Positions 1 to 64,000 of a stretch of DNA of 64,000 nt are shown one piece after another. Within the stretch, counting starts at the first letter, position 1. Each line of letters opens with the position of its first letter. The notes under the pieces are model-generated. The model was not told the DNA's origin, searched no databases, and saw nothing but the letters and a program-made list of their open reading frames with translations. The stretch comes from Caecitellus pseudoparvulus (taxonomy: Eukaryota; Protista; Bigyra: Bicosoecida). The translations under genes were made by a program, and so were the position numbers. The stretch lies in NCBI GenBank assembly GCA_965644315.1, contig CBFFRQ010000196.1, forward strand, positions 8,081 to 72,080, given 5' to 3'.

Positions 1-102
1 GCTGTGGCGTCCTACATGTGCAGAGGTGCATTGTGGGGCGCCCGTGTGACGCTCAAGCTGTACGGTGCCAAGCTGTGCCGAGGTGAAATGCATTGTGAGT
101 TG
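1..102 (+). mobile_element. 3' end of telomeric retroelement, family A (continues off the left edge)
   Basis: Carries the same terminal motifs as units B-D (GCTGTGG-initiated hairpin, CAAGCTGTA, AATGCATTG) and ends directly in CTAACC repeats; primary sequence is diverged from B, C and D. Confidence 0.8.
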
Positions 103-158
103 CTAACCTAACCTAACCCTAACCCTAACCCTAACCCTAACCCTAACCCTAACCTAAC
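103..158 (+). repeat. Telomeric repeat linker (CCCTAA)n, 56 bp: 6 perfect CCCTAA plus CCTAA variants
   Basis: ctaa-cctaa-cctaa-(ccctaa)6-cctaa-c; C-rich strand of TTAGGG. Confidence 0.97.
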
Positions 159-219
159 TTTCCAAATGTCAAGCTAATCACAAGTTGTGAAGTGCTAACA
201 TTGCCTAATCCAGGCGCTC

Positions 220-2466
220 GTGCACCCAAGTGTGGTGTTGCACAGTGCTTGCTGGTTGGGTGGTGCGCACCGGGGCGGGGTAGTGCGAATTCCGCACACC
301 ATCGCACCGTGGCTCCCAGTTTGCGCCCTCGGTCGGGGCATGCACCTGGGATCGACATCAAAAGCATCATTGACAAGCATCATGAACGCCCAAGTGGATC
401 AAGTCCTGGGGGTCCTCTTCGTGGAGGGGTGCCTGAAGCGCAAGCAAGTGCTCGGCCCCAGAACAGGTGTCTTCACTGACATGCCACGTCGGGGTGCCGC
501 ACGCACCTTCGAGCTTGGAGGACCCCTGCCCAAGACTGATCATGATAGTTCATCTTCGGCACGGGACATGTGGCTCGAGGTCTATGGGGAAGCCGCCGAA
601 CGGCTGATCCCAGGGCTGAGTGCGGAATTCGGCAACGCCAATGCGGCCCTGCGCCAGGGACCCACCGGATCGCCAACCATCCTCGTCACGCTCGGAAGTG
701 AGGGTGATTCACCAACAGTGGCACGTCAACTTCGCATTCTTGCTGCTCAAGAGGACGACTTCGCCATTCGAGTCGGCCAAGGTGGGTTCGTCGCCGTGGC
801 CTACACCAACACCAAGCAGTTCGCATCGGCGAAGGCGAAAGTGAAGGTGAAGGCCCACCCCACCGCCATCCAAGTGGCCCACCAAGTGACCAAGGAAGCA
901 ACCGAAATCGCCTGCCAGTCAGGTGATGTTGCCAAGGTCATGTGCCTCGTTAGGTCCCACTTCGACCATGGCCCCGTGCCAGCCCAAGCCGTCCGTCCCA
1001 GTGTCAGACAATCCGTCCCCTCCGAGGGTGATGCACCTGTCGACACCAAGACACCATCGACCTGGACTGACACTCAGCTCGACAAGGCACCGAAGAAGAA
1101 GAAGACCCGTCGAGGCAAGCGAGGAAAGGGCAAGTCAGCCGGACGATCCCTCACCTTCGAGGACGTCTTCATCAAGAACGTCCGGCCACCTGCACCTCGA
1201 CCAACCTCACCACCTGCCACCCAAGGCTCACCCAAAGATACCGTCACCACCCCTGTGGTGCATGCCATGTTGCCTTCATCAAGGGTGCAGCGGGGCGTCG
1301 ACCGCAAGTGGCCGTCCCCCACCCCGTCGGGCGAGGCAAGCCCCGAGGTGCACCGGTATCGGCCGTCTGCAGCAGCAGCATGGGAGGTGATCACAAGGGT
1401 GGTGCCTCTTCATGACAGTGTGCGGACACCCGAGCACCTGGCCGAGTACCCCATCAAGCCTGGCCCTCTGGCCGACCTGCTGTCATCGACCCACGTGTAC
1501 TCTAACGTGGGGGGGCGGGCCTGTGTCCAGGCCTGTCTCGAGACGGCAGCAGGGGAGAGGGTCTTCGAGGCTGGGGACCTCCTCCTACTCCAGCATGCAG
1601 CCACCATCAACGCTGCCCAGCTTGCCTTCAAGCACATGGTCAGGCAGCTGGAGGGGGTGGTCAGTGACTCGTCCAGCTCGGACATCATGGACGTCGGCCA
1701 GAAGCCACCCTCCCCCTTCCGCTCAGACGGGCAACGGGTGGCCGTCTTCCGCAACATGCTGCACCAGCACTCGCCGGATGACACCTTCCTGGCCCCAGGT
1801 ACACCACCAGTCCTGCTTCCCGGCCTGCACCTGCTCATCGACCGCATCAACCAAGGGTACCGTGCCCCAGCCGGGCATGATGACCTTGGCCAGGCCGGCG
1901 TCGACCCCAGCCAGGTTGATGAAGAGGGTGACCAAGAGGGGCACCTCGACGGAGTGCTGTATGCCTTCGCACTTCGAGAGGTGTGGACCGACAACACGGC
2001 CCATCTGCAGCTCATCCTCGTCGACCATGATCGAGGCAAGCTGGTGCTGTGGAACCCCGACATCCCTGACCTCCATGACGAGCTGCCCCTGCACAAGTGC
2101 ATGACCCGGCTGGCAGCCGAAGGCATCAACGTCTTGTACCGGATCTGGACCACACCCGAGGCGGGCAGTCCAGCACCCTTCCGGGACAGGCTTCGAGGGG
2201 CACTCCAGTCTCTCCGAGATGACTTCCCCCCCCTGCCTCACAAGGCCACCGACGGCACCGTGCACCCCCAGACCCTCATCGCTGGCAAGGGCACAAGGGT
2301 GGCCATGCCTCATGGGCGGATGACCCGACAGCAGGCCGCCACCCTGGAGGCTGAGGTCAAGGACCCCCTCAAGCGGCTGGTGCCTGAAGACGGCGAGGGT
2401 CGCCTGCCCAAGGTCAAGGATGTGCCCCACATCTCGATCGGGCAGATGGGTGGACGCCTGATGTAA
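220..2466 (+). CDS. ORF1/Gag-like protein of element B1 (748 codons from GTG; first in-frame ATGs at 340 and 382)
   Basis: Intronless ORF with basic KKKKTRRGKRGKGK tract and Pro-rich linker; no YxDD/RT motifs seen; Gag-like role inferred from context only. Confidence 0.7.
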   Translation: MHPSVVLHSACWLGGAHRGGVVRIPHTIAPWLPVCALGRGMHLGSTSKASLTSIMNAQVDQVLGVLFVEGCLKRKQVLGPRTGVFTDMPRRGAARTFELGGPLPKTDHDSSSSARDMWLEVYGEAAERLIPGLSAEFGNANAALRQGPTGSPTILVTLGSEGDSPTVARQLRILAAQEDDFAIRVGQGGFVAVAYTNTKQFASAKAKVKVKAHPTAIQVAHQVTKEATEIACQSGDVAKVMCLVRSHFDHGPVPAQAVRPSVRQSVPSEGDAPVDTKTPSTWTDTQLDKAPKKKKTRRGKRGKGKSAGRSLTFEDVFIKNVRPPAPRPTSPPATQGSPKDTVTTPVVHAMLPSSRVQRGVDRKWPSPTPSGEASPEVHRYRPSAAAAWEVITRVVPLHDSVRTPEHLAEYPIKPGPLADLLSSTHVYSNVGGRACVQACLETAAGERVFEAGDLLLLQHAATINAAQLAFKHMVRQLEGVVSDSSSSDIMDVGQKPPSPFRSDGQRVAVFRNMLHQHSPDDTFLAPGTPPVLLPGLHLLIDRINQGYRAPAGHDDLGQAGVDPSQVDEEGDQEGHLDGVLYAFALREVWTDNTAHLQLILVDHDRGKLVLWNPDIPDLHDELPLHKCMTRLAAEGINVLYRIWTTPEAGSPAPFRDRLRGALQSLRDDFPPLPHKATDGTVHPQTLIAGKGTRVAMPHGRMTRQQAATLEAEVKDPLKRLVPEDGEGRLPKVKDVPHISIGQMGGRLM

Positions 2467-2886
2467 GTCACCTGTGGGGGCATACTCCCTGTGCCACACA
2501 TGACTGAAGCTTTGTGTCGCGACCGACGCACATAGCTGACATCGGACATTGGAAAGTCCAACCCAACCTCACCATCACCAACCCAACATCGATACCAACA
2601 CATCAGGACTCGGCTCAGTGGAAGGGGAAGGCACTTGCAGCAAGATCTGTGAGGCCGCCCCCAAACCTGAGCCGAAGGGACAGCCGGGCTGGGTCGTGTG
2701 CTTGCATCTCAGCAACACCCAGTCCGTGTCGAGTCCATATCCTCCAGCCCACACCGCCACCCAAGCCAAGCAAGTCGGGTCTCCACCCCTGGACATCGGA
2801 CCGAGACGGACGAGACTGGACTGGACGGACAAGACAAGAGTGGACCGAGACCTGGACCTACACCTCAAGACCATCCCACCGGGGCG

Positions 2887-3081
2887 GGCGCTGAAGCGCC
2901 AAGACAGACGGCGACTTATACAACGGACACGAGTCTGTGCTAGTCGCAAAGCCGTGCAAGCGGTGCCGTCGTGGTGTCTGTGTCACTGCATTCTGTTGTG
3001 GCGCAGGTGGCACCACATGTCCAAGCCCAAGCTGTACCATGATGTAGCCTGCATGGAGGCAATCTGCAATGCATTGAGTAG
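2887..3081 (+). ncRNA. Conserved structured 3'-terminal RNA element (B1)
   Basis: Stems ggcgc/gcgcc, gacggc/gccgtc, gact/agtc, acggac/gtctgt, gccgt-GCAA-gcggt, gtggtgtc/ggcaccac, ccatg/catgg; these covary with copies in A, C and D. Confidence 0.75.
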
Positions 3082-3098
3082 CTAACCCTAACCCAAAA
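3082..3098 (+). repeat. Telomeric linker CTAACCCTAACCC plus AAAA between B1 and B2
   Basis: gagtag|ctaaccctaaccc-aaaa|actttcc. Confidence 0.9.
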
Positions 3099-3161
3099 AC
3101 TTTCCAAATGTCAAGCTAATCACAAGTTGTGAAGTGCTAACATTGCCTAATCCAGGCGCTC

Positions 3162-5408
3162 GTGCACCCAAGTGTGGTGTTGCACAGTGCTTGCTGGTTG
3201 GGTGGTGCGCACCGGGGCGGGGTAGTGCGAATTCCGCACACCATCGCACCGTGGCTCCCAGTTTGCGCCCTCGGTCGGGGCATGCACCTGGGATCGACAT
3301 CAAAAGCATCATTGACAAGCATCATGAACGCCCAAGTGGATCAAGTCCTGGGGGTCCTCTTCGTGGAGGGGTGCCTGAAGCGCAAGCAAGTGCTCGGCCC
3401 CAGAACAGGTGTCTTCACTGACATGCCACGTCGGGGTGCCGCACGCACCTTCGAGCTTGGAGGACCCCTGCCCAAGACTGATCATGATAGTTCATCTTCG
3501 GCACGGGACATGTGGCTCGAGGTCTATGGGGAAGCCGCCGAACGGCTGATCCCAGGGCTGAGTGCGGAATTCGGCAACGCCAATGCGGCCCTGCGCCAGG
3601 GACCCACCGGATCGCCAACCATCCTCGTCACGCTCGGAAGTGAGGGTGATTCACCAACAGTGGCACGTCAACTTCGCATTCTTGCTGCTCAAGAGGACGA
3701 CTTCGCCATTCGAGTCGGCCAAGGTGGGTTCGTCGCCGTGGCCTACACCAACACCAAGCAGTTCGCATCGGCGAAGGCGAAAGTGAAGGTGAAGGCCCAC
3801 CCCACCGCCATCCAAGTGGCCCACCAAGTGACCAAGGAAGCAACCGAAATCGCCTGCCAGTCAGGTGATGTTGCCAAGGTCATGTGCCTCGTTAGGTCCC
3901 ACTTCGACCATGGCCCCGTGCCAGCCCAAGCCGTCCGTCCCAGTGTCAGACAATCCGTCCCCTCCGAGGGTGATGCACCTGTCGACACCAAGACACCATC
4001 GACCTGGACTGACACTCAGCTCGACAAGGCACCGAAGAAGAAGAAGACCCGTCGAGGCAAGCGAGGAAAGGGCAAGTCAGCCGGACGATCCCTCACCTTC
4101 GAGGACGTCTTCATCAAGAACGTCCGGCCACCTGCACCTCGACCAACCTCACCACCTGCCACCCAAGGCTCACCCAAAGATACCGTCACCACCCCTGTGG
4201 TGCATGCCATGTTGCCTTCATCAAGGGTGCAGCGGGGCGTCGACCGCAAGTGGCCGTCCCCCACCCCGTCGGGCGAGGCAAGCCCCGAGGTGCACCGGTA
4301 TCGGCCGTCTGCAGCAGCAGCATGGGAGGTGATCACAAGGGTGGTGCCTCTTCATGACAGTGTGCGGACACCCGAGCACCTGGCCGAGTACCCCATCAAG
4401 CCTGGCCCTCTGGCCGACCTGCTGTCATCGACCCACGTGTACTCTAACGTGGGGGGGCGGGCCTGTGTCCAGGCCTGTCTCGAGACGGCAGCAGGGGAGA
4501 GGGTCTTCGAGGCTGGGGACCTCCTCCTACTCCAGCATGCAGCCACCATCAACGCTGCCCAGCTTGCCTTCAAGCACATGGTCAGGCAGCTGGAGGGGGT
4601 GGTCAGTGACTCGTCCAGCTCGGACATCATGGACGTCGGCCAGAAGCCACCCTCCCCCTTCCGCTCAGACGGGCAACGGGTGGCCGTCTTCCGCAACATG
4701 CTGCACCAGCACTCGCCGGATGACACCTTCCTGGCCCCAGGTACACCACCAGTCCTGCTTCCCGGCCTGCACCTGCTCATCGACCGCATCAACCAAGGGT
4801 ACCGTGCCCCAGCCGGGCATGATGACCTTGGCCAGGCCGGCGTCGACCCCAGCCAGGTTGATGAAGAGGGTGACCAAGAGGGGCACCTCGACGGAGTGCT
4901 GTATGCCTTCGCACTTCGAGAGGTGTGGACCGACAACACGGCCCATCTGCAGCTCATCCTCGTCGACCATGATCGAGGCAAGCTGGTGCTGTGGAACCCC
5001 GACATCCCTGACCTCCATGACGAGCTGCCCCTGCACAAGTGCATGACCCGGCTGGCAGCCGAAGGCATCAACGTCTTGTACCGGATCTGGACCACACCCG
5101 AGGCGGGCAGTCCAGCACCCTTCCGGGACAGGCTTCGAGGGGCACTCCAGTCTCTCCGAGATGACTTCCCCCCCCTGCCTCACAAGGCCACCGACGGCAC
5201 CGTGCACCCCCAGACCCTCATCGCTGGCAAGGGCACAAGGGTGGCCATGCCTCATGGGCGGATGACCCGACAGCAGGCCGCCACCCTGGAGGCTGAGGTC
5301 AAGGACCCCCTCAAGCGGCTGGTGCCTGAAGACGGCGAGGGTCGCCTGCCCAAGGTCAAGGATGTGCCCCACATCTCGATCGGGCAGATGGGTGGACGCC
5401 TGATGTAA
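3162..5408 (+). CDS. ORF1/Gag-like protein of element B2
   Basis: Translation identical to 220..2466. Confidence 0.7.
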   Translation: MHPSVVLHSACWLGGAHRGGVVRIPHTIAPWLPVCALGRGMHLGSTSKASLTSIMNAQVDQVLGVLFVEGCLKRKQVLGPRTGVFTDMPRRGAARTFELGGPLPKTDHDSSSSARDMWLEVYGEAAERLIPGLSAEFGNANAALRQGPTGSPTILVTLGSEGDSPTVARQLRILAAQEDDFAIRVGQGGFVAVAYTNTKQFASAKAKVKVKAHPTAIQVAHQVTKEATEIACQSGDVAKVMCLVRSHFDHGPVPAQAVRPSVRQSVPSEGDAPVDTKTPSTWTDTQLDKAPKKKKTRRGKRGKGKSAGRSLTFEDVFIKNVRPPAPRPTSPPATQGSPKDTVTTPVVHAMLPSSRVQRGVDRKWPSPTPSGEASPEVHRYRPSAAAAWEVITRVVPLHDSVRTPEHLAEYPIKPGPLADLLSSTHVYSNVGGRACVQACLETAAGERVFEAGDLLLLQHAATINAAQLAFKHMVRQLEGVVSDSSSSDIMDVGQKPPSPFRSDGQRVAVFRNMLHQHSPDDTFLAPGTPPVLLPGLHLLIDRINQGYRAPAGHDDLGQAGVDPSQVDEEGDQEGHLDGVLYAFALREVWTDNTAHLQLILVDHDRGKLVLWNPDIPDLHDELPLHKCMTRLAAEGINVLYRIWTTPEAGSPAPFRDRLRGALQSLRDDFPPLPHKATDGTVHPQTLIAGKGTRVAMPHGRMTRQQAATLEAEVKDPLKRLVPEDGEGRLPKVKDVPHISIGQMGGRLM

Positions 5409-5828
5409 GTCACCTGTGGGGGCATACTCCCTGTGCCACACATGACTGAAGCTTTGTGTCGCGACCGACGCACATAGCTGACATCGGACATTGGAAAGTC
5501 CAACCCAACCTCACCATCACCAACCCAACATCGATACCAACACATCAGGACTCGGCTCAGTGGAAGGGGAAGGCACTTGCAGCAAGATCTGTGAGGCCGC
5601 CCCCAAACCTGAGCCGAAGGGACAGCCGGGCTGGGTCGTGTGCTTGCATCTCAGCAACACCCAGTCCGTGTCGAGTCCATATCCTCCAGCCCACACCGCC
5701 ACCCAAGCCAAGCAAGTCGGGTCTCCACCCCTGGACATCGGACCGAGACGGACGAGACTGGACTGGACGGACAAGACAAGAGTGGACCGAGACCTGGACC
5801 TACACCTCAAGACCATCCCACCGGGGCG

Positions 5829-6023
5829 GGCGCTGAAGCGCCAAGACAGACGGCGACTTATACAACGGACACGAGTCTGTGCTAGTCGCAAAGCCGTGCA
5901 AGCGGTGCCGTCGTGGTGTCTGTGTCACTGCATTCTGTTGTGGCGCAGGTGGCACCACATGTCCAAGCCCAAGCTGTACCATGATGTAGCCTGCATGGAG
6001 GCAATCTGCAATGCATTGAGTAG
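5829..6023 (+). ncRNA. Conserved structured 3'-terminal RNA element (B2)
   Basis: Same sequence as 2887..3081. Confidence 0.75.
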
Positions 6024-6035
6024 CTAACCCTAACC
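6024..6035 (+). repeat. Telomeric linker CTAACCCTAACC
   Basis: Between the B2 3' end and the truncated 5' end of C. Confidence 0.9.
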
Positions 6036-7994
6036 GCCACGGAGCGGCGGAAGCTCATCTGGCGATCCCGCTGGTTGAGGTCAGGGCAGTCCATGAAGGT
6101 CAAGGGGACACCCATCCAACGCACGAGCACCTACTCGTACTTGGGTGTCCCCCTGTCTGAAACTATCAGCCGAACCCGACTGCTTGCCACGAGGCAGGCC
6201 ACTCTGTCCTGCACTCGGGCTGGGTTCGGCTGCGGTGCCCTCCTCAGTAGTGCCTGGCTGAGTCCGATCCTGAAGCAGCGGATCGGCACTGCCTCCATCA
6301 ACAGTGCCGCCGACTACATCTTGGCGTCCCAGGTCAGCAACTCGGTGCTGCCTTTGCGGGACGTCGATCGTGGACTCGCCATCGCCTTCAGCAAGGCCCA
6401 GCTGGGGATGCAAAGCTCGCTGGCACGCATGCACAACTATGCGAAGCTTGCTGTGTGCGGCGTCTTGCCAACACACATCCGGGCGACAAAACTCCGCAGC
6501 AACATCTTCATGAAGCTGCTGAAGAATGTCCAAGTGCCCACCCCCGTGGCCAAGGCGCTGTCCATCAGCCTGCGCCAAGCCCTGGACCTGCTCCCCTCCC
6601 CCCTGGACATGGCCGGCATCTTCCTGGCCAATGTCCGCCTCGACAGGCCAGGCGCCGGAGGCATCCCAGATCCATGGGCCTTACACGGTCTACTCGACCT
6701 CTGGCTCCTTGGATGCCTCCCTGACCGCGCACGCCTGGAGGCTGTGTGCCTGGAGCCGCCGCCTGACTCGGCCCCAGACGCACACGGGGTCGACATCACC
6801 GCTGGGATGGACCCCGCCCCCCCCAAGATCCAGCTGCTTGGACTCGCGGCGGCGGAGTCCTCGGATCTGTCCGCGGCCCCCCAGTTCCCGGACACCACCC
6901 CCTGGGCCACTCGGCAACGCGTCGTCGCCTCCTTCCTTCATGTGGCCCAGACGGTCAAGTGCAGTGCAGTTGGCTACACTCCCACGGGGGAGATGAAGGC
7001 CACCAGGCGTCCGAAGGAGTACCACATCGGTGTGGGCGCTCGCTTCTTCGCCTGGCTGCACCCGATCCCTTCCTCTGTGAACCCAGTCTTCTGGGTCCAC
7101 GAAGGCGATCAGGAGAGACGTGTGAAGGTGCACTTGTGGCAGACGCTTCAAGTGTTCAACGGGGATGACACCCCGACACTGTTCAGCGCCTGCCCCCTGT
7201 GCCACAGCGTCTCATGGTGCAGCCTGCAGGAGCACGTTCTCTTGGACTGCCCCCACCACGCCCTGGTCCCTGCGAGAAGGTCCGCCCTGTCCGAGGTGCG
7301 GACCTTCCTGTCCAGATCCAATGATGCAGTGAGGGGGGTCATCAACTGCCAGTACCTTGAAGTACCCCCCTCACTGCTGGATGCCGTCGTCCACGCCGAC
7401 GAAGGCCGCTTGTTGGGCCGCCCGTGTCGCCTGCTGCTGCTGCGACTGCTGCTGTGCGGCCAGTGGCCCCATCGGTGGGGCCAGCCCCCGGCACAGCAGC
7501 CTTGGAGTCCCGAGGCAGCCGCGGTCCTGAGTAACCCTCATGTCACTCTCCGCGGCTCCTCGGGTCCACTCCGCCCCCCCAAGTACTGGCGCGAGGCCCT
7601 GGTAGCCGCCACGGGCCTCGCGGTATCTGCGTGGGACGCGGTGGTGACGTGCATGCTCAGCCCTACCTCTCGTGCTGACCGTCACATCCAGAGGCACGCC
7701 CGGTACCTCTGGTGGGCGGCGCATGGACGAACGTGTCCTCTTCCAGGTTACTCGGCTCCTGATCCGAGTACTGTGAGGAAGCATGTGCGGGACGTGAAGA
7801 CGCGGCGCTTCGAGCGCACTTACTTTCCTGTCAAGTCCCCTCGTCGGCCGCCTCGCTCCTTCACGAGGCAGGCCACCTTGCTCGACTTCAGGCTGGCACG
7901 GCCGGAAGTCCACGAGGAACCTCCGGCACCGTCGATGTCATCCTCGGCGTCGTCCTCTGGGTCGTCCTTGAAGTGTCCATCTGACTCTGAGTAG
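6036..7994 (+). CDS. C-terminal part of non-LTR ORF2 (end of RT/thumb plus CCHC zinc finger), 5'-truncated
   Basis: GTPIQRTSTYSYLGVPL matches the YxYLG motif at the end of LINE RT domains; CPLC...EHVLLDCPH matches the LINE C-terminal CCHC finger; frame is open back to the telomeric junction; catalytic YxDD absent (would lie upstream of the truncation). Confidence 0.8.
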   Translation, partial: ATERRKLIWRSRWLRSGQSMKVKGTPIQRTSTYSYLGVPLSETISRTRLLATRQATLSCTRAGFGCGALLSSAWLSPILKQRIGTASINSAADYILASQVSNSVLPLRDVDRGLAIAFSKAQLGMQSSLARMHNYAKLAVCGVLPTHIRATKLRSNIFMKLLKNVQVPTPVAKALSISLRQALDLLPSPLDMAGIFLANVRLDRPGAGGIPDPWALHGLLDLWLLGCLPDRARLEAVCLEPPPDSAPDAHGVDITAGMDPAPPKIQLLGLAAAESSDLSAAPQFPDTTPWATRQRVVASFLHVAQTVKCSAVGYTPTGEMKATRRPKEYHIGVGARFFAWLHPIPSSVNPVFWVHEGDQERRVKVHLWQTLQVFNGDDTPTLFSACPLCHSVSWCSLQEHVLLDCPHHALVPARRSALSEVRTFLSRSNDAVRGVINCQYLEVPPSLLDAVVHADEGRLLGRPCRLLLLRLLLCGQWPHRWGQPPAQQPWSPEAAAVLSNPHVTLRGSSGPLRPPKYWREALVAATGLAVSAWDAVVTCMLSPTSRADRHIQRHARYLWWAAHGRTCPLPGYSAPDPSTVRKHVRDVKTRRFERTYFPVKSPRRPPRSFTRQATLLDFRLARPEVHEEPPAPSMSSSASSSGSSLKCPSDSE

Positions 7995-8636
7995 CGGGCG
8001 ATGTGTGCAGGACGCGGCGCGAGGCGGTGCAAGCTTACGGCGTGGCGTGGTGACAACCACGGTCGTGCCTGAGCGAAGTGCGAGAGCAGGGTGATGTGAT
8101 GTTCTTGATCGATGATGAAACCTGTGGAAAGTTGGAGAATGTGGTGAAGAATATGCCCAGTATACTCACATGTTGGCTCGGGGTCCACGTGCAGCTCGAG
8201 ATAGATTCCTGTGACGGAGCGCGCGGAATTTGGCAGGGTGAACACGCGGGCGCGCGGGGAAGCGTTGCAGGCGGGGCGCACCGGTCCTCTGGGCCTTGAT
8301 TGATGAAGTGACTGGATAATCTGTGAAGAAAGGGAGGTGTTCTTGGTGTTCTTGGTACGCGGGGGGGCGTTGTTCCGACGGTGCGCGCTGTACCACCGGC
8401 GTGGTGCAGTGCAACACCGTCGTGAAACGCCACCCGAAGGCGGCCACCGAGGCTCAGGACAGCGCGCAGTGGCCCCAGGCACACGTTCAGTGCCTGGCAA
8501 GGGCCAGGAGAAGCGGGGGGTTTCTGAATTATGAAACGAAGTGTGGACTTGGACGAAGCAGGAGTGGACCCGGCCCCCTCTGGCTCAGCCGACTGAGCCG
8601 AGAGGGCGCGGGAGGGACAGTTCAGCACGTATGGGC

Positions 8637-8834
8637 GGGCGCGGGCGCGCCCTAGCAAGCGGCGGCTTATACAACGGACGTATGTCCGTGATGGCTGCAG
8701 ACCCACGAGAGTGGGAGCCGCTGTGGTGCCTACTACAGTGCATTCGTGTGCTGTGGTACGCAAGGCACCACGAGTGATGCCCAAGCTGTACCGTGCAAGA
8801 GTGTGCGGAGGCAAGTTGCAATGCATTGAGTGAG
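8637..8834 (+). ncRNA. Conserved structured 3'-terminal RNA element (C)
   Basis: gggcgc/gcgccc, agcggc/gccgct, acggac/gtccgt, cccac-GAGA-gtggg, gtggtgcct/aggcaccac, tactacagtgca-TTCG-tgtgctgtggta, ccgtgca/tgtgcgg. Confidence 0.78.
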
Positions 8835-8841
8835 CTAACCC
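8835..8841 (+). repeat. Single telomeric linker CTAACCC
   Basis: gagtgag|ctaaccc. Confidence 0.75.
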
Positions 8842-9099
8842 CCCAAGAGACCGAGCTCTGGCCCCCTTGCGGGCATGTGGACCTTCTTTCGAAGGGGCGG
8901 GCGTTGAAACGCCCTAGCGAAGCGGCGGCTTATACAACGGACTCACGTCTGTGCTGGCTGCAGATCCATTTACATGGTAGCCGCTGTGGTGTACACCGGA
9001 GCGCACTCGTGTGCGACGGTGAGCAGGACACCACGTGTGATGCCCCAGCTGCACCGCGCCTGTGGCAAGCGTGGAAGCGAATTGCAATGCATTGACTGT
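8842..9099 (+). mobile_element. 3' stub (258 bp) of telomeric retroelement, family D
   Basis: Contains GCGGCGGCTTATACAACGGAC...CAATGCATTG and ends in telomeric repeats; innermost unit of the array. Confidence 0.8.
8899..9099 (+). ncRNA. Conserved structured 3'-terminal RNA element (D)
   Basis: gggcgt-TGAA-acgccc, agcggc/gccgct, acggac/gtctgt, ccat/atgg, gtggtgt/acaccac, caccg-ga-gcgca-CTCG-tgtgc-ga-cggtg, ccgcgc/gcgtgg. Confidence 0.75.
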
Positions 9100-9117
9100 C
9101 TAACCCCTAACCCCTAA
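9100..9117 (+). repeat. Innermost variant telomeric repeats (CTAA-CCCCTAA-CCCCTAA) at the chromosome-healing junction
   Basis: Abuts a gene copy truncated relative to its paralog at ~13662. Confidence 0.85.
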
Positions 9118-9960
9118 ACAGCGGGTCCCGCGCACTGCCTCCATCGTTGTGGGCGGTGTGTGTGGAGGGCGGGCTGTCACACTGCACGGCCTTGCCGCCC
9201 ACCACCTCCACGCCACCCACGAGCAGGGTGGACTTGCCGACCAAGCGAGCAGTGCGCTGGGCGAGGTGGGGCGGGATGGTGTTGCGGGAGCTGGGCGGCG
9301 TCGTGGCGTGCAGCCCCACCGCCGTGAACAGCAGCACCGGCGCCAGAGCCGTGCCCTGCTCCCTGCTCAGTGCCCCGTCTGCCAGTTGCAAACAGGCTGC
9401 CCGGGCCAGGGCGAACAGGCGCTCATCCCCAGCCAGCCACGCCGCCACGCCAGGCGGTGGGGGGCAGCTCCCCACACTCGCCACTGCCACGGTGTTCAGG
9501 ACGGCGCCCAACCACCTGACTGCCGGCTCCCGTACCTGCCACTCTCGCCGTCGCGGTTGAACACAACGATGCTGTCTCCAGCCGCCCCCGCTACACGTTT
9601 GCCCTGCGAAAGTCGCCGTGGAAGGTGCAAATATGGTTGCCACGTCGGCTGCGCCGGCACGCACGTCCTCTGACACTGCCACGTGCGTGATGAAGGTGCT
9701 GCCCGAGAGGAAGGCAGTGCCTTTCGCCAGCTCCACTTCGTTAGTGCCAGTGTTCTCCACGTGCACCATGGTCTGGGGAGCAAGGCAGCGGCGGTTGCGG
9801 AATTTGCACGCCACTCGCAGCCGTCGAATGCCCGCCTGCGCACCAGAGCATTCTCAACGCCAGTCTTGGAGCTGTCACCGCCTGAAACAGCCAGAGTACC
9901 ACCTGCGAGGGGCACCAGTTGGAAGACGGGTGCCCCCATGGAGGCGCTGGACAGCGCCAT
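9107..9960 (-). pseudogene. 3'-truncated copy of the SEC12-N/UTP20-C chimeric gene (intron 9773..9843), cut by the telomere
   Basis: Paralogous to 13166..14508 up to DPLF, after which telomeric sequence supplies RG-stop. Confidence 0.7.
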
Positions 9961-10572
9961 GCCTTTGTTGTGGCTTGTGAGAGAGCAATCGCCACCACGC
10001 CAATGAATATCGTGTGGGCAAGGAAGGGTGACGGAGCCACACTGCCAGACACGACAAGGCCGCAACCCTTACACACAAAAGTGCGGGCACAGCAAAGCGG
10101 GCGGTTTTGCCCCGTCCACTGCAGTGTATGGACAGCGCTGCTCGGAGCGCACCAGTCCACCCCCTCCATCGCACTCCGCGCCTTGGCGCAGCTCCCGTCA
10201 GCACTCGAACGGGGATCTTTCGGATGTCCAGATAGCTAGTTCCGCACCTTTCGTGCTGGGATGATGCGCACCGCATCGAGCGGAGCGGGACACCCTTCAT
10301 ATGTCTTGCACCAAATTGCTCCTCATCCATTTCCCACTCTTACTTGTGGGTTCATTGGGCATCCGGACATCAGCGTGCATTGTGCCTTGTCTCCGCTCCT
10401 GGCCGCCACAGGTGAGCGTGCTCTGGTGCAAGTGCGGAAGTTGCTCCCTCGTACACGTCAGATGCGACAACGCCTCCCCGCCACACCAATGCACCTGCCT
10501 ACTGCCTACACCCCACAGGAGCTTGCTGCATAGCACTGCCACACTTGGCAAGACCCCCTACCATCCATCGCC

Positions 10573-12918
10573 ATGGTGCGTGGGTGTAGGCACGGCGCCT
10601 CGCTTTCGCCAGCACTTGCGACAAAGCGTGTCGCACACACTGCACGGCACACAGCGCCCTGCCCCTCCCCGACGCCTCAGGCAGCAGCAACAGGACAGGT
10701 CACGGAGGGCAGTGCAGCAGCTACTCCAGGCGTCGATGACACACACGCTGAGGCGGTGGCGGCATGCTTGCGCAAGATGCAGTGCTTGCCGGGCAGCGTC
10801 ATGGACCACGGCCCAGCACTGCGAGGACTGGCAGCCATTGGGCGTGGCGAAGCGCCTGTTGCAGGTGATGACGCCCCATCGGCCATGAGCCTGGTGGAGC
10901 TGGAGGCTGCACTGCGTGATGCGGGGAGTGCGCTGTTGGAGCAGGCTGGGCTGTTGGCGGGGCAGCGTGAGCGAGGTGGTGTGTGTGCTGCGCTGCAGTA
11001 CCTGTCGTTCCGGTGCTTCTGCGCGGTGGATGTGCTTCATCAAGCGGCATCTGGTGTGGGTGTTGATGCGGTGCCGGGGGGCGAAGCACTGTGGGGCGCC
11101 ATTGTGGGTGCTTGGGGCAGTGTACGGGCCGGTGTGAACGTAGAGGGTGCGCTGGCTGACCTGACGCGATGGTGGCAAGGCTTCATAGTGGAGGATTCGA
11201 TTGTGGCTCGTGGGGTTGGCTCCGTCACACATGATGCCGGTGGCGAGGCAGCGATGGATGCGGCTCTGGCTGGCATGCGTCAGCAGGCTGGTTGGCTGCG
11301 AGGCGAAGCGGCAGGCGAGTTGACGAGTGAGAGTGCTGCGGAGCACTTGGAGTGTGCTGCGAGTGCGGTGGAAGAGTTGCGTGGGCTGTTGGGGTGTGCG
11401 CCGGTGATGAGTGGTCGGAGGGTGAAGGCTGTGGATGGCTTGGACTTGTCGGGCGGCTTGGGGTGCATGAACGGCAAGGGTGTGAGTGTGTACAGTGGGA
11501 GGGTTGAGATCGTGGATGAGGATGTGGGTGGAGCTGGGGATGTGGAGCAGTGGGCAGCAAGTGTGGAGGGGGGTGCGAGGGCGCTTGCCACGAGTGTTGG
11601 CGCTGTGAAGCGTGTTCAAGCGGCTCGCATCGCCCATGGCCTGCCGCGGATGGCGCAGACTCCACGCAAAGTCGCTATGGCACACATTTGTGGAGCTGGC
11701 AGGGCTGATGAGCCGGTTGGCGAGAGGAGCAGTGTCACAGTGCAAGTGCAGTGTGAGGCGGGTTGGCCGCTGAGGGTGTTCCTGGAGGATGAAGCGTGGG
11801 GCGATGTTGGGCTGGATGTGAAGCAGCGTGTGGCTGTGAAGGTGCTGGGTGTGTGTGCTGTGGCGGAGGCGTGCGGAGTGAGTCTGAGTGGTGTGGGTGT
11901 GGGGAGCTTTGTGGTGGTGGGTGTGGGGAGTGGCAGTGTGGGTGACCTTGTGGCCGCACTGGATGGGGGTGAGTGTGAGGTGGTATTGAGTGCGTGTGGC
12001 GGTGTGTGGGGCTTAGATCGCACTGAAGGCGGCAACCGTGATGTGAAGGGTGTGTTAAGTGTGCTGCGTGAGGTGCTTGGTGTGGGAGGTGGGGCCTTGG
12101 GTGGCGGATCGGGCGTTGGGTCGAGCTTCGTCGGCAGCGGTGAAGGTGGCGAACATGTATTGTCGAGCGCGTTGGAGGTGTTGGAGCGGGGAGGGAGTGG
12201 TTGCTGCATGGGTGCATACGCGGTGGCATGTGAAGGAAGTGGGGGTGGAGTGGGGCGTTTGTCAGGTGTGGAAAGTGCGGTGCGGGGTGTGCTTGATGGT
12301 GAGCAGGCAGCTGCTGCGGCAGGTCAGGCTGAGGCAGCTCAAGCTGAGGCTGTACCGGCTACAGAGTCGGAGGTTGCTGCCGAGCAAGTGAAGTTAAGCG
12401 AGGAGAACACCACAGCGTTTGTGGAAGCGTGCAAGGATGGGGAGCTTGCGAGAGTGCGCGAGTTGCTTTCATTGACGGGGGATGAGGCAGTGGATGTACA
12501 TGCGGAAGGAAATGTTGAGATCTGGCCAAGGGTTTGCAGACAGGGCCCTGAGGCTGGCTTCCGATGGGCCTGCGCCAGGGGCCGCACAGACATCGTGCGT
12601 GAGCTGCTGGACCTGACTGGGGCGCGGGCAGTGGATGTGCATGCGGCGGATGTGTTTGGACCCGAGGCCGCCTTCCGAGGCGCATGCGAGAATGGCCACA
12701 CAGACGTTGTGCGTGAGCTGCTGGCCCTCACTGGGGCGCGGGCAGTGGATGTGCACGCGGCCGCTTGGGATGGACCTGAGGCTGGCTTCCGATGGGCATG
12801 CCGCAATGGCCGCACAGACATCGTGCGTGAGCTGCTGGGTCTCACTGGGCATCGCAGGATCCCAGACAGCGTGCGACAGGAAGCCACCAAGTTTGAGAGC
12901 TTGAAGGAGTTGATTTGA
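10573..12918 (+). CDS. Ankyrin-repeat protein (N-cap plus 3 repeats of 38 aa) with Gly/Val-rich N-terminal region
   Basis: GPEAxFRxACxxGxTDxVRELLxLTGARAVDVHA repeats. Confidence 0.8.
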   Translation: MVRGCRHGASLSPALATKRVAHTARHTAPCPSPTPQAAATGQVTEGSAAATPGVDDTHAEAVAACLRKMQCLPGSVMDHGPALRGLAAIGRGEAPVAGDDAPSAMSLVELEAALRDAGSALLEQAGLLAGQRERGGVCAALQYLSFRCFCAVDVLHQAASGVGVDAVPGGEALWGAIVGAWGSVRAGVNVEGALADLTRWWQGFIVEDSIVARGVGSVTHDAGGEAAMDAALAGMRQQAGWLRGEAAGELTSESAAEHLECAASAVEELRGLLGCAPVMSGRRVKAVDGLDLSGGLGCMNGKGVSVYSGRVEIVDEDVGGAGDVEQWAASVEGGARALATSVGAVKRVQAARIAHGLPRMAQTPRKVAMAHICGAGRADEPVGERSSVTVQVQCEAGWPLRVFLEDEAWGDVGLDVKQRVAVKVLGVCAVAEACGVSLSGVGVGSFVVVGVGSGSVGDLVAALDGGECEVVLSACGGVWGLDRTEGGNRDVKGVLSVLREVLGVGGGALGGGSGVGSSFVGSGEGGEHVLSSALEVLERGGSGCCMGAYAVACEGSGGGVGRLSGVESAVRGVLDGEQAAAAAGQAEAAQAEAVPATESEVAAEQVKLSEENTTAFVEACKDGELARVRELLSLTGDEAVDVHAEGNVEIWPRVCRQGPEAGFRWACARGRTDIVRELLDLTGARAVDVHAADVFGPEAAFRGACENGHTDVVRELLALTGARAVDVHAAAWDGPEAGFRWACRNGRTDIVRELLGLTGHRRIPDSVRQEATKFESLKELI

Positions 12919-13165
12919 TCCCAGGCCCCAAGCACAGACCAATGCACCATTCGACAAACCTGACACGCACCTCAGACCAGCACACATGCCCCACCTCCAC
13001 CTCTCCCCATACCGCACCACAATCCACCGCACCACAATCCACCGCACACACCACACCGCATCACACCTCATCACCATTCCCACGCACCCCACGCCCCCCT
13101 CACCTTCACTGCACTCCCCTCCGCACGGCACCAACGCCTCCCACACCCGCTTCCTGCCCTTCCCA

Positions 13166-14508
13166 CTACCGCCTCCGCAGCACCTTCAGCTTGTCCATGC
13201 GCTTCGCCACGTGGTGCTTCTTCGCCTGCGCCTTCTGGCTCCGACACTCTGCAGCTGCTGGCGGGTTCACCACCGCCTCCTGCGCCACCTGCTTCGCCCG
13301 CCGCTCCTTCGCTGCCGCCCTGGCCCGCCGCTCGCTGTTGTAGGCTGTCAAGAACACATTTGCACCCATGGCACCCTGCACACCCTCCAAGACCTCGGAT
13401 GCAAAGGCGCCTGCCTCTGCTGCAGCGGCCGCCTGTTGTGCCTGCTCTGACCAGGATGGCGCGTCGGCCAGGCGGGGGTCGCTGGCCACGTGCTCTGCCG
13501 CCTGCACAATGCGGAACACTACCCGCGCCACCGGCACCACGTAGCGCTGCAGGTCCGCCTGCGGCAAGTGCCCAGCCATGCCCCCGAACACGTTCAGCGC
13601 CGTGGTGGCCGCCGGCCCGCCCTGCTGCACTGCCGTGTTGCTGAGGCGCTGCAGCAGCCAGAACAGCGGATCACGTGCACTACTGCCGTCGTCATCTTGG
13701 GCGGTGTGTGTGGAGGGCGGGCTGTCACGCTGCACCGCCTTGCCGCCCACCACCTCCACGCCACCCACGAGCAGGGTGGACTTGCCGGCCAAGCGAGCCG
13801 TGCGCTGGGCGAGGTGGGGCGGGATGGTGTTGCGGGAGCTGGGCGGCGTCGTGGCGTACAGCCCCACCACCGTGAACAGCAGCACCGGCGCCAAAGCCGT
13901 GCCCTGCTCCCTGCTCAGTGCCCCGTCCGCCAGCTGCACACAGGCTGCCCGGGCCAGGGCGAACAGGCGCTCATCCCCAGCCAGCCACGCCGCCACGCCA
14001 GGCAGTGGGGGGCAGCTCCCCACACTCGCCACTGCCACGGTGTTCAGGGCGGCGCCCAGCCACCTGGCTGCCGGCTCCCGTACCTGCCGCTCTCGCCGTC
14101 GCGGTTGAACACGACGATGCTGTCTCCAGCCGCGCCTGCCACGCGCTTGCCCTGCGAAAGTCGCCGTGGAAGGTGCAAATATGGTTGCCACGTCGGCTGC
14201 GCCGGCACTCACGTCCTCCGACACTGCCACGTGCGTGATGAAGGTGCTGCCCGAAAGGAACGCAGTGCCTTTCGCCAGCTCCACTTTGTTGGTGCCAGTG
14301 TTCTCCACGTGCACCATGGTCTGTGGAGCACAGCAGCGGCGGTTGCGGAATTTGCACGCCTCTCGCAGCCGTCGAATGCCCGCCTGCGCACCAGAGCATT
14401 CTCAATGCCAGTCTTGGAGCTGTCACCGCCTGAAACAGCCAGAGTACCACCTGCGAGGGGCACCAGTTGGAAGACGGGTGCCCCCATGGAGGCGCTGGAC
14501 AGCGCCAT
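13166..14508 (-). CDS. Chimeric gene: SEC12/PREB-like N-terminus fused to a UTP20-like C-terminal fragment (intron 14321..14391)
   Basis: PVFQLVPLAGGTLAVSGGDSSKTGIENAL resembles the Sec12 K-loop blade; ASEVLEGVQGAMGANVFLTAYNSERR...AVVNPPAAA...KRMDKLK resembles the UTP20 C-terminus; far too short for either full protein. Confidence 0.55.
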
Positions 14509-15118
14509 GCCTTTGTTGTGGCTTGGGACAGAGCAGTCGCCACCACGCCAATGAATATCGAGTGGGCAAGGAAGGGTGACGGAGCCACACTGCCAGACAC
14601 GACAAGGCCGCAACCCTTACACGCAAAAGTGCGGGCACAGCAGAGCGGGCGGTTTTGCCCCGTCCAGTGCCGTGTATGGACAGCGCTGCTCGGAGCGCAC
14701 CAGTCCACTCCCTCCATCGCACTCCGCGCCTTGGCGCAGCTCCCGTCAGCACTCGAACGGGGATCTTTCGGATGTCCAGATAGCTTGTTCCGCACCCTTC
14801 CTGCTGAGATGATGGGCACCGCATCGAGCGGAGCGGGGCACACCTGACATGCCTGCTACCAAAATGCACCTCAATTATATCCCAAACACCTGTGATGTCA
14901 CGGGACATTTGCACATCAGCGTGCCTGGCGTCTTGTCTTTAGTCTAGGCCGCCACAGGTGAGCGTGCACTGGTGCAAGTGCGGAAGTTGCTCCCTCGTAC
15001 ACGTCAGCTGCGACAGCGCCTTCCCACGGCACCAACACACGCGTCCACTGCCATCACCCCGCAGGAGTCGGCTTTACAGCACAGCTACGCCTGACTAGAC
15101 CCCCTGCCATCCATCGCC

Positions 15119-18100
15119 ATGGTGCGTGGGTGTGGGCATGGTGCCTCGCTTTCGCCAGCACTTGCGACAAAGCGTGTCGCACACACACCACAGCACACAG
15201 CGCCCTGCCCCTCCCCGACGCCACAGGCAGCAGCAATAGGACAAGCCACGGAGGGCAGTGGAGCAGCTACTCCAGGCATCGACGACGCACAGGCTGAGGT
15301 TGTGGCGGCATGCTTGCGCAAGGTGAAATGCTTGCCGGGCAGCGTCATGGACCACGGCCCAGCACTGCGAGGACTGGCAGCCATTGGGCGTGGCGAAGCG
15401 CCTGTCGCAGGTGATGCCCCATCGGCCATGAGCCTGGTGGAGCTGGAGGCTGCACTGCGCGATGCGGGGAGTGCGCTGTTGGAGCAGGCTGGGCTGTTGG
15501 CGGGGCAGCGTGAGCGAGGTGGTGTGTGTGCTGCGCTGCAGTACCTGTCGTTCCGGTGCTTCTGCGCGGTGGATGTGCTTCATCAAGCGGCATCTGGTGT
15601 GGGTGTTGATGCGGTGCCGGGGGGCGAAGCACTGTGGGGCGCCATTGTGGGTGCTTGGGGCAGTGTACGGGCCGGTGTGAACGTAGAGGGTGCGCTGGCT
15701 GACCTGACGCGATGGTGGCAAGGCTTTGAGGGGGGGGAGGTGGATGTAGCTGGTGAGGATGGCCCCGTCACACATGATGCTGGTGGTGAGGCAGCGGCGG
15801 ATGCGGCTTTGGCCGGCATGCGTCAGCAAGCTGAGTGGCTGCGAGGCGAGGCGGCAGGGGAGCTGAGGAGTGAGAGTGCTGCGGAGCACTTGGAGAGTGC
15901 TGCGAGTGCAGTGGAGGAGCTACGTGGGCTGTTGGGGTGTGCGCCGGTGATGAGTGGTCGGAAGGTGAAGGCTGTGGATGGCTTGGACTTGCCGGGCGGC
16001 TTGGAGTGTCTGAACGGCAAGGGTGTGAGCGTGTACAGTGGACGGGTTGAGATCGTGGATGAGGATGTGGGTGGAGCTGTGGATGTGGAGCAGTGGGCAG
16101 GGAGTGTGGAGGCGGGTGCGGCAGCGCTTGTCACGAGTGTTGGCGCCGTGAAGCGTGGCGAAGCGACTCGCATCGCCCGTGGACTGCCGCGGATGGCGCA
16201 GACACCACGCAAAGCAGCACTGGCACATATCTGTGGAGCGGGCAGGGCTGATGAGCCACTCGGCCAGAGGAGCATGGTGACGGTGCAGGTGCAGTGTGAG
16301 GCGGGGTGGCCGCTGGGGTTGTTCCTGGAGGATGAAGCTTGGGGCGATGTTGGGCTGGAGGTGAAGCAGCGCGTGGCTGTGAGGGTGTTGGGTGTGTGTG
16401 CTGTGGCGGAGGCGTGTGGAGTGAGTCTGAGTGGTGTGGGTGTGGGGAGCTTTGTGGTGGTGGGTGTGGGGAGTGGCAGTGTGGGGGATCTGGTGGGCGC
16501 ACTGGATGGGGGTGGGTGTGAGGTGGTGTTGAGTGCATGTGGCGGTGTGTGGGGCACAGGTCGCTCTGATGGTGGCAGCAGTGAGGGTGGTGGTGTGTTG
16601 AGTGTGCTGCGTGGGGTGCTTGGTGTGGCAGGTGGTGCGTTGGGTGGCGGATCGGGCGTTGGGTCAAGCTTGGTGGGGAGCGGTGAAGGTGGCGAACATT
16701 CACTGTCGGGTGCGTTGGAGGTGTTGACGCGAGAACGGAATGGTTGCTGCATGGGTGCATATGCGATGGCGTGTGAGGGAAGTGGGGGTGGACTGGGTCA
16801 TCTGGAAGGTGTGGAAAGTGCTGTGCGGGGTTTGCTTGATGAGGAGCAGGCAGGTGGTGCGGCGGGTCAGGCGGAGACAGCTGACGCAGAGGCTGTACCG
16901 GCTACAGAGTTGGAGATTGCTGCCGAGCAAGTGAAGTTCAGCGAGGAGAACACCACAGCGTTTGTGGAAGCGTGCAAGGAGGGCAAACTTGCCAGGGCGC
17001 GTGAGCTGCTGTCTTTGACGGGGGATGAGGCAGTGGACGTGCACGCGGCGGGATTTGTTCAGGTGGGGCCATTTCGCAGAAGTGATGGTCCTGAGGCTGC
17101 ATTCCGGTGGGCATGCTTCAATGGCCACACAGACATCGTGCGTGAGCTGCTGGGCCTGACTGGGGCGCGGGAGGTGGATGTGCATGCGGTGGATTGGTTT
17201 GGACCTGAGCCAGCCTTCCGAGTGGCATGCACCGAGGGCCACACCGACATCGTGCGTGAGCTTCTGGCTCTGACTGGTGCGCGGGAAGTGGATGTACACG
17301 CGGCAGATGAGGATGGACCTGAGGCCGCCTTCCGATGGGCATGCCGTGAAGGCCATTCAGACATCGTGTGTGTGCTGCTGGGCCTGACTGGGGCAAGGGA
17401 AGTGGATGTGCACGCAGCGGATGAGGATGGACCTGAGGCTGCCTTCCGATGGGCATGCCGTGAAGGTCATTCAGACATTGTGTGTGAGCTGTTGGGCCTG
17501 ACTGGAGTCAGGGCAGTGGATGTTCACGCAGGGGATGGTTATGGTCTTGAGGCTGCCTTCCGAAACGCATGTTTTTGGGGCCACATAGATATCGTGCGTG
17601 AGCTGCTGACGCTCACTGATGCAAGGGAAGTGGATGTGCATGCGGCGGATGATGATGGACCCGAGGCCGGCTTTCGAGAGGCATGCCATGCTGGCCACCC
17701 AGACATTATGCGTGAGCTACTTGCCCTCACCGGCGCGCGGGCAGTGGATGTGCACGCGGCGGATGGGGATGGACCAGAGGCCGCCTTCCGAGCAGCATGC
17801 GGAAGTGGCCGCGCAGACGTTGTGCGTGAGCTGCTGGCCCTGACCGGGGCGCGGGCAGTGGATGTGCACGCGGCGGATGGGGATGGACCAGAGGCCGCCT
17901 TCCGAGCAGCATGCGGAAGTGGCCGCGCAGACGTTGTGCGTGAGCTGCTGGCCCTGACCGGGGCGCGGGCAGTGGATGTGCATGCGGCGGATGGGGGTGG
18001 ACCTGAAGCAGCCTTCCGAAACGCATGCCGGGGTGGCCACATTGATGTCGTGCGTGAGCTGCTGGGCCTGACTGGGGCGCGGGAAGTGAATGTACACGCG

Positions 18101-18565
18101 GATGACGCGGCTGGGCCAGAGGCCGCCTTCCGAGGGGCGTGTGTCAATGATCATGTTGATGTCGTGCATGAGCTGCTGGGCCTGTCTGGGGCGCGGGAAG
18201 TGGATGTTCATGTTGCGGCATGGGGTGGACCTGAGGCTGCCTTCCGTTTGGCATGCGAGGAAGGTCACATTGACGTCGTGATTGAGCTGCTGGCCCTCAC
18301 AGGGGCAAGGGAGGTGGATGTGCGCGTTGGCGATGATTATGGACCTGAGGCTGCCTTCCGTGGGGCATGCGCTAATGGTTACCCTGACATTTTGCGCGAG
18401 CTGCTTGGTCTCACTGGTCACCGTGCGATCCCAGCCCAAGTCTGGCAAGAAAAGGGGGAGTCCATTGCCCAAGCAGCGCGTGATGCAGTGTGGGCTGGTA
18501 CAAGCACTCGGCATGGGCGACGTGGGATGCTCTTGCTGAGATCTCGTGGTGCGGGGCGTGCGTGA
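15119..18565 (+). CDS. Ankyrin-repeat protein (N-cap plus 12 repeats of 38 aa/114 bp)
   Basis: Twelve GPEAAFRxACxxGHxDxVRELL-type repeats; paralog of 10573..12918. Confidence 0.85.
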   Translation: MVRGCGHGASLSPALATKRVAHTPQHTAPCPSPTPQAAAIGQATEGSGAATPGIDDAQAEVVAACLRKVKCLPGSVMDHGPALRGLAAIGRGEAPVAGDAPSAMSLVELEAALRDAGSALLEQAGLLAGQRERGGVCAALQYLSFRCFCAVDVLHQAASGVGVDAVPGGEALWGAIVGAWGSVRAGVNVEGALADLTRWWQGFEGGEVDVAGEDGPVTHDAGGEAAADAALAGMRQQAEWLRGEAAGELRSESAAEHLESAASAVEELRGLLGCAPVMSGRKVKAVDGLDLPGGLECLNGKGVSVYSGRVEIVDEDVGGAVDVEQWAGSVEAGAAALVTSVGAVKRGEATRIARGLPRMAQTPRKAALAHICGAGRADEPLGQRSMVTVQVQCEAGWPLGLFLEDEAWGDVGLEVKQRVAVRVLGVCAVAEACGVSLSGVGVGSFVVVGVGSGSVGDLVGALDGGGCEVVLSACGGVWGTGRSDGGSSEGGGVLSVLRGVLGVAGGALGGGSGVGSSLVGSGEGGEHSLSGALEVLTRERNGCCMGAYAMACEGSGGGLGHLEGVESAVRGLLDEEQAGGAAGQAETADAEAVPATELEIAAEQVKFSEENTTAFVEACKEGKLARARELLSLTGDEAVDVHAAGFVQVGPFRRSDGPEAAFRWACFNGHTDIVRELLGLTGAREVDVHAVDWFGPEPAFRVACTEGHTDIVRELLALTGAREVDVHAADEDGPEAAFRWACREGHSDIVCVLLGLTGAREVDVHAADEDGPEAAFRWACREGHSDIVCELLGLTGVRAVDVHAGDGYGLEAAFRNACFWGHIDIVRELLTLTDAREVDVHAADDDGPEAGFREACHAGHPDIMRELLALTGARAVDVHAADGDGPEAAFRAACGSGRADVVRELLALTGARAVDVHAADGDGPEAAFRAACGSGRADVVRELLALTGARAVDVHAADGGGPEAAFRNACRGGHIDVVRELLGLTGAREVNVHADDAAGPEAAFRGACVNDHVDVVHELLGLSGAREVDVHVAAWGGPEAAFRLACEEGHIDVVIELLALTGAREVDVRVGDDYGPEAAFRGACANGYPDILRELLGLTGHRAIPAQVWQEKGESIAQAARDAVWAGTSTRHGRRGMLLLRSRGAGRA

Positions 18566-18740
18566 TGGAAATTACCAACACGGTAACGGATTACCCCAGC
18601 GTTTTTCCACTTGCACAACTTCCAACTCCCCACGCGCCCAACCAGAATCCTGCACTACAGAGCAGCACCCCCTTTCAGCACTTGAACTGCATTCCAGGCT
18701 TAATCTTGTACAGTCTTGGAGCTTTGCACCGTGACGGCTT

Positions 18741-21700
18741 TCAAGGCATGACTCGCAAGTGAAGTCCGTTTAATGGGTCGCTGCCAAACACCCCCAAAAA
18801 GCTTGGAACGTCACAGAGACGTGGATCGTGCAAGCCAACATCGTCGCATTTGTCCATCGTTGTGCAGTACACAAAGAAGAGGTCCACATCTTCTGGTCGA
18901 GAGATGGAGTCAATGAAGGTGGCAGCGTCTTCCCTATCTCCGCCACAGGATCCAGCGCTGTCCGCCGAAGCCTCCGCTTCAGCCTCCAGCACTTTGCGCA
19001 CATGCTCATGCAGTTTCGACCTGTGTTCAGTGCCCACAATTTCAGGCTGCATGCTGAGCACAGCTTGGCCGCCTTCGCTCTCCCGGATATGGCCTGGGAC
19101 AGCAACTGGGACGCCAAAGCTCCACAGAACACTGCTCGCCAACGTCCCGAACTTCGGCTCAGCACTCCCCGACGGCTCAGTCTCGACTCCGCTGCTACGG
19201 CTCAAGGCAATTGTTTGTGCAAGGCGGCCAGGCTGGACATGCCAGGATTCATCCGCGATGAGCGCGATCAAGCGCATGAGGGAGCCAGAGTTGAGGAGCT
19301 CTGCTGCCTCTGCTTCCCCAACTTCACTCTTCAAGTTCTGGAGTGGCTGGAGGTTGCTCCTGAAAGACAGCGGTTCAGTAGTCGTGACCAAGAAGCAAAC
19401 TTGGAGTCTGTCGCGGCCATCCTGCTTTGCGCGACGAAAGACGACAAAGTCAAGGTTGGGGAAGGCCTCGTGCATCTGGACAGTGTGGACGCCGTCCACT
19501 GGGAGCCCATGTAGCGCAGCAATGTCGCTGAAGGCAACAGTGTTCGTGCCCTCGTAGCTCTCGCAGTCCCAGTCCCACATCCGGCGGTGCTGCCGGAATC
19601 CCGAGCATCGTTGAGGGGTGAGGGCCCAGTTGCCCAGCATCTGCTCTGGTGTCAGTCCGCGTGCGGCGGACAGCTCCTCATACTGCCCGCTGAACAGCCC
19701 CATCTTCAGCAGAAATGCAACACACAGAGCATATTCTGCATCATGCGCAAAGACTGGCGCAGCCGCTATCAGTTGCTCCATCGCTCGCCTCTTTGCTTTT
19801 GATATGTACTCTTGTCGTTGCTGTGGCTGGCTGGCTTCGGTCTTGAGCAGGGTCCTGAGCAAAGCCTTGAAGCCCATGGGTGTTGCAAACTGTGTGTTGC
19901 CAGAAAGGTCAATATCCAAGGGGTTCTTGCGTTGGAGAATGGAATGGCACATGAGCATGTCAGCGCTCATCAGCTTCGGGTAATCAAAGGGGTCTGCCCC
20001 GAATTTCACTCGGTGCTTGACTTGCCTGGTGCATCGATCGCTCAAGTGGTCACGTTGATTTTCGACTGTTCTCTCAAGCCTCTTCATCACATCCTCTTTG
20101 ATTGACCTTTCATGGTCGATGTCTCGCACGAGCCAGCTCAGCATTCGCTGTCCGGCCGCCACGTTCTTGACGTACTTGTGCAGCATGGCGTGAACCTCGG
20201 GATCATGGGACAGCATGTCGAGGTGGTATGTTGGCAGTAAGAAAGCAATGTCTGACCCAATAGGAGTAGTTTCAAAGCTGTCTACTCTTCGAGGGTAGCC
20301 GTTGATGGGTGGGGCATCCAGGCCATGTCCACACAGCAAGTGGATCGCCAAGTTGTGTGAGAAGTATCCCAGCTCCATGAAGGTGTTCTGCACGCCCAAG
20401 CCAGGTGGGAAGTTAAACAAACTCTCCCAGTTCATCTTTGCAAACTCATTCAGATACCCAACTTCTGGGCTGTACGCGAGCACTTTATTGCATGGTTCAG
20501 CCCACGACAGGAGTTGCTGCACTACTTGCCAATGTTCGCTCAAGTTTGTGCCACGGTGCTCCAGCAGCTTGGCGTGGAGTTCGTAAGTCTCGTCAACAAT
20601 CAGCATTCGGGGTGGGGTACCGGCATCACCTCGTTTGGCAGTAAAGTGTCCCTCATTCGGGTGGAGGAGCTTCGCCAATGCCTGCACCCGTGTTTCGCTG
20701 TTGTCCAACTCCCCCAACACGGAGTGCAGCTCTTCACTCACAAGTGCCTCTCCACAAGAGTTCCCCAAGCTCAGATCAGCCATGTCCTCGCTCAAGTATT
20801 CCAACTCGTCACCCAGAGTGAGGAGTTTGGAAGATGGAAGGTACAACAGGTCACCCCCGGCTCCCACCGTGAGCATCAAAGCGAGGGCTTGCAAGGTCGC
20901 AGTTTTGCCAGAGCCGACAGCTCCGGTAACCAGCAGTCCATGTGTACCTGCTTTGGGAAGCTCAATGGTTCTGGACAGGAACTGTGCTCGTTGGGGTGTC
21001 AAAACGAATGTCTTGAGCCCCAAGCGGTGGCGGTGGTCGTCAATCTCCTGGTTGTTCTCTGCGATTTCGCCAAACCCAACAAGAAGTGGGCGGAGCCGTA
21101 ACTCGCTGTCAGATAGTTGAAAACGATTTGCCGTTTTCTCTGTTCGATGCCAGAGGAAGCTCTTCATGTACGGCAACCGCAGAACCACAGCTTCCAGCTT
21201 GCCATCCACGACTACGGGTCGGCAGCCAGGAGTCCACAGGTCGCTGAGCTCATCTGCCAACCCCTTGGCAAGGTGATTAACGCTGGGATCTGCACTTGCT
21301 GGGTCGGTGAGCATGCTGAGCTTGTGCAGGAGGGGCCAAGCTTTGGGGTCACGGGCAAGGAACGCTTGCTCTGCGTCGCGAAGCCAGCCGAAGTTGTCCC
21401 GGACCATGTCCAGATCTGCCACGCCAAGCCCGCTGAGCAGTTTGTCTGCATCTTCTTTGGAGCACCCAAGTATCTGCAGAGCTGGGGGCACTTGCAGCTC
21501 GCTTGGGCTTTCTCCTGACAGGCTTGCCTGGACCAGGGCTCGCAAGGTGACAGCACAGTTTTCCACTTTCGGGGTGGAGCCGTAGTAATGCCAGCTCCAC
21601 TCGCTACATAGCTGCTGCCTTGCAGGCTTCAAATGGTCAAGAACAAACGTTTTCCACAGCTCAGGGCTCACACGGTGCGGTCCATTATCAGCTGCAGCGT

Positions 21701-22845
21701 CCAGCTTCGAAAGCGACCATCCGCCGTTTTCAAGGCAGTGTTGGAGTGTATCGAGGAAGCGGGAACCGACCAAGCCACCGATCTCCGGGGGAGCAAAGAG
21801 ACTGAAAGCTGCACCTAGCACTTCCGGGTCAAGAAGGGGGAGGACTTGGGAAGCGCCTCCAGGTGCCTGCACGTTCAGGGAAGCTGGGCGTACCGGGAGC
21901 GTGCTGCGCCGGGCATCGCAGGCGCACACACCGGGCTGTGAACCAAAGCGTGCTTGACAGTCAGTTTTGCTGCATCACAACACGCGCTCGACTCCAGTTT
22001 GTACAGTGCCTCTTTCAGCCTTTCGTGCCCGCCCAGGCCGTACTTGGCGGCACACTCGAGCACGGCGGCTTGGTCAACACCGTGCATGTTTGCGAGCTCT
22101 GCAGCGTACAAAGCAGCGCGTCGAGCTCCAGGCGGCAGGTTCATGAATGCATGTGTTTCGAGTGCTGGAGTATCCGCACCCTGCGGCACCCTTGTGCCAT
22201 GTACTCGAGCCACAAAGCCTGTGGCCCACAGTGCCGCTCCTTCAGGTCCCAGGAAGGCTAACAAACACGCCTCCAGCCCCCCGAGCGCTGCTGTGTGGGA
22301 TATGTTTATGGTGTCATGACACATCACACTCCCGACGAAGTTTGGTGATATCAGCTGACATGCAGCGTCAATGCACGGGGGAGCGGCCTGTGCACAAACA
22401 AACACACCCGCCGCTCATGACGCTCGCCATCCCCAAGTCGCGCTCAAGGCGACGCACGCACCTCACAACCCATCAGCACACCCAGCGCCACCTCCACAGC
22501 TTGACCATCTATCTCACTCGACTCCAGCGCATCCACTGCGCCCGCCAGACGCAACTGGTCACTTCCGCTCAGGGCTCCCCACCACGGTACACCCTCCAGC
22601 CGTGCACGCCACACCCCGCCCCCCTCACCACACACATCCCTGCCCTGCCCACTACCTGCCACACTACACAGTGACAAGCGGGGGATGAACACCACCGCAA
22701 GGTTCGGCGCGGGCAGGAGCGCCGGCACGGCAGCTGGTGTGGCTGCGCCAACTTCCGCCCTGCCACCACGCAGGCGCCGCCAGCGCGGCCGCCCTGCAGC
22801 CTGGCATGCTCTCACAAGCTTCGTTGTGTGCAGCATGATTGGCAT
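18741..22845 (-). CDS. Crinkler/RHS-like effector: N-terminal header, P-loop NTPase, REase-like C-terminus (introns 22388..22461 and 21867..21931)
   Basis: Walker A GLLVTGAVGSGKT, Walker B MLIVDE, FPNLDFVV...QVCFLVTT; two GT-AG introns join three ORFs in frame. Confidence 0.65.
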
Positions 22846-25800
22846 GCGAGTGGCGTGCCGTGATCGCCACAGGGAATGGGGGTATATGAGCTGGAAGTAG
22901 TGTTGTGTCTGCAGGCGCACACTGGCAGCGAGTCACAGGTGAAACGCAAGGCCCTCCGTTTCTGACAGCACGCCGGGCTGCAGGCCGGGCAAAACAATGC
23001 CCTTAGCTTCGCTGTGAATCTTAATTGGTACTTGGACCTGGCGTGGATCACCATGCCAAGCTGTGTTTGCTACGGTTGTCGGCTTCCTTCTTGTTGCGGA
23101 CTAAGCATGGCAGCAGCTCCATGCACATAGGCGACTGCAAAGTCCCGGGGGCTGTGTTCTCAAGGGTGTACAAAAACATGGCAAAATGAAAAGGTAGTGG
23201 GACTTTTTGCGCGGTGCGGGGATCGGGATACACGCGTTCCGTGTCCCACACAGCACAGCTCCGAGCTGCGTGTGCCCCGCGCCCAAGGACACGCGGACTG
23301 GTGCTGGTGGGTGTCATCAAGCGGCAAGCATGGAGAAATTGTTTCCATTCCATGGGAAGTCCACCAATTCAATGAATGCCAGCCAGGGTTTGCAGCCCTC
23401 TCCCATGAATGACCTACGTGGCGCCCATTGCAGTTGAGCGTGTCTTTTACTCGCCTCGCAGAGCACCACTGACAAGTCCATGCCCATACGGCAGCCAAAA
23501 CGCCATCAGTGCTCCCTGCAAGCTTCTGCTGACACACTGGTCTTTGGTTCCGCTTGCTTGGGCTATCACCGCATTTGCGGACACCGCAGTGCGCACCGTC
23601 CACGCCCACCGCCACCCATGCGTGCATCTACGCTTGCTCCAAGCTCATACTCTCTTTAAACTTCTTCAGAAACTTGTCCCAGGCGTGGTACTCTTTCGCG
23701 AAGACCTGGGGGAAGCGACCTGTTGGGGTTGCCACAATCTCTTCGATGCTCCTGCTCACGCAAAACTGCAAGAAGGCGGACAGGTCTTTCCCGCCAACGC
23801 CTTCAATGGTTTTATACTCCCAAAACTCGCCAACAATCCCCAGCACTTGCCGTGTATGCAGTGCTTGCACCGTTTCAGGGTTCACCGGACCCTGCGAAAG
23901 GAACACACACTTTTCCTCCAGCTGGGAAGTGCAGGTGCACTTCTCAAGCCCCAGCTCACGCACCTTTGACTGGACAAATGCGTGCTTCACCATAAGGGCT
24001 ACGAACTCACATCGATCATATTTGATCCGAGTTCCAAACGCGTCGGTGACGTTTGCTCTCTCTGGCTCCGGGAGTCGCTGCAGGGCTGGTTGCAGCAAGG
24101 CTTCAACCTCTGGCCGAACTTGAGCAGCCCTGACACTCTGCCAAGCACTCTGGAGACACTCATCCACCTGGTCCATAAACAGCTGCGAGCGAAACCAGTC
24201 AGGGTCGATTCCGTCAAATGAGAATGCCAGTGTTCCGTGCATGTCATGCAGGAGTCGACCAAGGTCAACACTGAATGCATGCTTGAGAAGCTTGACCACT
24301 CCAGGGTCCACTTTCCCAAGCGGTGCATTGCACTCAACCAGCCATGTGAAAGACGTGAACATGTAAGGATTGAGCACTGTCTCGAGTGTGTCAACATTCA
24401 CTGGACTCTGCGAACGAAGCAGTTCTCCACACGTGTCGCACACCGCAAGCCTGTGATGGCCAGTCGCAACGTACCGTTGTCTGCACAAAAGCCAACTTCG
24501 CCACCAACACACTGATCTCAGACCATTGTTGCTCGCCTAGAACCGCAAAAGCCTTGTTGACTCGTGTCTGTTCTGACTTCGAGAGTCGCTGTAAGGCTGG
24601 CTGCATCAAGGCTTCAACCTCTGGTTGAATTTGTGCAGCTCTGACCTTCTCCCATCGCTGCTTCAGTTGGAAACATAGGTGTTCATCAATGAACGAATTC
24701 CAATCCCCCTCGATGGGCTGAGGTGGAGTCATGAAAGCCCCATACTGAATCTCAGCAAGAAGCTCAGGAAGGCTCTTGCCTGAGCAGTGGACCCGCAGGC
24801 TTCGAAAGAACGCATCAGCGATGTTAGGGTCCGTGTGTGTTTGAAGCATCTTTCGCGACCCCCTGACAACGTCATGAGAAAGGAGCACACACAGGACTTC
24901 TTCGTCTAGTGGGTTCTGTGGCGAGAATGGTACTGGAGGTATGCCCTTGGAAACAGCGACGGGGCAAGGGCTCAAGCCGCACACCTGCTCATCGTGGAAC
25001 GCCTGGCGCATCCGCGACAGCCAAGCTCGGTCAGGCGGCAGCTTCCCGCTATGCCTTTGTCGTCGCGAAAGTAACAATGCTTGGCGAAGTAACGCATCTA
25101 CTTTTGCCTGACCATGTTGCAACTCGGGCTGCGATGCGTCACAACGCAGATCTGGACTCCCTGCGAGGCAAACGCGCACGAACAGCCGGAGGTCCTCCGC
25201 CCAGGCTGAAGAGAGATCATATGCTGAGAACGCCTGAGAGTACAGCTGAACCCTGGACGGCTCCAACACGAAGAGGGCAGCATCAATACACGGGGGTGGG
25301 GCCTGTGCACAAACAATCACGAACGCCGCTCTCACCACCCCCCACGTCGCGCTCAACGCGACACACGCACCTCACAACCCATCAGCACACCCAACACCAC
25401 CTCCACAGCTTGACCATCTGCCTCACTCGACTCCAGCGCATCCACTGCGCCCGCCAGCCGCCTCTGGTCACTTCCGCTCAGGGCTCCCCACCACGATACA
25501 CCCTCCAACCGTGCCCGCCACACCCCGCCCCCCTCACCACACACATCCCTGCCCTGCCCACTACCTGTCACACTACACAGTGACAAGCGGGGGGTGAACA
25601 CCGCCGCAAGGTGCGGCGCGGGCAGGACCGCCGGCACAGCAGCTGGTGTGGCTGCGCCAACTTCCGCCCTGCCACCACGCAGGCGCCGCCAGTACGGCCG
25701 CCCCGCAGCCTGGCATGCTCTCACAAGTTTCGTTGTGTGCAGCATGATTGGCATTGGAGTGACGTGTCGTGATCGCCACAGGGAATGGGGTGTATGAGCT

Positions 25801-25872
25801 GGAAGTAGTGTTGTGTCTGCAGGCACACACTGGCAGCGAGTCACAGGTGAAACGCAAGGCCCTCCGTTTCTG
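22362..25872. repeat. ~600-bp dispersed duplication (~22362-22964 and ~25277-25872) covering the 5' region, exon 1 and intron 1 of two adjacent genes
   Basis: Near-identical MLHTTKLVRACQAAGRP...MGCE exon and APPCIDAA exon-2 start in both. Confidence 0.85.
23628..25745 (-). CDS. Hypothetical protein with the shared N-terminal header and internally repeated domain (intron 25303..25370; frameshift near 24470)
   Basis: WxxVRAAQxxPEVEALxQPALQRL occurs twice, across ORFs 24391..25356 and 23628..24512. Confidence 0.55.
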
Positions 25873-25885
25873 TCCCCATCGGTAC

Positions 25886-26266
25886 TCAAGCAAAGCTCGC
25901 TGTGGCGCCAAACTTCGAACCCCTTGCACAATCATAAATCAGTAGGCTTAAATTTTCACAGCTAAAGCTTGTGTCCGAGGCAAACCCTCGTTCCGCTCTT
26001 GACCCTTTCTTCGTCGCCTGCAAGACTGCCCAACCCCAAGATGGTGTAAGAACGTCAAGAGTTCCACACAGAGGCATGATCCCATGGAAAACCAGAACAT
26101 TACCTTCCTTGCATGCCAGCCAAAACCCAAACTCAAGCTGGTTTTGCTTAGCAATTCTCAAATCTTGGGCTTGATGAATGGCGTAGCAAACGCCGGCACC
26201 CTTTGCGCGGCACCCGCTCTTCCAGGGCGGAAGGCATGGCTGAAACCAACTCCCAAGGGAGGACAA
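25886..26266 (-). pseudogene. Possible degenerate ankyrin-repeat fragment
   Basis: EFGFWLACKEGNV resembles the EAGFRWACxxG repeats of the neighbouring ankyrin genes. Confidence 0.3.
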
Positions 26267-27012
26267 ATCCTTTCATGATCATGCAGCGTTGGCCCACGGT
26301 CCTCCTGCCACCACTTTTGCACAGCTAGCCACTAACGCCACACCTGCACATCTGCGGCAAACTTTCCCGACAACTGTTGGTCAGGGAGGAACCAAAACCT
26401 TCGTACCACACATCAATCGCCTTCTACATTCTCATGTATGAATGACAGCAGCCAGCCCAACTTCGCGTCAGGGTCTCCAGAGCCGACGCCGCCGGCCATG
26501 GCAAACGATACCGATTTCCGCAGCACAGGTCGCAGCTTTCAAAAGCTCCCTGGCAACCTTTCACTCGGCAATGGCGCAAAGATGAACGCCAGCGTAATAA
26601 AAATACTAGACAGACTTGATGCTAGCTGCCCATGTCGCCCACCCCAACCTCTCTCGTCACCAGAGTGCAGAACCTTGCAGGCTGGTATAGCCCAACGAGA
26701 GTCCGCTGTTGTGAGGAGCGGCTTACAAAGGCATGGCTGTCGACGTTCCTGGACAGCAGCGGGAGTAAGCGTGTACGTTGGTTCGAGTCAACCACGCGGA
26801 GTTTCTTTGTTCGATTCGTTCCAATGGCGGTTCAGCCTCGATCAGGGCAGGGAATGCTTGCACGTCGCTACGGTTGCAACGCCAGCCAAGCCTGGCAAGC
26901 TGGTTGGCGGAGAGACAAGAAATCAAATCAATCCCTTGATGTAACGATACACGCGACATGGGGTATACCTGGTTAGTTGCATTTGCAGCACTCCACACGG
27001 GCGTTTCTGCCC

Positions 27013-30000
27013 CTACTTTGCTGCCGACGGCGCAGGCAAAGGCAGGAAGTCGCCACCCATCATCACATGCACCAGCGGAGAGTCAAGGAACTCTGAGCAT
27101 CCATCCAAATACTTTGTGTTGTCTTCAATGTTCCTGCAGGTGACATACAGCATGTGCACCCGCCACTCTGGCGAGCTGCCTTCCACCTTAGGCACTGCCG
27201 TCACCCTCAGCTTCTTGTCGGTGTTCTGCTCAGTGCCATGCTCGTCGCCAATGCCACGTGCACCACCTGCAGGCAACTGTTCTGCCTTTACCCGCACATC
27301 TGCACCCAGCAGCTCCAGCCAGGCATTGGCGAGAGTCAAGCCCCCTCCGTGCCCTGCCCACTCAGTGGGCCAGAGGTTGATGCGTCGCTGCCCTCGCCGC
27401 CCATGTGCGACATCTTCACGCTCCCATCTTTGAGCGACTCGAGGTGGGACCCTTCTGAGAGCACCACCTGTGCAATGCCGCGCAAAGCAGCGGGCACACC
27501 CTCATACTCGGGCTTTTTGGATGCGTGGCGGTACAGGTCGAGGTGCGTCGCCGCCACAAATACTGCGTGTTTGCCCCCCTTTTCGTCGCAAAACACTTGC
27601 AAAGCATCCAATCCAAGGTTCTTGTCCAGCGGCTGAACGACCCAGGCATCACCTGGATGCAAGTTGTGCAAGGATGTCAGCGAATCTGCAGGCATGAGGA
27701 AGCTCTTGCCTGTGACCTGGCTTGGTGGCACGCCGCTGGCCTGTGGTTTGTCCTCACCACCCTCATCCCATGCTGACATTCGCCCCATGTGCCCCAAACG
27801 GGGAGTCTTGCTGACTGATGCAGGTGAGACCACCTTCATCAGCTCTGAGGCGCTTTCCTTGTTGGGATACTCCCAGGTATCCAACACCTCCTTGGGGACA
27901 AACGTTTGCCCCACGGCCAGCGCGCGGTGTCCACACGCACCAAGCGCCAGAAGCTCGGCCACTTCCTTCCCAATGTGCGTCTGCTGTGAAGGGTAGACTC
28001 CAATCTGCCAAGTATACTCATGGCGTCTTGGTCCCCTTCCCTTCCTGTCGAGCAGCAACCGCAGCACAGCATGCCTGGCGGCCAAGGACACAAACCTCGC
28101 ATTTCCCCACAACCTCATAAACTGCACGTCAAGGCGTGTCAACAAGGAGGCGTCCGCCAACCAATCAAGTTGGTGTTGAGTGTGAATATTCCACGTCACC
28201 GACGACAAAACTAGCCAGGAAAGCTCGTCAAGCTTGCCGCTCTCGCGAAGCTGCCGCTCGAGGGAGTCTTTCAGCTCATCAGACACTTGGTGGAATGTCG
28301 CCCACAAGGCTTGCTTGTGCCCTGTGTCCTGAACATTGCGGCGGTCTTGCAGGAGAATCCCTGGCATGGCGCTGTAGTACAGCAGCAATTCCTCAAGCTC
28401 GCGATCTGCTTGGCTTGTAGATGCGTCGGTCACCCCTTGGCGCTCTGCACCAGCCAGCGATGGCTCTGGACCTACGCCACTGCCTGGCAGTGCTGCCATA
28501 GTCCCCGTTGCGGCTTGCCCCAGGTCGGCAAATACATCCCAGAGCTGGCCCTTGATCGCGAGTCCTAGACTGGTGTCTGGGGAGCTTGTCACCACGTCCA
28601 TAGTGCCTACTTTCATGTTGTGGTCCTCTGAATCGGGGCAAGGTTGCACATCCTCTGCCAAGCAACTGGGTTGTCCACCTCTCACCTGCTGGTCCAAATC
28701 ATGCACTTCCTCCATCACCAACAGGCGGGGATTCTCGGCAGGCCCACTTTCAATCAAGCCCATTGATATGGCAAGCTCATTCATCGCAACCTTTGTCGAC
28801 TGCCCGAAAGAGCTCTGTGTCGGCTGCATGTGCAGCCGCAGCTTCTCGCCAGAATGAGAGTCCCCAGGGCGCGTGCTCAGACCTTGCAGAAGCGGGTTTC
28901 CTTCACCACCAACATGTGCAAGGCCATCTCGTACATACAGCACGTCAGCCCCTGCGCCCACAGCCGCGATGCTGGCCAGCGCCGCCAGGATGGTGCTGTT
29001 GCCGCACCCATGCACCCCGATCAGCCTGTGCCCTGGGCCTGTAGATACAAGCCTATCTGCAACCTGTGAAAGGAAAGATTTGTGCTCTTCCGTCCACTCA
29101 AGGCTCAGCGTGCGCACCGCCTCCCGTGGTAGCTGGTCCAGCGTGCCATCCGGGCGTGGCTGTACGGTAGGTAAGTGAATGAAGCCAGCGCTCTTTGGCT
29201 CTTGTGTCAACGGAAGCAAGGATGGTGCAACCACGTCGTCCACCGCCGCACATATGCCATGCACTTGCTGGACATCTCCCGGTTTCAATCCTTCACGAGG
29301 AACGGGAAGAAAGAAACGCGTTGAAAATGACTCAAGCATGCCGTTCTGGTCAAACACGGGTTCCAGTCCAGCTGTGTCCACGGAACCATTTGGCGCGTAT
29401 CCGCTGTCTGCAACGTCAGCTCCATCTTCAACTTCCCTGTAATACTTCCTCTGCAGCTCATCCTCGGCATGCGCAAACCACTGCAGCACGCCACGCTTGC
29501 CTTTCAGCATCGCTTTCCCCAGACCAAGCTGCCATCCAAGCACGTGCTGCACCGCCCGACGATGGCTGCCATCTGGCAAGAACTCCTGCCCAGTCGCACT
29601 GTCAAGCAACACCTCCCGCAGCGGCAGCACCACATTCGAGACACCCACGGAGGCCATTGCGGCAGCCCATGAAGCCTTCGCTTTGGCTTTGTCCTCGTCG
29701 GCAGCACGAGATGCGGCGTCCGCGGCAGCGCGAACATCCGTCATCACACCCGAGAACAATACCTGCACCACATGCTCACGAAGTTCTGGCGTCAGGACCA
29801 TGTAGGTTTCAATGAACTCCTTGTTGATGAGGAAAGAGGGTGCCAACACAAACTTTTCCATGTTCATCTTCACCTCCCGCGCTGCGGCCTTCCGGGCCTG
29901 CTCATCCAAGCCTTGCAGTAAAGCTGGCATTGAGGTCAAAGCGATTGCCAGCGCTGTGGCTGTCGTTGGGTTGGAACCCTGCGTCTCAAGCAAAGGTCAA

Positions 30001-30448
30001 GTGAGTCAGTGCACGCCGCAGCGAAACGCAAAGTGCAAATGCCACCACACGTAACACCTACCAGAGGCAGCTCAGAGGGTAGAAACTCCACGGCCTCGTC
30101 CAGCCCAAGATCACGCAAGGCAGTGTGCAGACCCCCAGGCATATGCACAGACTCCTCTCCCATCGCCAGGAGCACAGTGTCAGGGCTTGGCAGCTTCGCT
30201 CTGCTGCTGAAGCACGCTACCCCCCCGCCCGGCAAGGAGCGGCAAATATGTGCCACAGATACATACTCTCGTTGCGGTACACTGCCCATCATGGCTTCCC
30301 AGGGGTGCTCCACAGAGGAGGTGTACTCAAAGCAGGCGGTGGGCTTCGAAACGCCGGCAAACGAAACGCCACCACGCCAACTGCGCTGCACGGCGCCCCT
30401 GAGTGCCCTGCGGAACGCAGGTGCTGCTGAGCGAGACGAAGACAACAT
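27013..30448 (-). CDS. Second Crinkler/RHS-like NTPase+REase protein (degenerate Walker A; frameshift near 27340)
   Basis: HRLIGVHGCGNST, LLVMEEVH, NLGLDALQV...VFVAAT; ORF 27013..27339 (TLANAWLELLG...MLYVT) aligns with the C-terminus of the 18741 protein (TLASSVLWSFG...FFVYCT). Confidence 0.55.
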
Positions 30449-30882
30449 GATTGAGGGACAATGCCAGGCAAATTGGGCACGGCGCTCAGGATCTGGACGC
30501 AAGCGTGCAGTTGGTATGGGACTTGCGCAGGCAGGCAGCTTCTCCAAATCACTTCGAAGAAACTGCAAAGCCTTACGCAGCTCAGGGGTGAGCTTGCCTG
30601 CGTCGCTTGTGGGATTGTTTTGTGCTAGCTTGCTGCTTTGTGACAAGGAAAGGCCAGTCGCGGGCATGAGAATTGTGTTGAGGTGCACAGTGCTCGCCTG
30701 AGTTTTGGTCCGGCGGTGGTGCCAAGCATGCGCGCAAAGCACTCTGTGGTTTCCCGGCCAAGACCCCCTGCTTAGCCCTGTGCAGCTTGATACAAATAGG
30801 GAGTGCATGTTGCTCAGTATCCCGATTCTGCAAGTGACCAGCACTGGCGTGGAGCCTCCACCAGTGACATGTCAACAGTGTT

Positions 30883-33800
30883 TCAAGCCGTATCACTGAA
30901 GGTAGACAGGTCTGACTTGACACGGTGTGGAAACATGTGTGAGGACAAATTTGGCAGCCCTCCAGCTGCCTCTAGCATTTTCGTGTCTCCCGCAGCTTCA
31001 ATGGCCGCCGGCACTGTCATACAGGAAAGAAGGGCGAGATAGGCAGAGACAGAGCGGCGGTATCCAAGGGTACAGCACCACATACCCCAATGAGGCAAGG
31101 ATGAGTGGTAGGTCATGGACGGGTGCTCGTCTACAAACACCTGCAGCCATTCATAGACTGCCATCGTTTGGGACTGTATGGACGATGTGATGAGGACCAA
31201 GAGCAGCCCCACGGCCAAGAGCAACGGCAAGGCGAAGAAAGCTGCCGAGGTATACAGTGTGACCTGTGGCAGTGTTGAGTGAGCAGGGCTCGCATCAGAT
31301 TCCACCAGCGCAGACCACGCTGCCAGCCAGAGCCCAAGGGTGACAGCACTTTCTAGCGTATTTAGAGCGGAGCTGCGGTACGGCTTGAGCGCTCGCTGCA
31401 CCAAGAACGAGGCTGTAAGCAGGAGCAGCAAAGCTGCAAGCTGACTCCGAGCGCCCCGAACAAGGAAGACAGCGGCAACCAGAAACGTGCGCTGAGGGAG
31501 TACCGCGAGCAGCTCCCATGCCAAGCAGCTGGGCTTGGTGTGCTTGCCGTCCCGCGCCATGATCTCATGGCGCTGTGCGTGGGGCGCTCTCAGGCCTGCA
31601 AGGAGCGTCCCGGTGCGCATTCGACTCCACTCCACATGCTGCAGTCGCTGCGCCTTGGATGGGTAGCACACCACGCAACAGGGGATGAGTACCATGACAA
31701 GGAACCCCAGCCCAGCTGCGGTCCCGAGTGCAGCAGTGAAGAGAGCTTGTAAGGAGCCCGAGCCTGTATCCCCTCGCAGGAGATGCACGGACAACTCGGG
31801 CACCCAGATTACATCTAGCACCTGCAGGAATACGATGCAGAACGACGGATACGCAAACAAGCCATACAGCACAATTACATGAAACCATGCAAACCCACGC
31901 CGGCCGGGAGTTACTTTGGGCTTTGCTGGCTCAACCAGCGCCGCAGGCCTCCAGTTCTTTGTAGCGCTTGTGTCGTCCAGGTCAACGGCAGTGCGGTCAT
32001 GAACAGGCCTAGCCCAGTGTTCAGCTTCGTCATCTGGCTCCACGACATCAACTGCGTCAACAACGATGGTGCTGGCATCATCAAAGAACTCGTCATCCAC
32101 TGAGGCCTCACCATGCTGCTCTGTAGGTGGCTGCACACTGTCATGCTGCACCTGTGTTTCCTGCTCAGGGCCCGTGTTCACCACGCTTGGGGTGACAACT
32201 GCATGCTCTTGTTGGGATGCCAGCTCTGGTAGTGAAGCTACAGCCGTTGCACGTGGACCAGGCGGGTGGCTGTGCAGCTCCCCGAGACGTGGGATGCCAG
32301 GTGCCCGCTTGGCATTCAGATCGCGCACTGCCTGCTGCACGTGCTGCTCAATCCGCGCAAGGGCGTTGGAGGCGTACTGTGCTCCAGGCTGAGGCTTCCT
32401 CCTCGGGCAACAGGTAGTGCAGCCGAGCACCCCAAGTAAAAGCACCACCTGCAATGCCACCGCTGCAAGTCTATGATATGGAGAGGTCATCGACCACGCA
32501 CACTGGGAAGGGATCGAAATGAAGCCAGGGGACATGGAAACGGTGGCAAGCCAGTCAAGAATGAACGGCCACGCGGTGGGCGGCGGTGTTGAAAGCTGCG
32601 ACAGGACCCAATTCATCTGGCACCAGCCAGTCATTATCCTGAACAAAGCCACCAGTATCGATGTCTCCTTGGGCGCCCGATTGCTTCGCACGACGAGGAA
32701 AACTATGACCAGCACTGGAACGAAGGCTCCAGTAAGGCTGAGGACCAGAGCTTGTGCCCATGGGGGGCACTTGCGGCACTGCGCAGCTGCACTCTGCCGA
32801 GCCCAGCCGTGGAGGCACTCCCCACATAGGACACCTCTGTGGCCTTCCAGGCAGGTCATGTTTGCACTGTTTGGCACCGTGATACATGCCTCCCTGGGCC
32901 AGCACTGTTGAAACCTCTGTAGAGGCTCCGCGTCGGATCCAGCCTGAGATTCCTCTTCCTGGAAAGCGGGCGACAGCGCAGACCTGTGTGCTTGCAGGTC
33001 CAAAATCCGCTGACCAAGCTCAAGGTCTGAGGGGCGACTTGCCGTTTGCGTGGCAAACTCAGCGGTCCAAAATCCACTCTGCACTCGGAGATGGCCGGCG
33101 ACACACGCGCCGCCCTGCGTCGCACACGCTCTGCAGCTGGCAGCTCCAGGAAGGGAAAAAGTGCCACGGGGGCAAAGCGAGCAGGTTGGCCCAGCCCCAT
33201 ATGCTTGCACAGCAAATGACCCTGCAAGGCACTGGCGACAGTCCCCTGGGGAGAGACCCTCTTTGGAAGCATCAGCTCCGGGAGACACTCCCCACCCAGG
33301 CAAGCACGTGCAGCCAAGAGAGCTCTCAGACGGGGCAAGGCCGGCGCCGGAACAGTTTTGAGGGACAGCTGCGAGCTGGGTGATCCCCAGCCCTTGCTGC
33401 AGTGGGGCTCCGCGAAGCACCGGCATGGCAAGAAACATAGTGGGCTCTGTCTGCTCTGCAAACACTCGCCACCTGGTAGACTGTAGGAGCACATCAGCTG
33501 CCACACTTCCTCGAACTGCAGAGCCAGGCGGGAGGTACAGCCGCAACTCTGAACCAGGATCCATGCCTGTTCGGGAAAGTGCTGCACCGATGCTGTCCCT
33601 TTCACGAACGAGGAGCGAGTACTGCTGCTCAAGCCCGCTGTAAACCGCCAGGCGTTGCAGCGGCGCCGGGCAAGTACTTGCTGGCCCTCGTGCATCGCAC
33701 AAATTCCCTTGCACTGTAACGTTTGACAGACCACTTGATGGGAGCCCTTGTTCCACCTGCACAGACAGCTCAGCCCTGCTCTGCATCTCACTCGCAGAGC

Positions 33801-35619
33801 CCTCCACGTTCAGCACAGCCTTCTCTTGCACGACTCCACAGAGAATATTCAAAGAGGAGTCGGCCGCTTCACATGGCTCGCGGGTATGCTGAGCACTGAC
33901 TGACACCCAGGCCTGTGATTGGGGCCGCTGGAGCAGTTGGGGGCTCGTGTGCACAGCGAGCCAAGCCGAGTTGCGGAGCTGCAAGCCGGCGACGTAACTT
34001 GCCAAGACAGGAAAGACAGCCAAGCTTGTCGTCCCAGGTCGGCCTTCCCTGATTCGTAATTGTGAGGACGGCAACACTGCAACTGCAGCCACAGTGCGCA
34101 CTGTCAAGTGCACTATCTGCGACACGACGCTGGTGGCCGCAGCGCCCTCAGCGGGCCAACTTCGAACATGGAAGCTGGCCAGGAAGTCGGCCGCGACACT
34201 GGAACTCGCAAGGGAGGCTTCCATGTGGATCACGAGGCGTACACCTTGGCCTGGGAGCAGCTGGCCTGTTAGGCCGACGGAAGTGGACAGGTCGCCAACT
34301 GATGTGGCGATGTGTCGTAGCAGGCCCGTAGCTGCTGCGGAGGCAACCCCCCCAGGGACTGCACACCGCAGACCAGGCACACACACTGCAACCCAGGGAA
34401 CGGGGGTTGGGATACTTGAGGTCAATGCCCAAGATGTGACCGCCGGGCCATCATTGCGCAGAAGGTGGTCAATGCTCCTGTTCAAGCCAAGCGGGACGTG
34501 CCACAAAGACGCTGTCTGAAACGTTTGCAGCCCCCTCTGCACCACGGTAACTTGAAAGGGGACGACGACGAGTTCTGAACTTGCACTAGCCGCATGGCTT
34601 TGCAAGGAAACGTTGCCGGAGAGGGGCACGCCGTGGAGCAGCAGAGTGCCACGGTGCGTTCCTGGCCGCAAAGCTGCAGCTGAAAACGACACAGTCGCAA
34701 TGACAAGGTTGTAAGGGGCAGAAAAATAACGGTTCTGGCCCAATGACGCCGTGAACCATGTGGATACTGTCGGCGTCGTGGCCAGAGACACGCCTTGCAG
34801 GCGTGGTGCTTGTAGCTGCACCACTACTTCTTGCTTGGCAGCGCAAGCAACGGCGTCGTATGCTGGGCACGAAAACTCCACACGGTGTGGGTACACGCCC
34901 AGCACTGTTGTGCTGCCCAACTTCTCAGCTTCACAAGCCGCAGGAGAGAGGCTGCTGCAGTTGGAGCTTCCGAGCGGCAAATCCAGCCCGCTGCTCGGCA
35001 CCGCTCTTGCCGGCACCTCCAGCCCCGCATGCACTTGCAGGGGCACAAAGCCCCTGAGTATGGGATGCGTTGCGTTTCCCAACGTAACCACAAGCCCGAT
35101 GGTCTGCTGCGCGGGCACTGCGGGAACGCCTGCTTGGGCAGCAGCCCCAAGTTGCATCACGAGCTGCCCCTCCAAGCAGCCTGACAAGCGCACAGCATGG
35201 AGACGGACAGACCACCACAGACCAAGGTCTTGGCAGGGAGCCCAACCAGTGTGCGATGCCCCTGTGCATGCAACGTCTACATGCCGGGCTTCGCCCAGCA
35301 GCGACAAGGGCACGTGAAAGTGTGCTGGGTTGCCGACGAGAGTGCCGTCACGGGCTGTGGGAAGAAGCAAGGCCGCTGGCAACCGCGGCATGACAACCAT
35401 GGACCCTTTCCAATCCACAGCTTGTGTTCCGTTTGCATCTCGCCAGCAAGGGCTCCCGTGTGATGCGTTGGCTGGGATGACGTGTGCGCAGGTGCAGGTA
35501 TCGCGTTGGGCCACTGAAAAGCCAGCACACGGAAGGGCAGCTAAATTGAATACGAAACCCAAGACAAACACCCACACGTGTACAGGCTTGGCTGAGGACC
35601 GCTGCTTGGTTGACTTCAT
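30883..35619 (-). CDS. Large membrane protein: signal anchor, extracellular region, CxxC/GCC2-like Cys-rich repeats, C-terminal multi-TM domain
   Basis: CRQCLAGSF, CSLCPRGTFS, CLEGHRGVLCGECLHGW followed by ~7 hydrophobic segments and PYRSSALNTLE. Confidence 0.75.
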   Translation of the reverse strand: MKSTKQRSSAKPVHVWVFVLGFVFNLAALPCAGFSVAQRDTCTCAHVIPANASHGSPCWRDANGTQAVDWKGSMVVMPRLPAALLLPTARDGTLVGNPAHFHVPLSLLGEARHVDVACTGASHTGWAPCQDLGLWWSVRLHAVRLSGCLEGQLVMQLGAAAQAGVPAVPAQQTIGLVVTLGNATHPILRGFVPLQVHAGLEVPARAVPSSGLDLPLGSSNCSSLSPAACEAEKLGSTTVLGVYPHRVEFSCPAYDAVACAAKQEVVVQLQAPRLQGVSLATTPTVSTWFTASLGQNRYFSAPYNLVIATVSFSAAALRPGTHRGTLLLHGVPLSGNVSLQSHAASASSELVVVPFQVTVVQRGLQTFQTASLWHVPLGLNRSIDHLLRNDGPAVTSWALTSSIPTPVPWVAVCVPGLRCAVPGGVASAAATGLLRHIATSVGDLSTSVGLTGQLLPGQGVRLVIHMEASLASSSVAADFLASFHVRSWPAEGAAATSVVSQIVHLTVRTVAAVAVLPSSQLRIREGRPGTTSLAVFPVLASYVAGLQLRNSAWLAVHTSPQLLQRPQSQAWVSVSAQHTREPCEAADSSLNILCGVVQEKAVLNVEGSASEMQSRAELSVQVEQGLPSSGLSNVTVQGNLCDARGPASTCPAPLQRLAVYSGLEQQYSLLVRERDSIGAALSRTGMDPGSELRLYLPPGSAVRGSVAADVLLQSTRWRVFAEQTEPTMFLAMPVLRGAPLQQGLGITQLAAVPQNCSGAGLAPSESSLGCTCLPGWGVSPGADASKEGLSPGDCRQCLAGSFAVQAYGAGPTCSLCPRGTFSLPGAASCRACATQGGACVAGHLRVQSGFWTAEFATQTASRPSDLELGQRILDLQAHRSALSPAFQEEESQAGSDAEPLQRFQQCWPREACITVPNSANMTCLEGHRGVLCGECLHGWARQSAAAQCRKCPPWAQALVLSLTGAFVPVLVIVFLVVRSNRAPKETSILVALFRIMTGWCQMNWVLSQLSTPPPTAWPFILDWLATVSMSPGFISIPSQCAWSMTSPYHRLAAVALQVVLLLGVLGCTTCCPRRKPQPGAQYASNALARIEQHVQQAVRDLNAKRAPGIPRLGELHSHPPGPRATAVASLPELASQQEHAVVTPSVVNTGPEQETQVQHDSVQPPTEQHGEASVDDEFFDDASTIVVDAVDVVEPDDEAEHWARPVHDRTAVDLDDTSATKNWRPAALVEPAKPKVTPGRRGFAWFHVIVLYGLFAYPSFCIVFLQVLDVIWVPELSVHLLRGDTGSGSLQALFTAALGTAAGLGFLVMVLIPCCVVCYPSKAQRLQHVEWSRMRTGTLLAGLRAPHAQRHEIMARDGKHTKPSCLAWELLAVLPQRTFLVAAVFLVRGARSQLAALLLLLTASFLVQRALKPYRSSALNTLESAVTLGLWLAAWSALVESDASPAHSTLPQVTLYTSAAFFALPLLLAVGLLLVLITSSIQSQTMAVYEWLQVFVDEHPSMTYHSSLPHWGMWCCTLGYRRSVSAYLALLSCMTVPAAIEAAGDTKMLEAAGGLPNLSSHMFPHRVKSDLSTFSDTA

Positions 35620-36266
35620 CGCGCTGCAGCTTCTGTGTGGGCTGTGGCTGCTGCAAGCGTCCTGGCGATGCGAGGCGTAACCGCGCCGAAACGCCAGCGA
35701 CACCCGCCTGCACCGACGTGGCGCTGCGCCTCTGGCGGAGCGCCACCTGATGCTAAATCCAGGGAAACAGCAAGGGAGTGTGTCAGCTGTCCCCGGGCCA
35801 GAGTCAGGATCGCAGGGCTGGCACGCGGAGCAACACGCGTGTCTGGTGTCGAGCACCTCGGCAAGTCGCGAAGCCCCGGTGAGAGTATGTGTTGTCAGCC
35901 CACACTGCGGGAACCATCACATGCTGGAACAAGCGTCCTGCATACTTGAGGTAACTTTGTCATGCCGTGATTATTTCGATTGTGCTTCTTCGTTGGAGCC
36001 GGCGCCGGGCAGAGCTTGGCGACGATGAATGCCACACCCGCTGCTCGCTGTGGTAAGGGTGGGCAGTCCACAGTGGCAAACCAGACAACCAGCTTGATTT
36101 TTGCAGCATGTGATTCAACTGATAGGCGGTGTGCTGTGCAGGCAACAGAGGCGCACGTGTCATTCACCAACGACGCTGCCGGGGGACCAAGTCGGAGAAC
36201 CAGGATCAGCCTCATCTTCGGAGCCTGGAGCAAGGCCAAGGTAACGCATGCTGCCAATCAGCCGTA

Positions 36267-37189
36267 ATGAGGCTGAAGCGCCTCTGTGTCCTCCCAAAAC
36301 CTTTGTACGTGCGGCAAAGATGTGGATCGGTCATCCTCCACGGCAACCACCCACAATACAAACACCAATCACTGCACCTGGCATGAGACCCGCCTACAAG
36401 CATGTTGTGACACGCTTTGAACCATTGCCCAGGTTCAAGCAAGCCATGGGGGGGTCCGACGAGTTCGAGGCTGCCTCGCGTGCATACTGGCGAGAGCGGC
36501 ACCGAGCCGTGCAGCACCTGTCTGACAGCCAGTACTTGCTGGCACACATGGTCAGACTGCCCCTGTATTTATGGGAAACTGCAGTACCTGCGACGGGTGC
36601 CGTTATTGTGGCTGACATGTTGCACAGCTACGCAAAGGGGTTCCGCGCAGCGTGAGTTTCGGCGGCGTTTCAGGCGGATGGCCACACCCCTGTCACTTGT
36701 GCTCCCCACCTCCACAGCTCCATTGGCGAGCGGATCAAAGCATCTGGGCCTGTGGGCGTGCGGACTGCACTGCGCATGGCAGGCCTCGTCGTGCTACAAC
36801 AAGCCACAGAGCAGGCTCTGTGTCGCACCCTGCGGGTGGGTGAGCGATACGAAGCTGACCCATACGATGGCCTGGGCCGTCTCACAGTGCTGCGGGCAGC
36901 AGCTGGGCTTGCAGCAGGGGCGGCCGTCGCTGCGGTTGGAAAACACGGTTTTTCGTTCTTTCATTCCGCTGCCCGTGCAGCGCGGCACCCGAAACATGTG
37001 TACGTGGGAGCCTGGTCCCTCGCCGGTGGCTTCTGGGGCATGAGCGGCACAGCGCACGTTGCCAGCGTGTCCCTGAACGCCAGAGCAGCATGGGGTGAGG
37101 CGCTTGGCGGGGAAGCAGCGCCAGCCGACTTGAAGGCCCAAGTGGCCGCCTCTGCCGCCCAGGCGCGGAAGGGGGGAGAAGACAGGTGA
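36267..37189 (+). CDS. Small multi-exon membrane protein, possibly Tim17/22/23 family
   Basis: ORFs 36248..36655 and 36752..37189; GxxxG-rich TM segments (AAAGLAAGAAVAAVG). Confidence 0.35.
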
Positions 37190-37209
37190 CGCCAAGTTGG
37201 GCAATGCAC

Positions 37210-40200
37210 TCACTTTGCAGCCTTGCCGGCGGCTGCCTTGTGCTTGCCCTTGGGCTTCAGCAAGCCTCGGTGCCACAGCTCACTGCGTGCGTGCAGTGCG
37301 GCTTGCTGGGCGCGCTCGTTCGCCGCCCTGCGACCGGCAATCAGCGCAGCCAGCGTCGCTCGCAGGTGCTTCAGCTTCACCCGCACATGCTGCTGCTGCT
37401 GTGCCGCCCCTGTGTCACCCGCCACCTGCATCCAGTAATCCAGGCTGCCCCCTGCAGCCACGGCTTGCATGCTGCGCTGGCTACCTGCCGCACTGGCGAA
37501 CTCCAGGACACTGGTGGTGGGCGGTGAGAAAACAGTGTTGGCCAGTCCGCCGCCGCCCACACCCACCACGACGTCAGCCAGCTGGAACATGCGCAGAACG
37601 GCGGCCAGGGGCGCCGCCGCCACGTCCACCTCCACGATCGTCATGCGCGCGTCCACCACGGGCACTGCGCCAAAGGAGCCGTTGAACTGCGACCCGTCCA
37701 CACGAGGCGTCAGGAGCGTGCCCCCTTCATGTGCAGCCTTGCTGGCATGGACGGCAGCTGCTCGCCGCTTGGCCAGCGCGCCTTGGGCCGCCTCCTCCTG
37801 CTCAGTGCGTAGCCATGCGCGCAGGTGCAGGAGGCCAGTCTCGGCAGCCACCTGCATGTCGTCGGCTTGCCACCGCTGGCCAATCATGGGGTGAGTCATC
37901 TGGGCGAGCGTGTCGGAGTCACTGGCGCCAACGGACATGACGACGGCAGGCGAGCCAGTGCGCTGGCCTCGCATGCCGCCGTGGTGCGTTTCCTCCACAG
38001 CCTCCTGGAAAAACGCCTTGAGGCAGCGCATCACCGCCTGGGGCTTGGCTAGCGCCCTCCCCGTGTCCACATCACTCGTGACAACCACCACGTTGCGAAT
38101 GGGGGGGTACGCCAACACCGTCCCATTATCCCACAGAAAAGGACTGCTGAAGCCGCTGAAGCTCTGCCAGGCGGGGGGGGGCTCCTCCCACTCCCCGTTC
38201 TGCTGGTCAGCGCTGCCTGCCTTGGCGCGCTCAGCACGGCTGCGTTTCTTCCACTTGCGCCGGCGGCGTGATTTGACGCGTTTCTCGCCCGTCTCTACCT
38301 CCGCTGCCCTGCGCACTTCTTGCGTCGTGTCCAGAGCATGCTCCGGCTGGGGCTTGGGCACCAGCAACCCTGCAAAGTGGCGGCGCACGAGCTGCAGGAG
38401 TGCTCGTGGGGCAACGGGGGGCGGCACGCGCACATCCTCCGAAGCTTGTTCACCCCACACCTCCACGCCTGCCGCCAGCAGGGACGGTTTCACTTCCCCC
38501 TGCGTTTCAGTTGCGGAGCGTCCACGCAAGCCTACCTGGGACAGTGGCAGCTTGCCCTGCAGCCGAGGCTCCCACACAGCAGCCAGAGCACGACGAGATG
38601 CGATGGACTCGCTGGCGTTGAAGGGCGGTGGCAGGGTCAGCCTGTCAGCAGCAGACAGCACTGTTTCTGCGGTCGCCATCACCTCCGCATCAGCCATGGT
38701 GCTTTCGGGGACAGCTCCCAGCCCCGTTGGCGCCCGGTGTGGCGGGGGGCCCCATGTGCCCACGAACAGCTTGTCAGCATGCACGACAGTGTGGTGGGGG
38801 TGCACGAGCACCATGTGCCCAACGCCAATACGCAGCATGTCAGCGAACGCACCCACGTACGGCGCCCCGGCTCGCAGGAGAATACGCATGTCAGGCAAGT
38901 CTGCCATGGAGGCGTGCCCTGCGCCAGAGGCACGGTTCTTCAACTGTTCAGTGACCAGCATGAAACGCGGCAGCACCTGCGTCACCCACGCAGTGTACGT
39001 GTCTTGCCCAGGCTGGATTAGGGACAGGCCCACTGGCACTCGAACCACTTGCTTTGCGGGTGGCGCCATGCCGCCTGTGCCTGCATCGCCGTGAAAGTGC
39101 CGAGCCATGTGGCTGACCGAGCCCGCATCCACTGCGAAGACGGTCTTGTCATCGTACACAATGCCTGCTGCCCCTTCTACAAACACGTCTTCGAACTCGA
39201 GAAAGTGCATCTCGCCCTCCCAGAACCGACCCGTGACACACCCCGCATTCGGCCCGAACTGGTACGAAGCAGGCAGCTGTGCGTACGTGCCGAGGGCTGG
39301 AGCCAGTGGCGAGGCGTCTTCCGCTGCGGGTGTGCCGAAAGACGCCGCACCCGCCACACGCCCTGTCCACGATTGTGCTGAAGCGGACGCCTCAGGCACG
39401 AACTGCGGCAGGAAGGAGCCATAGGGCTCGCCCCAGGTGAGAAAGTACAGCGGGTCTGCCGCCACCAACCCCCTCCGCATCCCACTCCGCAGCGGTGTCC
39501 GCCAGACTGGACATGTGGGCAGTGACGTTGGTGACGAGCTCTCGCCTCCGCACCGCACGCCCTTCGCCCTGTGCAGCATCAGGCCACGTGGCGCGTGGGC
39601 CCATGTCTGCAACTGTTTGAGCCAGGCGCCTGGGGCCACCTACGCTCCCGCTGCTCCCATCGTCAGCCGCCTGCCAAGGTTTGCCAGTGCTGAGCGCGAC
39701 ATCCTGAGACTCCACGGACACCTCCCGTACCCTGGAAGCCTTGCGTGCGGCGTGAAGCGATGCCTGCAGGCGCCACCGCTGCAACACCTTGCTCTGTGCC
39801 AGGGCCAGTGCTGGGGCAGCGGCGTCCCATCCCCCCACCGCCTGCAACTGCTCACCCAGCGCCGCTAGCGTGCGCCCCTCCCAAACGAGGCGCTCCATGG
39901 CCTGAAGGCGCTGGGAGGCGGAGCTGACGTTGGCTAGCACTGCAGTTTGCGCCACACTTGCCTCCCGCACGGCTGCCAGTGTTGCGTTGGCAGCTTCTCG
40001 CTCCTTGCCACCCAGGGCCTGAGCGGCCGAACCCTGCAGAGCCAGAGCGAAGGCCTTGGCTTCCGGGAAGGCTCCACAGGCCTGCACAGCATCTAGCGCT
40101 GCGCTGTACTGTGCCTCCACACCTGGGTTCAAGTCCCCATGTCTGGAAAGCGCGGTGGGGTGCGCAGCTGCCGCCAAGGCGCCTCCGCAGGGAGTGCTGC

Positions 40201-40303
40201 TGTCCACGCCGATCCACGTGGGCAGCTCAACCGCTGCCTCCCCTGCCGCTAGCACCAGAGCAAGAGCTCCAAGCACCGCCCTGAACACCTTCATACCCAT
40301 CAT
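37210..40303 (-). CDS. Secreted glycosyltransferase family 61 (DUF563)-like protein (frameshift near 39645)
   Basis: Signal peptide MMGMKVFRAVLGALALVLAAG; YTAWVTQVLPRF and ADVVVGVGGGGLANTVFSPPTTSVLEF match GT61 motifs. Confidence 0.7.
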
Positions 40304-40972
40304 GAATATCGGTGATTCGGCTCTTGAGTCGGCAAATCCTCCTGTGCTGATGCAACCGGACTCGCTTTCTTCAGCGACCTTGCGGAAATCGGGCAGACGA
40401 TGGCTCCCAACGAAATAGCCAGGGGAACGAGAGAACAGGCACAGAAGTGCCCAAGTACGGATGTGGGACAATACATCAGGTACATGTCAGCTTTCACGTG
40501 CTTCGAATTTTCCTTTACTTCCTCGCTGCGCGAGTTCGGAGCCTGGGCGCGAGGTGCTGGACAAGACGCAGCACAGCACAGACCTCGAGGGAACAAAATC
40601 CACGGCTGAAAGCGAGCCCTGTGGAATGCACAGTGGCGTTTTCAAGAGCATGCAAGGGTCAGCTGCGGCGTGCACTCCCCGCGATCGCAAGGCCTCCTGT
40701 CCCACTCACACCAGCCTCCTTTTTTGACCCGGCCGCATCAGTGAACTGCACCCGATTCGACGCACAGCTGCATTGCCCCGCTCCCGCTGGTCGTGCCCTG
40801 CATTTACACCCACTCGGCGCCCGCTACCGCCACCACCTCTGCCACGTGCGCCTTCCAAGGCTGCCTGGCTGCGGAGCAACTGCAGTCGCATGCGGCGAGT
40901 GCGAGACCTGCTCTGCCACGGCTGCACACCCGTCGGAACTCTGCAAGTTAGACGCCTCTGCCCTTTTCAAAC

Positions 40973-42066
40973 ATGAACAAGTATGAAGTGCTGGGCATTG
41001 TCGGGGAAGGAGCCTACGGCGTCGTGCTGCGGTGCCGCAACAAGGTGAGGCCTGGCTCGCGAGCGGAAATTGCACATCGCGCGGGCGCCGGGAAGGCGAC
41101 GTGGGCACCAGCTCCCTGCACGGCGTGCTCCCTGACGCACAGGAAACGTCCGAAACCATTGCAATCAAGAAGTTCAAAGAGAGCGAGGGTGCGTGCTCCG
41201 TCGAAGCTCCGCAGGAGCTGGCCCTGCACACTCCACGCACCGCTGCGCAGATGATGATGTGGTGCGCAAGACCACGCTGCGGGAGGTGAAGATCCTGCGG
41301 CAGCTGCGCCACCCCTGCATCGTGTCCCTGCAAGAAGCCTTCCGGCGCAAGGGCAAGCTGTACTTGGTCTTCGAGTACGTGGAGCGGAACTTGCTGGAGT
41401 TGCTGGAGGCGCACCCGGGCGGCCTGAGCCAGCAACAAGTGCAAACCTTCATCTTCCAGCTGTGCATGGCCATTGACTGGTGCCACTCGCACCGCGTCAT
41501 CCACCGCGACATCAAGCCTGAGAACCTGCTCGTGGACGCCGCAGCAGGCACCCTGAAGCTGTGTGACTTTGGGTTCGCACGCACCCTGCCCAGCAAAACC
41601 TCCTCTCGCGCCAAGGCACTGACAGACTATGTCGCCACAAGGTGGTACCGGGCGCCGGAGCTGCTGCTGGGCAGCACAGACTACACCACTGCCGTGGATA
41701 TCTGGGCCATCGGCTGCATTATGGGGGAACTGGCAGACGGGCAGCCACTGTTCCCCGGTGACTCGGACGCCGACCAGCTGCACGTGATCCAGCGGGGCAT
41801 TGGGCCCATGACTTCCGCCCAAATGGAGCGCTTCTTGAAGGCCAAGCGCTTCCGCGGCGTGAAGTTCCCCGACATCTCCCGCTCGGCGTCCCTTGCGGAG
41901 AAATATGGCGCCATACTGCCGCCCGCTGGCGTGGACTTCATGCGGGACTGTCTGCGCATGGACCCCGCCCGCGCCTCACGGCACGGCAGGCTGTGCTGCA
42001 TCCCTTCTTCAGCGGGCTGCCTGAGGCGTTCAGGTGGGACACCGTACGAACCCGACTCCCCAAAGA

Positions 42067-42097
<31 letters not shown>

Positions 42098-43409
42098 AGC
42101 AGCACCGGCAGCAAGCCGAGGTAGCACCAGCACAGCGACAGAGGCCAGTGGACGAGCAAGTGAAGTGGCATTCCAGGGAGGGGGGGGGCATGCCCCCTCT
42201 GCTGTGGCACGCCACACACCGTCAGAAGTGGGGTGGGGCCACACCCAGGCTGCCCGGGGTGGTACTGGTTCGCGGGGCGGCCACCGAGCGCCGAACACGA
42301 CGAAGTGGCTAGGGTCGGATGCCAGCGGAGGGCGGGGCGGCATCCGGAACACCATGCAGACGCTGGGCGTGGGCAGTGAGGACGGCATGCCAGCTCGCAT
42401 GCCGTCTCGGGCTGGCAGCAGGGCGGGCGGTCCGGCTGTGCTGCGGTCCCTGTCGCGGGGGGGGCACCGCAGCGGGGGAGGGGGGGGTGACGGCCTGCAC
42501 ATGATGGGCGTGATGGGTGCCGAGCCAACACCCAGCAGTGTTCCGCATGCATCTCCCCCCGCGGCCACCCACGCCAGCGAGGGCAAGGACTCCCCGGATG
42601 GGTATGAAGACGAGTGGGAGGAGAGCAAGAGCCCCGCGATGATGCCGGCGCAGCCCCTGCATGCCAGCCCCGCCCAGCCGCGCCGTGTTATCCCCCTGCA
42701 GGCGTCTGGACCAGACCCCGCCAACCGCACACCCAGCAAGCTGGGCATGTACGGCGCTGCTGCGCGGGCAGGAGGCGGCGGCGGCGGCGGCGACGTGTCT
42801 GGTCACACCTCCTCGCGTGCCAGTCGTACACGCGGCTCTCGCAGGCGGCGGCAAGGGTCTCGCCCCGCCACACGCGCCACGCCACACCGCAGCAGCAAGG
42901 GCGCCGAGCGCCACTCTTCCAGAGGCACCGGCGCTGGAGCCGCATACGGCACGGGCCCTGCCTCCTCCATGTACAGACCAGGTACCAGGGGCGACGGGGA
43001 CACGTCCAGGCGCCAGCGTGTGCCCAACGCACGCCATGCGTTGCCTGGGCCCGTGCACGTGGCCGGTCGCGTGCCGGGTCGCGGTCGCGAACAGCGGCAC
43101 GTCGCAGCGCCGACTCGGAGCGGCCTGGGGCAACCTACTCACCGCCCTGGCCAGCAGCTGGGCAGCTCTGCCACTGCTGTGGCGCAAGCTCGCGCTGATG
43201 CGGCAGGCTCACGGTCCAGCGGCGTGCAGTTGCCAGGCGGGCCGCTGGCGGATATACCCTCCTTTCACCAGCGCTCAGCGGCTGCAGGGGCCCGCTTGCA
43301 GCCGCTGGGCTCTGTGCCTGAAGCCCAGATTCCCGAACAGAGCTTCCGCAAGAGTCAGTTCTACGTGGCGCCGCTGCCGGGGTTTGGCGCAGCGGCACAC
43401 CACAAGTAG
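40973..43409 (+). CDS. CDKL5: CDKL-family (CDKL5/LF5-like) Ser/Thr kinase; introns 41045..41142 and 41189..41250
   Basis: [70 protein letters not shown]; long disordered tail. Confidence 0.9.
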
Positions 43410-43563
43410 AGCGCTGACTCCCCAGTGCACGCAGCAAATTCACTCACTCACCAAAACAAACCCGTTCAGCACCTTCCACTGCATGCCACATGCACCAGCC
43501 GACCCCTCTCGCCGCCTGCGCAAGCTCGCTTGCGCTGCCGAGGCCACACCTTGCCACTGCACA

Positions 43564-45075
43564 ATGTCCACAGCCACACCAGCCGGCGGCGGCCCGCCAA
43601 CAGCAGCATGCATGAGTACCCCAGAAATGGTGGACTTGGCGGGCATTGCCCAGCGCCACCTGTCCCAGGAAAACCAAAAACTGCGCCAGGAAGTGCAGGC
43701 TCTGGTGCATCGGGAGCAGCACCTGCGGGAGCTCATTTCAGCCGCCAGCACGCCGGCGCCGCCTGCGCAGGTGGCCGACGCCATGGCCCCCGATACAGAC
43801 CCCCAGCAAGAACGCTTGGCGAACTTCATGCGCCTGAAGCAGCTGCTGCCGCCCCGCATCGTGTCAGCCGTGATGGGTGATGTCGACGTGGCCGCTGGCG
43901 ACCTCGCCACCACTGCACCTGCCACCGAGGGCACAGACTCAGCGCAGGGCGGTGAGCCTGCGCAAGAGGCCATCCTAGCTCAGTTAGACGAAGACCTGGC
44001 TGAAATCCCCCCCGACATGCAGCAGGCAGCGCTGCGCGAACACATCGTCTGCCTCATGCACCAGATCGAGGAGCAGGAGTCAGAGATCTTCCTCTTGCGC
44101 TGTGACCTGCAGCAGCCCCTGCCTCAGGCCCAGCCCTCGGGGCCAACACAGGCACAGCCTTCGTCCGGTGCCGAGGAGGCCCCGCCTGCGTGGGCCCAGG
44201 CGCTCCTGGCAGGCATGCAGAGTCTCTCGCAGCAGGTGCAGGCGCAGGGTGAAGCCATCCAGCGCCTGGCAGCGCAGCAGGGTGCGACGCCCGCCCCAGC
44301 GGCGCCAGGGGATACCTCCCAGGCAGCACAAACCCTGGGCACGTCCATGACCACGCCACAGCAACCAGATGCCCCACAGACCTCCGCCGACGCCGGCCAG
44401 CTCAGCACTCTGCAGCACACTGTGAACCACGGCATGCGGAAGTTGAAGGAGGGCCTGGGGCGCATTGGCGCAGATGTGCGGACCATCAAGGGCCGGTTGA
44501 CCGCCCCCTACCACGCGCACAGCATAGTGCAGCCCCACGAACCCGTGCCAGTGCCAGTGCCCGCTGCCTTGCCACCCGGCCGCAACAGCCCCCCTCCAGG
44601 CATGGCACAGGGGGGCCGCGTGTCACCAGCCAGCGTGGGCCCACCACCTCCACCCCAGCCGGCCTCCCTGGACCCTCAGGCCCTGCATGGCATCCTGCGC
44701 CGCGTTGTGAGCGCCACCAGCCGGGTGCAAGACAAGCACCGCTCAGGCGAACTGCCCTCCCCAGCCCACCCTCGCTCAGCAGGCTCCACGTCAGCCACAC
44801 ACGGCACCAGCCGTGGCACGCCCACGGCGCAAGGCAGGGCTGATGCCGGCGCCCACCCCAGTCCCATCGAGCGGCAGGGACGGTTCGTGGACCGCGTCGC
44901 AGTTGCCGCGGCGGCCACACGGGCCACCGACGCGCCACCCAGCACCAGTGCTGACTACGAGGCCCGCCTGCGAGAAAAGGCCACTCGGGGGGCCAAGGCG
45001 GCAGGGCTGCGGCGCCGGCGGCGAGGTTCGCAGACCTCCACAGACCGCTCCGAGAGCAAGGCTGGCAGCCTGTGA
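43564..45075 (+). CDS. Hypothetical coiled-coil/disordered protein
   Basis: Long ORF with heptad-like segments (LSQENQKLRQEVQAL). Confidence 0.6.
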   Translation: MSTATPAGGGPPTAACMSTPEMVDLAGIAQRHLSQENQKLRQEVQALVHREQHLRELISAASTPAPPAQVADAMAPDTDPQQERLANFMRLKQLLPPRIVSAVMGDVDVAAGDLATTAPATEGTDSAQGGEPAQEAILAQLDEDLAEIPPDMQQAALREHIVCLMHQIEEQESEIFLLRCDLQQPLPQAQPSGPTQAQPSSGAEEAPPAWAQALLAGMQSLSQQVQAQGEAIQRLAAQQGATPAPAAPGDTSQAAQTLGTSMTTPQQPDAPQTSADAGQLSTLQHTVNHGMRKLKEGLGRIGADVRTIKGRLTAPYHAHSIVQPHEPVPVPVPAALPPGRNSPPPGMAQGGRVSPASVGPPPPPQPASLDPQALHGILRRVVSATSRVQDKHRSGELPSPAHPRSAGSTSATHGTSRGTPTAQGRADAGAHPSPIERQGRFVDRVAVAAAATRATDAPPSTSADYEARLREKATRGAKAAGLRRRRRGSQTSTDRSESKAGSL

Positions 45076-45293
45076 CACGCCTGCGCCAAACCACTCACGC
45101 CGTGTACACAACCCCCACACTGCCGTCCAAAGCCCCTGTATTTCTCCCCTTTCCGCCATAGCCATGGTCTCCACTCGCAGCCGCAGCAGCGGCCGCCGCC
45201 GCCGCCGCCCAGTCCCCTGAGCCGCAGGCTGCGCCATCTTCGCCTGACTCCGTCGCACCTCCTGACCATGCCAACGAGCCTGAGGCTGGACCA

Positions 45294-46342
45294 ATGGATG
45301 CCACTGACTTGCTGCGTGCCATCTTCGAAGCCCATGATGCAGATGGCAACGGCGTGCTGAGCCTCAGCGAGCTGGCAGTGGTGAGGGCCCTTCGCTGGTC
45401 GCGTTCAAACGAATTTCCGCAACACAACCGCCACGCCCACCAGCACAGGCGTTTGCCGCTGCTGGCGTGCCCCGGAGCTACATGGAAGTGCGCGAACTCC
45501 TGGAAGACGCCGACACTGACCACAGGTTCGTTACTGTGCCGCTGTCCCTCCTACATGCCTGCGCAAGGGCTTGCCATGCTGCACTCTCCGCTCGCTTCGC
45601 CTGGCACAGCGGCGACTTGGATTTCGAGGAATTCCTGAAGGCAGTGCGGGAAGCCGGCCCCGCCTCTCCCTGGGCGTCCTTGGGTACATCTGACTCCCAA
45701 GGCCACGCCGAGCGCGAGGCAGTTGTGCGGGCTGAAGCCTCCCTTTCTCGCGTGCTGGCCCCACTGCACACTCAGGCGCACAAGGACGCACTGCTCATGG
45801 CCGAGGGCGATCCGACCCGCTACATCGCCCTGCCCGGCACAGACATCGCAGTGCCCCTCGCCACCCCCGGCTCGCGCATCTTGGGCCGGACGCTGTCGCT
45901 GCTGGTGCTTCTGGCAGCCAGCGTGGCTGCGGCCGCGCTGACGGCCGCCACAGCCGGCACAGTGGCTGCCGCTGTCCACCTGTACAACCGCCCGTCTGTG
46001 GACATCTCCCTGGCTGTCCTGGCAGGTCTCGCCGAGGGGGGGCACATGCGCTGGGCGCTGTTGGGGGGTGCCCTGCTTGGGCCCCTCGCTTTCGCCTCCT
46101 TCCCCGCCCTGCGCCGAGGCAAGACGGTGGCGGCCTGGCTGGCCGGCAACACCGTCATCGTGGCATCCACAGGGCGGCCCCTGCACCCCCTCCTCACCAT
46201 GCTGCGGGAGTCCGTGTCAGGCATGTGCCTGCCTCTGGACTTGGGCTTTGCGCTGTGTGTGTCTCCCTCTGGCCAGCGCCTCGTGGACTACTTGTTGGGC
46301 ACGCAGGTCGTGGCTGACGTCACGGCGGATGTGGCGGCCTGA
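45294..46342 (+). CDS. EF-hand plus RDD-family membrane protein (multi-exon)
   Basis: DADGNGVLSLSEL and DTDH..SGDLDFEEF EF-hands; ATPGSRILG...LRE...GQRLVDYLLGTQVV RDD-like. Confidence 0.65.
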
Positions 46343-46594
46343 GGCCCCGTCTGACGCGTGGGAACCACAGTTCTCGCCGCGTGACAATGCAGCTTGCGTT
46401 TCAAGCAGGCCCTGCAGCAGGCGGAGCTGACTCGCGTCTCCAACACCGTGTCAATACACAGGCATCTGTGTGTGAATGCTAGCAAACGCCTACACTCTTC
46501 TTGCCCCCTGTACTGAAGCACCGTGAAGTACGGCACGCAGCGTGCGCAAGCGCTCCCTCCTCAGCCCACCCTCGACGCCGGCCCCTGCCCCGCC

Positions 46595-48466
46595 ATGATG
46601 CCTGGAGGCACCCTGCGGGACCGCATGAACGCAACACAGCTGCGCATTACAATGGACCAGATCCATGCAGCCGCCAACCCGGCCGAGGAGCAGGTGGGTG
46701 TGCTCTGTGTCCACTTGTGTGCGCTGCCCTCCTGGTGCACTGCACCTTGCCGCCCGTTACGAAGCACAGGCTCTGGCGGAGCAGCTGATGAACGCAACGC
46801 CGACTTCCAGTGTCGTCTCGGATGATGACTTGTTTGATGGCCCCGCGGGCTTCTCGAGCGGCTTTGCGAACACCTCGGGAGTCAGTGGCTCATCGGTAAG
46901 CTTCGTGGCATGGCGTTTCGCGTCGCGCTGCATCTCGGCACTCCACTCACACTCACCACCCCACCGCGACGCCACGGCACAGTCCCCAACAGACGGAGGA
47001 CTTTCATTGGCTGTGCCCACTCCCGGCCTGCACAGCGCAGCGCCTCTCCCTGACTTTGAGAAGCAGGCCGTGCCAGCTTCAGCCACACCCCGCACATCTG
47101 CCCTCAGCGCCAGCATCGCCGCTGACCGCGCCCGGGACGGCGTCATGCAGGTGCACCAGTTCAGTAGCGAAGCCGGGGACTGGGTGCAGGTGCCCATGGC
47201 CACTGCCGTGGCCGCAGCCACCCCCAGCCAGAGGAAGCCGCCCCCTCCCACCCCAAGCGACACCCCAGGCGCCCCTGATGTCGACTCGGCGCCACCCCCC
47301 CACCCACACCGCCCAGACATCCATTTCCTCCCTACCAAGCCTGGCCCCCGCCACGGGCATGCAGTACCGTTGGCAAATGACGCAAATGCTAGCCTCTTGC
47401 TCCGTGGGCGAGGTGCTCCGCGGCCTCGTTCGCCTCTGCAACCAGCAAGGCGGCTGCTGGTTGTTGCCAGGGCAGCAGCCAGCACCTGCTGCAGACCAGT
47501 CTTCCTGTGGCGCCGCGTCCAGCGCCTTCCAGCTGCGTGTCGCCGAGGACGGCGAGGCGGACTTCGACTTCCCCTGCCTCCCCCGCGCCGCCAAAGTGGC
47601 CGGGCTGGGGGAAGAGGAATTCGCCGTGTGCAGCGCCGACAGCCAGCAGGAGGTGCTGCAAGTGCGCCTGCACCATACGACGTCCAAGGCAGGCAAACCC
47701 GTTCTGCGGCTCTTTCTTCCGCCACCCGCCTCCGCCGGGCACAGAGGTGTTCGACCCGTCCCCTGTGCCCAGGGGAACGGGCTCCACGCCCACACCCTCG
47801 CCCACCGCCTGCCCTTCGTCAGCTGCTCCGGAACATGCCCACACCAGCGCCGGTGCACCTACCCAACCCGCCGTCCCCACCGCCCAGCCCCTCCGACTGT
47901 GGTCCAGGTCAGGGGAAGTCTTCACACCCGTCCCAGTGCAGGCCACGCCTGCAGCCCAAACTTCACCCGCCCGACACCAAGACGCGCCAGCGTTCGCACT
48001 ATCAGACAGCGAAGACACGAGCCCAGAGGGCGATGGCAGCGGCAGTGGCAGCGGCGCTGAGGAGGAGGAGGTGGAGACGGGCGGCCGCGGTAGCCACACG
48101 GGCCTGCAAGTGACGTACACGTCAGCGGGTGGCGAGGGGGGGAGCTTTGGTGGGGCGCTGGGCAGTGTGGCTGCAGTGCCCATGGGGCGGGAGGGTGCCG
48201 GACACCTCGCTGCGCACACAGCCCAAGTGGGCGCACCCGGCGGCGCAGACATGATGCGTCAAATTGCAGAGTACCGCAGAGCGCGGTACGGCAGACAGCC
48301 GCCAGCTAGCGAACAAGGGGTGCCTGCAGTGCTGGGCAAGCTGGCAGCAGGCCTGTCAGCCGAGCCCCGGCGCAGGCAGTTGCTGGAGAGTGACGAGGAT
48401 GCGCTGGCAGCTGCCATCGCAGCTGTGGACGGCACGGGGTCACAGGCAGCTGCGCCCTCGCTCTGA
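46595..48466 (+). CDS. SIN1/Avo1-like (TORC2 subunit) CRIM-domain protein, multi-exon or frameshifted
   Basis: FQLRVAEDGEADFDFPCLPRAAKVAGLGEEEFAV resembles the SIN1 CRIM motif; no C-terminal PH domain recognised. Confidence 0.5.
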
Positions 48467-48809
48467 TCTTGCCTGGCCCGGCAGTAATGCACATGTACAT
48501 GTAGAGGGGGGTTGCCCCAGTCCCCTGCTGCTGGAGCCAGGCGGGGGCAAGCACGGGATGAAACGTGCCAGGTGCATTGCGGAGAGTCGAGCCACGTGCT
48601 CTAAACAGGCTGCCAAGTGCTGGCGTCACGGCACCAGCGCACAGGCCCCATTTGTGCAAGGCTTTGCTGCGTGAGCAAGCCTGCAGCCGCTGGATCATTT
48701 GAAGAGGTTGCCTGTTGTCCTGTGTGGGCTGCGGGCCAGACTCCCAACCAGCTTGCTCGGCCAGCTCAAAGTGTGGGCCCACATTCAGTGGACCAAAGAG
48801 CACATGCTA

Positions 48810-49406
48810 TCACTGTGCCGAAACAGTGGCCGTCTCTGGACTGCCGCCTGGCACCATCTGCGCCGGAGAGAGAACGTGACCAATTTGCACAGCAAGCCCC
48901 GAGCACCCCGCCGCGGTAGGCGCCGATACGCACCATGGTGACGTGGTTGCCGTTCAGGAGGATCTGGTCCAGCTTCTCGGTCGTGGTTCCTGACGCTGTC
49001 GTCTTGCTGTTGCGCAGCACAAATGCATGAGAAGTGGTAAGGCCAAACAACTCGTGCACGCGGTACGCCACTCACTACTCCGTCACGTCTTCAAGCACCA
49101 TGTTCACAAAGTCATCGAAGCCCTTCAGTGTCCCCACAAACTCGCGGTCGCCACGAAGAATTACCCACAGCTTGGACTGTGCAGCGGGGAGGGCAGGTGC
49201 TGCAGAGATAATGGATGCCACTGGCCAACGTGCGGAAATAGCCTCACCCCAATGCACTTGCCCACAAGCTCTGCGAGAGGGAGGGGAGGGAAAAGCATGA
49301 GGAAGCTATGAACAGCACTAATATCACCACAGCCCGTATCCTGCGGCGTTCACGTACCCAAGGGGAGCAGCTGGGGCAGCCCTGTCGAGGAACCGGAGTC
49401 TGCCAT
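48810..49406 (-). CDS. LSM5: U6 snRNA-associated Sm-like protein LSm5 (multi-exon)
   Basis: LLPL|ELVGKCIG|[33 protein letters not shown]...[14 protein letters not shown]|MVPGG. Confidence 0.92.
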
Positions 49407-49837
49407 GTCTGGCGTGCAAACAAGCAGTTGCGAATCGCCGGAGATGGAGGTAACGAACTTGTCACGAAGCAGGTGGTCAGTCTCGGGTGGGTGTGTTCTT
49501 GTTTGAAAATTGTGGATTTGCACACATCCTACGTTGGGTGTGCACGGGGCCGGGTAACGCTCGTGAGCTGCTGTTTGCAAGGTCTAGACGAGGCGTGGGT
49601 GTTTTCGCAAAAAATCTCCGCCGAAAAAACTCAAATTTGCAGGAAAAGCCCCCGATCAGACTGCGTCCAATTGTTTACACGATGTACAGGCCCAAGTAAG
49701 CGCCTTTGCATTCTGCTTGATCGATCAGAGGCGCCTTTCGTGTGGATTTCACCTGCCGCCTGTCTGCTTGGGGCCAAAGCGCAGATTCTTACGCACGGCT
49801 GCGGGAAGCTCGTTAGAGGGAGTCGGCCTTCACAAGC

Positions 49838-51285
49838 ATGGGCGCTGTAAATCTTCTAGGCGCGCTTGTAGCTTGTAGCGTCGCTGGTTTCGTTGGAGCA
49901 GGTGCGCTGCGTGTGCTGAAACTCCCTGCGTTTCTCCGTCTCTCCGGCACACACCTGGACTGCAATGCGCACAGACTTTGCGTATACGACGTTCAACGAC
50001 ACCTCTGGGCTTGTATTCCTTGGCTCAGCAACAACAAGCGACTGCTCTGGGGGAGCGACCGTAAGGTTCCCAAGCTCCCGGTCCTGTCTCGACTGCCAGG
50101 CACTGGTGAACTCTTGCATGTCCTTCGCAGCATCCGTACCAGCCGAGGCACGGCAGTGCAGACGGCAGCGGGCGCATTCCTGGCCTGATTGTAAGTGCAG
50201 GGTGCCACAACCATGCTCTTCAAGGCTGAAAGTGCGAGCGTTTGGCCCTGCTTCCCTCGCAGTCCGAGGGTGTCACCACGCACACGTCGTACGAGACGAG
50301 CACCAACGACCCCAGCGACAGTGACTACATCGCGTCAGCCTTGTCAGTGTTTGGCCACCGCGAGGCGTTCGCAGAGTCGCCACGACCCGCGGCGCTGTGA
50401 TCTGCGCATGAGGTATGGACAGCTCTCGGTCACGCCGCACTAAACCGCGCGCAGCACCCCCTGCGCGACACCCACAGGCTCACTCCATCCAAACCATACA
50501 AGCAAGGAGCTGTCTGGCGAAGGTCACCGGTGCCGTTGTCAGGGGGCTTTGAGGCAGGGTTTTCGTTTCAGATCTCAGACCATTCCCGCGTCTGCCGAAG
50601 GGTGCGCGATAAGGCCTTCAGCACTCGCTTGTACGAATCATGTATGGTGCACGGAGGGGATGGATTTGCATTCGTTCTGCACAACGATGCCAACCGCACG
50701 GAGGCGCTCGGGGTGGACGGGGAGCGCTTGGGCTACACTGGCATCCGCAACGCCATCGCAGTGGAGTTCGACACGTGGTACAACCCGAGACATTGGCGAC
50801 CTGTTCCACGACCACATTAGTCTGCAGGCCTCAGGCCCCCTAGCACCACTGGCCTCCAACCAGTCACAGCTGATGGGGGCAGCGAGGCCCCACCCCTCGC
50901 AGATGGGAGGGTGCACAGCGTCAAACTGCAATACTTCCCGCACCTGAAGTATGAGCTGCTCCAGCACTTTTCCGCCACCCCCCAGTTGGTCCCTTTTCTC
51001 AAAGATGCAGGCGAATCACGTCGCATTGGCACCTTTGTTGTATACATCGACAACATGACTGCACCCTTGACAGCGGTGCCCATCAACCTGAACGTGGCAA
51101 TGGACCTGCCCGACGGTCAAGCGTATGTTGGGTTCACAGCCTCCACTGGAAAAGCGTGGGAGCGGCACGACATGTTGTCATGGTACTTTTGCGAGTATCC
51201 AGGCTGTCCTAGGAGTGGCCTGGGCCTGGTGGATTGGCAAGCGACCCTTGATTTCATGGATGAGGATGAAGTGAACCCTCGATGA
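49838..51285 (+). CDS. Secreted L-type (legume) lectin domain protein (multi-exon or frameshifted)
   Basis: GGDGFAFVLHND, AIAVEFDTWYN, DHISL, AYVGFTASTG...HDMLSWYF. Confidence 0.8.
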
Positions 51286-51455
51286 AGCAATGCAGCGCCT
51301 TGCGCACACCCTCCTCTCACAAAATGCAAAAACGGAAGATATGCAACCAAGTCGACACTTCATGTTTGCAAGCCATGAATCTGCTGAAGTGGCGACCCGT
51401 CCCCATTGCCATTCTGTAGGCGCCGCATGTGCCAACTCGCCGGCGCAAGTTCAGA

Positions 51456-53195
51456 ATGGCGCCTGGTCAGAGCCAGGGCCCGGTCCTCGTGCTGTGCGCG
51501 GCGACCCTTGCCTGCACTTTCCTCTGTAGCGTCCATTCCTTCAATGTCACATTGAGGGCGCCATCGCAGGGGGACTGGATTGCGGGTGACGAGGTCACCG
51601 CGGAATTTGAAGTGTGGCGTTTGCACGGCGAGCAAGTGAGCAACGCCCTCATCCGCTTGGATGGCAAGTACCAGCCCTTCTGCAACATTGATCTGACGGA
51701 CATGGCTGAGTCTGTGGTGGTGCAGTGCACTCTCCGGCTGGAAGCACCTCAAGTGCACTGGCTCCGAGTCTTCGTCTTCTCAGGGCAAGGCACGAGCTTC
51801 AAACAGCACAGCATCGTCTTCACGCAGATTCCTGCAGGCCTGCGTCAACCCCAGCCCTGGTGGTCAGGGCGGCTCCCAGCCAATCACGTTGGTGCTGGCG
51901 ACTGGCTTGACGGCTTCCGCTCCAAACGAAGCGACAAGCTAAAGCCTCCTGCGATGCTACCGACAGGGGAAGATGTCGTAGCTGCTGCAAGCAACCAAGT
52001 GAGCAGAGCTCCGGAGGAGTGCCGAGTCCAGCACTCGAATGCGTCTGCCCCCCTCTTGTGCACCTCGGCCTTCCACACAAGATCCCGCTCCAAGCTTCTT
52101 GGGCCACAGTGGACCAGTGCATGGAGGCGTGTCAGCGTCGCACAGTGGATTCAGCAAGGTGCAACGCCAACGTGTGCGGCAGCCTCCACTCTCGCTGCAA
52201 CTTTCGCCACAGAGAGTTCAGCACAGCACGTGTACGACACGATTCAATCGTTGAAGGCACAGGACGCAAGTCTCGGCGTTGTCGTGTTTGTGTACGGTGC
52301 TGCTGAGCCCTGGTGGGAGACGGAGCAGTGGATGACTGTCCCCTGCATCCGCTTCGTTGTGTTGCCGGGCCACATGCGACTGTGGTTCCTGAAGCACTTC
52401 CTGACGCCAGAGACCTTGCAAAGTTGGTCCTGGCTTCCCACGAACGAGGCCCACCCCCCACTCCACGTGGTGTTCTTCGATGATGACGTGGACGTGTCCC
52501 GGCTCCAGCTGCCTGGCTTCATCGCAACCATGCACCGACTGGGCATCCACCTGGCACAGCCTGCCCACGATGCATCCTCAGAGACGTCACACGCGCTGCT
52601 CTTTGCTGGTGCCCACGGAACATCAAGCCCTGGCTCCTTCTCTACTTTTGTGGAGTGTGGGCCGGTTGTGGTTGCAGAGCTTGAAACCTTCAACTGCATG
52701 ATGGAGGTTGTGAATGAGTTTGGCGTCTCAGGCTACGGCTTCGACTTCTTATGGCCCGCACTCTGTGCACCCCACACCACCGCACTTCTGCATAACTTCA
52801 CCATTCGTCACTTGAACAGGCAAGGGCTCTCAGCCAAGCCAAATGCCATGGGCCAGATGGCTGCCGATGGCATCGCAGCCCTCGCAGGGGCGTCGTTGGC
52901 TGGCCTGCTGCCAGACTTAGAGTGGGTGGCGCCAATGATGGGAGCCATCCGAACATCAGCACGGAAAACTATCCAGCGCATCTTGCAGTACTGCCCTGAA
53001 ACCCGACAAAACTCTGACGAGGACCAGTGCACAGCGAGCGTCGTTGCCGCGCACCAGGCCGGCACTGCTCTGTCAGCAAGCAAGGCCCCGGGTCGCTGGA
53101 ATCAGCACCAGCGCCCCATCTTGTTCCCCAACAAGACTACCTCCTTTCCTTGGGGCGAACTTGTCATGGGGCCGTCAGTGGAGGCAGCTCGATGA
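51456..53195 (+). CDS. Secreted DUF707-like putative glycosyltransferase
   Basis: Signal peptide; VVFFDDDVDV, LAQPA, TFVECGP, SGYGFDFLW. Confidence 0.7.
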   Translation: MAPGQSQGPVLVLCAATLACTFLCSVHSFNVTLRAPSQGDWIAGDEVTAEFEVWRLHGEQVSNALIRLDGKYQPFCNIDLTDMAESVVVQCTLRLEAPQVHWLRVFVFSGQGTSFKQHSIVFTQIPAGLRQPQPWWSGRLPANHVGAGDWLDGFRSKRSDKLKPPAMLPTGEDVVAAASNQVSRAPEECRVQHSNASAPLLCTSAFHTRSRSKLLGPQWTSAWRRVSVAQWIQQGATPTCAAASTLAATFATESSAQHVYDTIQSLKAQDASLGVVVFVYGAAEPWWETEQWMTVPCIRFVVLPGHMRLWFLKHFLTPETLQSWSWLPTNEAHPPLHVVFFDDDVDVSRLQLPGFIATMHRLGIHLAQPAHDASSETSHALLFAGAHGTSSPGSFSTFVECGPVVVAELETFNCMMEVVNEFGVSGYGFDFLWPALCAPHTTALLHNFTIRHLNRQGLSAKPNAMGQMAADGIAALAGASLAGLLPDLEWVAPMMGAIRTSARKTIQRILQYCPETRQNSDEDQCTASVVAAHQAGTALSASKAPGRWNQHQRPILFPNKTTSFPWGELVMGPSVEAAR

Positions 53196-53408
53196 ACTGC
53201 TGCGGCTCCTGTGCAGGCCTACACCTTGACTTCTAGCGCTGACAAATCCATTCATCAGCATACTTTGATACCACAAGGTGTGGAGACACATGTCAATGCA
53301 TTGTGAGGGCTGCAGAGGTCCCCTCCTGGCACTGGGGTGAGCCCCCACCCTCCTGCGTTTCTACATGAAACGCGACGCACAACGCCAGCTCGCACATACC
53401 TGACAAGC

Positions 53409-56400
53409 ATGCCTGGGAGCCGAGCAAAGCGCTGCTTAGTGTTCTTTGCATCCCTTTCATATGCGTTAGCCACCCAGCTGCGCATCACTGAAGTCATGGT
53501 GGTCTCCCGTATGCAGCACCGCAACTTGAACGTGAGCTGGGTGGAGGTCACAAACTTCGGGCACCAGCCGTGGAACCTGACAGGGGCCTCCCTTTCCACT
53601 GGGGACCACGTGAACAAGAACAACAGCGTGTACAGCGAAATAATACTGCAGCCCTTCCGCTCCGCACTTTTACACAGCGGGCTTGACGACAAGAAGGTGG
53701 ACCAGGCGGTGCGGGAGGCGTGGGGGCTGCCATCTGACACGCTGGTGGTCGGCGTGCGGCCCTTCCGCCCCGATGCCGAGCCGCTTCACCTTTCAAGGGA
53801 AGCCACAGGAATGGTGACTCTCTTTGATGCAGGCGGGGTGCTTGTCTCGCGGGTTTCGTGGAGCTCCACGGCGCGGCCCGGTGTCGCGATGCAATGGTCA
53901 GCGCAAGGGGAGGCATTCGGGGAGGCTGCGGCAGGGGAGCTCGGGGCCTGGGAAAGCAGCAGCAACTCTAGCTCCGAACGCGATGTGGGCTCGCCTGCCC
54001 TGTACGCCGTTGCTGCAGTCGATGCAGTGCCTGGTTCAGCTGGCTTGGACCCACAGAGCGGCATTCAGTTTGGCCGCAGTTTCGTGATCTCGCGTCCCCC
54101 ACGTCCGGATGCGACGCCTCTGTACACCTTGACTGACTTCTCGCGACAAACACCAAGACCCCTTTTGGACCCACAAATCCCAGGGACCACTTCTCATTCA
54201 CTGTTCGAGTGGGGCTCATGGCTGATCTTTGCAGCCAACACGTCGCAGCACGGAGACGAGGTGTGGGCGTGGCATGGTCACACGAATGCGTTCTTCCCAT
54301 CTCCCCCTGAGATACAATTCGACATCGTCCCAGGGCCACAGTCTTCATCTCCTGCCTTCTTCACAGCGTTTGATGGTTCGGTTTTCTTCGCCGCATCCAC
54401 GAAGGAGGGCCGACGGGAGCTTCACTTTCTGAGCCACTCCCCAGGCTCGGAAAGCCTGGCCCTGACCAACCTGGACGCAGCCGACAAGCAAGTGGAGGCT
54501 GGCGGCTCGCCCGCCCAGGATCCGTACGACCTTATGCATGTCCCACCCCTATCTTCACGGGCACCTCCGACCAATGTCGGCTGGCTGGTGTTCGGCGCCA
54601 CGTCGGCCGCTAGCGGAACGGAGCCGTGGTTTCTTTGCTGGGCCTTCTGACGGTGCCCCGCATGCTGGCTGATGTGTGCCCTGGCCCATGCAGTTCTGCC
54701 CCAACAGGTTGGGTGCGATGGCGCTCTTCCCTCCTGTTCACGGCCGATGATGGCGTTCACGGCTCTGAGCTGTGGCGATACACCGGTGACATGGCTGGGC
54801 CAGCAGTGCTTGGGACAGACCTGCACATGGCAGCAGACATCGAGGCAGGGGCAGCTTCCAGCTCCCCCCGCTCAGGGGTTGTCTGGCGAGACACCTTCCT
54901 CTTCATAGCTGACACGGCAGCGCACGGTACTGAAGTTTGGGCGTGGAATGGCGAGGAAGCTCCGCAGATTCTGTTCGAAGTGCAGCGAGGACCCTCAGAC
55001 TCAGCTGTGCAAGCCCTCACTGAGTACCATGGCGCTATTTTCTTCACAGCAGTTGGAGCAAACTCGGGGCGTGAGGTGTGGACTTGGGAGGGGCAGGGGC
55101 GCCCAAGAATGCTGTTCCACCACCCGCCCGCAGGCTCCAGCGGCCTCGGCAGCGTGCGAAGTGGGGCACACTTCTGGCGCATGCAAGGCGAGCTTTTATG
55201 GGCAGCAGATGATGGGCGGCACGGAATTGAGGTCTTCCGAACGTACAGGCACCCCGACACGACGGATGCGCTGTGTGTGCCACTCCAGGAACAGAGCACG
55301 CTGGGGGGTGTGTGGGACTTGCGAAGCACGCTGCAGCCAGTCACGGAGCAGGCTTGCGCTTTCAAACTTACCGTGCCTGATTGCGACCATTGTCAGTTGG
55401 GGTATTCCATTGCTGTGGACGGCGCTGTCCGCTTTCCTTCCCAGCTGGTGGCGACATCTATCCTTCACAACGGCGGCAGGGGGGCAGCGTTCGTCTTCCA
55501 CCGCCTCGCGCTGACGGAGTTCACCGGTCCCAAGGCACCCTTTCAGTGGACCCTGGCCGCAACGCTCACCGGACTGGACGATCAGCCAGGAGATGCCTGT
55601 GGCACTTCTACCGCCTTGTCGGGGCCCTGGCTTGCGGTCGGGTGCCCGCGCTGCGAATGCTTCGGCAGGCCGGGTACACATGTTTCGGTGGGGGCACGGA
55701 GCATGGAGACTGCACTCCACACTTCCGTCACCATCGACAATGGGCATGCAACCTGAGTTTGGGGCCGCCCTCAGCATGCACGCCCATGGGGCGGAGCCCA
55801 ACTCTGGTCGTTGGTGCGCCGGGAGCGGATGTGGCGGGTGTGTCGGGCGCAGGAGCCGCGTCAGTGTGGGAGCTCCGCTATGGTCTTTGGGAGCATGTCC
55901 AGGTGCTGATGAGTGACACTGCTCAGTCCAGTGGCGAGTTTGGGGCTGCAGTCGGCTTGCACGGAGGGAATCTGGTCATCGGGGCACCAGGGATGGACAG
56001 CGGCTCTGGTGCAGCATTCATGTTCATCCGACTGCCGGAGCGAGCCGATCCATGGGCAGCACCAGTGAAATCTCGCATCCTCCCCCTTGATGATTCACGA
56101 TATGGCCACTTTGGTGCCAAGGTTGCCATAGACTTGAACCACTTTGCCGTGGCAGCTCCCTCTGCCGCGTCTGGCGCGGGGGCTGTTTGGGTGTACGCCT
56201 TTGACGCAGATCTGACGCACGTCGTGCTGCACGAGCGCATCACAGCTTTGGATGGGAAGCAGGGAGATGCATTTGGGGCAAGCGGGGTGGCTGTCGTGTC
56301 CCACCCTCCACAGGTTGTGGTGGCAGGGCCAGCTGGCGCCAGCGCTGGCATTGCCGGGGCCGGCGTGTACACTTTCGCAGAAGTGAACAGAAAGCGTCAT

Positions 56401-57417
56401 TGGTGGGCACAGCAGGCCAAGCTCAGGCCCTGGGATGCAGAGACAAGTGACTTTCCGCACATGGCCGTCGCTGCCTCGCACAGCCTTGGTGCCTTCTCCT
56501 CGCCCGGGGATGACTCGGCTGGCCCGGACGCTGGCGCCGTGCACGTGGTGTACCCGGCCTTCACTGCAGAAGACGTTGGACTGCAGGCAGAGCCTGGGAC
56601 AGCGTACACGTTCCCTTGCAGTAATGCTGAGTACCAGGCAACCCAGCCTTCATCGGCACGTCTCCAACTTGCCGGGCCTGTTCGTCAGGACCATGCCCAA
56701 CTGGCTTCTTTGAATCAGCACAGTGCACAGAGTCTGCTGACCGTGTCTGCACGGAGTGTAGCCCTGGGTGCCCTGTGGGTGTGCATACCACCTCAGCTTG
56801 TGGTCCAAACAGCGACATTGTCTGCGGTGGTGCACATTCCCAGCCCCTCCCACTGGACCCACTTGCTCCCCCTGATCGAGCTAAGCAAGCCCTTGCAGCG
56901 GGTGACCTCTCAGTTCCTGACATCCAAAAGCAGGCCCTCAAGTCGCTCTTTTCATCGACCCATGGTGCAAACTGGGCTGCCCATGCACGATGGCCAGTCG
57001 AGGCCACCGGCGACCCTTGCAGCGGTGCGTGGCACGGCGTGGCATGCGATGGGCTTCACAACATCGTTGGCTTAGCCCTCCCACGAGTGGGCCTCAGCGG
57101 AAACTGCCGTCTGATCTCGGCCAGCACTGCCCCACCTGGTGGAGCTTGACATATCCTTCAATTTCCTGACTGGCCACCTGCCAGACCTGTCTTCTCTTCA
57201 CAACCTCCGGGTGCTGCACCTGGACCACAACTACTTCCTTGGCCCAGCTCCAGCTTGGCTGGCAACACTCCCGCAGTTGATCAGCCTGCAGCTTTCAACA
57301 CCAGATGAGAGCAGGGGGCTGCACGAAGCCCCAATCGCAGGCTCTCCTTCGTGGCCGCTGGATCCCTTGCGAGACCGAGGCGTGCACGTGGTGGTGAACC
57401 AGCAACGCCCGGCATAG
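53409..57417 (+). CDS. Secreted multidomain protein: lamin-tail (LTD) domain, ELWxxDGT-like repeats, FG-GAP repeats, LRR N-cap/LRRs (split over several ORFs)
   Basis: LRITEVM...WVEVTN; HGSELWRYTG/HGTEVWAWNG/SGREVWTWEG; FGAAV...IGAPG; DPCSGAWHGVAC, LDISFNFLTGHLP. Confidence 0.65.
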
Positions 57418-57540
57418 TTGCTCGTTCCTGGTCCCTCCATTGGCCACCCCCCCCTCCCCCCAGGTCGCCCCTACGCAGGAAACAGCAGCTGACAGGCTCG
57501 GCGACTGCACAGTGCATTTCATGGAAGCCTGAGCGCCTGC

Positions 57541-60500
57541 TCAAGCAGACAGGTCGGAGCGAATCTGCTTCAGCAAGCTGGCAAGCGGCTCCTGCGCCTC
57601 GCAGCTGGCGACGAGGCCTGCAAACTCCCGGGTGGACCGTGCGTCCGGCACGTGCTTGTCAATGCTGTGGATGGCACGCAGAGCCGACCGCATGACGTCC
57701 GTTGCGCCCCCAGAGGAGCCCTTGGCAGCCTTGGCGGCAGCCTGGAACGTGGCCTGGAACTGCTCGCAGATGCTCTTCAGGAAGCCCAGCACCAAGGCTC
57801 GCGTCGCGTCATACTGCGTCAAGCGCACCAAGACCTGGTGTGCGAGCAACTTGACATCGTCAACATCCATCAGCCCCGCCACGACGCGCTCCATGGCCAC
57901 TTCAGACACTCGCTCGCGCAGGTGCTGCACGACGGAGTCCAGGGTCACGAATGCAGCCTTGCGCAGCGCCTCGCCATCGTCCACGTCCACCTTGAAAGGA
58001 CCCACATCCACCTTGCGCTGCAGCTCCTCGTGAGGCTGCATCTCGTAGCACAGCACTGGCATAATGCCCACCTCCTCAATGGAGCCTTCAGGCTTCTCGC
58101 TCACCTTGCCAGCGGCGCTTGTGCCCAGGGCTGTGGGCAGGAACAGCCCGCGAACCAGCTCAGGGGCGCTGTGCACGAGGGCGTGCAGTGCCTGCACAGC
58201 CCCCAGGCGAACATTGAGGTCGGCGTCTTGCAGGAGGCCCATGAAGGTGCCCATGACCCCAGCGGAGTCCAGCGCTTCCGTGGCTGTGGACGAGTGCAGG
58301 CAGCCCTTGATGGCAGTGACGCTGGTCCAGCGCTTGTTGGGGGAGTCGCTGGCGGCCATGGCTTCCAGCTCGTGCAGACACTGCGAGGGGGAGATGCCCA
58401 CCAGCAGCCCCAGGCACTCCGCCACGACAGTGCGCTCGCCCTCGTCGTCTGCCCCTGCGCGCGTGTTCAGCACCGGCAGCACGCTGGCAACGTGGGGGGT
58501 GAAGTCGGGCCCGTGAGGCACGACGGGCGCGTGGCGCTTGAGCACGCCTTGCAGCGCGGACAGCAGCAGGTAGTGCCCGCCCTCGGCTGCCGTGGACAGG
58601 GACTGTAGCAGCGAGACGAGGCCGACAGAGGGGGAGCCAACAGCGACACCGCCCATGGCAGCCGCAGCGGCCATGCGGACGATGTCCGACTCGCACGTGA
58701 AGGCGCTGACGATGGTGTCCAGGGCAGCCGGTGTCGCGCCCAGCACGTCCACTGCTGCACCGACATCTGCCAGGATGTGCAGCGCGACGCTGCGCTGGGC
58801 GTCAGGCATGGCGTCGTCCTTGACGGCAGCAAGGCCGCCAGTGATGGCGCCCTGCACGCTGCCCTCGCCACCAGCCCGCAAGACCACTGCGCTGACACTG
58901 GCGATGTTCAACACGGTCTGCTTCTGCACCGCGACGGGGGCAGCTGCCGTGCCTGAGCCACTGGCGGCAGCGCCTGCCGCACCATCCTCCACAGACGCAG
59001 ACAGCGCCTGAGCGAGCGCCTCGGGGTCTGCGCCGCCCTTGGTCACGAGGGCGTGGAAGAAGGCCTTGCAGTCGTCCAGGGCAGCGCCCTTCAGAGCAGG
59101 CGAGGCCACGAGCTTGATGCTGGGCGCCAGCGCCTTGCCGTGCATGCCTGCGGCAGAGCTGGGGACGTGCTCCAGCACAGCGCAGGCCAGGCGCACGGCG
59201 TTCTGTGCCAGGTTCAAGTCGCTGCCCGCGAGGATGGCGGCAGTGGCGTCCACCAGTGCGTCTGCGGTGGGCGCCAGGTGGCTGCCGTGGGAGGCGGTGA
59301 TGGCGGTGAGGGTGCCCAGGGAAGCGTGCACCAGCTGCCAGGAGGCCTGCCGCGTCAGCGCAATGCACTGCTCCACGATGGCCTCCAGGACCGTGCCGCC
59401 CTCCTCCACTGCAACAGAGGACAAGTCCAGCCCCAGAGGCGACTCTGCCACGTGCGTCAGCGCCTTCAGTGCGGCGATGCGGGTTGTCTCCGCTGCCAGG
59501 CGGCGCAGGAAGGGGTAGGTCTGGGCCACCTTGGGCCCCAGCACGTCGCCCAGGTGAGCCACCAGCAGGCCCATGGAGGTGATGGCCATCTCTTTGATTT
59601 CCTGGTCCAAGTCAGCCGCCGCCAGCTTGGGCAGGATGGCGCCAAAGAGCGCGGTCCACCAGGCCGGCGTCCTTGCTGCCTGTGGAGTGCATGAGCAGAG
59701 CCATGCGGCCGCTGATGCGCAGGCCCTCCGCGACGCTCTTGAACCAAGAGTCCAGACAGCGCCTTGACGGCGATGTCGCACAGCGTGGGCATGTGCTCGG
59801 GGAAGGCGGTGGCGGGGATGCAGTCGGGCATCTGCCGCACCATGAGCAGGAAGGCTGCCTGCCGCACGCTGGTGTTGCCATCGGCCAGTGCGGGGGGCAC
59901 GGCACCCAGCGGGCTGCCCACCTCCAGCTCCAGGTGGTGCGCTGGATGCCAGCACGAGTCCGCCCAGGACGTTGAAGCGAGAGCTGCCCGCGTCTTGACG
60001 TCGCGTGCCTCCGTCTTGCCCAGCAGCTTGATCGCTTCGGCGACGATGCTGGACACCGTGCGCGTTCAGGGTGGGCCCCGCACTGCGCCTGGCGCACCAG
60101 GGGAGCTGGCTGCAGCGGCGCAGGGGGCGCGACAGGCACTGCGCCTGCCTCCTGAGCTGCCAGCTGGGGCGCTGGCTCCGCCTCACGCGGTCTCGCAGCG
60201 CTGCCCTCCACCACCACTGTGGCTTTGAGCAGGGCCACGAAGCACTCGAGCACGTCCACGCGCACCGTCTGCTCGCGCTCACGGAACTGCACCAGCAGGG
60301 GCCGAGCGACGCTTGGCGTACGCCTCGTGCAGGCGCATCGGGGCGGGTGGAGATGATGCCGGTCAGGACAGCCACGGCGCCACGTCGCACCTTCCAGCTT
60401 GGTGTCGTCGTCCACACTCCACTTCGTCGTACTCGCCATACTTCATCGTCCATGTCCAGCCCCTCGTCGTCATCACTGCCGTACTCGTCGTCGCTCTCCA

Positions 60501-61702
60501 TGGCATCGTAGTCGAAGTTCGGGTCGAAGTCCAGGAACTGCACCGCCACGTCAGTGATGGTGTCCAGGTGCCCCGTCACCTCCGCGGGGCAGCGCAGGAC
60601 ACGAACGCCTCCAGCGCCTGGAAGCAGAGCCTCGCGCAGGTCGTTGCCGGCTGTCTCGTCATGGCCGCCTCGTCCTCCGCGTCCCCAATGCAGCCCAGGA
60701 ACAGAGGCACGAGTCTCCCCCAGATGCTGCCCCAGCCGGTACCCAACTGTGCGGGCGACGGCTGAGATGGTGCGAATGGCAGCCTGGCGCCCCTCGGCCG
60801 AGGAAGCCTTCTGCAGCAGGTCCAGGACGCGTGCGGGATTACCGTGCCCAGCTGCTCGTCATTGATGTGCTGGGACAGAGCCCCCATGGCGCTGGTGGCC
60901 CGGGCTTGCACACGTCACTCTCGCCGCCTTGCAGCGCTGCCAGCAGGACATCGATGGCGCGGTCGATGCTGGGAGGGGTCTTGTCCCCGAACCGCTTCAG
61001 CAGCTCCCGGGCGACCTGCAGGCAGTCCCGCTGCATGTCGAGGCCGCGCCTTCCGTGATGCCGCCCAGCATGCCAGGCAGCACCACCTTCACCAGCACTG
61101 CGCCGTGCGCCGGCGCCACCTGGGTGATGGCGTGCGTCATGCCGACGCAGTACACGTCGCGCATCTCCGCGCGCTCGCCGCTGCAGATGTGCTTCGTCAG
61201 GTTCGTGGCGACATCCTGCACCAGCTCTCCCCTGCGCGCCGCATCGCGGCCCTGCAGGCTGCGAAGGGCCAAGCGGCGACGCAGGGTGCGGCGGCTGCCG
61301 CGCAGGGCAGCAGGCGCACTAGCGCGAGCGCGCACACCACTTGACTGCTCCAGCCTGCACGTCTTGGCTGGGGTCGCTCTGCAAGCGGTCCAACACCAAG
61401 CTGCTGATCCTGTACGGAGCGACGGGTGAGGGGAAGGGTGCGGAGGCTCCTGCCCGCAGAAAGCGAGCCACCACGCCCGGGGAAGGAAGCTCACTTCTGC
61501 TGCATGCCAGGGTCCAGGGACCTGTCCTTCTCCAGCTCGTCACACAGATCGTCCGCAGCAACGGTTCGGACATCCTTGTCGTGGTTCACGGCCTGTGCAG
61601 CGCCGGGGCAGACAGCGTTCAGCACGTCTGTGTGCCCGCCACCACGCCTTGCCGCCGTACCTGCTCCAGCACAGTGCGCAAGTCCACGGCTCCTGCTGCC
61701 AT
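57541..61702 (-). CDS. CAND1: Cullin-associated NEDD8-dissociated protein 1 (multi-exon, several apparent frameshifts)
   Basis: DKDVRTVAADDL...DVQAGAVK, SWKVRR, DLDQEIKEMAI, VDVGPFKVDVDDGEALRKAAF (TIP120 C-terminus). Confidence 0.92.
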
Positions 61703-62227
61703 GTTGCTGGGGTTCTGGTAGTGTTTTAAAAGGGGGTATGCGCCCTGCACTTGCGGGCCTCCAGGCGCAGAGTGTGCACGCTGTCCTGGCTTTGCAGATG
61801 CTGACACGGGCCTGGCCAGGTGCAAAGGTAGCTGTGAACCGGCAGCTCAGGAGGACCTGGGCGCATGACTGGGGATGAAGAATGTGGTCCGCTGGCACAC
61901 CGAGTGTCGTTGCTGTCAGCTCGCATGCGTGGGGCCAAGACGCCCCCCCCTCCGTCACTCACCGTCGTGTTGGAGCGTGCTGTCGAAAGCGAAGGTCAGG
62001 GATGCTTGCTGCCGACTTGGCACAGCTGCCACATTTCCAACACTTGCAGGAATACCCATGAAGGCGTGGCCGACTGTCGCACAGAGCATACACTGCGAGG
62101 CCTCCTACCCATGCTCGCTTCAGCTGCGGAGGACCAGGCTGCGCTGCAGGTGCGAGTGCCCCGCGGAAATTGCGAGATCCTCAGCCGAGTGCCAGGGAAG
62201 TGCTGCAGCGCCACTCCCTGCAGCGCC

Positions 62228-64000
62228 ATGCCGCTCATTGTGTCATGCGAAGTGACGTGTCACTTTGCTAGTTTCAGGAACCTCGACTTGCTGCGGAAAG
62301 GGTCCGTGCGGCGCACAGAGGCGCCAGCCAGCGCCCCCCGCTGCATGCCAACCACGCCCTGCTCCCAGACTGTACCGCTTGAGGTCAAGGTGCTGCCGCC
62401 GAGGGACCGACCAGCCCGAGCACGCGGAGGGAGTGCTACACTTCCAGCATCCCTACACCTGCTTCGCGGCCTCTCGCAAGCTCAGCTCCTTTGCAATCTC
62501 CAGTGGAGTGGTCAGTCTGGCCCTGCTTCACTGCACTTTCCTTGGCCCGCTCGCCGCTGCTACGCTCCCTGCACAGGTCACGGACAGCGCCTCTGGCTCC
62601 ACCCCCGGCTGCATCAAGGACTCCAGGTCCAGCTACGTGACTCGCTCCGTGCATGTGCGGTACAACGACGAGGTCTTTGACTTGAACGAAGGCGCCACCT
62701 CTCGGGTGCCCGCGCCGCTGACAGCCTTCGAGGCGGACGCGGTGCGCCTGCTGCTGACCCTGCACCACGCGGAGGCAGAAGTGGTGCAGACACCCGACAT
62801 TGACGCCCAGGGCCTGCTGCCGCGCCACGAAGCCCGCATCGGCATTCGGCGCAAGGGGTTGTTCGCGCCCGTCGCGCCGCGTACCCCGGCACTGTCAGGA
62901 CTCTCTCCGGTTCCATCCACGGCCTTTACCCTGTCATCTTGGACATGAACCACCTTGCTGGCGTCGACGTGCAGGTGCATGCGGCGTCACAGGGGTGGCG
63001 TTCCAAGCACTCTGTGGCCGCACCTGGTGCCGACGCAGCCGCCGCCAGGCCAGACGGCAGGCCAGACTCCCAGACAACCCCACCTGGCCAGGCCTCCAGC
63101 GGCATCGCATCCTGGCTGCGTCGCATGACAGTGGGGAGTGACGCAGGCCAGCTGCACACCCCACAGTGCCCCGTGCTCGTGCCGCCGTCGGCATTCAAGC
63201 ACAGTTCTTCCGGCCCCAGCACCCGCCCAGCTCAACGGTCCACCGGCTCCACGCGGCGCGGAGCGTCAGATGCAGACGTTCCCACGAACCCAGCTTTGCG
63301 CGCAGCGTCCCCGGTACATCGACTCGCTCTGGCGGCTTTCTTGCCAACCCCAGCCCGCCTGCAGTTGGCGGCATGCCCACACCTGCCACACGGTTCTGTG
63401 AAGACTGCAGCGGACCAAGGCTCCCTGGGGGCCATTCACCGCGCACATCAACTCACAGCACGCCCTCGCTGCGCACGTATGCCAGTTTGCTAGCCTCGCT
63501 CTCGCTGTCGTTGTTGAGTGAAGTGCAGGGCACACGTGGCAGCAGGCGGCACTGGCAGCAGCGTCGCGAGCAGAGCGCACGGGCAGCGGACACCCAGCAT
63601 TTGCCAAACGCCACGCACACTGCAGCATGCAGACGGCACCAGCAGCGAGTCCGTCCTGCCCCTCGACGGGGCAGCTACAGCCGCTTGCGAGCAGCGACAG
63701 GGCGCGCCGCCCGCCGGGCACGCGTCCGTGCCACTGGACAGCATTCGCTGCCGAACTTGCCATTTGCACTGCGCGCTGGTTCAGGCAGCTGGGGGGCGGG
63801 CAGTGGTGTTCGCAGACCTACATGTGCTGCTCCCCCAGGGGCAGTACGGCGACACACGTTCCACGCGCACGGCAGGCTTCGATGCACTCCTCCACCGCTG
63901 CCACACGTGCACAGCGCAGGCGTCGCAGCACGCCCGATTTCAGCATTCCAGATGACGTGACGGATGGCTTTGGGGTGGCGTTTCAGGGTGCCAGCGTCCC
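62228..64000 (+). CDS. FAM135-like protein, N-terminal part (runs off the window)
   Basis: EVTCHFASFRNLDLLRKG and TRSVHVRYNDEVFDLNE resemble the FAM135 N-terminus. Confidence 0.6.

Follow-up and report, generated by a model that had tools for sequence, protein, structure and literature searches.

The window, a 64,000-nucleotide stretch of the genome of Caecitellus pseudoparvulus, opens within a stack of retroelements. An earlier note, made from the sequence alone, took the first letters of the window to be a chromosome end; the end is real, but the window itself starts 8,080 bp inside its contig (C196), and the end lies that far upstream. The start of C196 is a true chromosome end: its first 573 bp are pure CCCTAA, and a full-length A element adjoins this terminal tract directly, so that the 8,080 bp upstream of the window consist of the (CCCTAA)n tract and the remainder of A. 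The five units and linkers that the earlier note had placed here keep their positions when the coordinates are re-checked, and they make up an array in which members of four related retroelement families follow one another head to tail in a single polarity, with telomere-type linkers in between. All units (A, B1, B2, C and D) share one orientation, in which the coding strand is the C-rich telomere strand and the 3' ends point inward. None of the five units ends in a long poly(A), and no terminal repeats (LTRs) were found within units in the window. The features, in window coordinates, are as follows.

1-102, forward strand: unit A, 3' end only; the full-length element, 7.6 kb, occupies C196:574-8182 (= L031:574-8182)
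103-158, forward strand: linker after A, 56 bp of CTAACC/CTAACCC units (TRF, 9.8 copies)
158-250, forward strand: 5' module, B1 copy, 90 nt; also at 3100-3192
159-3081, forward strand: B1, full-length RT-less element, 2,923 bp; ORF 382-2466, 694 aa
2888-3087, forward strand: 3' RNA module, B1 copy, ~190 nt structured plus an unpaired CUAACC tail
5830-6029, 8641-8840, 8906-9105 and L031:7989-8188: equivalent 3' modules, common to all families
3082-3100, forward strand: linker B1/B2, CTAACCCTAACCCAAAAAC, with an A-run that telomerase could not template
3101-6023, forward strand: B2, same as B1; ORF 3324-5408
6024-6035, forward strand: linker B2/C, CTAACCCTAACC, 12 bp
6036-8834, forward strand: C, 5'-truncated, the final 2.8 kb of a 7.76-kb autonomous family; ORF remnant 6036-7994
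8835-8841, forward strand: linker C/D, CTAACCC, 7-9 bp, its boundary ambiguous in the C-run
8842-9099, forward strand: D, a 3' fragment of 258 bp from a fourth family, with the tail variant ACTGT
9100-9117, forward strand: innermost linker, CTAACCCCTAACCCCTAA(A), which joins a break inside a gene copy
9118-9814, reverse strand: truncated gene copy beneath the array

B1 and B2 are 100% identical at a spacing of 2,942, and the linker junction between them is found again at C190:3119. C and D are 5'-truncated, as the earlier note had it: C spans positions 4963-7760 of L053, a 7.76-kb full-length copy, and the family of the 258-bp D fragment has longer relatives elsewhere. A 19-bp stretch connects the base of the array with a gene that is broken at this point. 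The broken copy (9118-9814, reverse strand) lacks the C-terminal ~160 codons of its tandem paralogue (13166-14317, reverse strand), which runs on for 160 further codons; homology between the two begins at 9117, corresponding to 13662. The subtelomere in the window also contains a 4.5-kb tandem duplication.

The elements of the stack are LINE-type retrotransposons that had not been described before, with a tail of telomere repeat in place of poly(A). They show the hallmarks of LINEs, namely a LINE-type reverse transcriptase (RT), an APE endonuclease with its catalytic residues, absence of LTRs, 5' truncation and a simple tail, CTAACC(C)n. Each autonomous family (A, C, a 76%-identical relative of C, and a D-type family) encodes a single polyprotein. 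In A, one ORF (L031:795-7361, 2,188 aa) comprises an N-terminal protein, the APE endonuclease, the RT and a CCHC finger. The RT matches Pfam RVT_1 (aa 1303-1582, E 2.9e-29), and its top PDB matches are R2Bm (2e-16) and human L1 ORF2p (1e-11), while its nearest matches outside the element families are unnamed or generic. The endonuclease matches Pfam Exo_endo_phos (aa 804-962) at 24.7 bits against a cut-off of 24.5, and its single PDB match, ExoIII, is weak. Both A and C have the APE motifs WNV-G, TEPG, YVPNW, GDLN-HPGD, RALDHIL and LSDH, and between A and C this domain (59% identity) is second only to the RT, the other regions being 38-47% identical. The earlier note had proposed recovering a full-length C and deciding between an APE and a restriction-like endonuclease; L053 supplies the former, and the enzyme proves to be APE-type with all catalytic motifs present. 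The CCHC finger it had seen in C is also borne out, since the ORF remnant at 6036-7994, 44% identical to A aa 1546-2167, contains a C-x2-C...H-x4-C finger. C is matched by 14 copies at ~95% identity and by seven at 76%, and long open frames are retained in several autonomous copies.

B is the RT-less partner of these elements. Its 694-aa ORF is collinear with A aa 1-703 at 41% identity and ends where the APE domain begins, so that the B protein is only the N-terminal third of an A-type polyprotein. The gene that the earlier note called ORF1-like is all that B encodes, and the pairing of such a protein-coding element with the RT-bearing A and C stands; the label itself does not fit, because the autonomous elements have a single ORF of which the B frame represents the first ~703 codons. 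At least 47 near-identical (~100%) copies of B occur at many chromosome ends. No autonomous parent sharing the N-terminus of B was found in the genome, and Pfam gave no match in the N-terminal protein, including none to a gag or knuckle domain. For B aa ~375-603 an AF2 model (pLDDT 63, pTM 0.66) gave no significant match in Foldseek; the best 49 VIA rows are papain-like peptidases, with Josephin-2 at the top with a Z of 8.2, which is a background level for a top match. Cys381 and His541 are invariant in four of four sequences, one of them from a distant relative. On the strength of this model, the N-terminal protein may contain a candidate papain-like (clan CA) cysteine-peptidase-fold domain.

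B retains both terminal modules common to all families, 90 nt at the 5' end and 190 nt at the 3' end. The 5' module is near-invariant across A, B and C, even though their proteins are only 41-45% identical, and it holds three CTAA(T/C)C telomere half-sites. In the 3' module, compensatory changes occur in 19 of 49 predicted pairs, and 97% of cells are paired, compared with 23-51% in slid controls; the observed values were reached by none of 500 shuffles.

Genome-wide there are 152 occurrences of the 3' motif AATGCATTG-N4-8-CTAACC and none of its reversed-pattern control, far above chance. Among the matches listed, 98 of 100 sites lie <30 kb from a contig end in telomere polarity, and arrays occupy >60 contig ends. 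The earlier note regarded internal copies scattered in random orientation as the finding that would count against it; because the copies are confined to contig ends in one polarity, this objection falls away. It had also called for a telomerase search, and an apparently intact TERT gene is present, with RBD and RT in one open frame. A search of the literature found no publication on this telomere-element system. Taken together, the terminal ~17 kb of the chromosome consists of stacked APE-type non-LTR retrotransposons dedicated to telomeres, beneath a telomerase-made CCCTAA tract; we put the probability that this is a telomere-dedicated LINE system that includes an RT-less partner at roughly 0.9.

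How the stack arose has to be read from its junctions. Whereas terminal tracts measure 0.6-2 kb, the junction tracts are very short, with a median of 12.5 bp over 40 distinct junctions, 38 of which are 66 bp or less. At many junctions a bare CTAACC is the entire tract, and where the 3' end of B meets a full-length 5' end, 8 of 13 junctions consist of CTAAC alone. Eleven of the 40 linkers finish in an A-run, such as CCCAAAAA or CCTAAAA, of a kind that telomerase is unable to synthesise. Innermost junctions to non-element DNA are mostly 6-26 bp. The 3' junction register is constant (CTAACC), which would suit a sequence-specific nick equally well. The 5'-side register of the linkers is variable, with microhomology of only 0-4 nt. 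Ten of 16 mapped truncation points fall within the last 700 nt, a skew that abortive reverse transcription typically leaves. Long tracts do occur in a few cases (307, 348, 423 and 546 bp), and short 3' tags of B, some of 24-31 nt, lie inside long terminal tracts, which indicates that events on long telomeres happen too.

These features suggest that elements are added directly to chromosome ends. The RT would recognise the 3' module, and B could thereby be copied in trans. The telomere-like RNA tail, at times with a few A residues, would be positioned at the G-strand 3' end, which would prime reverse transcription, so that the element would be added outward with its 3' end toward the centromere. 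Most additions would take place on ends nearly devoid of a telomerase tract, broken ends included; alternatively, on reaching the end of one RNA the RT may jump to the tail of another. Telomerase would afterwards re-cap the new end. The earlier note had proposed G-strand priming in alternation with telomerase, and on the evidence such priming, on ends that are nearly bare, is more likely than insertion into long tracts as in silkworm, because the junction tracts are very short, the linkers contain A-runs and the base of the array sits on a broken gene in the manner of a healed end. The proposal falls short of proof in view of the conserved APE: an endonuclease with all its motifs and under strong conservation argues that the enzyme is needed, and pure end-priming does not require one. 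The account as a whole, with the end-priming mechanism included, has about an even chance of being correct.

The conserved endonuclease keeps alive an endonuclease-dependent model of the TRAS/SART type, which we consider rather unlikely. Here the APE would nick the G-rich strand at a fixed position in double-stranded repeats, insertion would follow by target-primed reverse transcription, and the arrays would be a by-product with no role in end maintenance. The intact and strongly constrained catalytic motifs speak for it, as do the invariant 3' register and the long telomere tracts that flank some elements or tags on both sides; moreover, silkworm SART1 also joins a specific endonuclease, 3' UTR recognition and telomere-repeat pairing (PMC7265360). 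However, random insertion into tracts of 0.6-2 kb should leave linkers of hundreds of bp rather than a median of 12.5 bp, at many junctions the CTAACC of the element itself is the only repeat, and the mostly 6-26 bp innermost junctions include the one in the window, on a broken gene. The variable 5'-side register also means that there is no fixed second-strand cut, and the A-runs within linkers also count against this model.

Recombination between ends, by break-induced replication or gene conversion, might instead be what now mainly spreads and homogenises the arrays, with retrotransposition minor and the elements largely passengers. Some spread of this kind is indicated by an unusual junction with CCCAAAAAC that is identical on C196 and C190, and the abundance of ~100% identical B copies at many ends and the 4.5-kb subtelomeric duplication point the same way. 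As the principal process it is improbable, since the linkers of B vary from end to end (5, 11, 12, 16, 17, 18, 23, 40, 66 and 423 bp), as do the flanking families, the 3'-skewed truncations and 24-31-nt tags are signatures of reverse transcription, and several autonomous copies keep long open frames. Identical B copies are also hard to assemble, and the array structure is known from the assembly alone, so that repeat-rich telomeric reads could have been mis-chained into an array. Such an artefact is very hard to credit, given that arrays built in this way are found at >60 contig ends, where their polarity is consistent and their junctions are varied and specific, that contigs open with long clean telomere tracts, and that a metagenome contig from elsewhere carries a piece of one family at 96.7% identity.

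If priming on nearly bare ends is correct, it is tempting to speculate that this telomerase-positive, stramenopile-type protist has a second system of end maintenance. RNAs with C-strand tails would pair with, or simply be primed by, the G-strand 3' end; critically short or broken ends would be healed preferentially and then re-capped by telomerase, and the peptidase-fold N-terminal protein of B would direct the ribonucleoprotein to ends. This extension is tentative.

The system resembles telomere elements known from fruit flies, from silkworm and from the rice-blast fungus. The protist and algal elements GilM/GilT (Giardia) and Zepp (Chlorella) are LINE-like and accumulate head-to-tail at chromosome ends (PMC10088271), as here. 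Going by their descriptions, they have another repeat unit, another tail and other domain sets, and an RT-less coding partner such as B has not been reported for them. The endonuclease-deficient Penelope-like elements Athena and Coprina share short telomere-repeat stretches at their 3' ends, a polarised orientation and proposed priming on the G-overhang (PMC8557442). They have a PLE-type RT and no endonuclease; the LINE-matching RT and conserved APE rule out such an identity here.

The fungal MoTeR and FoTeR elements encode a restriction-like endonuclease and belong to a CRE-related clade, whereas the endonuclease here is APE-type. MoTeR1/MoTeR2 of Pyricularia oryzae and the FoTeRs of Fusarium oxysporum are telomere-embedded non-LTR elements in telomerase-positive hosts, and in them, too, the telomere tract at a 3' junction is short, comprising a few repeats, the 5' end bears telomere-like motifs, and a non-autonomous partner has the termini of the autonomous element (PMC12857005, PMC10088271). 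The partner here differs in that it encodes a large, conserved homologue of the autonomous N-terminus.

TRAS1 and SART1 of Bombyx mori are LINEs with APE and RT that reside only in telomere repeats of a telomerase-bearing host (PMC7265360, PMC10088271). The fixed 3' register, the many families side by side and a 3' UTR structure that the RT presumably recognises are further likenesses. In contrast, TRAS1/SART1 belong to the R1 clade, with a gag-like, zinc-knuckle ORF1, an ORF2 and poly(A), where the present elements have a single 2,188-aa ORF, no gag or knuckle domain in Pfam and a telomere C-strand tail. On the proximal side there is often no tract apart from the CTAACC that belongs to the element, and the 5' register varies; every family has the same orientation, most junction tracts do not exceed 20 bp, an RT-less coding partner is present, and the host is a protist with TTAGGG repeats.

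With HeT-A, TART and TAHRE of Drosophila the array shares its head-to-tail order, with 3' ends toward the centromere, and its confinement to chromosome ends, as well as an abundant RT-less element with only a non-enzymatic protein beside RT-bearing relatives; the earlier note's comparison on polarity and pairing thus holds. Addition onto receding or broken ends is a further parallel, given the healing-type junction at 9117. Drosophila has neither telomerase nor short repeats, and a telomerase-free telomere of that type is ruled out here by TERT (RBD and RT) and the 573-bp CCCTAA cap; its elements have oligo(A) rather than telomere-like tails. HeT-A-type Gag has zinc knuckles, whereas the B protein is a polyprotein N-terminus with a candidate papain-like fold domain. 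If B does guide the ribonucleoprotein to ends, its protein would be an independently arisen functional counterpart of HeT-A Gag.

Retroelements occupy essentially every assembled chromosome end of Caecitellus pseudoparvulus, with more than 60 contig ends involved. The anatomy of these arrays and their restriction to chromosome ends genome-wide are solid observations. In the window, re-reading of positions 1-10,500 and repeat analysis bore out the earlier note's layout of five units (A, B1, B2, C and D) with CCCTAA-type linkers, coordinates included. The linkers measure 56, 19, 12, 7-9 and 18-19 bp, and B1 (159-3081) and B2 (3101-6023) are 100% identical. All five units end in ...AATGCATTG-N4-8 followed by CTAACC; their coding strand is the C-rich strand, and their 3' ends point inward.

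The window had been read as a chromosome end. The end is real, but the genome search placed the window at positions 8081-72080 of contig CBFFRQ010000196.1 (C196 of the assembly, G000), with 8,080 bp upstream of its start. This contig represents a real assembled chromosome end, since these upstream 8,080 bp (included in L031, the start of C196) begin with 573 bp of uninterrupted CCCTAA. The inner side of the array lies on tandem 4.5-kb subtelomeric copies (window 9117-18210), in which 9117-12849 matches 13662-17392 at 89.8% identity over 3.7 kb, the homology beginning at 9117 and 13662. The paralogue ORF at 13166-14317 (minus strand) extends 160 codons beyond the gene copy under the array; thus, 19 bp connect the array to a breakpoint within a gene, and its base is a healing-type junction. 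An ankyrin-repeat gene is also present in each 4.5-kb copy; the repeat period is 114 nt, with about 4 repeats in ORF 10573-12918 and about 14 in ORF 15119-18565, the larger gene matching Pfam Ank_2 (E 2e-45).

Genome-wide, the 3' motif occurs 119 times in forward and 33 times in reverse orientation, against 0 in the control. Confinement to contig ends in a single polarity holds among the 100 motif sites listed: no forward site but C18:155165 is more than 30 kb from the start of its contig, and no reverse site is more than 29 kb from the end, a divergent match on C38 being the one exception. B, the element lacking reverse transcriptase (RT), is present in at least 47 full-length copies of approximately 100% identity, and is often outermost, lying 0.8-2 kb in from the start of the contig. 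For C, the 3' part is found in 14 copies of approximately 95% identity and in 7 copies of 76% identity.

The exceptional C18 site (in locus L054, G000:C18:152000-158000) is a degenerate internal relic, 155 kb from the contig end and sharing its polarity with the nearer telomere. It comprises an element 3' end with the tail variant AACTTC, which usually marks the innermost array unit, then telomere repeat (11 bp) and a degenerate 3' fragment resembling B. Its origin could be a former chromosome end that has shifted inward, or an insertion at an interstitial site.

Among the autonomous elements, unit A is full-length.

Features of unit A
C196:574-8182, coding on the C-rich strand: full-length unit A, single ORF of 2,188 aa
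ORF aa 804-962: Exo_endo_phos (Pfam), score just above the cut-off
ORF aa 1303-1582: RVT_1 (Pfam), E 2.9e-29
ORF C-terminus: finger, C-x2-C...H-x4-C

The solved structures closest to the RT of A are R2Bm and human L1 ORF2p, and ExoIII is the sole, weak match to its APE part. The ORF remnant of C corresponds to A aa 1546-2167 at 44% identity. A full-length C was recovered as a 7.76-kb copy (L053), to which the window's C maps from position 4963, and the endonuclease in question is of the APE type: the usual catalytic motifs are complete in both A and a full-length C copy. A and C are 67% identical in the RT and 59% in the APE domain, compared with 38-47% elsewhere, so the endonuclease is under strong constraint. 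In several C-family copies, the reading frame is broken at the same place just before the RT (L053 at G000:C30:8200-16100, L002, L003, L009 and L012); the frame is open in the copies on C41, C99 and C105 and in the 76%-identical family, over 1,150 codons examined. The shared break could be an inactivating mutation that has spread among copies, or an assembly consensus error. The 258 bp of D are a 3' fragment from another family, of which longer relatives were found by genome search.

The 694-aa ORF of B is collinear with A aa 1-703 at 41% identity, and ends exactly where the APE domain starts. Pfam searches of B, of the N-termini and of the C fragment gave no families, and a look-up of the exact B protein sequence returned no record in public assemblies. 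For B aa 340-694, AF2 modelling from four sequences gave pLDDT 63 and pTM 0.66; the first 230 aa were unusable (pLDDT 37). Foldseek returned no significant match to the aa 340-694 model. In an exhaustive structural search, the best 49 matches were all papain-like cysteine peptidases, led by Josephin-2 (Z 8.2, rmsd 3.5, 134 aligned residues). Because this Z equals the tool's stated background for a best match, the modelled papain-like fold of the N-terminal protein is treated as a lead only. A Cys at a helix start and a His in a strand are invariant in this protein, as they are in P0004, a distantly related protein of a coral metagenome.

The families also share terminal modules. Among A, B and C the first ~90 nt are nearly invariant, with three CTAA(T/C)C half-sites; an Rfam search of this 5' module found no HDV-like or other known ribozyme or RNA. 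The final ~190 nt can be aligned across ten tail variants and adopt a common predicted fold. This fold has 49 predicted pairs, 19 of them with compensatory changes, with 97% of cells paired compared with 23-51% when partners are slid, and none of 500 shuffles matched the observed values; the structure was predicted on the alignment used for testing, which favours it. An unpaired ...TTG-N4-8-CUAACC tail follows. The 3' structure would be the obvious feature for a single RT to recognise in copying several families, as well as B, in trans.

How the elements join chromosome ends was assessed from 32 loci and pattern listings, in which 40 distinct junctions were parsed. Element 3' ends are followed by a telomere-type tract of median 12.5 bp, which is at most 66 bp in 38 of the 40, CTAACC alone in four, and long in just two (307 and 423 bp). 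Tandem B copies are separated by 5, 5, 5, 5, 5, 17, 19, 27, 57, 348 and 546 bp, and GAGTAG-CTAAC-TTTCC recurs in 8 of 13 short junctions that connect a B 3' end with a full-length 5' end. Insertion at random positions in terminal tracts, which span 0.6-2 kb, would be expected to leave linkers hundreds of bp long. At the end of eleven linkers there are A-runs out of keeping with the repeat (CCCAAAAA, CCTAAAA, CCCAA), which look like short oligo(A) behind a telomere-like RNA tail. On the 5' side the register is variable, with microhomology of 0-4 nt. Ten of 16 truncation points are in the final 700 nt, the pattern to expect from abortive reverse transcription and not from erosion.

The earlier note had proposed that RT is primed at the G-strand 3' chromosome end, in alternation with telomerase; a TRAS-like model would instead have the APE endonuclease nick the telomere repeats. 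Because of the junction data, priming on nearly bare or broken ends is favoured, with template jumps as one route. The conservation of the endonuclease nevertheless argues that nicking matters somewhere. As for telomerase, a TERT search found the gene, with a Telomerase_RBD match (E 7e-21) in a 1,389-codon open frame and both RBD and RT within the 1,135 aa scanned, and the host telomerase looks active.

Some junctions are unusual. B 3' tags of 16-31 nt lie inside terminal tracts (G000:C140:2154-2182, C187:1960-1991, C187:2786-2814 and C125:3155-3188); three share a start base (GGCAATC...), and tags of 24-31 nt may be stops at the base of the 3' structure. The junction GAGTAG-CTAACCCTAACCCAAAAAC-TTTCC occurs on two contig ends (G000:C196:11151-11194 and G000:C190:3119-3162), behind a full-length B on one and a 25-nt B tag on the other. 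Near position 4216 of L005 (G000:C99), an element tail (CTAACCTAAA) is followed by GGGTTAGGG, a telomere repeat in the opposite orientation.

An exhaustive protein search gave five close relatives before a steep fall to generic LINE RTs. Named RT-clade references were not found, and a homology search of proteins gave two weak matches; atlas names were generic and cluster names uninformative, but for one Chlorella vulgaris 'LINE-1 ORF2' at 28% identity. P0004 (2,150 aa, same architecture) lies on a 7.9-kb contig (L055) in which telomere repeats are absent, and P0005 on an 18.8-kb public-run contig (L056) beginning with CCCTAA repeats. Both polyproteins are distant (34-35% identity) with the same APE-RT order, and the L056 element lies 7.5 kb inward in C-strand sense. 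The contig of one relative fragment has 96.7% DNA identity to the 76%-identical family.

The literature search found no paper describing these elements, which belong to a known kind, the telomere-specialised non-LTR retrotransposons. They join otherwise separate traits: an APE-type LINE, a tail of telomere repeat instead of poly(A), an RT-less coding partner and an active-looking telomerase. This offers a tractable, small-genome setting in which to ask whether retroelements and telomerase share end maintenance, what an endonuclease does in elements apparently adding to free ends, and how, via shared RNA modules, a non-autonomous element parasitises several autonomous families or cooperates with them.

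A 2023 survey of telomere-targeting retrotransposons covers insects, Giardia, Chlorella, Pyricularia, an anole and rotifers, and no stramenopile (PMC10088271). Telomere-specialised elements are known from few lineages: Drosophila, silkworm and other insects, Giardia, Chlorella, two fungal genera, rotifers and an anole. The FoTeRs of Fusarium oxysporum, added in 2025, have 3' tracts of few repeats, as do the present junctions (PMC12857005). The RT-less coding partner is like HeT-A, and here this partner, B, is the most abundant and most uniform element.

Follow-up and report, generated by a model that had tools for sequence, protein, structure and literature searches.

The window analyzed here is a whole stretch of 64,000 nt from the marine protist Caecitellus pseudoparvulus (GCA_965644315.1, contig CBFFRQ010000196.1, positions 8,081 to 72,080, forward strand). 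It raises the question of why several divergent repeat families end in a similar RNA structure beside a telomere-like hexamer, and what this structure does for the elements that carry it.

Elements and their arrangement in the window

All features described below lie on the forward strand. The window opens within a family A 3′ domain, of which only the 3′ half is present (1-107); the full copy, at L031:7992-8187, terminates a full-length autonomous element with one 2207-codon ORF comprising an ORF1-like part, an APE endonuclease, a reverse transcriptase (RT), and a CCHC motif. Interstitial telomeric repeats, (CTAACC)n, at 103-158 separate family A from element B, found here in two identical copies (159-3086 and 3101-6028). 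In B, the ORF (220-2466) matches the A protein over residues 19-722 at 41% identity and ends at the APE boundary, with neither APE nor RT. Downstream lies a 5′-truncated autonomous-type element (6036-8839) that retains the C-terminal 656 codons, including the CCHC motif. Its body matches family E at 90-99% identity and its last ~300 nt match family C at 95-99%, making it a chimera produced by a domain swap. A small hairpin, CGTGGT-N4-ACCACG, is found just past the stop codon (8045-8061); it is present in families A, E, and D and in a metagenomic M copy, and absent from B. A 5′-truncated family D copy of ~265 nt (8840-9104) consists of little more than the domain (8894-9104), and irregular repeats with 4-C runs (9100-9117) join the array to the subtelomere. 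The window thus holds the four full domain copies and the partial one that had been described from the sequence, namely two of B type (2881-3086 and 5823-6028), one of C type (8632-8839), one of D type (8894-9104), and the family A fragment. Overall, at least 150 domain copies occur in polarised telomeric arrays, and B accounts for 50 or more element copies that are 99-100% identical, some of them 5′-truncated.

The domain lies at the 3′ terminus of non-LTR retrotransposons that lack poly(A) and encode APE, RT, and CCHC, and of their RT-less partner B. The RT matched PF00078 (E 3e-29), carries a YADD motif, and found its best PDB matches in R2 and L1 ORF2p, while the APE matched PF03372 at about the cut-off level (E 2e-5, 24.7 bits versus 24.5) with invariant catalytic residues (Y, GDxN, D, and SDH). 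The CCHC motif (C-x2-C...H-x4-C) is located after the RT. Copies are 5′-truncated with an intact 3′ end and have no LTRs, as is characteristic of non-LTR elements, and they terminate in CTAACC with no 3′ poly(A) tail. In a tree that included no named R1 references, these RTs formed their own supported group. The 5′ ends carry a conserved block of their own (~94 nt), in which no covariation was seen, and the host genome encodes its own TERT.

A conserved fold of the sense RNA

The 3′ domain spans ~205 nt, comprises ten helices, and ends at CUAACC. RNAalifold, run on a sequence-only alignment of seven family types, recovered hairpin 0, P1, the three-way junction, the base of the long hairpin, and the last hairpin, all of which were part of the original prediction. 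The proposed location was right, but the domain starts ~5 nt earlier, and three helices had been missed: the closing helix P0 (GRGC/GCYC), a GCY/RGY helix beneath the last hairpin, and an RCA/UGU helix for which support is weak. In the first B copy, P0 (2882-2885/3025-3028) is followed by hairpin 0 (2886-2901), P1 (2907-2912/2965-2970), P2a (2913-2916/2942-2945), P2b (2923-2938), P3 (2951-2964), the P4 base (2971-2979/3008-3016), P5a (3031-3033/3058-3060), and P5b (3037-3056). Beyond these helices lie an unpaired conserved palindrome, (C)AATGCATT(G), at 3067-3076 and the terminal CTAACC (3082-3087), which is complementary to the telomeric G-strand. Twenty-five unpaired positions are invariant, among them the TAYAAC loop, the GCRNA junction, AGCYG, and UGCAU. 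A TATACA strand had been taken as invariant, but only TA(C/T)AACGG is kept across families; likewise, the common end is CUAACC and not always the predicted CUAACCC. The spacing to the 3′ end, given as 166-170 nt, came close, with 167, 167, 169, and 171 nt measured from CTTATAC to CTAACC.

Comparative evidence establishes that this structure is real. The covariation is among paralogues within a single species or its close strains, since type M, known from a metagenome, is present in this genome as well. Other end types (C13, C38, C69, C171, and C207) were seen outside this comparison. The seven types share ~60-80% identity, with nearly all the likeness between the UTRs of different families falling within the last ~200 nt. 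Across them, 97% of pairs are kept and 25 of the 52 pairs have changed on both sides, whereas slid control pairings were just 30-44% paired. Consensus energy reached −75.2, compared with −22.9 ± 3.3 after column shuffling and −21.6 ± 4.1 after tree-based re-dealing of substitutions, and 22 clean two-sided pairs were observed against 3.2-3.4 in the nulls. None of 300 alignments in either null attained the observed values, so the covariation anticipated by the original prediction is borne out. G-U pairs outnumber A-C pairs 44:2, which identifies the sense RNA as the folding strand, and the antisense consensus energy was only −52.7. Among held-out within-family variants, 14 stem changes kept a pair, 4 broke one, and 28 fell in loops, while all four altered stems were broken in the L029 copy, which is apparently decayed and lacks a telomeric end. 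Single-sequence folding gained only modestly over shuffles (z of −0.9, −3.0, and −0.5), so the support for the fold is comparative rather than energetic.

Searches for relatives defined the reach of the fold. Rfam searches at E ≤ 10, using the window and single copies, returned only chance miRNA and lncRNA matches, and no counterpart was found in the literature searched, in keeping with the proposal of an undescribed cis-acting RNA motif. A DNA pattern scan gave 38 matches in metagenomes and 2 in viral contigs, none of them a true copy, as the highest model score was 13.9 bits and no RT lay nearby, and a protein scan of the viral contigs gave no match. The distant relatives L059 and L057 and a second clade of this genome showed no significant model match even with filters off; for L059, a resemblance to the TATAAC loop noticed by eye reached 3.9 bits (E 1.6). 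More distant relatives keep the telomeric end and the palindrome, the latter being the only part of the domain clearly kept, and the full fold is therefore dispensable for the wider lineage, which counts against the recognition role proposed below. The RNA runs searched contained no copy of the element.

Proposed role at telomeric junctions

We consider it probable, at roughly 70%, that the domain acts as an RT-recognition signal presenting CUAACC to the telomeric G-strand and allowing B to move in trans, as had been proposed for B; this reading is the best of those considered and is drawn from element anatomy. The last ~205 nt of the element RNA would fold into the multi-branched domain and serve as a template-recognition and priming module for this clade of telomere-targeted, APE-type elements. 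The RT polyprotein would bind it through its shape and the few invariant unpaired bases, thereby setting the terminal CUAACC on the 3′-OH of the G-strand, where cDNA synthesis would begin; the 3′-OH might come from an APE nick or from a short or eroded chromosome end. Because recognition would be by fold, the domain of any family should be usable, and RT-less B could be copied in trans; its domain keeps the fold at 60-71% identity. Some B copies may also have spread by recombination between chromosome ends, as MoTeRs do (PMC7367193).

The junctions with telomeric repeats bear on this reading. All 17 partial copies, spread over nine chromosome ends, retained the 3′ end. The first C-run past CTAA was non-canonical in 10 of 25 unique junctions, compared with 12 of 187 later runs (p = 2e-5) and 5 of 1828 runs in terminal arrays, and the irregularities, which are slips in register, are concentrated directly after CUAA. 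Repeat tracts between elements are short and irregular (median 12 nt, 27 of 35 at ≤18 nt). An origin of one junction piece, GGCAAGG, in the telomerase RNA gene found no support, as the sole internal 11-mer stood at chance level, with no extension.

The domain is bigger than known LINE 3′ signals and may have a second role. It could form or protect the RNA 3′ end, as a termination or processing signal or as an exonuclease block in place of poly(A), with RT recognition secondary. The missing poly(A), the compact shape with its long-range closing helix, and the head-to-tail arrangement, in which read-through transcripts require a defined 3′ end, all speak for such a role. However, stability alone leaves the 25 invariant unpaired positions and the fixed CUAACC spacing unexplained, and we regard it as unlikely to be the primary function, although it is compatible with RT recognition.

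Also unlikely is the notion that the domain goes beyond binding and is either catalytic, cleaving its own RNA beside CUAACC as a new ribozyme class, or template-defining, holding CUAACC in place for an RT of LINE type to start from bare chromosome ends and copy the motif repeatedly. Self-cleavage to unit-length RNA, also raised in the original prediction, would suit the domain's size, complexity, and invariant junction and loop bases, as well as a putative tertiary pairing of 3 bp (GCR/UGC) that all 7 types retain, and the 3′ hammerhead of Terminons is a precedent (PMC6431247). Neither CUGANGA/GAAA nor a hairpin-ribozyme core was found in any family, however, no Rfam ribozyme family matched at E ≤ 10, copies show no fixed truncation point within the domain, and the tertiary pair shows no two-sided change, all of which makes a ribozyme improbable. 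Repeated copying of CUAACC by the element RT on a telomerase-like scaffold, with the RT itself adding telomeric repeats, would account for the short, irregular tracts between elements, and template slippage is known for UnaL2 (PMC3747384). We judge this similarly improbable, since the host has TERT and irregularity is mostly limited to the first repeat, long arrays being clean. The likeness to telomerase RNA, suggested from the sequence, is an analogy only: telomerase RNA is a stand-alone RNA with an internal template between structures, whereas CUAACC here is the far 3′ end of a multi-copy, mRNA-like template and is itself copied, and no telomerase RNA family matched in Rfam. A HeT-A-style 3′ promoter acting as DNA on the next element, for which tandem arrays, TATA-like letters, the palindrome, and HeT-A itself (PMC5537684) could be cited, is the least credible reading, since compensatory changes and the 44:2 bias demand a single sense strand, the 5′ ends have their own conserved block, and the palindrome is the sole possible DNA site.

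Relation to known telomeric elements

TRAS1 and SART1 (R1 clade, Bombyx) are likewise APE-type non-LTR elements within telomeric repeats, and the orientation seen here fits priming on the G-strand, the strand that the TRAS1 endonuclease nicks. TRAS/SART elements have two ORFs, short stem-loops, and a poly(A) end, whereas those described here mostly have one ORF and a ten-helix domain and end directly in CUAACC. The SART1 3′ UTR is necessary and sufficient for mobilization in trans, and combines stem-loops and reading in trans with telomere-like bases through which it anneals to its target (PMC7265360). In stringent LINEs, a structured 3′ UTR is read by the RT, and UnaL2-type tails show compensatory changes common to LINE/SINE pairs (PMC3747384). 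The elements of this study similarly have a conserved 3′-terminal structure with compensatory changes, common to a non-autonomous partner, but UnaL2-type tails are single small hairpins while this domain has several junctions. R2 proteins also bind structured 3′ UTR RNA, whose end pairs with the nicked target (PMC12503042). R2 differs in its RLE endonuclease and rDNA target, with no sign of a fold in common.

MoTeR elements of Magnaporthe are of RLE type, and MoTeR2 is non-coding. As here, an autonomous element (MoTeR1) and a smaller partner (MoTeR2) have a common 3′ sequence, with 5′ ends toward the chromosome end, 1-10 interstitial repeats, and many truncations (PMC7367193); we found no description of a covarying 3′ domain for MoTeR in the literature searched. 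HeT-A/TART/TAHRE of Drosophila also combine polarised arrays with an ORF1-only partner using another element's RT (PMC5537684), but they have poly(A) tails and no telomerase, whereas TERT and TTAGGG arrays persist here. Terminons/Athena, which are endonuclease-deficient Penelope-like elements, share a 3′-terminal fold followed by reverse-complement telomeric repeats and 5′-truncated head-to-tail arrays (PMC6431247). The presence of APE, the non-LTR-type RT, and the absence of a 3′ hammerhead rule out Penelope/Terminon identity, and the likeness is convergence, not membership.

The general kind of signal is thus already known, both as a structured 3′ UTR for a stringent LINE RT and as a 3′ fold joined to reverse-complement telomeric repeats; as far as we searched, in Rfam and the literature, the fold itself is new. 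LINE 3′ RNA signals are mostly a small hairpin or poly(A). A recent review describes RNA complexity as declining from group II introns through R2 to L1 (PMC12503042), a trend to which an APE-type element with ten helices in its 3′ domain is an exception. The Terminon solution, a fold plus a telomeric anti-repeat, has been reached here with another RT and another fold. If the template-defining reading were true, the domain would belong to a telomerase-like RNP derived from a non-LTR element and acting alongside a working TERT. The seven sequence variants, the RT-less passenger, and the domain-swap chimera are natural controls that make template choice and telomere priming directly testable, and as a compact tag the domain might steer RNA cargo to telomeric repeats.

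A covarying RNA fold at the 3' ends

The predicted covarying RNA structure of ~200 nt ahead of the telomeric-complement end proved to be real, with pairing and two-sided changes beyond every null. Copies of the domain lie at window:2881-3086, 5823-6028, 8632-8839, and 8894-9104, with a partial copy at 1-107. Nine chromosome ends, together with a single metagenomic contig, supplied seven domain types, which share ~60–80% pairwise identity, and RNAalifold predicted ten helices from their sequence-only alignment. From 5' to 3', the domain comprises a closing helix (GRGC/GCYC), hairpin 0, P1, P2, P3, a long variable P4 whose distal part is not alignable across types, and a two-part P5. A three-way junction inside P1 is made up of P2, whose internal loop reads TAYAAC, the linker GCRNA, and P3. 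An unpaired palindrome and then CUAACC follow the last helix.

Under this structure, 97% of cells were paired (30–44% in a slid-partner control) and 25 of 52 pairs showed two-sided change. Since one alignment served both to derive and to score the structure, 300 column-shuffled and 300 tree-based alignments, custom nulls rather than R-scape ones, were each refolded. None reached the observed consensus energy (-75.2 versus about -22), covariation term (8.5 versus <0.5), or number of clean two-sided pairs (22 versus about 3). The weak points of the structure include the short helix RCA/UGU and the putative tertiary pair GCR/UGC, neither of which shows a two-sided change. Variants outside the model-building set contributed 14 pair-compatible and 4 pair-breaking stem changes and 28 changes in loops; in a domain copy without the telomeric end, every stem it changes is broken. 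In the helices, 44 G-U pairs stood against 2 A-C pairs, and the antisense strand reached a folding energy of only -52.7, indicating, as judged from sequence, that the sense RNA is the strand that folds.

Distribution and carrier elements

The window (G000:C196:8081-72080) comes from a 30.6-Mb eukaryotic assembly that has TTAGGG telomeres and a TERT gene on contig C77; the 1.7-kb 18S of the assembly may be that of a stramenopile, perhaps a bicosoecid. Genome-wide, the 14-nt domain core gave 108 matches (2 for the control), the terminal pattern 190 (0 for the control), and the domain model at least 150, at 140–207 bits. No plus-strand match lay more than 24 kb from a contig start, and minus-strand matches were consistent with right contig ends, as checked for a minority of contigs. 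The Rfam scan proposed with the original prediction matched no known family. Window DNA is present in marine metagenomes; the metagenomes and viral contigs searched held no further true copies, and none of the RNA runs searched contains the element. Outside this genome, one close relative was found, P0025 (L053/L054), in which the entire domain is flanked by telomeric repeats. Since the genome also contains its type, this relative does not count as an independent species.

The family A element, upstream of the window, spans 7.6 kb without LTRs or poly(A). Its one ORF of 2207 codons combines an ORF1-like part with an APE endonuclease, whose catalytic motifs are intact, a non-LTR RT, and a CCHC finger. 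RTs of the related families are 62–68% identical and form one supported clade (98/99). In a second RT clade (~40% identical) and in remote metagenomic relatives, nothing is retained but the palindrome and an end of telomeric or telomere-like sequence; members of this clade at L033:1745-4650 and at assembly positions G000 C18:155165 and C30:253725 end in the same palindrome with the large domain absent. Some ends of this clade lie far inside contigs. Element B encodes the ORF1-like part only (41% identical to A), with APE and RT absent, and is present in more than 50 copies at 99–100% identity, often adjoining terminal repeats.

Other features of the elements and their surroundings

A ~94-nt 5' block (window:159-255 and 3101-3197) is a candidate internal promoter. 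It is ~92% identical between A and B although their ORFs are only 41% identical, is alike in E and the metagenomic type M, holds CTAATC/CTAACA telomere-like words, and showed no covariation. Families A, E, and D and type M, but not B, have a hairpin, CGTGGT-N4-ACCACG (window:8045-8061), a short distance past the stop codon; the hairpin may be a signal limited to RNAs that encode RT. The family F 3' UTR (L048:3360-4366) contains ~6.5 copies of a ~154-bp tandem repeat.

The C-terminal half of the ORF1-like protein (window:1417-2409, plus strand), like the same region in all full-length families, has a predicted papain-type cysteine protease fold (model pLDDT 82). Top structural matches were nearly all papain-like, the best being Josephin-type deubiquitinases (Z 8.0), and Foldseek gave no match at E≤0.001. 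Cys, His, and Asn/Asp are invariant, and RT-less B retains the region. The putative protease might cleave the polyprotein made from the single ORF, or its targets may be host proteins. Where B at window:220-2466 differs from B of other samples, the changes are mostly at third codon positions (18 of the 21 listed for the protease part), which suggests selection on the B ORF. A 1-nt indel close to residue 399 in about 20 B copies marks either a subfamily or a homopolymer error.

At 9117 the array gives way to sequence that looks like a gene fragment; directly on the inner side of the array lie two ankyrin-repeat genes of the subtelomere, whose repeats measure 114 bp (38 aa) (window:10573-18565). 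An intron-poor CAND1 gene occupies window:57541-60579 (minus strand); its closest relatives are 80%, 56%, and 54% identical, the first from an ocean metagenome.

Function of the domain and known systems

Taken together, the fold, its distribution, the element anatomy, and the junction clues favor an RT-recognition and priming module read by structure, with a probability of roughly 0.7. The 3' end is present in every one of the 17 partial copies, and fragments go down to 15–95 nt, which points to CUAACC as the place where reverse transcription would begin. Because the 5' ends of all elements face the chromosome end, the primer with which CUAACC would pair must be the G-strand. Of 25 unique junctions, 10 had an irregular first C-run after CTAA, whereas among later runs 12 of 187 were irregular (p=2e-5) and in terminal arrays 5 of 1828. 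Register slips where the RNA pairs with the primer at this point would produce such a pattern. Inter-element tracts mostly hold 0–3 repeats, and some elements abut a truncated neighbor with no repeat beyond their own CTAACC; this fits priming at short or healed ends, innermost-repeat nicking, or template jumping alike.

Likeness between family UTRs is almost confined to the last ~200 nt. The third element of the window combines a family E body with a family C domain, so the module is exchangeable, and the B domain differs by 30–40% from every autonomous type with its fold kept. Element anatomy and precedent suggest that the RT binds the domain, that the RNA pairs with the primer, and that B may be mobilized in trans: the SART1 3' UTR functions in trans, with telomere-like bases annealing to the target (PMC7265360); structured tails are common to both members of stringent LINE/SINE pairs (PMC3747384); and R2 proteins bind 3' UTR RNA, which pairs with the nick (PMC12503042).

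The fold might instead form or protect the RNA 3' end, which we consider unlikely. That it is a new ribozyme is quite improbable, no known ribozyme core being present in the domain, and a role in reiterative repeat synthesis is slightly less plausible again. Action as a DNA promoter can be largely set aside.

A GGCAA(GG) piece follows CTAACC at six array positions (G000 C32:11714, C32:14795, C43:15689, C140:2148, C151:25259, and C177:9387) and in a distant metagenomic relative (L059:2230-2245); telomerase RNA as its source was unsupported.

Terminons likewise end in a fold and reverse-complement repeats (PMC6431247), but the elements here have APE and lack a hammerhead, which excludes membership. 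They would work like TRAS/SART and differ in having no poly(A), by which trait they do not belong there either. Passenger B resembles HeT-A (PMC5537684), and the arrays resemble those of MoTeR (PMC7367193). The largely open-access papers searched described neither the fold nor elements of this sort in a comparable host. The domain is real and apparently undescribed, with a probable function of a known kind.
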